Assembly (NCBI GenBank): GCA_964035545.1
Contig: OZ037771.1
Location: 14,073,133-14,137,132 of the forward strand
DNA: 64,000 nt
Origin: Bugula neritina
Taxonomy: Eukaryota > Animalia > Bryozoa
Direction of reading: 5' to 3'
Below the pieces are notes generated by a model. It ran no database searches. It was given only the letters and a program-made list of their open reading frames with translations, and had not been told where the DNA came from. Positions 1 to 64,000 of this stretch are shown here, piece by piece. The position numbers were made by a program, and so were the translations under genes. The first letter of the stretch is position 1; the number at the start of each line of letters is the position of its first letter.

Positions 1-170
1 GTTTGCACTCATACTGATAGTGATACTCATGGTCATACTCATACTGATACATTAACTCATAGTATCAGACATCAGTGATACATATACTTATAGTTATAGT
101 ATACTCATAGACTTACAGTTAGAGTGATAGTGATACTCATACTGAATCTGGTACTCATAATCATACTGAT
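1..170. repeat. Degenerate hexamer low-complexity repeat (ATACTC/ATACTG/ATAGTG)
   Basis: Repeated atactc/atactg/atagtg units are visible directly. Confidence 0.7.
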
Positions 171-3137
171 AGCAGGGTTAGGGTCAATTATATATGAATG
201 TAATTAATTACAATTACAAGATAATTTGTCAATTACATTTATAATTACCGTTGAAATAAATGTGAATAATTATAATTACTGCTGCTGCCTACTATGCTCA
301 GTTATAACTTACAGTTATGTGTCACCTAATATAAACATGTGTAAAACTCATGCAGGCACTTTGTTTTTAGACTATTATTAGTGCTATAATATCTTTTACT
401 ATGTTTAATAACTTTAGAAATAAGTCAAAGAAAGAAACTAACTGAAAAAAGTAAGTAGGCGTCATAGGGTCTCAACAACCACCATGTTTTAATATTGTGA
501 ATAAAATGTAACTGCAGGTGAATAACAATTCCAATTGTAATTTGATGTACTCACATTATTTTAATTCTAATTTTAATTGTTATAACATATGGAGTTAAAT
601 TTAAATAATTTTGCCTCAATTTAATAAACAGCCATAGGAATATTCTAGCTCAGTTTATATTACCTAATAGTAAAGTAACTTATTGCAGTTCTTATACTTA
701 TTCATTTTTCCCTAATCAATTTTTGACTTGGACAATGTTTAAAAGTAGGCTAGGACTATGTCTGATTTCAGTCACCTAATTGGATTGATGCTCATAGCAT
801 TTACAATGCTAATATGCATATAGTTACATATATTAATTTGTGAAAAGTGGTTGGTTGGGTGAAATTAAATAAACTACTAGTGATTTCATTTAGCTGTGCA
901 TTTACTATTCGAATAATTTAGTTTTGTTTGCTTAACATTGTGTCGCCCCTTTCTTGATTTGTACCTGTTGTGCTGCTTTTGAACCATCTTGCTGCAGCAT
1001 ATTATGTTGATTATGTGTAGTATCCACATCTAATTTTAATGAGTAATTTACAAGGTATCTCACGATATTTATTTGTCAGCTTTATGAATCTCTTTTAATG
1101 GTGTTATACAGAACTGACAATTGATTCAGGCTGTTATAGTGGGTTTGCTAGTTGCTGTAGTTAGAATTGTTGAGAGAAACTCCATTCTAACATTGCCTAA
1201 AAGTCTCCTACTGCCTTAGGTTTTTATTTCATGTGAAAACCAGTAGTTTACTAGTGCAAGTGTGTGTATGTGCATGCATATAACTATGTAAATGAAGCAC
1301 CATCATGGTTCTATAGTCAATGAGACTCAAGTTGTATGATGATACAGTTAGGAAGTAGTAGATAGTAGGAAGCCTATTTTCAACTTCAGTACAGTTGCGT
1401 TTATTAAATAATTACCTATAGTTTCTCCAAAATTATATGCAGTAAAATTATTAAAGTAATGATTTTATCTCTCATCATTCGGTGCTGCCTATTATCCATG
1501 TCATTATTTTGTCATCTAGTGGGGCAAGGTTAGATAACTTCAAATTAGTTACATTAAAATTGCTTTTAATAACGCTTTTTATCAGCATGCATTTTTGTTG
1601 TTATTTGGTACTTTCATATTAAAATAGTTGTGGAAAATATGACAGTATTAAAACGTATTGCTGTGATGCTTTATCTAAGCTATTGTTGTGGGCCATATTT
1701 TGTATATATCGGTTGTGTCAACCCAAAATAAATGGCTGTCTTGAAATTATTGGCAATTATAAACATATCTTTTGCAATGTACAGTTCGTTTAGTTTATAG
1801 TAAAATTAAAATACATAGTTTTAAGGTATCACGATTTTAATTAAATTCCAATTAAAATAGTTTGACTTGTGTGCACTATTTAAAAGACAGACAACTCCCA
1901 CTTGACATGCAAGAATGCTTGATTTTAAAACCTCCTGTTTCAATTAAGAATTGGCCAACAAAAGTGTTAGTGGTCGTAATTATACACTGAAAGTAGAAAG
2001 CTTGGGTCATGAATTACAAATTAAATATTCAATAAGCATAAATATCACATGCCCTTTTTGTTGTACTATTAACTATTTCAAGGTGAATGATTGTTGCTGC
2101 AGCTGCTTCATCATGCTGATAGATGTATTTAAAAACTTCCCCTAAAGGTTTTATTAGAGTAGTAATTTTTCTGGTTGAGCAACCACTTTTGTATACTGGT
2201 TTTATTTAAAGGATAGGTTTTGCATTTGCATTTGTCTTTTCAGGTAGACTTTGAGAGAACAACTCCATGTTGCCTGTTAACTGTTTTCTACCAAGAGAAA
2301 AAACATCTGTTAAATTCTAGAAGTTTGATGTGGAAAGAATATTATATGCTGTGGAAAAAGACCTTTTAATAGCAATAAACTTATGCTGTGATTTGTTTTC
2401 AGTGATAGTTTTTATACACTCTTGTAGATAATCATTGTACTATAGTGAGACAACTCCAAAATCTTATGCATTAGACAGTCTAGTAGAATAGAGTCATATT
2501 TTTAAACCAGTGATGTATTGTCATTGTGTCTATTGCAGTAGCCTTTTTACGAAATAAAGTGCAATCCTAGATAGATATTGGCTCTAGATCTATATAAAAT
2601 AGTAGCCAGTTGAATGCAGGCTGTAAAACACATAGCAGCATTTAATATTTAATATGTTGTGTAGCTTTGCGGAGGTATTTAATATATTAAGGCTTGCTGA
2701 GCAAAGTTAATTGTAAAACAAATTGACAATTAGCTGTTAATGCATTATCCTCAGTGTTCTGTGTTTTGGAAAGTATTAATGGCAAGATATAGGCTAGACA
2801 AGCAATTTAATAAATAAGGTGTGTCTATGGGAGTTGTCTTCTCAGAGATGCTGTTTCCATGCTTACTACAGTAGCCATAACAACATGCATGCATAGACTG
2901 CACACGTTAAATTTGAGAAATTTGATTTGTTGAAAGCAGTGACTTGAGCGGGTCAACATTTATGAAAAATTCTCTTGGACAGCTTTTGTCCTATTGCTTC
3001 AACTCTCAGGGCCCAATCAGCTGAAGACAGCTTGGCCTGATCAGGACAGGGTGGGTTAGCACGTCCAGTGGTCTGTTTGAGTCCTATCTCCTAAAAATTC
3101 TTCAGCCAAATGAGCTGAAAAGACCGACTGATGCACT

Positions 3138-5157
3138 GGTAACCTTTTACCATTGGCCTAGTTATACTAGGCTGAAATGGATAGAACTTTCCTCAGGATG
3201 TGAGCTTATCCTGATCCTAGTAAGGGTGTCTGCTGAATTAATGAGCATTTGTTTTCAGCTACTCCAAGTAGTGTCAGCCAGTCTACAATCTTGTATAAAA
3301 CTCCAAAGGCTCCAGTTACAACGGAATGACTTTTTTGATGTTTTTCGAAGGCGGGTTTATTCTAGTGCTAAATTCTGATATTTTCCTAACTTTTCGAATT
3401 TTTTTCTTTTACTCTGTAGTTAACAGGGACTGTGATATCAATTATCGTTGTTTCAGCATTATGCTTGTCAACTACTAATATATCGGGTCTCCTAACTTTG
3501 ATGACTACGTCAGTGTGTATGTTAAAATCTTACAAGGTTTTTACATTATCATTTTCCAGTACTGATTCTGCTTGATGGCCGTACCAATTCTTACTTTTCT
3601 GAAACCCACGAAGTTCACACAACTACTATTGAAATTATCAATGCCAAAAGGTTGTGTTTTTTCATATATTCTCCTTCTGCTACCTTCTCAAACTCACTCA
3701 ACACGTGCATCGAAGTTTTGTCTCTTGCGTTACACATTCCACACTTCTTGCTACCCTGTTCTCTCACCATAGCCACTTTATAATTTCTAGTAGTGAATAG
3801 TTGATCTTGCGCAGCTGTCAGCAGTCCTTCTGTTTCCTTTTTCAGCCAACCATACTTCAACCAGTTCCAGGAAAATGCTTTCATGTCTTCCACCATTTTG
3901 ATGATGTATTGACCACGTGAAGCTTTTCTTTACACTCATCAGTTCTTTCTATCACTTTATCATTATTTAGTTCTACTGCCGTTTTGTCTTTTAGGAAGGT
4001 ATTCAGTGTGGTGTTTCTATCAGTCTATGTTTTATTTATGTAGTCTGACATGCTGCAGTTTTCAATCTTTATGCATTTTTCAGTTGACAACATTCTTCTA
4101 CCGCCTTCCCTTCTGCTAAAATACAGCCTGCCTACATCTGCTCTCGGATAGGGTGCACGGTTTGTTGTCATTAGCTTCCTTGTCTTTCAGTCCATATTTT
4201 TTAGCTCATGAAACAGTTCAGTCAAGTATTCTAGCTGTGTAATGCACTGCTGTTACTGCCCATGTGTTTATTGCTTTGATTGTGTTCTCACCATTCAGTT
4301 TTGAATCCAGAACTTTTCTTATTTGTTTGTAGTACTCCTTGATCTTATTTTTCATTTCATATATTAATTTTGTATTCTATCAATCTCAAGAACTACTAGA
4401 TATTTATACGGCTTCTCACCCAGATCTTTGATTACCTGTTCATCAGGCAAACTGATTCCTGTGTCCTTGATTTTCTTTCCCTTTCTCATAACCAGTGTGG
4501 CACATTTTTTAATCCAAATTTCATTTCTATATTCCTTGTGAAGATCCCGGCAGTGTTTACCAAAGCTTCCAGTTCTGACTTTGATTTCCTATTTACCTTC
4601 AGGTCATCCACATATAGGAGATGGTTTGTTTTCTGTCTCGTCGAAATTTGCATCATTGAGCCGCTTCTGTCATGCGAATCGGTAGTTGGAGAAAAGGGAT
4701 AGAGATAAAGAGTTTCCTTGGAAAATTCTTAGTTTGATCTTAATTTTTCCTATCTTTTCTTCCAGGTATTTCAGTTATGTTTTCATGGTTTCATGCTTTT
4801 TCTTATCAACCTTATGACATTAATTGCTATTCCAGTTGTTTGCATCGTTTCTAAGATCTAATTTCCTTGTCTTTACATATGCTCCAATTTGTTGCTAACT
4901 TTATTTAGTCATTCTGCATTGGTATTATTTTTAGTTGGCTGACCCCATATATTTTATCAGAATGCTTTTGATTTTTTTGTCAGGTGCCTCTTTAGATGTA
5001 CATTCATTTCCTCGTAATTCTTGATAAAAGCGCTTATCATTGTAAACATTGTGTTCTGATTATATTGATCAACTCATTCTGTATATCTGTTTATCTTCTG
5101 GCTTACAGCTCTCAGGTTTTGCTTCAGTTTTTCAATCACTACACCACACTCTTTGTT
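3138..5157 (-). mobile_element. R4/Dong-like non-LTR retrotransposon, copy A, 3' portion (RT, zinc knuckle, restriction-like endonuclease); decayed
   Basis: Minus-strand motifs NHLLYVDDLK (~4600-4627), YKYL and LNGENTIKAINTWAV. Also KKETEGLLTAAQDQ..CxxC..H and RPDI. Many stops and frameshifts. Colinear with 40330-42343. Confidence 0.9.
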
Positions 5158-6070
5158 CCCAACTAACAAGAAACGTTTATACAACCTTTGGATGTGTTGT
5201 CAGAAGGTTTTGTTCACAACATTAGAATCAAACATTTCCGTTTAACGTTATGGTAATGTTTGATAAATGTTTAAAGTCAACATTTTAGTCAAACATTTAA
5301 CAAATGTTGAGAAAAGTTGTTGTATAAATGTATATCACAACGTTCATTAAATGTTTGACCCAAACATTGTAACAAAACATCCATTAAACGTTGATAGAAT
5401 GTTTCAAAGCAACGTTTGTTCTAAACATGAAATTAACGTTATAACCCAACGTTTAATAAATGTATTTTCCAAAGGTTTATTAAGTGTTTGAAAAAAAGGT
5501 TGTATTAATGTTGTTTTCAAAACATTCTATCAACTGTGTCAACAAACTGTTTCAATAAAACATTAATACAACGTTTATACAACATTTCAATACAACGTTT
5601 CTTTCAAACGTAACCACAATGTTTTAATTCAACGTTCAATAAATGATTTTTACCAAGGTTAATAGAATGTTTGATAAAAAGGTTGGATCAATGTTTTTTC
5701 AAAATGTTTTATAAATGTTTTAACCAAATGGTTTTACTAAACATTTATACAACATTCATAGAACATTTCAAACAACGTTGTTCTGCAAACATAAACATAA
5801 CGTTTTAACCCAATGTTAAAGAAACGCTTGATACCAATGTTGTTCAAATGTTTGATAAAATGGTTGCATGAATGTATTTTGAAATGTTGTATAAACCTTT
5901 TTTCAAAAAGGTTTTCAAAAAACATCAATAAAACGTTACTTCAACATTTCAATGCAACGTTTTTTCTCCAATATGAAGTTAATGTTATAAAACAACGTTA
6001 CTAAAACAGTTTCTCAGTAAGGTTACTAAAATGTTTTAAAAAAATGTTTCATCAATGTATATTATAAACA
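5158..6070. repeat. Left subterminal AACGTT/AACATT/AATGTT array of the giant element
   Basis: Dozens of aacgtt-like palindromic cores at ~11-12 bp spacing. Confidence 0.85.
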
Positions 6071-9000
6071 TTGTATAATCTATTTTTACACAACTCAAAT
6101 ATTCAGTTTTGTAGTTGGAGTTGCGGACTCTCTCTATTTCTACAACTATGCTTATAATTATTTTATAGTGTTATATAAAGTTTGATGTAAAGCAAGAACT
6201 TTTGTAATTATAAACAATAATTTATTAGAGCAAAGAAGAAAATATCTAAAGTGTTTCCTAATAAAAGATTGAAATTGAAGGGCAACTTTTTACTGGTTAT
6301 GGCAAGTTATTTTTATTGATAATTGATGACAATATAATGAAGAAATTTGACCTGTTGAGTAGGAAAACTTAAGCTAAAAAAACATAAACAGTGTATTTAT
6401 GAAAAAATTAAATAACAAGTTTATTGGGTGATCATGAGTTTAATTATAGTGGGTTGCATAAAAGCTAGCGTCAAAAGCTAGCTAATAGCTTGCTTGACAG
6501 CTATATATAGTGATTAAAACAAAACTTTAATAATTTACAAAATGTGCTTGCTGCACTTTAAAAAATAACGCTGATGTTAAATTATGCCTTAGTTACCGGA
6601 GTAGTATTGCGCAATCTATCTTAAGTAAAAATTCGCTTGATTGGATGAAGTTTTTAAGAGTTGTCTGTTACTGAAAATATGTTTTTGAAAATTCGTTCAG
6701 GTTATATTTTGTTGACTCTTAATATTCAAAATTGAAATTGCACCAGAGTTCTGTAAATAAAATATTGTAATGGACTTGAATGTTATATGTCCGAAATTTA
6801 ATTAAGTCGAAGTGTAACATAAGGCGTTATTGTGAAATATTTTCCCTTCAATTTTGCCTTCCAATGCAACTAGGATAATGTATATTGGAAATATAACTCC
6901 TTATTAAGTTATAATTAGGTTTTTACGTGTGCATGTGTGCATGTGTGCACATGGTTCGTGCATGCGTTGACATTTTTGCCTGTTTTGGTGTAGATAGAAT
7001 TAAAGACAATTCCATTTTGAAATTTATTGTGGGAAACTAAGTTGTATTTTCATATCAATTCAAGTCCAATGCTGCCACTTGAGAAATTTTTAAAAAGTAA
7101 ACAGATTTTTTTTAAAATGCAACTATATACATAATAGATACTAGGCATAATTAGAGACAGCTTTTTTCTTATGGTAACTTTTAGTCAGCAAATAAACTGG
7201 AAATGCTTATTAAAAGCATGCAAATGCCTTTCCTACTCAACATGAGATTTTCTTTCAAAATTATAAAACAGCGTTAACTGGAATCAATCGATATATATAG
7301 CTCTGTTAGACGGCATCAATAATTAGGCCATCAGTTGTAAAATATGATTATCTACATCTATTTTATTTAACTAACAGTCAAACTTCAACTTGTTTATTAT
7401 TTTATACAAACTCGATGGTCATTTAACTACCTTGCACTATACCTTGCTATTTTGAAGGTTCAATTTTACAGTGTATTCAAAGCAATTCTTTTGTTAGCAG
7501 TATAAATATATTATGCTAAATCTGGAACTTCTTTATTATAAACCAAGATGCAATGTCCATTTTGTTGCAAATTTCTGATATCCTCTCTAGTTAGATAAAT
7601 TCTTTTGGCTATAGTTATATAGATAGGCTAAGAGCACTTGCATCGTTTATATCCTTAGTAAAGCTGTAGGGAGCCAGATTTATATGTTTTCATCCGACTT
7701 ATTATAATATTATATAACCTAGGCGTTTCAAGCAATGCAATATAGGATGTTAAACCAATTAAAATAATACAATCTTTTAAGAGGTATCCTTTCATTTGCT
7801 GCATTTACACAGGAAATATGTGAGCTGGTTTAGAATTTACAAACTTGTAGTATAAATTTCATATTTATAATCAGATTTTGCAATGCAGGTTTTTTAAACT
7901 CTATACATCTGCACTGCAGAATACACCGGTGCACTGCTTTTCTTTTAAACTCTGAATGAATAAAATTTATATCCTCCAACACATGTGCCAGCCCTTCATC
8001 TGTAATGAAAACTCATCCTGAACTTTTTGCCAGTTGTATAAAGTCAATCAAAATTGTATACCTCAAACAAGATCCAAACAGATTTGCCGACATATAAAAT
8101 TAAAATTCACTAAAAACACATTATAGTGTCTATAATCTTTTTATGCTCTCGATTTTAACCTTTATAATAAGATTTTATCTTAACTTCAAAACATGTTTAT
8201 TTTTAACAATATTGGCCTATAAACTCTGAAGAACATGTAATTTCAATACTCCAAAATATTACTTTTCAAAACATTGAAGACACCCTGAGATTCTACTGCC
8301 TTAGAACCTTTTTGACTTTTAGTCGTAACTTTTGTAGATTATAAATATTATCGATTGATTATATATACTGTCATCGCAGATATAGATGGTTCCCATTTAT
8401 TATAGATGCTAAGCTAAATTTCCTACTTGAATGTATCTTACATGGACACTATTTGTTTATTTCTGTACAATAATATATATTCTATATTTATTTGAATAAT
8501 ATTAAAATATATCATAGTTAAATAAAGTTGGATCAATTGTTTGTTATATCCAGTACATGAATAAATTTCTGTGATCTGTATTGATTTTAATTTGATTTAA
8601 TTTAATTGCATTTAATAATTTTGCATATTCTCTACTTCTTGTTGATTGAAAAATAATGTGTTAATAGGTATTCATTAAAATAATGTTTATTATTAACATA
8701 TTACTGTTTTTGCCATGAGCAATTCTGTGAAATGTGAACTATTATTCCAGATACTTAGATAATTAGCTATTATAGCTATTATAGCATAGATCAGCTATAT
8801 TTTAGCAATCAATCTACAGTTATATAGCTATATATATATATATATATACATTATAAAGGTACCAAATTGAAGAATAGGTTTAACAGCTGGAAATAGTCTG
8901 CAACTAGACACGAGTTTTCCTTATAAACACCAGAAGACAATAAATTTCTATTCAGTGTTGAAAGCGCATGCACCAGAATAAAGATTAGAAGCTTTCCTAC

Positions 9001-12000
9001 CAATGAAAAGGAGATAAATCTAGTATATAATCATCTATAGCTCTAAATGAACCAGAGCTAATTGACATCATTACTATATTCTATTACACTAGAAGTAATT
9101 AACTTCATAAAAAGTTTTTGCATGAGACAATAGATATGGATAACTATACTGAAGTTAATAGATATATTATACTAGCTTACATATCTAACTGAGCTATTTA
9201 TAGCAATAGTGCAGTGTGAATTGTGTGAATACTACTACAGTGTTCAGTAGTAACAGAGTAAACTATTATAAGTCTCATTTGCTGGCATACTTTGATTATA
9301 TTTATAATATGCTGTGCATAATACCAGTATTTCAAACAAATTTCACAACTACTCAGATACTATTTGACAGAATAGATATTTCCTATGTTTTGTCATAGAC
9401 CGGTAAAAATAACTACTTCTTGCTGTAGGCCACTTTAAAAGACTAGCTACTATATATTAGTTTTATGTTGATTGACCATTGTAATTTTAATTTATCTGAG
9501 CAACTGAAAGCCCAAATTTAATAGTTATTTATTAATATTTTGCTGATAAGTTCTATTTCTAGTACATTAGCATGGAACCTATTGGCTGGCAACGTGGATA
9601 GGCTATAATTTGTTTTAAGGGTGACTAGTCAATATTCAATAAAATAAAACTGTTATAAAGTATTTTATTGAAATATTTTGTCTACCAGCCAAAATGCTTT
9701 GACAGTTGTACCCTGAACTATTTAAAGAGTACAATGCTAAATGGTGGGAACCAAGTACTTTACTTCTAAACTGTAGGATAAATAGAGCAAGCTACAAAAT
9801 AAAATATTTTAATAGTTTCAGTTGTTGCCTTTCTAGTTATATTTTAATGAACTAACTATTGTATTGGAAACAAGCACAGCTTTTACGCAGATGGTCACAA
9901 CTGTTATTAGAGCATAGCCACTTTATAATTGATATTTTCTTGTGAAACGTGTAAAACATCTAAAGAGCTTTTGTGAAAATAATCTTAGACTACAAATTTA
10001 AAGCAAGAAATACGCCATTTATGATGTAAAAGTGATTTCTACGTTTTGATTAAATCTGTTTGGTTGACTAAAAGTTCTAGGTTTCTAAACAAGGATGGTC
10101 AGCACTAGCATTTGCAATATATTTTTATGTCTCTTGGCATATTTTTTAAAAACCCCAAGGAAATATATTATCAATTTATGAAGTATGAAGTGTTATGTTT
10201 TTTAAATAAAAACACTTTGCAACTTGTAAGTTAAAATTTTTATGAAGTGCTTATTCTTATTCTTTATACTATAGTAGTTGAAGCTTGTGAAGTAATATTT
10301 CCTTTGACATCCTTTTTTCTCAGAGCAACATTAAAAACCTTCAATTTGCCTATACAGGGACAAACAACTTTAGAAGTAAATAACACTCTTAGAAAGATGG
10401 GTTTTGGGTTCATAAAAGCTACAAATGCTTATGTTTACTTTCACCAGCCAACTACTAATTTCAAGAAAAAATACCTTTGTTTGCAGTGCTTTAATAACAA
10501 CACCTGTATCATGTTCCCCAGATGGGGTGATAGGCAAATACTGGTCTGTAACATACCATACACAAAGTTAATATACATGAATGACATTTATCCATTGTAC
10601 ATTTTACTTTTAGGTTTTACAAATAAAAATATATTACATCGAATTTTCTCAACAAATCAGTTTTTACATAAACTAGTGAATTTATCTCACATTGCCTATA
10701 TTTTCACCAACTGATAGATAAAATTTGAACAATAGCGGTTAGAACAAACCCATCATATAGATGCACTGAGCATGGAAAACGGTTTCATCCCAGTTAGTCG
10801 ATTTTTTATTTTGGTACGATATATATAACAATATACAAATATAACTGTTGCCTTTACTGCTGAAGATTAAATAAACTACCAAGCCAGCTATTTGCTTTAA
10901 CTCAAAACTAGTTTAGCTACAGTTTATTTTAGTCAGAATAACAGAGTAAAATGCACGAATGCTTTCATGGTATATCGCATACTGCTATATTGCAAATTTT
11001 TCTTATTATATTTTGTCTGTCTTTTACCTTTAAGTTTAAGGTTTGTGCAAGATGGCTTCTTATAGAAGCATTGTTACTGTAAATGGCTTGCTGGTGGCTT
11101 CTTGCTTTCTATTATGTGCTAAATAATAGTATAAAATACATATATTACGCTATAATTTACATATATGGTAAAAGTGGGAACCATTTAAGTAGAATGACAC
11201 CGCTGGTATATCTCACCATAATAACTTAAATAAATTTTTTCAAGTTCAAGTGCGCATTGCATGTTTCTAAAAATATTTGTAGCAAATTTTGCATATATTG
11301 AGCATAGAATTTATTAATACTTTAAAATTTAATTGTGGCCATGCTGTTGAAAATTATGCGTTTGAAAATATTCCTCAAGGCTTGCTGGGCTGCTTATAGC
11401 TGCAGCTGTTGCTGGTACAACGGACAATACATTCTGTCCTTGTTATTATAGCAACAATGAGTTATTAAATTTAGCATTTGGGTGATTATGTAAAATTTTG
11501 GAACGTAGTATGAAACTAATGAATTAGTTAGCTGGCATATAATGGGTTTGTTTACAGTTGAGCTATTATTTAGAATTAGTAACACAAATTCTGAGTGAAA
11601 TATTCTAAGTTTTGTTCTTTGCTATAAGAAATTGTATCTACAATGTTTAGGAAAGCCCCCTGTGATAACTCCATGTAACAGATAAAGTGTCTGACAGAAA
11701 TGGCACAGGTACATGCATGAGCAATATTGGCACAATTATTAATGGTAAGGTAATAATGACAAATTAAAGAGTAGGTAAGATGTAACAGTGATGCTAAATA
11801 TTTCCAAACCCCCAACTACCCACCGTTACCTGCAGTGTTGGTACTAATTAATTTAGTCTTACCAGTTTGAATAAAGTCTATGTTTCAATGCAAGAACCTA
11901 GGTCTTAGACCAGCAAGATGTATTTCAAACTATAATTAAGAATAGATGGCAAGGTGAGCTGAAAGTTTTACACGCAGTCTTTAGTAAAAATTATTGGTAT

Positions 12001-12503
12001 AATAGTTTGTTGTACCCTTTATTATTAGAATTAGAAAATACAATTAGCCAGTAAACACTATACTGCAATTAAGTATTAGACGCTAAGGCAGTTCACAAAG
12101 ATACTACTTTAAGTTAAAATTTTATTGGTTGGGATAGCACTGAGTTTTAGCAAAATAATCTTTACAGGGTGATTTTTACCTATGCTTCCTAATGTACAAA
12201 ACATTTTTCAGAATAGTTTCTGCAACTACATTAAAGTGCAAGTTTGGTAAATATTGTAGAGCTGCTAATAATTCCTAATGACAGCCCAGGAAGCATCTTT
12301 ATTTAAACAAGCGCATATACTACCAACTAGAATCCAGTTGGTGGGTTAGCTTGTTGGAATAGCTTACTTTAAGGTTGTACATTCAACACATAAGTTCGTG
12401 AATTGAACATCACCATTATCTAAATACCAAATAAATGTTTCATTCATGCTGTAACAATAAAGCAACATGTATTGTGAGTTGATGCCCAGGTTAAAGATGG
12501 CAC

Positions 12504-12794
12504 GATTTTGTAAAATTGACAAAAGCAAAAATGCAAAGGTAATAATAGCACAAGCAACAATGGCACACTTTCAATATTATGGTTTGAGGTAGGGGGTCGG
12601 GTTTAGAATAGAAGTTTGATTTTAGGGTTGGATTCAAGGGTTGGCGACTTGAGTTTCAGGTGGGTGGTTTAAATTTGGGGTTTGAGAAAGTTTTGCATCA
12701 GTTTGCTATTTTTACCTAACTTTCCATTTGTGCCATATCACCTGTGCCATTTTTACCTGTGCCTTTTTTATCTGTGCCATTTTTATTTGAAATC
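12504..12794. mobile_element. Degenerate foldback/MULE-like MITE
   Basis: aatggcaca-like repeats at the left, inverted tgtgccatt repeats at the right, and a G-rich ggttt/tagggtt centre. A further relic lies at ~21080-21135. Confidence 0.5.
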
Positions 12795-12882
12795 ATTGCG
12801 AGTGATTGGCTAAAAGAACATATATATGCACTAAAATTCAGTAGTAGAAAATATGTCTTGTCTCATCATGTGACAGATTGGT

Positions 12883-15865
12883 AATGGACCATGTAAAACT
12901 CAGCCAATCAGCAAAATGTACCAGGTCAATACCCCACCATTATAACTTGAATAAAATTCTGCAAGTTCTGTTGCAAAATGCATGCCTCTTTATTTCATTT
13001 TTTAAATTTATGACAATGTGATGCATTTTTCAAAACATCTAAACTAAGTGTTTATAAAATGCAATTAAAAATTGTATGTCTGCAAAAATAACCTGGTACA
13101 ATTTTGCAGCTTGAGACAAGTTGTTACATAACTCTTACCCCCTGTTCACACCATACTCCGAAACAGCAGAAACAAAATGGCAACGCTGTTACATTTTTTC
13201 AATGGGTGTTCACACATTGACCCAAAGTACAATGCATGAGGCTGAGTTGTGACCAATCATAATGAGGTTAATTCTTGTCCGCCGCGACTTGAACGCCTTC
13301 GGATATTATTTACAAATTATTCGCAACACTCTTTTCAAAAGATGTTATGTAAATGCTATTTACTAAATAAAAGCAATTAAATAAAAAGAATCTCTATTCC
13401 TTTCTAAAATAATTGTGCAAACTTATTTAAATAATGAATATTTAAGCCGTCCAAATCAATTTTAAGTTTTTTGTTTGTGTGCTTTTTTGATTAGGGAAAG
13501 CTAGATTTTTAAGCTAAGTTTAATTCAAACAAGCCAGATAAAGGATTTTGTAATTTTTTACATTTTTGAATTAGTTAAATTAAATTAAAAGTAAGCAATT
13601 AAAATAAACTGGCGAAATTTTTTTTTAAATTTTAGTACCAATGGGAGCCCGCTGTGAGTTTTTTAATCAAGCACTGCTTGATTGACGCTGCAGGTATAAC
13701 GTGGTACAATTCAGCCTAGATGTTAACAAAGATGGCTAAATATTTGTTCTCTATTATACTAGTATGAATGACTATTGTTCCCCAATGTGCCGGCTAGTAA
13801 TGAGCCACCATATTTTGGTACAGAACTCTGATTAGCTGGGTTTTTGAATGGTTTTCTAATACATACATCTGAATGCCTGAATAGTGTACACTCTGTCTAC
13901 ATTTAAGAGGTGCAAGCTACAGGGTAGTATTATACCAACTTTCTGTTTACCAATTTTTTGTTCACAATAGTAAATAGGCTATTCAGCAAGGATCTTATGG
14001 CATGTAAGCCATGGGAACTATCAACCCTATCTGCTGTATATATTTTAGCTTGTAATAGCAAGTCTAGATCATAGTGTTACTACCAATATTCTCATATAAA
14101 CTTATTCAATTTTTTTCAGATAATAAAATCCGTTCTTCGCTCATAGAAAATAACTAGCAATTATTCAATGATTTAGCTTTGGTAAACTAACATGTACAGT
14201 TTTCAAATGCATTTCTTTTAGACGACCCTATTCTTCAGCTTACCAATACCATAATTTACAGCTTATGCTAAGTCTGAGTTGGCTGTTTCTGAATCTAAAA
14301 TACTGTTTGTCTCCTATATTTGGACAATAGCTTAAACTAGTCATTATATTTACTTGCAGGATTTAAAATGCACAGTTTAGCACTAATAATATAAGTTTTT
14401 TTCCAATGAATTATAAACACACAAATTATTGGTGTAGAGAAATTGCAATTTATGCTGCTTATGATAACATAATGTTTTTACATGACCTAATCTCATAGCT
14501 TTAAAATGTTGTAAAATTTTCTTTATGAAAGTACTGGACTTCATCAGTTATCGAGGGTGGCTGCAGATTGCAGAGATCCCAGCAGACAATAGGACTTTCA
14601 AGAAATGCTAGCTGAAGGCTTTACCCAATACTTTACCATTCAATCAGAATGTAATGGGTGTGAACATACATTACGTAATTTTGTAACTAGGCGTAGTAAT
14701 CTGGCTGTACAAGACAAGGCTTTGAATAAGTTCATGAATTTAAGCAAATACTTCTGACAAACAACTATTGTTTTACTTAGTAGCTGGTTTAAACCCATGT
14801 AACTATAACAACATTAATTTTAATGAATTTTGTGTTTGAGTGAAGTTAGCAACTGGTATAAAACCATTCTAACTTTAAACACTGAAGTATTATCAGGCAA
14901 TAACTAGTGATGAGGTGGTCACTTTTGATAGGGCTTAAAATGACTAAGAAAAATAAAAAAAATAAAACTAATTTACTCCTTCTAAAAAAATTGTAACCAA
15001 AAAAGTTTATTCTTTACTGAGTAAAGGATTGTCGCACATTGAATTATAACCTTAACTAAATAAGTCAAGACAGCAAGTGAACTACTTTAGGTGATAGATG
15101 AATACTGTATATAAAACATCTTTTCTAAATATGTAAACTGCTAACCCCTACAAATAAATAATAAATACATACAGATGGTTTGATTACTAATTTTTTATGA
15201 AATAATTTCAAAGTTTAGGGGAAAGAACCATAAAGGGACAGGTGCATAAACGATATTAGCAGCAGTGATGGTTGATTGAACCCCTTTAGTAGTTCCCATG
15301 GCTTACATGCCATAAGATCCTTGCTGAATAGCCTATTTACCATTGTGAACAAAAGATTGGTAAACAGAAAGTTGGTATAATACTACCCTGTAGCTTGCAC
15401 TACTTAAATGTAGACGGAGTGTACAATATTCAGGCATTCAGGTGTATGCATTAGAAGACCATTCAAAAACTCAGACAATCAAAGTTCTGTACCAAAATCT
15501 GGTGGCTCATTATCAGCTAGCATATAGGGGAACAATAATCATTCATACTAGTATAATAGAGAACAAATAAAACTAAGAGTTATGTAACAACTGGTCTTAA
15601 GCTGCAGAATTGTACCAGGTCATTTTGTAGACAAACAGTTTTTAATTGCATTTTATACACACTTAATTTAGATGTTTTGAAAAATACATCAGAGTGTCAT
15701 AAATTTAAGATATGAAATAAAGTAATGCACTTAAAAAAGTTGCACAACTACTTATTCTAGAAGCATGCATTTTGCAAATAAACTTGCAGAATTTTATATA
15801 AGCTATATTAGTGGGGTATTGAGCTGGTACACTTTGCTGATTGGTTGAGTTTTACATGGTCTATT
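12883..15865. repeat. Long inverted repeat (arms 12883-14020 and 15290-15865)
   Basis: 15290-15570 is the reverse complement of 13741-14020, and 15575-15865 is the reverse complement of 12883-13137. The spacer is ~1.27 kb. Confidence 0.9.
13138..13740. mobile_element. ~600 bp insertion in the left arm of the inverted repeat, probable truncated PIF/Harbinger-like MITE
   Basis: Absent from the right arm. Begins after TTA with CCCCCTGTTCACACC, a Harbinger-like end. The second TIR was not found. Confidence 0.45.
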
Positions 15866-16341
15866 GGTGGTCAATATTTCAAATTAGTCCCTTTGCTTCT
15901 AACTGAGGTAAACTAATAAACTAAAACATTTATTATTTTTGTTGTGTAGGAGTCTATGTATTGCATAGTAAATAGTCAAAAATTAAAGAGACATTTTTAC
16001 TGGGACAGGATTTTGATAGTGCCTTATTTCTATGTTCAAGATCTTAGTTTTTGCTTACTGCTCAGGACATGCTATATAAGCTATATAACTTGGCTTTAAA
16101 TGCAGAATCGCAATAATTTCAGTCTATTTGCATGCAATCATGATGGCGAGAACAGTTAGTATAGTATAGTCATAAAGAGCTGCGATAGCAGTGATAATGA
16201 ATGTTGGCCTCCTGTTTTATAGCATAATTGTAAAATGTGGTGTAATGTTGTTTGCTGTTGGTGCTTCTTAGACAAATATTTTTAGATAAATGAACCTTCG
16301 GAGCTATGGGCCTTCGAAATAACCATACGTCCTGCGGGCCT
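15866..16341. mobile_element. Old relic of the foldback family seen at 52480-53943
   Basis: The reverse complement of 16290-16341 (gtaactagtcagtaatccaaaggccc...cgaaggcccatag) matches the terminal motif ggtgactagtcaatattccgaaggccc. A weak left end lies at 15866. Confidence 0.45.
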
Positions 16342-17872
16342 TTGGATTACTGACTAGTTACAATGCAAGTCTTGAAATACAATTTGTTAGTTTATGTAAC
16401 AGAACTGAATATCTTGCAACACAGCTACAGGGAACTGCTCACTTCAAAATATACTGTATTAAATATTTTCTTAGTTTACATATTTGACTATGAGTTTACT
16501 CTACACAGTGTAGTCAAAGACCTGTAACCTATCATATTTTACTATCATATTAAAAAGTGAAACAAACTTGTAAAACTTTCTATTTATTGGGATTTCAGCT
16601 GGTTTCAAAAGCTACGTAGGCCATATTAATATTTCAGCTTATATATTTTATACAACCAAATGTTTGCAGGAACCTGGTATATGTTTATCAATGAGTAGTA
16701 AACAAGGAGTTTAATGTTTATTCAAATGAAACACTATTACATAATAATATTGTAGGAACCTACTTAAATTTTAAGACTACATAGGAATAATGCATCAAAG
16801 CATAATATTTATAAGAATAATTTACTTAAGATTGAAACAAATATATAGCAGTAACCATTGAAGTATAGTTTAAGTTCAGTGGCAGTAACTTATAGCTGTT
16901 GTTAGTTCCAGTAAAATAAAAGAGCAATGTTTAATAATACTATACTAAGAATATAAACACCAAGAATATATATGCATATTTTGCCAATTGGGTATATAAT
17001 ATGCTTTACTTTCCAAGACTACTGGCTTTGGCTGAAACAGTTAAGCTACTATGTACTTGTATAACAATCTTCAGTGAGGCAGCTAAGCAGCTTGTAGATA
17101 ACCAGTTTATAGTAGCAAAAAATAAGTATAGCAATTAGCTATTTATAATCATGTTTAACTTTAGACCTAGACTTTGAAGGAAATCTGCACTCTCTATTTG
17201 TTAATTCTAGACAGCACTCTATTCTAAATAAAGAAAATATTTTAGGTTGACATATAAATAGTTATATATAGTCAGATAACCCCAAATCCCAAACCTGACT
17301 AAGGCATCTTGAAAGCCAATCAGTTAAGCAGTTTTAATAGTTACTCCAGCCTTAAATGCAAATGCAGCTAGTTCATTCAGGAATGACTTTAGGCACAACA
17401 ATTCGAGCAATGAGCTATGGACGGTTATGGAGATACAAATTTAGAAACTAACAAACTTTACAAACGTATAAAAGCCGATAAATCATAGTTTTCTCTATAA
17501 GCTAGCATTTTTATATAGCATTGTATTTGTGAGCCTTACATGAAAAGGTATAATCCATGTGATAATCATATGCTAGTCTAACGGCAGTACTGTATATTTT
17601 GTCAAACACAGTTTTAAATGTATATTCATAATTTTAGTTGTACAATATATACCATTAAATTACAAATATATTATTCGAGGGAGAATCTTTCAGGAGATTC
17701 ATTGATATATTAAGACTGGTCTAATAATCAGAGAGTACTTTTAAAAATGCTGGTATTGTAAAGTTTTCATGCAAATCAACCCTGTTACTGAACCCAACCA
17801 ATGCTATATAATCCCTAATAACAATTCAGACATTATTCCTCTCAATTATTAGCAAATTTACGTATAATTCAT

Positions 17873-18250
17873 TTAACCTTTTACCCTTTCAGAGTAATTG
17901 CGTTTCATTCCACAGGGCTGCATTATCACAAGACTGCCAAATAGCCAACCCTTCTAAGTTATAAAAACAGTGAATGTGTACTGCCGGTTAGTATTCTGGT
18001 TTTGAATTAAGAGTTATTAGCTGGCTTTGTAGCCTTCTGTTTATTCAGATTTAAGTTCTACAGTGATCTATAAACTACAGAGGTGCATTTTTTAACGTAG
18101 CTTGTATAAATCTTGGAGCAATTTGGCCTCAAACTAAAACTTTAACTTGGTATTGTTTGTACAGTTACTGGGTGTACCCGCTCAATTAACCTGTGTATAG
18201 AACAGTTTAAAAAGACGTAATGCATTTATCTGTGATCTGGAAAGGGTTAG
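17873..18250. mobile_element. Possible degenerate piggyBac-like MITE
   Basis: Ends ttaacctttt..accctttcaga and tctggaaagggttag resemble TTAA-CCC..GGG-TTAA termini. Confidence 0.3.
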
Positions 18251-19147
18251 GATGTAAATTCAAACAAGTAAATTTAAATGACTCCATAATAAAATCGGTT
18301 ACACAGCTATTTTTAGATGCATGCAATTTTCAATTGAAATTTCGGAATTTTTGTATGGTGAGATATTGAGATGGTAAAAAGATTTCCACTTTCTATTGAA
18401 AATAGTTAGGCTGTTGTTGTATATTTTGATATAATTAAAATAAACTGTAACTTTATAAACAAGCCAATCATTAAAAATCAGGTTTCAATTTTATCTCAAA
18501 AGTTGCCAACAAGTTGGAATAATTAGTTCATTAAATCAGTTTGACTCACTATTGGAGTGATTCCCATACTGTGTGTGCATTAAAATTTCTGTAAAACCAA
18601 TAGTTATCAACATATTTAATGTATGCCCATTAAGTAATATTTGGTTTAAGCTGCTGGCAAAATTCACGCATCAACTTAGTAACATCTGTGCTTGCAATGT
18701 TAGAATGGAATATATACAAGGTTATTTTGCCAGCATATAAAATTTTTGCCTAAGTTTGATGCAAAATACTTAAGTTTCAAAACTTTAGGCATTTGGTAAT
18801 TTGCAATATTTGTTAAATATATTTTTAATTGGCAACATGTTTTCTAAATTTCTTCGAATAATCAGCACATAACCATGACTTTGCACCATGCACTTATTCT
18901 TTTTGAAAATGTGGTTCTATCTGAAACTTGCTCATAGCTTAGGCCTTAGTGTATACAACTACAAATTTTACTGGCTATAAATTATAAGCTAGGTTTAAAA
19001 TGGGTATATGAACAAAGAAATTATTTCAATGCACAATTGTACTCTTAAGAAGTTACTTAGGTGCACAAATAAAGCAGCTGTAGCATAAAAGAAATAGCTT
19101 TCACTGAAAAGATTACATTCAACAAGCCATTGTTTGTGGCTATACAG

Positions 19148-22100
19148 AGCATTGTCGGCTTTTACTGCAAACTAATACAATTTCTAAAGTAACTGGTTGT
19201 AGAAAGACTTTCAAAGTGCCCCTCTACAGGGCTTTATCTAAAACTCTGAAAAACATGGAGATTCGCCAAAATACAGGTTAGACCACTAAACATATATTTG
19301 ATATCACTTACAAATGTAATAAGTTATCAGAAGCAACTTAATAGAAAATTATAATAATAATGAAGAATTATATATACTCAAGTTTATCTTTTGACTATTA
19401 CTATGATCAGTGAGACTATGGTAACTAGTTATAAGTTAAACTTTAATTTATCATCCTAGTACTACTAGTACTACTATAGGAGGTGTAACTTAAAGTTAGA
19501 TTAGTACAACTATATATAAATATATTTAATTTTATTATCTTAGTAGGAATAAGTAGCTTTTAATTTAAAGCTAGAGGACTGCATTTTCCATGTTGAACTT
19601 AATTTTAAACGTTTAAACTCTTTAGAGTTAATAATGTGAGTTGTCCTCTCGGACTGACCGCGCTAGTTGCGGCCATGTTGAATTACTCTGCCATTTCAAA
19701 AATTGTTATTGTAATTGTTCAGCGAAGGAGTGTAGTTTGCCTTAATATTATTTTTCTGTCTTGCCACTTAGTAGAATAGTTGTATCGCTATATTTATTCA
19801 GTATTATTAGTAGGTAGTTGTTTCTTTTTGTACATTAATACTCTAGTTATCTTTAGTCTCTCTAATTTGTAGCTTTTCAGTTTATTTGCCTACCAGCAAA
19901 GTGTTGCTGGTAGGGGGGGGGGGGGGCTACTAGTTTAGTAGTCAGAGTGTACTGCTTGGCTTGGCTCGTGTGGGGCAAGTCAAGGTGGCACTTGGTGTGA
20001 CGCAAGGGTGGTAAGAGGTCACGGAGGCAGCTCGGAGCTGCCATCTATGATAATTGCAAATATTTTTAAACTTATGCTTTAAATGAATGTAATGTCAAGT
20101 TATTGCAATCTAATGTAGGCTATATAATCCTACAATAATTTTTAAAAGCAACTTATTTGCAAAATTTGTTTTTCATTCAGAAAAAAGTTTGATTTAATTA
20201 GACTTTATACTTTATAGTCTATGTTAATTTCAATATATATATTATTATTGTATTATTTGTAAGTCCACAAACGTTTTTTTTTCAGATAATCCTCTTCACT
20301 ACTCTCGTTATATTGATTACTCTGATATAGAAAAGCAATTTGACTCTGAAGTTGGAGAGAAAGATGCTAAGTAAACGCTATAAAGTGCTAATTCTATTCA
20401 TTACGCAAGTATTTTATATAACATGGAATCAACGTAGCACAAATAAAATGCACATGATGATGCATTTTTATTGATTTTTTAAATATACATGCATTTTGCA
20501 TCTCTTTTATAGGCTATATTTAGGTACAGGTTCTTTTTAAAAGATTGTTGCTTTTTGTTAGATAAAATGTCTGTTGCAGTCTATTTCATTTAAATGTGTA
20601 TATTATTTGTAGGCAAACAAATATCAATTTTCTTCAGGCTCTTATCACACCTCTGACTACTTGAAGCTAATAAAAAATATCTAGGCTCGGTATCAACTAA
20701 AACTGCATGGGCTGATAGATAAGATTTCAGCAATTTCCAAGTATTTGGGAAGAAGGTAATTTATAATAGTACAAACTATGTCCATATTGTAAATTTGTGT
20801 AATGCACAAGTTTCACCATGTTTGATTAAATAGTGAGCACAACTCTCAATAATATTATTGTAATGTTGGTGAAGCTACGTACAATGCTTAGATTGCTTGC
20901 AGTTTATAAATATTTATTATGATTACAGTTTTTTAAATTTAAAAACTATTGAAAAATAGTACTTTGCTTTTTTCTCATAGATTATTGTAAAATAATTTTC
21001 GAGTTGATTGAAAATTTTACATGTTTAAATTGATCATCAAGGCACTTTATTACTGTAATATTTCATTTTTCCATTAAATTACTTGTGCCATTATTATTAG
21101 TTATTACCTATGCCCTTTTAGCCTGTGCCAGTTTCATTAGACAGAGTGCATGATTACCTATTTTGAATTGAAGTTTCCTACCTTCTTCGCAACATTTGTG
21201 CTGGTCATCATTACAGTAAAATTTACAATAAATTTTGGTTGCCTACTTACTTTTTAAAATCGCCTTAAATAACAACTTTGTTATAGTCTTTGATTTAATC
21301 AAATGTTATGTATACTAATTCGTTATTTGAACATACATACTAAATAAAGGCAATCTTTCATGCTTTTATCTAGATATGCAGGTTGCACCTTTTCTTTGAC
21401 AATGCAATTCTGTTTAATTGAACAAAAATCATCAAGTTATGGCATAGTGGTTAGTAGATCATACATAAATTAAAAGTTTCGTACCCACTTTATAAAGCTT
21501 TATTGGATAAATAACTCCAAATTACTGCTAATTCTTTCTAGAATAATTCAGATTATACTTCATATTGTGTTTATTATAAAACAAGCAGTATGTGCGTGTA
21601 GATTATATCCGTTCATGCATGAATGTCACGACACAGTGATTAATTAATACATGCAATCAGCATAGTTGTGAACAAATTAATAGTTATTAGATAATTTTAG
21701 AAAAAAAAACTTGAATTTGAATTCGGCGCAATTTATTTAACTCTGTGTGTATAATTGCTATTTATTTTTTATTTACTGAAATATTAAATTTGCGACTTGG
21801 AGCCAAAGTCACTGATAAAATTTAAAGAAGGTTAATTAAAATGACAGTATAACCTACATCAAATTGAAATTGTTTAATCATCTCCATAAATTTTATTCCT
21901 CAAATTATTCCAAGTTGCTGATTTTGCTCCAAGCAAGTAGTTTATATAATATAGAAATTTTATAGCTCTAATACTGTACACATGCATAATTAATGTTTTC
22001 ATGAACATAGTTATGCATTTTGCACCTAACTCCTTCAACCTATATCATTATAGTTTTTTCCAAAATATTCCTTTTTTGCCAGAAACTAGTTTGTTAAAAT

Positions 22101-22297
22101 CTATTTTAATTATTAGTTTAATCTGTGCATATTTTATTATTTGTAGGCTAAAAATAATAATTTCCCTTGAGCCATTCTCACACCTGTGATTACTTGATAA
22201 GAAAATTACCCAGGCTGTGCATCAAGAAGAACCAATCTATACCTTGCTTACATTGAATGTTAGGAGTTCAGCTATTTCCATGTACTTGGCTATTCGG
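19148..22297 (+). pseudogene. Decayed multi-exon gene cargo inside the giant element (exons ~19148-19276, 20286-20370, 20613-20755, 22147-22297), product unknown
   Basis: AG/GT-bounded segments. The first two are open and phase-compatible (HCRLLLQTNTISKVTGCRKTFKVPLYRALSKTLKNMEIRQNT-DNPLHYSRYIDYSDIEKQFDSEVGEKDA). The later two contain stops. Confidence 0.4.
19635..20052. mobile_element. GC-richer insert, possible solo LTR
   Basis: Starts TGT, is ~420 bp long and GC-rich against its flanks, with a poly-G tract and AATAAA on the minus strand. No TSD confirmed. Confidence 0.25.
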
Positions 22298-22619
22298 GTA
22301 AATTTATGGTCATACCAATGAAGTTATCTGTAATTTACACACTGTATATGAGGGAATGCACAGGTGCCACTATGTGAACTTATTGATAGGTTGGTGAGCA
22401 CAACTCTGATTATTTGAAGCTTGTAATGTTTGAAAGGAGTATTTAATATATCACCTCTTGCCTTATAATATTGACCAAACTTTTCAAAAAGTTTATAGTT
22501 TCAGTTTATAAATAAAAATAAATAAGTTATGCACTGATAATATTATATACAAAGTTAGGTCATTATATCAATAATTGTTTGAAAAGTGTAATATTTAGCA
22601 GTTTAAAGTAAGTTATTGG

Positions 22620-23830
22620 AATTGAACTGGAAGTTGCTTACCCATTTCCCCATTTTCTTGTTGGTCATTTTTATAGTAAAATGTGCATGAATTAGAAGTT
22701 GCCCACCTATTTTCACAAGTTTCCAATTATTAGTCATCTTTATAAAACAGTATGTATGAAGGTGAGGTCGCCCACCTATGATCAGACATTATTGTTAATA
22801 ATCATTATAGCAAAATGTAGGTGAAGTTGCCTACCTATGTTCCAACTGTTTTGTTAGTCATCTTTTTAGTAAAACTAGCATAAAGTCAAGCTTGCACACC
22901 CAATTCCAAACACTATTATCAGTCATTTTTATAGTTAAATGTACACAAAATTTATATTAAATTGAAGGTACCCACAATCTCTGAACAATCTTTTTTATAT
23001 TTATAGTGAAATGTAAAATAATTAAAAATACCGACCAATATCTGAACAGTCTCGTTTGCCATCATGACAGTGAAATATACATAAAGTTAAAGTTGCTCAC
23101 CTATATTAAAAACATTCTTGCTAGTCATGTTTATAGTGAATTGTACATTAAATTGAAGCTACCCACCAATATCTAAACAGTCTTGCTTGCCATTTTTATA
23201 GTGAAATATACATAAAATTGAAGTTGTCCACCAATTTCTGAACACCCTTATTTGCCATCTGAATAGTGAAATGTACATAAACTTGAAGTTGCCCACCCAT
23301 TTTCTAATTTTATTGCTTGTCATCTATGGAAAATGTTCATAAACTTGAAGTTGCTCACCCATTTTCCAATGTTCTGTTAGTCATTTTCATAGTAATATGT
23401 AGATGAAATTGAAGTTGCCCACCCATTTAACTTTTTTGCTAGTTTATAGTGAAATGTAAATACAATTGAAGTTGGCCAATCAATTACCAACTTTCTTGTT
23501 TGTCATATTATTATTTTATGGTGAAATGTACATAAAATTGAAGTTGTCCACCCATTTTCCAACAATTTCTTATTAGTCATTTTCATAATAAAATCTAGGT
23601 AAAATTGAAGTTGCCCGCCCATTTTAAGAACTGTCTTGTTTGCGATCTTTATGGCAAAACTTACATAAACTTGAAGTTGTCACCTATTTCTGATCACCCT
23701 TGTTTTGTCATTTTATAGGGAAATGCACATAAGGTCGAAGTTGCCTACCCATTTAGGAACATATCAAATTTTTTGTCATCTTTATAGAAAAATGTACAAA
23801 AATTTGAATTTGCCCATCCATTTTCACAAC
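22620..23830. repeat. Minisatellite, ~20 diverged copies of a ~59 bp unit
   Basis: Recurrent gaagttgcccaccc...ttgttagtcattt..atagtgaaatgtacataaa at ~59-60 bp period. Confidence 0.9.
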
Positions 23831-24599
23831 ATATTCTTAAACACGACTTCATTTTACCACAGTTTATACATACATTTACATTGAATGTTTTTTGTTTCTA
23901 GTCAGTATTCTTGTTGCTTTGTAGGTGGTCACCATCTTACTGTAAAGAGCAGCAAGACTTTGAAGCTTTAAATATATATTTTGAGGAAAAGAATGAGCAG
24001 ACTGAATTCACAGTCTCCAGAAGCCTAATCTGTAACATTCAGTTGGACCTTAATTTTAGATGAAGCTTAATAATTAGAAAGCTAAAATAACTTTAAATCT
24101 CCAAAGCGTAAATAAAGCTCATTGCTAATGTTCAGCTTTGGATATAAAGGAATTAACGTTCTAAAATGATAATTTGTATTATTCCGTTTACTTGCTTATA
24201 TGCAGAAATGTTTTCTTTGTTGACTTTACTAAATAGCTATGTTTTGAATCAACATTTGTAAATTAGCTTTACTTTTTTGGCTGCTTAAATTTTTTGCGTA
24301 TTTCTTATGACCTGTTGCTATCTATAATTTTGCATTAGCTTCAATATGAATTTATTTATCTACTTATTAGCCACATTTTTTTATATGTAATTTATTTTAG
24401 CTCATTTAAATTGACAAATAAGTCTTTATATTAGGTTGCACATGTTTTTTAGTAACAATTATTGTTTGTAATTATTGCTCTTCACTTTTAAACAATAAAG
24501 TTATCAATACACAATATAAAACTTCCACTTGTATATATTATACTGCTATATATACTTTCATATAGCAATGGTTATGTAAACCTTGCCAAATAATTATAA

Positions 24600-25094
24600 T
24601 AACCTAAATTTGCAATGCTGCATAGAGTTTATACAGCATTATAATAGCATTTATGAAAAGTTGTTTATAGAGCGTTTTAGATAAAAAAGCTAAATAACGT
24701 CTACATTTCAACATCTAGATAACGCTTGCTTTGCAACATTATAAAAACGTTGCTGAAGCAATGTTATGGCAACGTTTGTATGACTTGTTTATAAAACGTT
24801 GGTAAAATGGTTTGCAGAAAACGTTGTTGCCTAAACGTTGTGTGAGACAAAGAGATACATTTAAATTTAAACATTTACGCAATGTTGGATCGCAACCTTT
24901 CACCAACGTTGTATGAAAAACATCTACACAACGTTATGCAACGCAACGTTTATGAAAGGTTGGTAAAACGTTTTGCGATAAACGTTTGTTTCAAACGTTG
25001 TATATAGTACAAAAATGTGTCGACATTTAAACATTTAATAAACGTTTTTTCCAACGTTTATACAACGTCATATCAATGTAAATTGTTAGTGGGG
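24600..25094. repeat. Right subterminal AACGTT array of the giant element
   Basis: Dense aacgtt repeats ending in TTGTTAGTGGGG. Confidence 0.85.
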
Positions 25095-26002
25095 TTCTTT
25101 ATCCTATATTTTTCTTCAACCATTCTTCTCAATGAATCATTGTAAGCTCTACTTTTTCACTCTGCTATTTTACTTAAGTCTGATCTAATTTCTTTTTATT
25201 TCTTCTGCAGTCGTATTTTCCATACTTGTACATTGTCAGTTTTTCTTTTTCCTTTTTGTTACACACTTGTTCTGTTACTATTTTTCGCACAAGCCATGGT
25301 GGTGTTATTAAGCTCAATGGTATTAATAATCTCAACACAGTTTAGCACATCATTAATCTGTTTTACTGCCTGTAGTAATTTGACCCTCTCAATGTGCCTA
25401 AGGGCTCTTAGTGTTGGTCGATCATTAGATAGTTTGTTATGCTCATTTATAATTTTTCTACTAACACTTTTTCTACCTCTGAACTAGGTACTCTTAAAAT
25501 TCTCATGGCTGATTTATATGCTATCTCATGTTGTACTATAACATCCTCTATTTGCAAATTTAGCTCTTCATTATCTTCTTCACCAATTGATGTGCCTAGT
25601 TCTTGCAAGGTTCCTTCTTCAATCTTATGGAGTTCTTCTTCCATAAAATGCTTGTGTTTCTTCATAGTTCTTGCTTAATCCGCCAGTCTCTATTCGCTGA
25701 TGTTAAACTCTCCTCTGTTTTCCAGCGTTTGCACATTCTTTTTAAATAATTCTTTGATCCGGGTCTACAGAGCTCATACATTGTTTTTCTATAACCTCTC
25801 AATTTGGGTGTACTTTTGAAGTAGCATTCCATGACAACTTTGTTGTCTTCTCTTGAGTATCTTCTTCTAGTTGTGCCAGTAACGGGTTGACGGCCGTAGG
25901 TTGCCTGGCCCTCCACATACCCACTGCCAGACGGGACATGCCATGTTTAGTTAGACATACCATTAACGTCGTTGGCTTTATTAGTTCTATTTTAATGGAT
26001 CA
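25095..26002 (-). mobile_element. R4/Dong-like retrotransposon copy A, 5' portion
   Basis: Resumes exactly where 5157 stops relative to copy B. N-terminal RRRYSREDNKVVMECY..P..RGYRK motif. Abuts an (ATT)n tract. Confidence 0.85.
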
Positions 26003-28092
26003 TATTATTATTTTTAATTATTATTATTATCACTATCAGTAGCAAAAAAATAATTTTATATTTGTTATTAGTTACTACTTATAGAAATTGAGTGCCACAG
26101 CTTGAGGGTTATAAAGTCAGTCTTAGTCAGTGTAATGGGGATGCTGATACTGACATTTGGCTTTGAGCTCATACTTAAATTGCTAACAACTATACCTAAG
26201 GATAACAGGAGTATTAAAATGTTAATTTATAAGAATTATAACCTTAGAGTGGAGATATTATTCTCAATTTATTTAGTTTTTACTTTACTAACTTTTATTT
26301 TATTCATCAACCTTACTGTCTATTTAAATAGCAAACTAAAGAATAATTATGAAGGCCTTTGAATTGAAGTACTTTTCTGTAGCTGATTAGATTTCAAGTA
26401 TTAAAATAACATACTAAGACAGAATACCATTATATGAGCTAGATTAATAAAGTAAAGAAGATTTCTTTGTTAATCAAAATATAGGTGTCACATATGCCTA
26501 TTTTTAAGATTATGTTCTTATATGTGCTGTCTTTTTAATATTTTTAAAGTGCTACATTTTGAGGGTAGCCTACATCAATATGACTGCCCTGTAATTGCTT
26601 GTCAACTATAAGAGTTAGACCTATAAACTGTCTCATTTTCAAATTATCTTTACTTTTCTAATTGATGTTAACATGACTATTCCTATTAGTATTTTGGTGT
26701 TTACCATTAGTAATGTTTGAACTAACATCAATATCATTGTTAATTTGTCTAATTATTCAAATTTTAATATTCATCATTTGTGAACAGTAAAAAAAATTTT
26801 GTCTTTCTTAAATTAATGTGATGCTAGATTAGCTACTCTAGCAAGTGTGTATTGTGCAATGAGTACTAATGCCATATTTTTGCACTTCTTGTTCTATATA
26901 ATTTAGATTTAAGGTAACAATTCCTAAAGCTATCACATAATGCTGCTATCAGTTATAAAGATGTCACTGATCCAAACATTGAAAACCAGCTGAGTGCATG
27001 CAAGGTTGAAAACTTATTTTCTCTGGTTAGGTAAGTAGAAAGGTATTTGCTGTAATTTACAACTATTTTGTTTTCAACATCCTTGATGTTCATCTCTAAA
27101 AGATAAGTAGCACATAATGGTACCTGCTTTACTTAGCAGAAGAAATTATTGTCAAAGCTCTATTACTACATTTTAAATTGTATGACACTCTTTTGACTAC
27201 ATTCGATTTCATATCTCAAATAATTATATTTCTGACTCATGAAACTGTAACCACACACTTGAGAACAAAATAAATAATGATATGGAAGCTTTCTTTACCT
27301 TTGTCAATTTAGTCAACAGCCAATGACTGAAAACATGTTTTGTACACTATTGATTGCCTCTCTATTTCCGCTATAAGGCAGAAACTTTAATCTCAAAATT
27401 TAAGACACTGGCAATTCTTCCCAATAATACGTTGTTCAAAACAAATATTTTTTGCCAAGTAATATAGTATTTAATTATATTTTTTAGTCAAAGAAATTTG
27501 TTTGGTTTCTTGTGTCATCTTGAATAGCTTGTTATTCATTATCTTTTTCTTCGTGTTATGACTATGAGTGTATATAACCTTTGCTGACAGGTTTTTTCCC
27601 CATCACTATATGTTTTCTCTTTTTACTCTCTAACAGTTTTATTTCCGTTCATTTTTAGAGTTTACTAAAATGACATGGGTGTGCTTTGTTGTGGCTCCTA
27701 ATTGAGCGCATCCGTTGAGATTATTGGAAGTTTTGTTGAAACTGAGCTGAGGCCTCTTACTCCTAAAGGCAAGAATTTGAGTCATCTTAGCTACTTGTAG
27801 CATATCAACATCGAACAGCACCATTCCACTACTCTAAGCTTAAGGTTTTGGCTGCATTAGATCAACAGGTAAGTTTAATAGTTTGTATTTCGTACACTAT
27901 TTCATGATGTCTGTTCAGCATTTACTTGGTAGCACACATTTATAGATTTTGCATTCTTTTAGTTTTTTGCAGTACAACTTTTCTACGCAACTATTACACT
28001 GTTGTTGCTGTTAATTGTAGTTTATTCTGCTTGACCATGCAATTATTGAATTATGTTGCAAAGGTGATTGAGTCCTTTTATTTAATTTAGTA

Positions 28093-28442
28093 CACACTGG
28101 AAATCTGCAGTTTTTAGCCATTTTTACAATTTAGCTGCTAATGAACAATGCTTTTTGCTTAAAATTAGTGAGACATCAAGAAATACACCTAAATAATCAA
28201 GGTTCTTCTTAATTTTGCATGATTTCTCATGTTTTTTCCTATTTATTCATTTCATTTGGATTGCCTACTGTTACAAACTAACCGTGGCGATCCCCAGTCA
28301 GAAGTGGCTGTAATTAGAAAAAAGCATAGGAAATCAAAGAAAATTAAAAAGAGCCTTGATTATTTAGGTGTATTTATTGATATTTTTTTAGTTTCGGGCC
28401 AAAACTCATGTTCATTAGCAAAAACTTGAGATCTTCAGTATG
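28093..28442. mobile_element. ~350 bp palindromic MITE flanked by TA
   Basis: TA-CACACTGGAAATCT...AGATCTTCAGTATG-TA ends. Internal inverted arms aaatacacctaaataatcaagg / ccttgattatttaggtgtattt. Confidence 0.7.
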
Positions 28443-30438
28443 TACTAACTTAAATAAAATGAACCAATTGCAGTAAATTTCTGCATTTTCTAATACTTCT
28501 TAAACTTACACCTAAAATAGTGCTGTCTTAAGAAAATGACACTAGCTGCTGTTTTCATGTATGTGCCCCAATTGTATATAATGCTGTTGATTTGTTTAGT
28601 GCTTTTTCTATTTGTTTGTTATATAACTTTTCTTTTATGGTTGTTGCCAGCACCTAAAGCATTATTCATTAGTGTCAATTAATTTCTACTCACAGTTTTA
28701 CTGTTACATAGTTTATAAAGCCCTTGTGTCAACTTTTCTAGATATCCTGGTTAAAATTGTTCCACTTGATGAATGGCATAGGGCATATGCAATAGCAAAA
28801 CAGTTAGTTGCAGGCTGTTTTGGAAAAAAAATTGTGCTTATAACCTTTATTTTATACATGTTATTTAGGCTTTGGTAGAACTGTTGGAGAGCCTTCCTCT
28901 TGAATAAAGCTACTCAACTTCCCGGATTCTACTTTATTGACATTAACCCACTACCTACAAAACGCCTTGAAATTTAGCTAATAAATTATGTATTTTGTGA
29001 GTTTTTTCAAATGTACAATGTTATGTATAAATTACAATCAGTTTATATATATATACATGTCTTTTGCTACTTAGTATTACAGTGTAAAAAGCATTTCAGG
29101 GTTAACAATTTAATTAATTGGCCCTAACAGTAATTATGTATAATACAGATTTGCAGATGCTTTAAATGAACCCAAAAAGCTGATGTTGTTAAACAGTGTA
29201 CAAAATAGTCACCTCATATCAGCCAGACATGCTTAGTCATTACCTAGCATTAAAATCATATTATGAATGCAGTCAAGTTTTGATATGCATCCCTATTATT
29301 GATAGTTTGTGAACCAGCAATTAAATATCAAGAAGCAATATTACTAACCAATGTGCTGGTTAAAGAGTTTCAAGTTGTAGTTATAGTATCAAACTATTAT
29401 AATGGCATAAAAACTATCAGTTAAAACATCTTATTAATATTTACTACAGGAATACATATTATAGGTGTGCTAAAAATCTGGTAGAAGCATCAATTATTTT
29501 AGATGTTTTGGATTTAGTATCTCTGTACTATAATGTAATATACAGAACATCAGGTGCTGTCTCCACAGTGCATTGATGGCACTAATGAATATTAATACAT
29601 GCAGGCAGTGTTGGTAATGATCTATTAAAATAGGAGTTTAAAAACCGTTTAAACAACAATGAAATGCCTGAGATTAGTCCAAGGAGAGGGGTATTTCAAG
29701 CTAGCAGATGAGCAATATAGATGCGAAAGTCTTGCCTAAAAATCATTATTGTTATATCTAGTCATTAATTTCTTGCAATAGATCTATTTCACTATTGAGA
29801 AGAACAAAATTAGCTAGTAAACAGTGTAATAGAGTCAAGGCACTTTGGCAGTGCTAGTTTAAAATAAACCTGGGATAGTCGAATAGCAGAAGTACTTTTT
29901 GATGCATAATATAATTATGTACAGCTTAAGATTTTGCAATACTGTGTTTTCAGTGAGATATTAATTTCAATAGCTACATTAAAATAATGTACAATTCTAG
30001 CAAGTGATGCAAAATCTTCTAAGATGCTATGACTGTAGCAGTTTGCTACTAGTCTCAAGTAACAAACCAAATAGCCTTTCTTTGTGCCATCATCCAAATG
30101 CCAAACAAATAACTCATCCACTCTGTAACAACAAGGTGGTCTCCCAAGTAGATTGTTAGACATTTCAGGCATTAATAACCAAAGGCTTTTCACTTTGGCA
30201 TAATTGTATAGTTACCCAGCTAAATAAATAATGTATTCATGGTATTGTAATTCCAAGCCATGCATTTATCTGTGAATGCAGCTAAGTATTTAATACGCCA
30301 TACATTTATGTACTATGTAGCAATGCCTAATGTAGCTGTCAAGCTTCTACTTATACTCATTTTACTGATGCTTTTACTTCTGATTACATGATTACAAACA
30401 TAGCAGTTCAAACAAAATTATTTTAGATAGGAATAAAT

Positions 30439-33430
30439 CAGGGCATAATTTCACAGTATCTCGTCCTCAGACATAACACTTATGTACCAATACGAGATAC
30501 ATTACATCATAAATAAATGTTGTCTATCGGCAAAAATTTTGCAGTAGCCAATCATAGTACTATAACAGGGCAGTCTGAGTGTAGTATCTCGTTTATCGGC
30601 ATAATTATAATAGCCCATAGTTGAAGATGGAGTTGGAAGCTTTTCAAATACCTCCCACATATAATAGCATTTATGCTGGTCCCTACAGCTAAATAAACAT
30701 TATGGTAGACCAATAATCATGAAAGCTCCACTCATTTGTAACTGGAGGATTTGTAGCACCACAATACTAAATTTCTTGCATTGGAGGTGCTTAGGCTGTG
30801 TTGTCATAGTGATATGTACTTATTGGGGCTTGGTATAAAATTAAACCTGACAATTATAAGGATTAAAGTATTATTGCTGTGGTTTCAACTGACCAACTTT
30901 GGAGTTATTATCTCGATTCTTCGTCAGGAATGGTTAGATAATTTCATGCAATAATGAGTTTTGGCTTTATATCATTATAAATATCTACATTGATGGCAGC
31001 ACTGAGCTAGAATTCTAATATCTTTTCAAGCTCATTGGGTGGCAGATTATTGGCTAAATTTTATGCAGATATTGAATAAATAATGTGGTTTGATAGTTGT
31101 GCTATATTGTTAGGTTCACAAGCATCTTTAAAAAGTTATAATTATTGTGTTGACCATAGGTCAAAAAATTACCTAAAGAGAGGGCAGACAACTCCAAAAG
31201 ATTGTTTTCGCAGAAGCAAGTAAAATTCAGCTAAACTGAATACTCCAACTGATCAACATTTTCATCTATTAAAATTGAAGAAAAGTTAAATATTATTATA
31301 CTCTTCTAATCATGAATAGGCACAAGCTAAAAAGATATTTATTTCAAAAAATATAAAAAGTAAAGTAACACAACAATGTTTGCAAACGCAGACCTAAAAA
31401 TGTGAATATTCTAGCTTGAAATTAAGTCTGAAATTCAGACTTTTCGAGGTTGAATTGACTTTAATTGACTCACCAGAAAAAACAATTAATAAAATTATAA
31501 AGACAAGCATGTAATGAAATATGTAATTCATTAGCAAAACTGGAGGAAAGCACTTTTTTTTCTAGAAATTGTTCGATTACATAATACATTTTGGGCAAAT
31601 GATGTTTTTTAATAAAATGAAACTGTTGTATTGTTTGGCTAGATGAAGTTTCAAAAGAATTTTTAATATTTTCTCAAATAAAGTAGACATGCACTCCATT
31701 TTCACATTTTTTGGCAAAACATGATTGGGATTCAGTAGTCAATCAGTTAAGTTTGACACAAGGAGTTGTCACATCCATTCCAAAGAACAAGACCATCTAC
31801 AATAACAAACATGGAAAGTACCTAAAATTACATTTAAGTTTACAACAGTCCTTAAAATAAATGTTGCCTTTACCAATGTTAAAAAAGAACATGATGTAAT
31901 GCTATGTTTACTTAGACTAAATCTTGCTGACTTACAATGAAATTCATTCATTTCAATTTGAAAATTCCTGTCAATAACTTGACTCTATGCTAACAACTGA
32001 TTGTAATACCAAAATCACACTGCTACTTTTAGTTTAGGGAATTCGTTTTCATCATTAGTTCAATATTCAGCAGAGGTTTTTCTTTAATGAACAAACAATA
32101 GGCATACATGCAGATGAAATATTAGGTCTAGTGAATACTAATTTTGTGCCCAACAAAAGAAAATGAAAGACTGCATGAAAAATTAACAACTCTAAAAACT
32201 TGCAATTTGAATGAGGCTCAGGCTTTTAGGTGAGCAAGAGTAACCAGAAGAGCTACTTTAATGGAAGAAATTACTGACTGATTGTGTAGTTGCAGGCTGC
32301 ATGATGTGTTTTGATCGTCACAACCACTTTTGAAAAGGGAAAATCCATTAAATTAAGACTACTGGCAAACAACAGAACGATAAGGAAAAAATACCAAGTA
32401 GAAATTCACTTCTCAAAGCAAACTGTAGTTAATACATTATAGATGCTTAGAAGAAGCAGGCAATAGTGAATGCTATATAGTGTAGATCAGGATTCTATAC
32501 AATGACAAGTAAACTGAAATTCCAGTGCACTTTGAAACTACTTGTAAGAATGGGCTTAGTGCTTTATAGTGCCTTGAAATTTTTTCAAGTCTAATTGGCA
32601 CCATGCTATTAGAATTCGCAGAGAGATGACCCTTTAAACTTTCACTTTAAACTTTAATACCTTCACGATTTTCAGTAAGAAATTCAATTTATCTAGGTCT
32701 GAAATTTCACCGAGTTGCATTGTAAAAGCCGCTGGTCAAAATGTTTAGTTTGTGATAACTTAATCAGCTGATTTCAGAATAACAATCATTGGGAATGACA
32801 TCTTCATGTAGATATAGATATTTATGCTTATAATTATATCGGCTGCCTTCATCAATCATCGATACTATGCTGCCAAATCAACTAATTAATTACAGTTGGA
32901 AACTTCAATGGGCATTGAATAGCAATTTGGCAAGTTATACTTTTAATATTACAAAAAGAACTTATGCATCAATGCATCAATATGATTTAAAACATAGGTG
33001 GGTACTCGGCAAGTGATATTAACTGAAACTGGAACTTTTTTCATGCAGGAAAAGCATCAACGCAACTCAACAGAAACTTAAAAATGTCCGGCACACTTTA
33101 TGCTTTGGCAACATGCACACAATAACCTCGTTTATGGTACAAACCTTTTTGTTGATTGTTTTCCAACATTTTCACTAGAGCAAACCCGAAAGAAATTTGG
33201 AAACTGCATAATGACGCCAGCCACCGTGGCATCATCTTCTCTGGAAAATTATTGACAAATCATCACCCAAAAACTTCAGCAAAGCCTCCATCAATAGTAT
33301 GTAATACTTTAGGTGAAACTAAAAAGAAAGAGACAATATTTTCGTGTAATTTAACCCATCAATAAACGCATCAATAGTTAGTGTGGCCACGGTTTAAACC
33401 TCATTAATTTCATGCTATTTAAGGCTTTTA
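30439..33430 (-). mobile_element. Probable heavily decayed hAT-like transposon (right boundary uncertain)
   Basis: Starts CAGGGC exactly where duplication similarity stops. Minus-strand fragments PRWLAS (~33220) and NLANNLPPNELEKILEF (~31020-31065) resemble hAT transposase RW and C-terminal motifs. The second TIR was not found. Confidence 0.35.
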
Positions 33431-34364
33431 CAACTTAAAAGATGTAATTCATCTGCAAGAGAAATGTTAGGTATATGAAATGAGTAGAAGTGCAAAAGCA
33501 AGCAGGTATTAAGGAAGGAAGAGTTAGTAGGTGTACTTTGACTTGCGATAAATCAATGTGATACCAGATGTGAATTTTGAGGTGTGTTTAGTCCAATCTC
33601 ACTGAAAAGGTAGAAATAGCTAAATTTACGAGACACACAATATTTTATAAAATACTGCACATTCATTAAAACTTTATAAAACTCTAGTGTGAAGGGTGAC
33701 TCACACTTTTAAACCGTAGATGAGCTAAGTTGTAAAAGTTTGATGAAAACCTTTTACTCTATAAATTTATGCAACATAAAATACTCTCCACATATTCAAC
33801 AGCTACGAAGTTTTGTTGAAGATAAACTTCCTCAACAAATATACAGAAAAAAGCTATTTGAAAGCCAAATTTCATTAGCATATTATAAGATTATTTGTGT
33901 TTCATCTTTATAAACAGTGATTTAGTCATTTAACTGATAACTAATGATTTCACTTTGTTTTTCATTCAATAAAAACTAAGTGTAGTTGGTGTTAAAAACA
34001 GCTTTCATTTCTCACTTTTTTTCTCACCCTAATCTGCGTAGGCAAACAATTGGATTGTTTCAAACACCACATCAGTAAAGCGTGACAGCATAGCCAGTGG
34101 AGAAAACAATCATCTATACTGCTGGATCAGTGGCAACTTGTGAGTGTGTCAGAGTAGTGTCTTGTTGGGTGACTCTACAAATAAATTATGAATTTGAATA
34201 TACTACAAAGTTGCAAACATTGTTTTAACAAAACACAGCATTTATTTGATGTTATATGTAAAGCTCAAGTTAGTATAATATATATTAAATAAATTTTAGC
34301 TTTCCTTTTGGATACTCTGAAACAAAATAAAAAAATAAACCAAAATTGGGTAAAGCCATGCAAA

Positions 34365-34640
34365 CTAGAGAGAGAAAGAGAGTGGGAGAGGGGGGTGGGA
34401 GAGAAAGGTTAGGAGAGAGGATGGAAGAGAGATGGGGTAGACGAGAGAAAGGGAGAGAGTCAGAGAGATAGTGGAAAAGGGAGGAGAGTAAGGTTAGGAG
34501 AGAGAGAAGGTGGGAAAGACAGAGAGTGGGAGAGAGAGGGAGAAGGTGGGAGAGAGGGAGGGTGGGAGAGAGGGAGAGAAAGAGAGAGAGGTTGAGTGGA
34601 AGGTGTGGGAGAAAGAGACAGAGAGAGGAGTGAGAGAGCT
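34365..34640. repeat. Polypurine (GA-rich) tract
   Basis: Almost pure G/A for ~275 bp. Confidence 0.9.
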
Positions 34641-36499
34641 TCCAAACTAACACCATTGACTTAAAAAATGTTGATAAAAACTGCAGCAAGTCTTTAAAAA
34701 CGATGCTAGCAAGTTCAAAGCTCACTATAACGTTCAAAATCAATAAAATGTCAAGTTCAAAAAACTCATCTGCGAGCAAAAAATAGTTACAGAGACAACC
34801 AGGTATTGGGCAAGAGCCAGCTAATAGGAGTACCTTTTTAGATAAGCTGCATGCAGGCACAGTGAGATAGCATCGGTGAGTGGTGTCTTCGTTTTAATTT
34901 CCTGAAAATGAACATAAACAAATGCTAGTAATGAAAGTTTTCAGGGTTATTAAGGGTGCAATTTTATCACTAAACATCATAGCCATAGCAAAAATTGCTC
35001 AGTACAAATTTAAGAAAAAATTCTTTCATCCATTACATAATATCCAAAATCAATTCCATTTATTCAATTCATCAAGCTGAAAAACCAAGAATAATCAGAA
35101 AGACAGTAAAATCACTTTCTCGTAAAAAACAGCTTTAAATCAAAATTGTTGGGTTCAGCTCTTAAGCTAAGACACCGATGCATTGAAATACAAAAAAGAT
35201 CAGCATACTTTTGACTGTCACAAAATTTATTTTACGTGCATCAGACATTTTAAGGTCACCCGCCAACCGCGCAGGACCACGGCGGTAAAAGGTGACCAGA
35301 CATTTTAAGGTCAATCAAAATCAAGCAAAATTCATCTCCATTTCGCTTACTGCTTTATGCTGCAGCTTATTTTTGCTTACCAAGTTTCTTTCTGCAGAAG
35401 AATTGTAGCTAGCTTCTCGATTTGCCATCTTTATTCCAGTCCCGGTTCAAATGACACCTTGATGGTATTAAATATCCATGCAAGCTAAAAAATATTTATC
35501 AATCAGTACAACAACAGAAACACTTACAATGATCCAAATATTAGTATCACATTACGATAACATTACACAGTAACACTATGTTTAACATTGTAATATTGAA
35601 GCATGACTTTGTGGTAGTTTGATATGCTATAGCAAAAGGCAGAAAAACCAACTGAAAAACCAACAGAAATAATCAAGTACAATTAACTAAAGTAAATAAA
35701 CTCACTGAATAGTAAATATTTTACTATACTTAGTGAATTGATTTACTTCCATTAGGTTTACTTTCATGATTAAATGCTTCTGTCTATTTTCCAGTTTATA
35801 GGAATATATTAAAAGTGAAACTAACTATAATTACTATTACCTTATCTAGTTTTGACTATATATTTTTCACAAATATAAACATAGTTATATGCATATCCCT
35901 ATTGTGACTGCAGATACCATTGCCGTAACTGAAATCAAACTTCATTCTACTTCAAGTTTCTAACATTGTCCTAGTTCAAAGACTAACAAGTGAATAATTA
36001 ATAACTGTGAAAGCTGCAAAAAGTTACTTTATTATTAAATAAGATACAACTGATTCTACCGTATATGATACTATGGTATCTGTATTAAATTAAAACATAA
36101 TTATGAAAATCAAAAGTTGTACTTTGGGCACTTATATTATAGTAATTAAATTGACAGCTTAAAATAGGCACATTAAACTATGATTGCAATTTTTATCCAT
36201 TTATCTTTATAATTGAAGAATTATGATTTATTCTTACACACTTTATCATTATATTTAATCATCCTGACTTTCAGTCTGTCATAGTGATTACTACTATATG
36301 AAAATGACTTTGACTTAGGAGTCATAATTATAGTCACAGTGTTGATAAGTCAACAGTGTAGAATTAACACAGCACCAGACTAGTACTACCTCCAGCTTTC
36401 AAGTTTATGTTAGGGTATCTCTAAGACTAAAGAGTAACCCTAATAATGTAAGCAAAAAGCAGTGAGTAATAAGCATGCTATTCAACTTCAAGTTTCACT

Positions 36500-39400
36500 A
36501 TTACTATAACTAATACCACATGTATTTTAATAAAATTATGTAGCTGGTGAGTGAACTATAAAATTAAGTGGGGATCAAACTTTGAGCAATAATAATAGAA
36601 ATAATATTAGGACAGAGGTTTCCAATTACTAGTATGTGAAACCAAAGAAGAATGAATAACTACTATTAGTATTATTACGTTTACTTTATATTTAGTTTTA
36701 CCAGTTCGTATTATGATTATCTTACTTTGAATTGTAAAGTATAATAATTATAATATTCATAGTATTATATTTATATTATTAATTAATATTTGTATTAGTA
36801 AAAACATTTGCTTTAAGTTGCTTGTTTATTAAATTATTCTAAATCCTAATAACGATAATCTTAATATTAGTGATAATCATTATGCTCCTCACTATCCCCA
36901 AGTGCTATCAGTATGACCATCGCAATGTGAACCTAGACAGGAATGTAAAAAGGCACTGCAAAATAGAACATGGGATGGAGGCAGATATCCATATCATGAT
37001 ACAAATATCGATATTGAAGTTGATAATCATAATTATTATACAAATATAAATGATAATAACTACAATGATCAAAAATAAATAATAACAAAGAGTTTTCGAA
37101 TTACTATTCATAAAATCAAAGATCACATTTATAAAGATATAACCATATCTATTATTAAATTTAAGTCAACTATACTAATAGCAATAGTAATAGAAATAGA
37201 AAAAAAAAATCAATTTTAAGACAAAGAGTAAGAAAAATACTAAATCGATATTTAAAATTACTTATTTTTAATTTTAGTCACTTACAGTCAGTCTTAGTTT
37301 AATTTTTACCACTGAGTGTTTAATTTCAAGTTCACTTTGACAATAAACTTGAAGACTTTAACTAAGAATATGTATAACTCAAAATTCCAAATTGGTACAA
37401 GTAAAAGTTACAAATGAAGCTTTGTAATACTATTTTAAATTATTGGTATGATAGCATTATATTTTGACTCATAGCAATACTGATGGTGACAATTTCAAAC
37501 ATACCCATACCATTACTGTTACAGTTTAAGTTACTATTGCCGTTGTGATTGCCAGTAATGAGTAAATATTATTTAAATTTAAATGACTATTACTATTACT
37601 ATTAGTATTACTATCACTATCAGTACCGGTACGAATATAAGTATCACCATGATTCAAAATCAATGTATATTTTATCGATTTACTTTTATATTATCATTTA
37701 TCATTATGTTCATCACTATGATATTATCATGATATTAATTTTTAATTTAAACATAATAAAATCATAGGTATAATCATAAATAATCATAATGATGATCATA
37801 ATTATAATGCATAATTTTACTTTTAGTTCAGATTCAATGATTTAAGAGTAAGTGAAAGTTACTATAACTATTGCCATTGTGATTGTCAGTAATAAGTAAA
37901 TATAATTTAAATTTATATGACTATTATTATTACCAACACTCAGACTTACTCGGAGTCACTCTGTCTCTAAGTCTGAGTCTCACTCCACCAGTCCACGACT
38001 ACTCACACTGACAGTGACAGAGTGAGAGTGACACTGAATTACTATTACTATAACTATTAGCAAAATATATCAACATTATGGTTATCTTATTAGTTATTAC
38101 AATATGTTCGGCATTGATGTTGAACTAAAAATATTAATAGTTATTACAATCACAATGACAATGCCAATATCAATATGAATATCAATATGATCAAAGACAA
38201 ATGATTCCAAGCAGTTGAGTAGTAATTTATAAGTTAAAGTAGTAACTGTAAGACTAAGTAACTGGTAGCTGATACTATCAGTGATAGGTCTATACTTTAT
38301 ACCAATTACCTCAATAATATTACCTATATTACCATAATATGTTACCTATAATATATTTCTTTTCCAGCTCTATGCTTTATACCCTCTACTAAGTCTTATG
38401 CCGCGCACGTGACAAGAATGTAAGGTGAAGGTCACTCACAGCTGAAATCGCCAAGGATCTGTAATCCGTTACTGGTAGTAATATTTGTAGTAGTCGTACT
38501 ACCAGTGATCTGGATTTCTCTATGGCACTACGAATTGAATGTTGACAAGACGCGTGCATGTTCGCTGTCGGTAAACTAATTTTTACTGAATTTCAATCAT
38601 GCTAAGCTGTAACTTGTTTTCTAATGAAATAATATATTCGATAATAATATTAATGAATATAATAATAATATTTTATCATTTAATTTTGTAACTTTTACTT
38701 TTAGTTTTAGTATCTCGGTTTTGCATCAAAATTTACATCAATATGATTATCATTATGATTACAAAATGAAAATAATTATCATTAATCATTACCATTTATA
38801 TTATGATTATGATTAATGTTAGAATTACCAAAATTATAATGACATAATGATAATCATAATGCCAATGATAATCACAATCGTAACACTAATAGTAATACTA
38901 ATACCAAGACTAATAGTCAAACTCAAGGATTGAGCCAATGATTCAGATTGTCTAAATTTAAATAAATAAATTTCGGCCTTGGGTTTAACTTTATAGTTCA
39001 CAATTTTATTTTACATTACGACTGAGAGTCACAGTAAGACTAAGAAAAAGAGAAAGACTAAATCGTACCTCTCTTGCAGTTATTTTCAAAGTTTGTAGTT
39101 GTACTATTACTAGTACAGTAGTAGACGTATTAGTAGTAGTACTAGTAGTAGTAGTAGTAGTACTAGTATTAGTACTAGTAGTAGTACTAGTGTTAGTAGT
39201 AGTATTAGTGGTAATAGTAATAGGACTGCAATCTTAGATGTAAGTCTAATGAAATACTAATAGTAAAAGTATAAGTATAACTTTTGCATATTTAGTTTTA
39301 CTATAAGTGTAAATATAATTAGTAATAGTAAAACTCAAAGTATATACATTAACTCAGTTTAGCATTAATGATTAAATATAATAATTATAATAAAGTAAAA

Positions 39401-40300
39401 TGATCACCATTGCGATTATAATTAAAATTCTTAGTAACACTTTTATGAGACTCAGTTTAATTTAATAATATTAAACATTAGTTTAAGTTTGGCTACTACA
39501 AATAACTAATAAGTGCTACTATAGATAACTGTAAGGATAAGTATAAATTTAACTATAACATAAACTATCAGCAATAATAATATATCATATTGGTATTAAA
39601 CTATATATAGATAATGCAAATCATAGATCATACCTCATGATAGTTATTCCTAATGATCACATTTTTATATGCTGATGCTAATAAGTAGTAATTTTAAATT
39701 TGATAACTCATAAATGATGAATAAGGTAACAAGAATAATACTGGACCTAATATTGCTATTAGTCCTACTACAAGGATTTTATTATCTTATATGTGTAATA
39801 CGCTTCTTTTATTAATACTGCTGCTCAAAGTTAGTGTTAATAAATTATGTAGTTAAATGTTGTTGAAGGAATAAATTAGTTCATAACATAAACATTGCAC
39901 CATGTGAATATGAAATTTAATATGAATATCCCAGTTACACTTGCTGTTGCTCTTTAGAGACTAGAGTTATAACTTATAACTATGATATAATAATGCATAC
40001 CATTATTTTAACTAATCATATTACTCAGCTAATGTTAATGATAACTGTAAGTCTAAAAACCATTACGGTTATATGTGTCACTGACTAATATTATTTTTAA
40101 TATAATCATTCGTTTTATACTTGTACCTATATTTATATTTATACTTATACCTATTTTTATACCTATGCTCATATTTATAATTTCACGTATGCTTGTACAT
40201 TTTGCTCATAGTATCAGGGTGGCAATCGAAAAGTCATAATCGATATGTTAATCTAATATAATAGAACCAACTGCACTAATATAGTTGTATATTATTATTA
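36500..40300. repeat. Extended AT-rich low-complexity region with 3/6-bp periodicity, including (AGT)n at ~39110-39225
   Basis: Degenerate att/atc/act/agt repeats throughout. Confidence 0.7.
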
Positions 40301-40302
40301 TT

Positions 40303-43250
40303 GTTGATTGACCGCAGTTTTTCAGCTGGTGTAACCTTTTACCATTGGCCTAGTTACACTAGGCTGGAATGGATAGAACTTTCCTCAAGATGTGAGCTTA
40401 TCCTGATCTTAGTAAGGGTGTCTGCTGAATTAGGGAGCATTTGTTTTCAGCTACTTCAAGTAGTGTCAGCCAGTCTACAATCTTGTATGAAGCTCCAAAG
40501 GCTCCAATTACAACGGGATGACTTTTGGTGTTTTCCAAAGGCGGGTTTATTCTAGTGCTAAATTCTGATATTTTCCTATTTTTTCAAATTTTCTTTCTTC
40601 TACTCTGTAGTCAACAGGGACTGTGATATCAATTATCGTTGTTTCAGCATTATGCTTGTCAACTACTAATATATCGGATCTCCTAACTTTGATGACTATG
40701 TCAGTGTGTATGTTAAAATCTTACAAGGTTTTTACATTATCGTTTTTCAGTACTGATTTTGTTTGATGTTCGTACCAATTCTTACTTCTCTGAAACCCAC
40801 GAAGTTCACACAACTACTATTGAAGTTATCGATGCCACGAGGTTGTGTCTTTTCTTATATTATTTTTGTGCTACCTTCTCAAATTCACTCAATATATGCA
40901 TCAAAGTTTTGTGTCTTGCGTTACACATTCCACACTTCTTGCTACCCTGTTCTTTCATCATAGCCACTTTATAATTTCTAGTAGTGAATAGTTGATCTTG
41001 CGCAGCTGTCAGCAGTCTTTATGTTTCCTTTTTCAGCCAACCATACTTCAACCAGTTCCAGGAAAATGCTTTCATGTCTTCCACCAATTTGATGTATTGT
41101 CCACGTAAAGCTTTTTCTTTCCACTCATCAGTTTTTTCTATCACTTTATCATTATTTAGTTCTACCGCTGTTTTGTTTTTTAAGAAGGTATTCAGTGTGG
41201 TGTTTTTATCAGTCCATGTTCTATTTATGTAGTCTGACATGCTGCAGTTTTCAATATTTATGCATTTTTCAGTTGACACCATTCTTCTACCGCCTTCTCT
41301 TCTGCTAACATACAGCCTGCCTACATCTGCTCTTGGATGGGGTGCACGGTTTGTTGTCATTAGCTTCCTTGTCTTTCAGTCCATATCTTTTAGCTCATGA
41401 AACAGTTCCGTCAAGTATTCTGGATGTGTAATGCACTGCTGTTACTGCCCATGTGTTTATTGCTTTGATTGTGTTCTCACCATTCAGTTTTGAATCCAGA
41501 ACTTTTCTCAATTGTTTATAGTACTCATTAATCTTATTTTTCATTTCATATATTTGTATTCTATCAGTCTCAAAAAATCCTAAATATTTATACGGCTTCT
41601 TACCCAGATCTTTGATTGCTTGTTCATCAGGCAAACTGATTCCTGTGTCCTTGATTTTCTTTCCCTTTCTCATAACCGGTGTGGCACATTTTTTAATTCA
41701 AATTTCATTTCTATGTCCCTTGTGAAGATCCTGGCAGTGTTTACCAAAGCTTCCAGTTCTGACTTTGATTTCCTATTTAGCTTCAGGTCATTCACATATA
41801 GAAGATGGTTTGTTTTCTGCCTCGTCGAAATTTGCATCATTGAGCCGCTTCTGTCATGCGAATCGGTAGTTGGAGAAAAGGGATAGAGATAAAGAGTCTC
41901 CTTGAAAAATTCTTAGTTTGATCTTTATTTCTCCTATCTTTTCTTCCAGGTATTTCAGTTGTGTTTTCCTAATTTCATGCTTTTTCTTATCAACCTTATG
42001 ACATTAATTGCCATTCCAGTTGTTTGCATTGTTTCTAAGATCTAATTCCCTTGTCTTTACATATGCTCCAATTTGTTGCTTACTTTATGTATAGCCATTC
42101 TGCATTGGTATTATTTTTAGTTTCCTGGCCCCCATATATTTTACCAAAATGCTTTTGTTTTTCTTGTCGGGTGCCTCTTTAGATGTACATTCATTTCCTC
42201 GTAATTCTTGATAAAAGCGCTCATCATTGTAAACATCCTGTTCTGGTTATATTGGTCAACTCATTCTGTATATCTGTTTATCTTCTAGCTTACAGCTCTC
42301 AGGTTTTGCTTCAGTTCTTCAATCACTACACCATACTCTTTGTTTTTTATCCTAGATTTTCCTTCAACCATTCTTCTCAATGAATCATTGTAAGCTCTAC
42401 TTTTTTCACTCTACTATTTTACTCAAGTCTGATCTAATTTCTTTTTATTTCTTCTGCAGTCATACTTTCCATACTTGTACATTGTCCGTTTTTCTTTTTC
42501 TTTTTTGTTACACACTTGTTCTGTTACTATTTTTCGCACAAGCCATGGTGGTGTTATTGAGCTCAATGGTATTAATAATCTCAACACAGTCTAATACTTC
42601 ATTGATCTGTCTTGCTGCCTGTAGTAATTTGACCCTCTCAATGTGCCTAAGGGCTCTTAGTGTTGGTCGATCATTAGATAGTTTGCTATGCTCATTTATA
42701 TTTTTTCTACTAACACTTTTTCTACCTCTGAACTAGGTACTCTTAAAGTTCTCATGGCTGATTTATATGCTATCTCATGTTGTACTATAACATCCTCTAT
42801 TTGCAAATTTAGCTCTTCATTATCTTCTTCACCAATTGATGTGCCTAGTTCTTGCAAGGTTCCTTCTTCAATCTTATGGAGTTCTTCTTCCATAAAATGC
42901 TTGTGTTTCTTCATAGTTCTTGCTTAATCCGCTAGTCTCTATTCGCTGATGTTAAACTCTCCTCTGTTTTCCAGCGTTTGCACATTCTTTTTAAATAATT
43001 CTTTGATCCGGGTCTACAGAGCTCATACATTGTTTTGCTATAACCTCTCAATTTGGGTGTACTTTTGAAGCAGCATTTCATGACAACTTTGTTGTCTTCT
43101 CTTGAGTATCTTCTTCTAGTTGTGCCAGTAACGGGTTGACGGCCGTAGGTTGCCTGGTCCTCCACATACCCACTGCCAGACGAGACATGCTATGTTTAGT
43201 TAGACATACCATTAACGTCGTTGGCTTTATTAGTTCTATTTTAATGGATC
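40303..43250 (-). mobile_element. R4/Dong-like non-LTR retrotransposon, copy B, uninterrupted but internally deleted and decayed
   Basis: HPRADVGRLYVSRREGG, KPYKYLG, LNGENTIKAINTWAV and NHLLYVNDLK (RT YxDD mutated). Its 3' end runs into (TAA)n at 40289-40302. atattattat lies on both flanks as a candidate TSD. Confidence 0.9.
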
Positions 43251-44880
43251 ATATTATTATTTTTAATTATTATTATTATCACTATCAGTAGCAAATAAAT
43301 AATTTTATATTTGTTATTAGTTACTACTTATAGAAATTGAGTGCCACAGCTTGAGGGTTATAAAGTCAGTCTTAGTCAATGTAATGGGGATGCTGATACT
43401 GACATTTGGCTTCGAGCTCATAATTAAATTGCTAACAACTATACCTAAGGATAACAGGAGTATTAAAATGTTAATTTATAATGATTATAACCTTAGAGTG
43501 GAGATATTATTCTCAATTTATTTAGTTTTTACTTTACTAACTTTTATTTTATTCATCAACCTTACTGTCTATTTAAATAGCAAACTAAAGAATAATTATG
43601 AAGGCCTTTGAATTGAAGTACTTTTCTGTAGCTGATTAGATTTCAAGTATTAAAATAACATACTAAGACAGAATACCATTATATGAGCTAGATTAATAAA
43701 GTAAAGAAGATTTCTTTGGTAATCAAAATATAGGTGTAACATATGCCTATTTTTAAGATTATGTTCTTATATGTGCTGTCTTTTTATTATTTTTAAAGTG
43801 CTACATTTTGAGGGTAGCCTACATCAATATGACTGCCCTGTAACTGCTTGTCAACTATAAGAGTTAGACCTATAAACTGTCTCATTTTCAAATTATCTTG
43901 ACTTTTCTAATTGATGTTAACATGACTATTCCTATTAGTATTTTGGTGTTTACCATTAGTAATGTTTGAACTAACATCAATATCATTGTTAATTTGTCTA
44001 ATTATTCAAATTTTAATATTCATCATTTGTGAACAGTAATAAAATTTTGTCTTTCTTAAATTAATGTGATGCTAGATTAGCTACTCTAGCAAGTGTGTAT
44101 TGTCCAATGAGTACTAATGCCATATTTTTGCACTTCTTGTTCTATATAATTTAGATTTAAGGTAACAATTCCTAAAGCTATCACATAATGCTGCTATCAG
44201 TTATAAAGATGTCACTGATCCAAACATTGAAAACCAGCTGAGTGCATGCAAGGTTGAAAACTTATTTTCTCTGGTTAGGTAAGTAGAAAGGTATTTGCTG
44301 TAATTTACAACTATTTTGTTTTCAACATCCTTGATGTTCATCTCTAAAAGATAAGTAGCACATAATGGTACCTGTTTTACTTAGCAGAAGAAATTATTGT
44401 CAAAGCTCTATTACTACATTTTAAATTGTATGACACTCTTTTGACTACATTTGATTTCATATCTCAAATAATTATATTTCTGACTCATGAAACTGTAACC
44501 ACACACTTGAGAACAAAATAAATAATGATATGGAAGCTTTCTTTAACTTTGTCAATTTAGTCAACAGCCAATGACTGAAAACATGTTTTGTACACTATTG
44601 ATTGCCTCTCTATTTCCGCTATAAGGCAGAAACTTTAATCTCAAAATTTAAGACACTGGCAATTCTTCCCAATAATACGTTCAAAACAAATATTTTTTGC
44701 CAAGTAATATAGTATTTAATTATATTTTTTAGTCAAAGAAATTTGTTTGGTTTCTTGTGTCATCTTGAATAGCTTGTTATTCATTATCTTTTTCTTCGTG
44801 TTATGACTATGAGTGTATATAACCTTTTCTGACAGGTTTTTCCCCCATCACTATATGTTTCTCTGTTTACTCTCTAACAG

Positions 44881-46524
44881 TTTTATTTCCGTTCATTTTT
44901 TAGAGTTTACTAAAATGACATGGGTGTGCTTTGTTGTGGCTCCTAATTGAGCGCATCCGTTGAGATTATTGTAAGTTTTGTTGAAACTGAGCTGAGGCCT
45001 CTTACTCCTAAAGGCAAGAATTTGAGTCATCTTAGCTACTTGTAGCATATCAACATCGAACAGCACCATTCCACTACTCTAAGCTTAAGGTTTTGGCTGC
45101 ATTAGATCAACAGGTAAGTTTAATAGTTTGTATTCCGTACACTATTTCATGATGTCTGTTCAGCATTTACTTGGTAGCACACATTTATAGATTTTGCATT
45201 ATTTTAGTTTTTTGCAGTACAACTTTTCTACGCAACTATTACACTGTTGTTGCTGTTAATTGTAGTTTATTCTGCTTGACCATGCAATTATTGAATTATG
45301 TTGCAGAGGTGATTGGGTCCTTTTATTTAATTTAGTACACACTGGAAATCTGCAGTTTTTAGCCATTTTTACAGTTTAGCTGCTAATGAACAATGCTTTT
45401 TGCTTAAAATTAGTGAGACATCAAAAAATACACCTAAATAATCAAGGTTCTTCTTAATTTTGCATGATTTCTCATGTTTTTTCCTATTTATTCATTTCAT
45501 TAGGATTGCCTACTGTTACAAACTAACCGTGGCGATCCGCAGTCAGAAGTTGCTGTAATTAGAAAAAAGCATAAGAAATCAAAGAAAATTAAAAAGAGCC
45601 TTGATTATTTAGGTGTATTTATTGATATTTTTTTTGTTTCGGGCCAAAACTCATGTTCATTAGCAAAAACTTGAGATCTTCAGTATGTACTAACTTAAGT
45701 AAAATGAACCAATTGCAGTAAATTTCTGCATTTTCTAATACTTCTTAAATTTACACCTAAAATAGTGCTGTCTTAAGAAAATGACACTAGCTGCTGTTTT
45801 CATGTATGTGCCCCAATTGTATATAATGCTGTTGATTTGTTTTGTGCTTTTTCTATTTGTTTGTTATATAACTTTTCTTTTAAGGTTGTTGCCAGCACCT
45901 AAAGCATGAAGTTGGTTTAATAGAGGATATTTAGAAGAAGAAACTGATGAACTTTATTAAAGGTGATCAAGCAGGTAATGCACATGATTAATAATAGAAA
46001 GCTCCTTTAAATTTATTTATGTTGGTGAAGTTTTATTTTGGTAATCTAAATATTGATTGTAACTATGTTATTTTCATTGCTAAAACATGCAAAAGTAAGT
46101 TTCGAAAAGTTTGTTAGTCACAATAACAAAAATCTAATATCCATTCCTAAGTAAGTCATGAAAAATATTTGCTTATGATCAATCTTTTTATTGAGGTAAA
46201 GTACTTGACTGCATGGAGAAATTTTTAAATCTACAATAATAATTATTCTGACCACCAAACATGGTTAACACAAAGAATTTCATATTTTGTTATTTAGGTA
46301 ACATCACAAGCCTTAGATATATTATTCTTGCTTCTTGGTAAGCATTGTACTAGGTAATGTGCATTTATGCATTATTTGGGCTGACTTCAAAACCAAATCC
46401 TCCAGCATTCCATTGCAATTTTGTTGCTGAATTATTATTTTTATTTTTAGATTTAGCAGAGGGCAGCAGAGCAGTCAAGAGTCATCAACTGTGTACTCAG
46501 TTTCATAACAGGTCTAAAGACTAG
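44881..46524 (+). pseudogene. Decayed or non-coding spliced exons (44881-45113, 45896-45974, 46451-46524); the first is duplicated at 27637-27868
   Basis: Polypyrimidine-AG acceptors and GT donors (GTAAGT, GTAATG, GTTAGT) bound GC-richer segments. The first exon has stops in all three frames. Confidence 0.35.
45338..45687. mobile_element. Duplicate of the 350 bp TA-flanked MITE
   Basis: Near-identical to 28093-28442. Confidence 0.7.
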
Positions 46525-46992
46525 GTTAGTAATGTTGTCATTTTATGAGACTTGCATATATGCTGCACATGTATCTTTTGTCTTTAAATTCTATCTGAGT
46601 GAGTAAAAAAGTTATTCTCATTATTCATTAGTGTCAATTAATTTCTACTCACAGTTTTACTGTTACATAGTTTATAAAGCCCTTGTGTCAACTTTTCTAG
46701 ATATCCTGGTTAAAATTGTTCCACTTGATGAATGGCATAGGGCATATGCAATAGCAAAACAGTTGCAGGCTGTTTTGGAAAAAAAATTGTACATATAACC
46801 TTTATTTTATACATGTTATTTAGGCTTTGGTAGAACTGTTGGAGAGCCTTCCTCTTGAATAAAGCTACTCAACTTCCCGGATTCTACTTTATTGACATTA
46901 ACCCACTACCTACAAAACGCCTTGAAATTTAGCTAATAAGTTATGTATTTTGTGATTTTTTTTAAATGTACAATGTTATGTATAAATTACAA

Positions 46993-46998
<6 letters not shown>

Positions 46999-47080
<82 letters not shown>
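46999..47080. repeat. (TA)n microsatellite, ~40 units
   Basis: Seen directly; only ~6 units at the paralogous site 29044-29055. Confidence 0.95.
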
Positions 47081-47083
<3 letters not shown>

Positions 47084-48490
47084 GTCTTTTACTACTTAGT
47101 ATTACAATGTAAAAAGCATTTCAGGGTTAACAATTTAATTAATTGGCCCTAACAGTAATTATGTATAATACAGATTTGCAGATGCTTTAAATGAACCCAA
47201 AAAGCTGATGTTGTTAAACAGTGTACAAAATAGTCACCTCATATCAGCCAGACATGCTTAGTCATTACCTAGCATTAAAATAATATTATGAATGCAGTCA
47301 AGTTTTGATATGCATCCCTATTATTGATAGTTTGTGAACCAGCAATTAAATATCAAGAAGCAATATTACTAACCAATGTGCTGGTTAAAGAGTTTCAAGT
47401 TGTAGTTATAGTATCAAACTATTATAATGGCATAAAAACTATCAGTTAAAACATCTTATTAATATTTACTACAGGAATACATATTATAGGTGTGCTAAAA
47501 ATCTGGTAGAATCATCAATTATTTTAGATGTTTTGGATTTAATATCTCTGTACTATAATGTAATATACAGAACATCAGGTGCTGTCTCCACAGTGCATTG
47601 ATGGCACTAATGAATATTAATACATGCAGGCAGTGTTGGTAATGATTTATTGAAATAGGAGTTTAAAAACTGTTTAAACAACAATGAAAAGCCTGAGATT
47701 AGTCCAAGGAGAGGGGTATTTCAAGCTAGCAGATGAGCAATATAGATGCGAAAGTGATTTAGGGGTTGCCACATATGTAATGCAGGCAGTCTTGCCTAAA
47801 AATCATTATTGTTATATCTAGTCATTAATTTCTTGCAATAGATCTATTTCACTATTGAGAAGAACAAAATTAGCAAGAAAACACTGTAATAGAGTCAAGG
47901 CACTTTGGCAGTGCTAGTTAAAAATAAACCTGGGATAGTCAAATAGCAGAAGTACTTTTTGATGCATAATATAATTATGTACAGCTTAAGTTTTTGCAAT
48001 ACTGTGTTTTCAGTGAGATAATAATTTCAATAGCTACACTAAAATAATGTACAATTCTAGCAAGTGATGCAAAATCTTCTAAGATGCTATGACTGAAGCA
48101 GTTTGCTACTAGTCTCAAGTAACAAACCAAATAGCCTTTCTTTGTACCATCATCCAAATGCCAAACAAATAACTCATTCACTCTGTAACAACAAGGTGGT
48201 CTCCCAAGTAGATTGTTAGACATTTCAGGCATTAATAACCAAAGGCTTTTCACTTTGGCATAATTGTATAGTTACACAGCTAAATAAATAATGTATTCAT
48301 GGTATTGTAATTGCAAGCCATGCATTTATCTGTGAATGCAGCTAAGTAGTTAATACGGCCATATATTTATGTACTATGTAGCAATGCCTAATGTAGCTGT
48401 CAAGCTTCTACTTATACTCATTTTACTGATGCTTTACTTCTGATTACATGATTACAAACATATCAGTTCAAACAAAATTATTTTAGATAG

Positions 48491-51400
48491 GAATAAATAT
48501 AATGCTCCTAGCAAATGTTGTAAAACTATTTTCCAAAAACATTTACTTTGCAAACAAACTTTTCAGAAAGTTATAATGCATTTATCATATTATTGTTTCA
48601 TTTAAAAGTTATAATGATAGAATATTACACTTAAAACACACTCAAATTTTTAGATTCTTGTAATATTGTTAAACAAGAGTTAACAGTAAGATTGGCTGTA
48701 GAGTAGAATGTTTAGCTGTTTGTACTAAAGCTAACAAGTAACTGGCATTAAAAAGAGATGTAGATAGAAAGTGAAAGAATAACAACTGGCTTGTATATTG
48801 GTAGTGCAAAAAGCTGTATATAACAGTTTAAACAAATACCCATTAGAATAAGTGGTAACCCAGTACATAAAATGTGGTATGTCATAATACATATTTGTGG
48901 TGTATTGACTAGGCTAGATCAACACATAGCACTATATAATTGCTTTAGTATTTACAATTAGTTTGTGGTCTGGTGGGACTTGTTGATAGCCATTGTCTTT
49001 ATTAACATAACAGTTTCATAAAATTAGCAGTTTTCCTTATTCACCTAATTAATTTTTAAGATTTATGTACAATATTTACATATTTGGATATAAAAAATAT
49101 CTTCAACCAGTGAATATCAAAATAATGATTAAAGACATATTTTATGTCATATTTTTGTGGCAATCTAAATAATAAGCTGGTCTAAATTGTACTTGTGCAA
49201 ACAGAACCAGCTCATGAATATATGTTGTCTTTTTTTAACTTGACAGTTAATCTAATATGGATGTGTATTTTATACTTGCTTTTGTGTTTAAGGTGATAAA
49301 ATTGCACTGGTAAGGTAAATAAACATTGCTTGTTTGGCATGCTTTTGCGTGGCATTGCATATTATGCTAAACTAATGGCCAGTTTTGCAGTAGCTTCACC
49401 ATAACCTTCAAAAGAATGCAAATATCATCTAATTATTGTAAGCTTTTTAAATTAATTTGTCTAGCTATAAACACATGTAAAACTATTAGGCTATTCCAGT
49501 TTCACGATATACATAGCTCTATAATTCTGAAAAACTGCTAGGTAGAGTGGAAATTAAACATGATCTATTCATTGCTAAAGTATTACAGCTATGAATAATA
49601 TATATGTGATTACCTGAGTGATATCACAATCTCCACTTGCTAAGTTAGTTTAAATACAGGAAAAAAAATTAATCTGGCGAAAGATTATATATGAGAAGCT
49701 GTTTTTGTAATAATTTCCTGCTCTAGGGTGATTTAGAAGAATTGTGTTAAAGCAAAACTTTTGCATACATGAGTTGAATAAAATCATTGAGAGTTTTATG
49801 AAGGTCTATTTGTGTATAGGTAGCCCTATGTCACAACTCAAGTTTTTAGATTTTATGCAATTTGTGGTGCAAAGTTGCAAATAAAAACCTTATTTTAATA
49901 ATACTTAGACATATGCAAGCAATAAAGATAATGAAAAAAATGCTATAGTTGCTAATTAGCTAAAATTACTTGCATACGATGCAAATATTTGTATGCATGC
50001 ATGTTTAGTTTATTAGCGTTGGTTAGATATAATTGAATATATAGATTTGATGTGGAGATTGAAGAAAATCAATATGTTGTGTTCTATATACAACAACAGT
50101 TTTTACATTGATTCGTTAATTACTTCATAAATCATTTATTACTTCATGCAATATTTGTTCCTGCAACTTTGCAGAGTGGCAAAATGCATTTCAAAGACAT
50201 ATATTAAGTGATTCTAATTATACTAGAATTTTCAAACTAAGAATTTTTGTGGAGTTTTCTTCTTCCTAAGACATATGTGGCAATTGAACACATAATAAGT
50301 TGTGGGCTACAACTCCTTTATACAACCTTGCAAGAAATTATGCAGCTATCTAAATAGAAAAGGAATTATTGAATTTATTTATTCAACAATATTAGTATTT
50401 TATAAATATTTGTTGCATTTAATTAATGAGCATAAAATTTGTTTTACAAATACTGTAATTAACAGCATGGTAAAAATATATTATATATACTGGTATATAT
50501 TTTGTATTGTATTAGATTTAGGCTACATTGCAAGACATTTATAATTAAAATGAGTTAATGGCTAAGTTTAAATATCTTCGACTTATAGATTACATTTTTA
50601 TGTGCTATAAAAATGTAACTCGTTTGTTACGACATTTCTACATGCATAAAAGCAAAACTTACTGCAAGAAATCCTTAGCTAGAAAGATAAATAATAATTT
50701 ACTTTAATTACATCAAAAGCTAATATCAGCAAGCATTCTATAAATAATGGTAATTTACCTAGTGTAATTTTTCTTAAACTAGCTAAGCTTGCTTGGTACT
50801 TTAATAAGTTTATTGGCATAGTGTATTATTTTATACTTATATATTTTTAAGACTTTAAGGAAAATGATGTTTTAGCTGCGTTATTCCTAATGCAAGCCTT
50901 ATAAATTTACAATGTATACTAAAATATTATATTTGTAATTAGAAAGAAAACAAATTATACTTTCATAAACTTATAATTATTGCATTCTGTTATTTATAAT
51001 GCTAGAATAACAAATTGAACGCGGCATATGCTTCCCTAACCAGATGCTTTTAAACGGATTAAAAATAATTTGTCAATTTCTAATTATGAGGAACAAACTC
51101 CTCGGTAGTTTCTACATTTGCGCATGATTTTATCAAGATAGGCTTGCTTTTGTGTCAACCTGTAGCCAGTGCAACTATACTTTATGTAACGAGTAAAACA
51201 GACTCATTTCAAAGTACACAGTCTAAAGGGTAGGAATTACTACAAAGAAAAGTGCCGGTTAAAAGTTAATTATAATTGGAAATAAGGTGAAATATCAGTC
51301 AGAAATTAAAAAGTGTCAACTAAAAAAGTGTACTGTTATTTCTTTTTGGCTTTGCTGAAAATGTTTTTTGAGGAAGAAGTACGAAAAACATCTAGGAGGG

Positions 51401-51597
51401 GTCCATATCCACCACTGGCAACTACCTGTTTATTGATGAAGAACTATCCAATTATAGTACAGTATTATGGTCTTTTGCCTTATAATTGGCTTTGATTTTT
51501 TTATGTCTAATTACGAGATACTAAACAGATGCAAAGTATGTTGTGCATAGGCAGTTTTTTTATGTCTCTAAACAACATTCTAGGAAAATATATACTG
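48491..51597 (+). repeat. Tandem duplication unit 1 (~3.1 kb)
   Basis: gaataaatataatgctcc...ctaggaaaatatatactg, repeated at 51598-56165. Confidence 0.95.
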
Positions 51598-54500
51598 GAA
51601 TAAATATAATGCTCCTAGCAAATGTTGTAAAACTATTTTCCAAAAACATATACTTTGCAAACAAACTTTTCAGAAAGTTATAATGCATTTATCATATTAT
51701 TGTTTCATTTAAAAGTTATAATGATAGAATATTATACTTAAAACACACCCAAATTTTTAGATTCTTGTAATATTGTTAAACAAGAGTTAACAGTAAGATT
51801 GGCTGTAGAGTAGAATGTTTAGCTGTTTGTACTGAAGCTAACAAGTAACTGGCATTAAAAAGAGATGTAGATAAAAAGTGACAGAATAACAACTGGCTTG
51901 TATATTGGTAGTGCAAAAAGCTGTATATAACAGTTTAAACAAATAACCATTAGAATAAATGGTAACCCAGTACTTAAAATGTGGTATGTCATAATACATC
52001 TTTGTGGTGTATTGACTAGGCTAGATCAACACGTAGCACTATATAATTGCTTTAGTATTTACAATTAGTTTGTGGTCTGGTGGGATTTGTTGATAGCCAT
52101 TGTCTTTATTAACATAACAGTTTCATAAAATTAGCAGTTTTCCTTATTCACCTAGTTAATTTTTAAGATTTATGTACAATATTTACATATTTGGATATAA
52201 AAAATATCTTCAACCAGTGAATATCAAAATAATGATTAAAAACATATTTTATGTCATATTCTTGTGGCAATCTAAATAATAAGCTGGTCTAAATTGTACT
52301 TGTGCAAACAGAACCAGCTCATGAATATATGTTGTTTTTTTTAACTTGACAGTTAATCTAATATGGATGTGTATTTTATACTTGCTTTTGTGTTTAAGGT
52401 GATAGAATTGCACTGGTAAGGTAAATAAACATTGCTTGTTTGGCATGCTTTTGCGTGGCATTGCATATTATGCTATAATGGTGACTAGTCAATATTCCGA
52501 AGGCCCATTAGTCCGAAGGCCCATTAGTCCGAAGGTCCATTGGTCCGAAGGTCCATTGGTCCGAAGGTCCATTAGTCCGAAGGTCCATTAGTCCGAAAAT
52601 TAGTAGACACATGATAGTGAAGAGCATCCTCACTGAGAATATCATTGATCATTCACTCACAATCTAGTTTAAGTTCTTGCTCTGTTAATGCTGTATGTGG
52701 GTGGCATGCGTGTTGCCTACTTGCGATTGTTTAGCCTGAGATTACACTATGACCAGAAAACAGCTGCCTCAATTAGGGCTGCATCATCTATCAACATTCC
52801 ATTATGGCTGCTTTATAAACAAAGTACACAGCAAGCCATTCACTAGCCTGTCAGCTAGCAAGCCTGTAATTAGTATGTACACATCAGTATCTTCTCATCT
52901 CTAAGTGTTCACTGAAGCATGAAGTGCTGCGCAGTGATGATAACTTAGGAAAAAAAATCATATTTGCAGTGTATAAATCACTTATATTTTATAGAAAATC
53001 TATGAAAGCTATTGAAAATTTCAAAAAAGTTGCTTTGAGGAACAGAAAGATCTACAACATGGTTTTTAAATTTCGATTCTATAGCACAATTAGGTGAGGT
53101 TTTATTTGGCTGGACTGAATTCTTATATACCAATAGTGTGGCCCCAGCCAGGGAGTTAAAGCTAGAAGGTTGCCCTTATCGACATATCTTGTGGATTTGT
53201 TTGGTTTGGTATATTATGGTGTGCAGCTTTGTTTATTTGATTTTAGAGTAGTGTCCAGGATGTTTATAATTTTTAGTCTTCAATGCATTTTTACAGATAT
53301 CCCTAATTAAAGATATTTTTAATTACAAAGAGATATTTTTAATTGAAATAGATATATGCATAATTTAATTAGTATAATAATGCAGCTTAGCAGCTTACAG
53401 ATAATTAAAGAGATTTCAACATTAAGGGCCTATATAAGCTGACTGACTGTAGCTAGAATAGAATTGCAGTCCCCTGTCATTTTTACACTAACTGTAAAAT
53501 AAGTAATGCTTGTAATTTTTTTTCATAAGTTATCATTATTGCGCAGCACTTCATGCTTCAGTGAACACTTAGAGATGAGAAGATACTGATGTGTACATAC
53601 TAATTACAGGCTTGCTAGCTGACAGGCTAGTGAATGGCTTGCTGTGTACTTTGTTTATAAAGCAGCCATAATGGAATGTTGATAGATGATGCAGCCCTAA
53701 TTGAGGCAGCTGTTTTCTGGTCATAGTGTAATCTCAGGCTAAACAATCACAAGTAGGCAACACGCATGCCACCCACATACAGCATTAACAGAGCAAAAAC
53801 TTAAACTAGATTGTGAGTGAAATCAATGATATTCTCAGTGAGGATGCTCTTTACTATCATGTGTCTACTAATTTTCGGACTAATGGACCTTCGGACTAAT
53901 GGACCTTCGGACTAATGGGCCTTCGGAATACTGCTCCGTCCCCGCTAAACTAATGGCCAGTTTTGCAGTATAGCTTCACCATAACCTTCAAAAGAATGCA
54001 AATATCATTTAATTATTGTAAGCTTTTTAAGTTAACTTGACTAGCTATAAACACATGTAAAACTATTAGGCTATTCCAATTTCACGATATACATAGCTCT
54101 ATAATTCTGAAAAACTGCTAGGTAGAGTGGAAATTAAACATGATCTATTCATTGCTAAAGTATTACAGCTATGAATAATATATATGTGATTACCCGAGTG
54201 ATATCACAATCTTCACTTGCTAAGTTAGTTTAAATACAGGAAAAAAAATTAATCTGGGGAAAGATTATATATGAGAAGCTGTTTTTGTAATAATTCCCTG
54301 CTCTAGGGTGGTTTAGAAGAATTGTTTTAAAGCAAAACATTTGCATACATGAGTTGAATAAAATCATTGAGAGTTTTATGAAGGTCTATTTGTGTATAGG
54401 TAGCCCTATGTCACAACTCAAGTCTTTAGATTTTATGTAATTTGTGGTGCAAAGTTGCAAATAAAAACCTTATTTTAATAATACTTAGACATATGCAAGC

Positions 54501-56165
54501 AATAAAGATAATGAAAAAAATGCTATAGTTGCTAATTAGCTAATATTACTTGCATATGATGCAAATATTTGTATGCATGCATGTTTAGTTCATTAGCATT
54601 GGTTAGATATAATTGAATATATAGATTTGATGTGGAAATTGAAGAAAATCAATATGTTGTGTTCTATATACAACAACATTTTACATTGGTTTGTTAATTA
54701 CTTCATAAATCATTTATTACTTCGTGCAATATTTGTTCCTGCAACTTTGCAGAGTGGCAAAATGCATTTCAAAGACATATATTAAGTGATTTTAATTATA
54801 CTAGAATTTTCAAACTAAGAATTTTTGGGGAGTTTTCTTCTTCCTAAGACATATGTGGCAATTGAACACATAATAAGTTGTGGGCCACAACTCCTTTATA
54901 CAATCTTGCAAGAAATTATGCAGCCATATAAATAGAAAAGGAATTATTGAATTTATTTATTCAACATTATTAGTATTTTATAAATATTTGTTGCATTTAA
55001 TTAATGAGCATAAAATTTGTCTTACAAATACTGTAATTAACAGCATGGTAAAAATATATTATATATACTGGTATATATTTTGTATTGTATTAGATTTAGG
55101 CTACATTTCTAATTAAAATGAGTTAATGGCTAAGTTTAAATATCTTCGACTTATAGATTACATTTTTATGTGCTATAAAAATTTAACTCGTTTGTTACGA
55201 CATTTCTACATGCATAAAAGCAAAACTTACGGCAAGAAATCCTTAGCTAGAAAGATAAATAATAATTTACTTTAATTACATCAAAAGCTAATATCAGCAA
55301 GCATTCTATAAATAATGGTAATTTACCTAGTGTAATTTTTCTTAAACTAGCTAAGCTTGCTTGGTACTTTAATAAGTTTATTGGCATAGTGTATTATGTT
55401 ATACTTATATATTTTTAAGGCTTTAAGGAAAATGATGTTTTAGCTGTGTTATTCCTAATGCAAGCCTTATAAATTTACAATATATTATATTAAAATAATA
55501 TATTTGTAATTAGAAAGAAAACAAATTACTTTCATAAACTTATAATTATTGCATTCTGTTATTGTTAATGCTAGAATAACAAATTGAACACGGCATATGC
55601 TTCCCTAACCAGATGCTTTTAAACGGATTAAAAATAATTTGTCAATTTCTAATTATGAGGAACAAACTCCTCGATAGTTTCTACATTTGCGCATGATTTT
55701 ATCAAGATAGGCTTGCTTTTGTGTCAACCTGTAGCCAGTGCAACTATACTTTATGTGACGAGTAAAACAGACTCATTTCAAAGTACACAGTCTAAAGGGT
55801 AGGAATTACTACAAAGAAAAGTGCCGGTTAAAAGTTAATTATAATTGGAAATAAGGTGAAATATCAGTCAGAAATTAAAAAGTGTCAACTAAAAAGGTGT
55901 ATTGTTGTTTCTTTTTGGCTTAATGAAACTGTTTTTTGAGGAAGAAGTACGAGAAACATCTAGGAGGGGTTCATATCCACCACTGGCGACTACCTGTTTA
56001 TTGATGAAGAACTATCCAATGATAGTACAGTATTATGGTCTTTTGCCTTATAATTGGCTTTGACTTTTTTATGTCTAATTACGAGATACTAAACAGATGC
56101 AAAGTATGTTGTGCATAGGCAGTTTTTTTATGTCTCTAAACAACATTCTAGGAAAATATATACTG
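51598..56165 (+). repeat. Tandem duplication unit 2 (contains the foldback insertion)
   Basis: Near-identical to 48491-51597 apart from 52480-53943. Confidence 0.95.
52480..53943. mobile_element. 1.46 kb foldback (MULE-like) non-autonomous element
   Basis: Absent from unit 1 (empty site attatgctaaactaatggcc at 49361). GG..CC ends. 16-bp ccgaaggyccattagt repeats, 6 at the left and 3 inverted at the right. ~430-480 bp near-perfect inverted arms. Imperfect TSD gctataat/gctaaact. Confidence 0.9.
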
Positions 56166-58386
56166 CAATTACCGGGGAAAGAGCGGCCAAGTGGGTACGG
56201 TATGACTCATTTGCATCTCCGATGAACCCTCAGATAATAAACTATGGTTGTGTTGGAAACTCCAAACTCTTAGTGTGTCCACACCAACAAGATGGAGAAG
56301 CTGTGTGAGTTGATATCACTCAATGTGCCATGTATAGCCTTTAAGAAATCATTTAAATGTTTTTTATTTGTAAAAAGAAATATTTCTGATCTTGGATTTT
56401 GATAATTAACGTGAGTGTTTAATTTTCATAAATATTTTACTTTAAAAAGCTATATAAATTTAGTCTTCAATTTCAAAAATTGTAGACATCTAATGTTGAA
56501 CTCGGACACCGGAGTGGAGTACGATACGGCAGGATATGACACGTTACGTAATGTCAGCATGCCAATTCTGACTAAAGATAATCTTGTGTTTGCTGTCAAT
56601 GGTTCACACGCTTCTCTGGTTGATCCCATAAACAATGACTCATACATTACCAAACTACCCATAGAAAATCCTCAAGGAGTGCATAGGTAAGGAGTTATCT
56701 CTCTTTTTGTTATTCTACTGAAAATGTAGTCAATAAAATATAGTGGTGTTTCTATTGCAATGAAATTTATTAAACTATAAATAATGTTAAAATAATTGCT
56801 AGATGCAACACAAAGCTTGGAGTTTGGTGGGGTTTGATCTTTGGGGTTGGGTGACAAGCTTTGTCTACTGCACTCAATGGCTCCAAGCTGTGTGCTGCAT
56901 CTAAAGATTTCCCAATGTCAATCATGTTTTAGTCTTCTTTTAAATCAGCAGTTATTTATAAACAATTACTTAAACTTTTATTGTAATAATAATAAACTTT
57001 TACTAATAATATGGTTTGTTATCTTGCATATAAAAATCAATGACATGTGCGACAATTAGTCACTATGAAAAGCAGTAAGCTGTAATATGACTTCAGAATA
57101 AAATGCTAATAGAAACAACGTGATGCTAAATCTATACAGTTTGAAAGTCTATAGTTGGCAAGTTAAGAAGTACGTCTGCTGCTAGATTTATTTCATCTGT
57201 ATTTTCAACTATTTTCTAGTCCAATCTACTTGCCGGAGCTCGACTTCTTTGTAATCTTTGGCAACTTCAGTACATCACATTCTATATATAAGATTACTAA
57301 AGGAATAAATGGAATGGCTGGTAGGTGATTGATTTCCTGTTTCTTACTATTGTATTGTTTTTCATTTTAAGTAAACTTATAAATTGTAATGGTGGAATAA
57401 CACTGTCAACATAAGAGCAATGCTGAATTAATGAAAAACATTGCATTTATAATTGTTTTTAGGTTAAAAGCCTATTTTTATGTAAATGTTTGATTTGAAT
57501 CTTACAGAACTTGACCTTTTGACAACCTTTACGGTGGAAAAAGCAGGTAAAAAGTGTCCATGGCTACCAATGACCAAAGTGACCACCAATGGGAACAGAG
57601 CTTACTTCTACGCCTATCAAATAAATGTAAGTATATAAGGCAGCATACATTTTATTGACAGTGAACATGTTTTAGGCCATATTTGAGCAATAAATAGCAC
57701 ATGGAATAGTCACTGATGAATCAGTTTTAATTAATGATAATTGCATGACTATAAAGTTAGAAATACAACAAATAATTTTATAAAGCTTCCATAAAAAACT
57801 AAATACTGTACTATTTTTTTACCAATTAGCATAATGTGTATCAGATATTATTTCATCAGTTTGAAAAGTAAATCAGCACATACATATTAGTCTCACAAAG
57901 GTTTTGGTTTAGGCCATGAGATTATATTGCAACATGTAATATACTACTGTACTGTAAGATATTATACTGTACCATACTACAGGAGATTGATGGTATAGTG
58001 GCAGTTGAGTTTATGGAGGAAGATCTGGGAAGTCTCGGATGAAGAGGGATCTCAGGTTCTAGTGAGCAGCAGACGTCATGACGTGAAGGCAGATGATAAC
58101 TGCACTGTCATTCCTCAAATTGACCCAGACTATTCAATATTTCCACCAAGTAAGCCTCCACTACGTAGTATCATAAAATAACCTACAATGTATCTGATTT
58201 ATTAATGACGCAGAATTTGATGACATAATAATCGGGATTCCCAATGCTTTATCATAAGTATTGTCTGTTGGTATTTCCACTATTTTGTATTTTATAATTA
58301 CACTATATTACATTGCATGACATTCCACTGAAATGTACAAGACTACTTCAATGAGCAATTGTTTAGTTAAACGTCATGCTATAGCA

Positions 58387-58727
58387 CTGGGCTGTCCAAC
58401 AGGCGGCCCCAGGGCCGGATGTGGCCCCTAGCCTACATTTATGTGGCCTTCAAAGACATAAAACTAAAATTATTTTTCACAAGTATACATGAAATAAAAT
58501 GAAAAACTAACTTTTAAATGTCTTATTTATACACATGCTACAAAACATGCAGCCTATAGTAGTTCTTAGGACAATTATACTGTAATAATTCATGAGAATT
58601 TAAAATAGAGAAATTTGAACAATGCTGATGCTGTGACCCCCAGAGCGAGCTAAAGATTCTAATATGGCCCTTGTTATGAATATTCCCTTTCAGTGGCCCT
58701 TGGTCTGAAAAGGTTAGACGCAACTCC
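58387..58727. mobile_element. hAT-type MITE, intronic
   Basis: ctgggctgtccaac..cggcccc.gggccggatgtggcccc ... tggccc..aaaaggttagac ends typical of hAT MITEs. Imperfect 8-bp TSD ctatagca/ctaatgca. Confidence 0.65.
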
Positions 58728-60615
58728 CTAATGCACTATAGACTTATATAACTACTTTGTATAATAGTTGCACAAACTCAGCTAAAAATCAGCAATTGAA
58801 AATTTCACACCCATAAACCTTGATTACTTTCCCCCAAAGCATTGGGCATAGCATGTAGTAGGATTAGCTAGTTGAAAAACTACCAGCCTAATACTAAACT
58901 TTTTTTAAATAGCCTATTTTCATTTAGTTTATTGCCAATTTAGATAGTACTGCATACTTCTAAAAGTATTCTGCCAGTCAGTCAATAAGCACCATTCAGT
59001 TGTGAACTGGGAAACATAAACTTCTTTCATTGTGTTCACACAGTTGACCTGAATACTCAGATGTTAGCTACTCCAGATGGTTACGTGGTGGTGACAACTC
59101 CGGTGGGACTGCTGACAATGCAAGATCATGGTGACAGTGGCGAGCAGGTAGCCATTGCCCTGTTTGGTAAGCCATGTGCCCAGAATACCTACAGCATAAT
59201 TAATGTTTCCACATTTTCGACGCAATCTAGTTTAACAAGCTGTTTGTCTGTTCTTAAAACTACAGAAGATGTTGACAGTTGAATCTTGTACACTCTCATA
59301 TTCTGGAAGTTTTTTTCTGATGGCCTAAAATCTTTTAAAATTATGTATCTAAAATCGTTCTGCCTTAAAAAATGTTAACCGATAATGAAAGGTTTCCAAT
59401 AAAAATTTATGTTTACATTTTGCTAGGCGCCCATTACATTTCATTGGACAAGCCTGCAGATGAAGAGAAGAGACCACCAATTGTTTGGATGTCCGGTTGG
59501 TCGGTTTACCCACCCTTTAGGTAAAGTAATAAATTTGTTTAAACAGTAACTAATAATTCTGTATAGTTTGAAAATATAATTAATTAGCCTGCAATATACC
59601 TGATTTATGTTTGCTTCCATTGGAGTTGTATTTCCTTTTTACTGAAATATTATTCTGTAAATAGATATAATATAATAACAGATTGTTACATCAAAGCATC
59701 GACTATTACTGCCAAGTATAATATTGTGATTTACTTGTAGCAGGAGAATATAAACAAACAGACCAGCTGTTAGTACTTTTCATCTTATTAATACAGCCTT
59801 CAATCTATGCCCTGCAATAACCTGCTATAATTTGTATATCATAGATTTTCCATTTCTTACATGTAGGAAAAATTGCATACAAACTCTTATTAGGGTTCTA
59901 TTTAGTTTTTCATAATATTAATATAATTTTCCAATTATGCAATTAATTATTACCCGTGCAAATTTACCCTTAATATTTCTATTGTGCCAATTAACCAGTG
60001 CAGCTATAGTTTTACCTATATGTCATTTTTTACTAAATATGATAATAACAAGTTGAATTAGTAATATAGCTGGTGCCATACCCAAATGATGTAATTAATA
60101 AATGGTATGGTGATAAGAGCAACAATGTTATGTAATATTTGAATTGTCTCCCTTACACATGTAGTCACTGTAAGTGCTGGTAATGAGTGTAAAAAACTTA
60201 TGAATCACTAAGTGTATATGAGAAGATAGTTTAAGGTAGAAATGTTTAACATTTACAAATATGTTACAAAACATTATCACATAGTAGATAATAATAGTAA
60301 AACAAATATCAATAAAATAGTATAAACACACCTAATAATGAAGCTATATACTGTAGTTATATACTGAAGTTTATTTTCTAACAGTCTCAAAAATTCTATT
60401 ATGTAGATAATATTCTAAACAGATATGGCTCTTGATAAAAGCATAGAAACTAATTGCATATATCATAAAAATAAGATAACTCTAATTATGTTCAACACAT
60501 CTTTCTGATGGGAACTAACATGTGCTGCTAGTGAGTTGATATAAAGTTTGTAACTTTGCTAGATAGACTTCATTTGTGGAAAACATTCACTTCAGGTGGA
60601 CGTTACACAGAAAAG

Positions 60616-62594
60616 ATGTACTGATGGTACATAGCTGTAAGTATAATTTATATTTTCAATAACACTCAAAGTTCATTACTTCCTTTATATTTTGAAATTT
60701 TAACCATTAAGCATATATATATTGTGAATATCATAATAATAATATATGTTTTAGATTTTGCTGGTAGTCTGTGGACAGACAACTGCTGATAGGGATAATG
60801 AAACAAGGTAAGTGTAGACTACATGGTTATGTTGATCTATATATACATATGAACTGTCTTTACACATAGTTTTATATGCAAGATATGTAATCATTAATGT
60901 TGCTATGGTTACGTGCCTTAATTTACTCTCTATATAATTATATTAATAATTAATTATTATATATTCATTATAAAGCAGCTATTTGTGTCAATTAATTTAG
61001 AATTGATTAAATATGAAAATATAGTTGAATTTTCCAAAAAATATTTACTGATTAAATTGTGAAATAGTTTTTATATGCAAATTAGAGCTTTTTGTGTTTA
61101 ATAAATTATAGCGCTGTTTAAGTATTAAAAACAGAAAATAGAGTTTATATAAAATAATATACTGTTTCATCATGATAAATACTACACAAAGCACATGCTT
61201 ACATTTTTATAGAACTTGAAATACTAGAAAATACAGCTAAAACTATTTTGTGCATCTCAAGTATATAAGGTACTAAGTCAAGAAAATGCATTGTTTTGGT
61301 TAGCAACACTTTGTTGGCTACTTTCATTTGCTATATAAGTTGATGAAATAGAACTTTGCATGTTTATGGATGAGGTAATCCAGTAATTTGTTTGCAATGC
61401 ATAGGAGTGTTTTATTATAACAGTAAAGTTGATGATCCACACATATCTAATTCACTTAATTCACTTTTATTGCATCAGCAAATAAAACTGATGTTTACAA
61501 TAAATTGGAATATTATGAATCAAATGCAGTAATGTAATTTATAATCCACATATAATTGTATATTATGTTTTATAATACTTTTAGAAGTTGTATACTAATA
61601 TGTTGCAAATATTATGTATATACTGCTGTGTGCCTGTTACTAATTACTACAGCCCATAATTCAATCATAGCCGCAGCTCAAATAAAATTGATAGTTAATA
61701 GATTGAAACATTTGCAATTGATTTGTCATCTTATTCATTGCAGCATATCTTTCAAGAATGCAGAACTGTTCTTTACAACTTCTTACACCACCTATCATAT
61801 GGAACTTGATAAATATAAGAATGATGGAAGCCTCCTCCTTGGTACTACCGCTGGTCTACTGACCACTGATGGGCAGACAACTTCAACTCTTGTGTCATCT
61901 TATGTAACAGGTTTCACACAACTCAATACGACTCATGTTATTTTGGTAGACCGTGGCAGTCACTGTATTAAACTGTTGACTAGAGAAGACAATAATATCA
62001 AAGTTATGGCAGGATCATGTGGTACCTATGGCTACAAAGAAGGAGGAGTAGGGGTGGGACAGTTGAAGTACCCCTGGGGAGTAAAGGTAGATGTTAGGAA
62101 CCCAGGAAAGCTATTAGTAACTGATGACAATAATAATGCTATAAGGTCTGTTGATATGAGGACAGGAGAACTGAGTAGAGTAATAAATACTGGGTTCAGT
62201 TATCCTAGAGGACTTCTCTGGGCTGGCAGACAGTTGCTAGTAGCTAATCATTATCATTACATATCACAAGTGAGCTGGGCCAGCAATGGAACAGTTACTA
62301 ACACTCTATTGGCTGGTTCAACAAGTAATGGTGATGTGATTGGCTCGTTTGACATTACTAGATTTATCAATCCTATTGATATTGAAGAAGTGACAGACAG
62401 TCTGTACCTGGTTGCTGACTATAATAGAAAACTCAAGCTAATGGATATGGAGAAGAGGATAGTTGGTCCAGTCTGCTTTAAAGGAGAAGATCCGTGTACA
62501 GAGAGTAGCTTGCTTCCTGATGGACCTCGGTCTTTGTTGAATGTGGGTGGAGCAATCTATGTTGGACTATTCCGGAATATCTATAAGTTGAGTG
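60616..62594 (+). CDS. NHL-repeat / six-bladed beta-propeller protein (exons 60616-60636, 60755-60807, 61744-62594; probably continues downstream); in-frame TGA at codon 3
   Basis: Large open exon with NHL-like motifs (VILVDRGSHCIK, AGSCGTYGYKEG, LKYPWGVKVD, LLVTDDNNNAIR, FSYPRGL, RFINPIDI, LYLVAD). Acceptor ttgcag at 61743 and donor GTGAGT at 62595. Upstream exons give MY*WYIAILLVVCGQTTA. Confidence 0.8.
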
Positions 62595-63054
62595 GTGAGT
62601 GAACACTATACATATATTACATTATGTAGTAAATATATGCAGGTGTACACTAGAGTTCAGTATATATTAAGCTATTTATATAAATGCATATAATATAATA
62701 CATATATAAACTATATATGTAGCAAAATATGCCATATTATATGTTGTAGTATGTAGTATATATAATATATAAATATACAATAACCGTGTAGAATATACAT
62801 ATTATATACAGTCCATATCTTACTATAATGCTATAATTAATATAGTGTATGTATAATGTACGTGTATATTAAACATCAATATCAATACTATAATATAACT
62901 ATATTATTGTCATAATAGGCCTGAGGAGTGCTAATGAAGCATGAAACTAATAGTAGCACAATAAAACAACATCCAATTAAATTGCGTTTTTTTCTTGATA
63001 ACATAATTGCTAAATATTGTACATATAATAATTTAAGCACTCTTTTATTTGCTG

Positions 63055-63085
<31 letters not shown>

Positions 63086-63098
63086 ATATATATATATA

Positions 63099-63186
<88 letters not shown>
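63055..63186. repeat. (TA)n microsatellite
   Basis: Seen directly. Confidence 0.95.
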
Positions 63187-63936
63187 TTAAAGCTACGCCT
63201 GCATGTTGAGGTTAGCTCAGATCTCTTATTAAATGTGCATAAGTTGGGATTACATATAATAAAATAATTTTCTAAAACACTTGCAACGTTTTGAGTTTGG
63301 GTTATAGCTGGGTGCATGGCTAATGATCTTCCAGTTGATTGTGTAGTTGGTTCCTCTGTTTTTTAAATACCATATGTGCTTGCTTAACTCTGTGACATTT
63401 CTGTATCTGTTGTGTTTAGAAGAGCAGGTATGGTTGTATAGGCACTTTTTAAAGTCCGTTTCACATAATCTGATGTATGTGTTGGAGCTGCTTGGTGATG
63501 TTATGGTGGCCTAGTAGATAATATCAGAGAGTAAGCACTTGCCATTCAGTGAGCAATTTGATTTCCTTATACAGTTGCAGGTTCTTTTGGTAATACTGCG
63601 GTGGTTTTTAGAGAGCAATTGTCGTTTGGTGAGCCAATTTTCTTTTGTTCTCCCTATTAATTTGGCACATTATGGTGGGCATGCAAGAATAGCTCAGTTT
63701 GAGGGTATTTCTACTAAATATTTTTCTTAAGGGATGCTTTGAGTGAAACACTTTGCCTATTATGTTGAGGAGTTGTCTTCCTATGTTGGTTGCAACGTGC
63801 TTGCTGCATAGGGCGGATTGAACCATATAATGTTCCTCTTTCTAAGTTTATTACAGGGTGTTTGTTGCTTCTCATTTTGTAATGTGAAGTTGTACCCATT
63901 CTTTTTTGGGACGCTTTGATAGATTTGTGCTTCACT
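63187..63936 (-). mobile_element. Penelope-like retroelement 3' fragment (linker plus GIY-YIG region), frameshifted
   Basis: RKRNIIWFNPPY, VATNIGRQLLNII..HPLRKIFSRNTLKLSYSCM, CNC..CSLNGKCL, TELSKHIWYLK and [13 protein letters not shown] tracts on both sides. Confidence 0.85.
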
Positions 63937-64000
63937 ATAATATATATATTTCACATATATAATTATTTCAGCAAAGGCTGCTACCAAAAAAGAAACTGAT

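Follow-up and report, generated by a model that had tools for sequence, protein, structure and literature searches.

hAT transposons duplicate 5-8 bp of target DNA and MULEs 8-10 bp; piggyBac elements, which have CCC...GGG ends, target TTAA and excise seamlessly. To our knowledge, duplications of 2 bp without target specificity have been described for CMC transposons only. Target duplications of CMC elements measure 2-4 bp (PMC4482050), and CA...TG termini are usual for the CMC/Transib clade (PMC12730594). ISL2EU elements duplicate the AT in A-AT-T and have ends beginning with GG (PMC4482050). Hairpin formation on flanking DNA is a known route of the hAT, Transib, V(D)J and MULE enzymes (PMC5499845), and among the clades that use it only CMC/Transib makes duplications of 2-5 bp (PMC12730594, PMC4482050).

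We analysed a 64-kb stretch of Bugula neritina DNA, hereafter the window, in which positions 5158-25094 very probably represent one copy of a young, multi-copy, non-autonomous DNA transposon family of the cut-and-paste type. That this is a transposon family making 2-bp duplications is close to certain. Among known groups, the fit is best with the Mirage-like (2-bp) branch of the CMC/Transib clade. As in CMC elements of the Mirage type, the duplication is 2 bp long without fixed sequence, the terminal inverted repeats are short and dense bidirectional repeats adjoin the ends; large non-autonomous derivatives are also found in CMC. The family differs from CMC in that its termini are CCC...GGG rather than CA...TG or CACTA, no linked transposase was found, and its 18-kb backbone, whose conserved arms measure 4-7 kb, is non-coding throughout.

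Insertion boundaries and copies of the family

The element measures 19,937 bp and lies inside a dispersed, decayed host repeat of ~6 kb, as read directly at both junctions. The left part of this repeat is found at 4506-5157 and the right part at 25095-30438, both on the minus strand. The repeat is presumably retrotransposon-like, judging from its motifs, but its pieces gave no Pfam match. The left terminal inverted repeat, CCCAACTAACAA (5158-5169, plus strand), is identical in 14 left ends genome-wide. The reverse complement of the right terminal inverted repeat (25083-25094, minus strand) is CCCCACTAACAA, and the two match at 11 of 12 positions, in agreement with the 12-bp imperfect repeat described in an earlier reading made from the sequence only. 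The family ends can be recognised as CCCMACTAACAA. The boundary at 5158 coincides with the start of 14 other left ends found by genome search, and that at 25094 with the stop of about 25 other right ends.

Two empty sites show the state of the target before insertion. In the window, the uninterrupted 17-mer is present a single time (42336-42352), against 0.02 occurrences expected by chance, and constitutes a paralogous empty site within a second copy of the host repeat (copy B). By self-BLAST, the interrupted copy A (3139-5157 and 25094-30438) is collinear with copy B (40331-48498), and the difference between the offsets of the two halves of copy A relative to copy B corresponds to the insert length. 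Another empty site, which is cleaner, was found at locus L060 on a different contig, C6, in a host repeat copy 98.6-99.5% identical; its sequence is that of the left and right flanks joined with one TT removed, with 0 mismatches. The element is accordingly flanked by TT at 5156-5157, one TT fewer being present in both empty sites, and by TT at 25095-25096, as seen from the right junction and from L060. The sequence-only reading had proposed base-exact ends supported by an empty site inside the window, which both junctions and the 17-mer bear out, and a duplication of TT or GTT; since the L060 site matches the flanks minus one TT, GTT can be discarded and the duplication is TT exactly.

Genome-wide, 15 left ends (94-100% identity) and 15 right ends (96-100%) could be assembled into 13 paired elements, so that the genome contains at least 13 paired copies, ranging in size from 8.7 to 38 kb, whose ends are 98-100% identical. 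Nested in the extra DNA of the 38-kb copy is a host repeat copy that provides the best of the empty sites. Paired ends with duplications of their own were part of the check that the earlier reading had set. A 2-bp duplication with no fixed sequence was present in all 12 pairs with intact ends: it was perfect and directly at the ends in nine (TT, AA, TA, AG, GT, AG, AT, GA, AT) and accompanied by two extra bases in the other three. The duplications were checked against two empty sites for the window copy and against 13 for two other copies. The termini read CCCAAC... and ...GTGGGG in every copy, the right end alone having a CAC, at its positions 4-6. The family is also present in several samples among the assembled contigs of public runs. 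A search for the terminus pattern also returned other motifs resembling the ends, among them a variant in which positions 6-7 are CG.

The arrangement at 5158-25094 might have arisen in ways other than a single insertion, either from two unrelated short elements at 5158 and 25094 or from a deletion of 19.9 kb in copy B. Both readings, to which we assign practically no probability, are refuted: in 13 copies the same two ends, in constant orientation, enclose a collinear interior, their outer flanks carry matching 2-bp duplications, and in two independent empty sites the outer flanks are found exactly joined. The two empty sites and the 13 same-end pairs thus uphold the view that one unit entered the host repeat.

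Interior and coding capacity

The interiors of the copies are collinear and consist of a non-coding backbone of ~18 kb that is common to the whole family. Its left arm (5158-12260) is about 96-98% identical to the common subfamily. For the centre (12360-21060), identity is 81-90% with most copies and 99-99.7% with a sister copy at C9:9719963-9744591. The right arm (21060-25094) is about 95-100% identical to the common subfamily and is kept in an old 8-kb relative too. Repeat arrays adjoin both ends, as previously noticed: the left subterminal array (5158-6060) has about 20 copies of CAAC(G/A)TT and includes a 181-bp tandem repeat at 5387-6058, and the right one (24734-25094) has 13 copies, both orientations being present in each. 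This amounts to 33 motifs, which lie in the element's outermost 840 bp on the left and 360 bp on the right. Of the 33 AACGTT hexamers of the window, 26 are in the two regions adjoining the ends. A 65-bp satellite array (22650-23825) is part of the backbone and is found in other copies and in the old relative.

Small nested elements, which the sequence-only reading had announced together with the satellite, are likewise present. A 2.98-kb foldback element with long inverted arms (12886-15862) also occurs in the sister copy; flanked by AT in the context A-AT-T, it is ISL2EU-like. A segment of ~0.68 kb (15927-16609), whose edges are not clean, is found in the sister copy and is missing from the common subfamily. 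A small dispersed repeat of ~0.41 kb (19636-20047), again common to the sister copy, has relatives elsewhere in the genome that are 72-79% identical. Over 4,321 bp, the sister copy differs from the window copy by 11 mismatches and one gap (99.7% identity); it carries the same three inserts between other flanks and an AA duplication. The same inserts with a different duplication show that the whole 20-kb unit, nested inserts included, has moved at least twice very recently.

Only one open reading frame longer than 80 amino acids is present in the element, and none of its 61 open frames of at least 50 amino acids had a Pfam match. Comparison of the young family with the 73-78% identical old relative revealed no frame that was open in both sequences and showed third-position bias. 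We therefore could not retain the earlier proposal of a Pack-type element carrying gene fragments. Like Pack-MULE and Pack-CACTA elements, this element is large and non-autonomous, has terminal inverted repeats and includes extensive internal DNA unrelated to a transposase. Unlike them, it has an interior made of backbone and nested repeats, common to all copies and not a cargo, in which no host gene fragment was detected; a search with 4.5 kb of the centre matched, outside the family, only small dispersed repeats.

The element is, in all likelihood, non-autonomous, as the sequence-only reading had held, and has no transposase of its own. It might instead be autonomous, the 18-kb backbone concealing an intron-rich gene for a transposase whose exons are very short. 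In favour of this, the arms are of unusual length (4-7 kb) and show better conservation than the centre; our coding search had a floor of ~50 codons, below which shorter exons are out of reach. We nevertheless regard a hidden gene as very improbable: besides the blank Pfam search, one stretch of 1.6 kb has no 50-codon frame at all, the blocks conserved with the old relative share no open frame or third-position bias, and an 18,255-bp copy of the other subfamily is equally closed. A transposase was also sought outside the window copy. None was present in the 10 kb of extra DNA of the 38-kb copy, no transposase-like frame of at least 90 amino acids was detected in the 1.5-1.8 kb adjoining every end (56 loci), and no partner element was recognised among the diverged end relatives L016, L018, L019, L042, L044 and L048. 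The autonomous CMC partner that the sequence-only reading had proposed to seek was not found; genome profile scans with PF02992 and PF12940 gave no match, a blank that does not show absence.

Superfamily affiliation

Several superfamilies could be rejected on the duplications and termini. ISL2EU, of the PHIS superfamily, is alike in making a 2-bp duplication; AT, however, accounts for only 2 of the 12 duplications, the family having TT, AA, TA, AG, GT, GA, GG and AT, and its ends begin with CCC. Tc1/mariner and pogo, which duplicate TA, do not fit, TA being found in only 1 of 12. The ends begin with CCC as in piggyBac, but none of the insertions has a TTAA target and the duplication measures 2 bp, a length that holds throughout and also rejects hAT and MULE.

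The sequence-only reading had called the element CMC/EnSpm-like. Two features agree with this assignment: the duplications fall within the CMC range of 2-4 bp, at the 2 bp of the Mirage type, in all 12 intact pairs, and arrays of short repeats in both orientations lie near both ends. The CCC...GGG termini do not agree with the 5'-CA...TG-3' of most CMC families. We consider the CMC/Mirage affiliation to be evenly poised. Some weight, although clearly less than an even share, goes to an undescribed cut-and-paste lineage in which the 2-bp duplication and the end arrays would be convergent with CMC/Mirage. Its termini would then need no reconciling with CA...TG (PMC12730594), and the blank scans for the plant-type CMC profile PF02992 and the RAG1 core profile PF12940 point the same way, within the limit given above for such blanks. 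Against convergence, we know of non-specific 2-bp duplications from CMC only, and the scars described below, which resemble P nucleotides, fit the chemistry of the CMC/Transib clade.

Extra bases at left junctions and their implications

In the three intact pairs with extra bases, two bases are inserted at the left junction only, and in each copy they reverse-complement the duplication of the copy itself. Empty sites confirmed that the bases are extra in two of the three copies. For the copy with ends L007 and L034, eight paralogous empty sites read GATGA-GGGG-ACAA, while in the filled site the element is preceded by GGG+cc and followed by GGG; the same arithmetic resulted from five empty sites for the copy with ends L009 and L031. 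In the third copy (C6:6319164-6327910), AG+ct stands at the L005 junction, and a contig of run X1 (record 5) agrees with it in every letter. A search for haplotigs or paralogs with the L005 flank found none, and since this flank is unique the third case has no empty-site control.

The left-junction scars are thus P-nucleotide-like and suggest a hairpin on the flanking DNA, a step that rests on three copies in which the left junction reads as flank, duplication, reverse complement and element. A transposase encoded elsewhere would bind the 12-bp terminal repeats and the CAACGTT motif arrays adjoining the ends, excision would proceed by a double-strand break leaving a hairpin on the flanking DNA, and insertion would take place at a 2-bp staggered cut. 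A scar may have formed when the flank hairpin was opened at two bases from the tip and then joined again to that same transposon end, that is, by abortive excision, in the manner of a V(D)J open-and-shut joint. Such joints and the P nucleotides of coding ends are alike in having two reverse-complement bases between the flank and an intact end; the scars differ from them in being fixed in a germline genome beside a transposon, at the left end only, and in being read from sequence alone. The inferred cleavage matches the Transib/RAG side of the CMC/Transib clade.

The extra dinucleotides could also be due to slippage in the terminal C run, or to two bases of donor flank carried along at the left end. 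Slippage is an alternative because two of the three extra pairs are CC placed directly beside the CCC terminus. It could not, however, give rise to the CT that follows the AG duplication in the third copy. All three pairs reverse-complement their own duplication exactly; both CC cases have a GG duplication, expected at ~2% of sites from base composition, and the C run is invariant in all other copies. Bases carried from a donor flank would have no reason to match the new target. We judge these two explanations unlikely and flank-hairpin cleavage moderately probable. The scars further suggest that cleavage of a single end followed by rejoining is common in the family (3-4 of 13 copies). More tentatively, they may constitute genomic evidence for flank-hairpin cleavage in a lineage, Mirage-like or undescribed, that combines 2-bp duplications with CCC...GGG ends.

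For genome annotation, these results provide a base-exact and recently active DNA transposon family, with its ends, duplication rule, backbone and two subfamilies, and they show that 20 kb of non-coding DNA can move whole. As the gene-carrying reading is corrected, there is no need to seek exon shuffling at the element in the window. The palindromic two-base scars have a wider value, in that a cleavage mechanism can be inferred from them without a known enzyme, and, among the DDE transposases, they narrow the search for this enzyme to the RAG/Transib/CMC side. If the proposal is true, the flank-hairpin mechanism, as used by RAG and Transib, would extend to a branch without biochemistry, and the family would supply natural test substrates in the form of ends, motif arrays and both scarred and unscarred sites.

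Ends and target duplication of the window element

The element opens at window position 5158 with CCCAACTAACAA and closes at position 25094 with the reverse complement of CCCCACTAACAA, its terminal inverted repeats matching at 11 of 12 bases. It splits copy A (3139-5157 and 25094-30438) of a dispersed host repeat of about 6 kb. Comparison of the window with itself showed that copy A is collinear with an uninterrupted copy B (40331-48498), the A/B offsets left and right of the insertion differing by the length of the insert. The uninterrupted 17-mer of the empty site was found once in the window (42336-42352), against 0.02 occurrences expected by chance. A second, better empty site was provided by a host-repeat copy on contig C6 (locus L060), continuous across the insertion point and 98.6-99.5% identical to copy A on either side of it. 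Joining the two flanks of the element and dropping one TT gives this site without any mismatch, indicating that the duplication is exactly TT. The junctions, the 12-bp imperfect inverted repeat and the empty site in copy B were therefore as described in the sequence-only reading, which had left the duplication as TT or GTT; the TT option is retained and GTT is discarded.

Identity between copies A and B shifts exactly at the insertion point, from 93.3% in the left part to about 98% in the right part. Since the C6 copy closely matches copy A on both sides, it is the left part of copy B that deviates, and copy B may have a mosaic structure or have undergone gene conversion.

A family of paired copies and its interior

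We searched the 216-Mb genome with the first and the last 300 bp of the element. This revealed 15 left ends (94-100% identity) and 15 right ends (96-100%), all terminating exactly at the boundaries first proposed. Paired by contig, strand and order, they form 13 elements of 8.7-38 kb, clustering at 18.0-18.9 kb: the window copy (C7:14078290-14098226), a sister copy (C9:9719963-9744591), a 38-kb copy (C6:739603-777603), C9:9558759-9581162 (located within a TA tract), C6:3651406-3670323, C6:6319164-6327910, C8:6090115-6120543, C7:2611106-2631327, C6:3598476-3619894, C1:20925272-20943526, C2:1083454-1101492, C9:3087278-3122507 and C7:11016485-11034739. Both ends are intact in 12 of the 13 pairs, nine of which carry matching flank dinucleotides (TT, AA, TA, AG, GT, AG, AT, GA and AT), whereas a match is expected by chance in 1/16 of pairs; no unambiguous pair showed a third matching base. 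This result indicates that the family duplicates 2 bp of no fixed sequence. Exact ends, empty sites, 13 paired copies and the varying 2-bp duplications of the intact pairs thus uphold the original call of a transposon at 5158-25094.

The whole-element search showed that other copies are collinear with the window copy, so that the interior, at first taken for cargo, is a backbone common to copies. When the window copy was aligned to one 18,255-bp copy (L059 and L058), the arms (element 1-7100 and 15900-19937; window 5158-12260 and 21060-25094) were about 96-98% identical, against 81-90% in the centre (element 7200-15900; window 12360-21060). Three segments of the window copy (12886-15862, about 15927-16609 and about 19636-20047) are absent from the 18,255-bp copy, while a 65-bp satellite (22650-23825) and a 181-bp repeat (5387-6058) both lie within the portion common to the two. 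An old 8-kb relative (C1:18986536-18994578) shares collinear sequence (73-78% identity) with the arms alone, indicating that the arms are the old core of the family. That they are far more alike than the centre between subfamilies suggests chimeras, which recombination, or template switching in the course of gap repair, could have produced.

Exactly one close match to the centre was found, in the sister copy (99% identity). Over the 8 kb examined, this copy has all three extra segments, and a 4,321-bp comparison showed 11 mismatches and a single gap. Its flanks are unlike those of the window copy and its duplication is AA, indicating that the 20-kb unit transposed at least twice very recently, with the three nested inserts already in place. 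The sister copy has one further 3.48-kb foldback element, gained after the split.

At window 12886-15862 and at L061:202-3684 lie foldback elements whose long inverted arms reach 885 bp (96.6% identity). They end in (A/G)GACCATGTAAAACTC and are bordered by AT in the context A|AT|T, features that fit ISL2EU; the window also contains, in exact form, the unoccupied site of the L061 copy. Elsewhere in the window, a 348-aa ORF (61556-62602, + strand) may encode putative NHL-repeat propeller blades. The left flank of the C8 copy (L007:1-1500; C8:6088615-6090114) is a very abundant, partly tandem repeat of about 271 bp, with more than 100 matches at 95-99% identity on all large contigs. The final ~212 bp of the element, followed by a constant flank starting with tgat, occur at many places on C8 (L045-L053), adjoining gag-like ORFs with zinc knuckles; this right-end fragment seems to be now part of another repeat unit.

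Coding capacity and relation to known groups

The window copy contains a single ORF longer than 80 aa, and a Pfam search of its 61 stop-to-stop frames of at least 50 aa gave no match. The same lack of open frames was seen in the 18.3-kb copy and in the old relative. Where the young family and the old relative share conserved blocks, frames open in both extend to no more than about 45 codons, and substitutions there show no third-position bias. The gene fragments previously proposed are thus absent, and the element is non-autonomous, unless its exons are too short to see. In the 38-kb copy, the part of the additional DNA that was sampled proved to be a nested host-repeat copy (L060, C6:764000-773999), not a gene. 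As family and host repeat have inserted into each other, both were recently active in the same period.

The first 840 bp and last 360 bp of the element contain 33 copies of the motif CAAC(G/A)TT, lying in both orientations, and these two regions also account for 26 of the 33 AACGTT hexamers of the 64-kb window. Transposase binding sites of CACTA and hAT elements are usually arranged in such subterminal arrays. Binding sites of MULE transposases have a comparable layout (PMC5499845).

The 2-bp duplication lies within the 2-4 bp of CMC elements (PMC4482050), and the subterminal repeats are also CMC-like. However, the termini differ from the CA...TG found in most members of the wider CMC/Transib clade, which has duplications of 2-5 bp (PMC12730594). 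A scan of the genome for PF12940 was blank, a result that does not show absence. ISL2EU elements require an AT duplication in A|AT|T and GG ends, Tc1/mariner a TA duplication and piggyBac a TTAA target, while hAT elements and MULEs make long duplications as opposed to 2 bp; all five identities were excluded. The family is a new one, unusual in its size without genes.

Two-base scars at left junctions

The three remaining intact pairs have two additional bases at the left junction, between the flanking duplication and the element, and these are the reverse complement of the duplication: AG+ct at C6:6319164-6327910 (L005/L040), and GG+cc at both C8:6090115-6120543 (L007/L034) and C6:3598476-3619894 (L009/L031). 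None of the three shows an anomaly at its right junction. Empty sites for the two GG+cc copies came from the repeats hosting them (13 paralogs in total). Eight paralogous empty sites of the C8 copy have four G, and the filled site reads GGG, cc, element, GGG; the five sites of the C6 copy follow the same arithmetic on the opposite strand. The duplication is therefore 2 bp there too, and cc is extra. The AG+ct copy has a flank unique in the genome, and its junction was reproduced without difference by an assembled contig of the public sequencing run X1, which may be the sample used for the genome assembly.

P nucleotides of V(D)J joints originate from off-tip nicking of hairpins. Likewise, a flank hairpin nicked two bases from its tip, with the end then rejoined, would leave exactly two extra bases, palindromic to the flank, and from the junction sequences we read the scars as a P-nucleotide-like mark of such a hairpin. 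The main alternative, slippage of a C run, could add two bases at the cc junctions, but it is unable to produce the ct case and leaves the GG duplication of both cc cases unexplained. The scars thus point to a flank hairpin, the pathway by which hAT, Transib, RAG and MULE are known to proceed (PMC5499845). They probably represent abortive excisions, with cleavage of the left end followed by rejoining of the break to that end. In the copy at C7:2611106-2631327 (L008/L052), the left end is devoid of its first five bases and of the duplication, and the right end finishes with GGGA; this left end may be another cleavage scar, with base loss. It is the scars that make this family useful.
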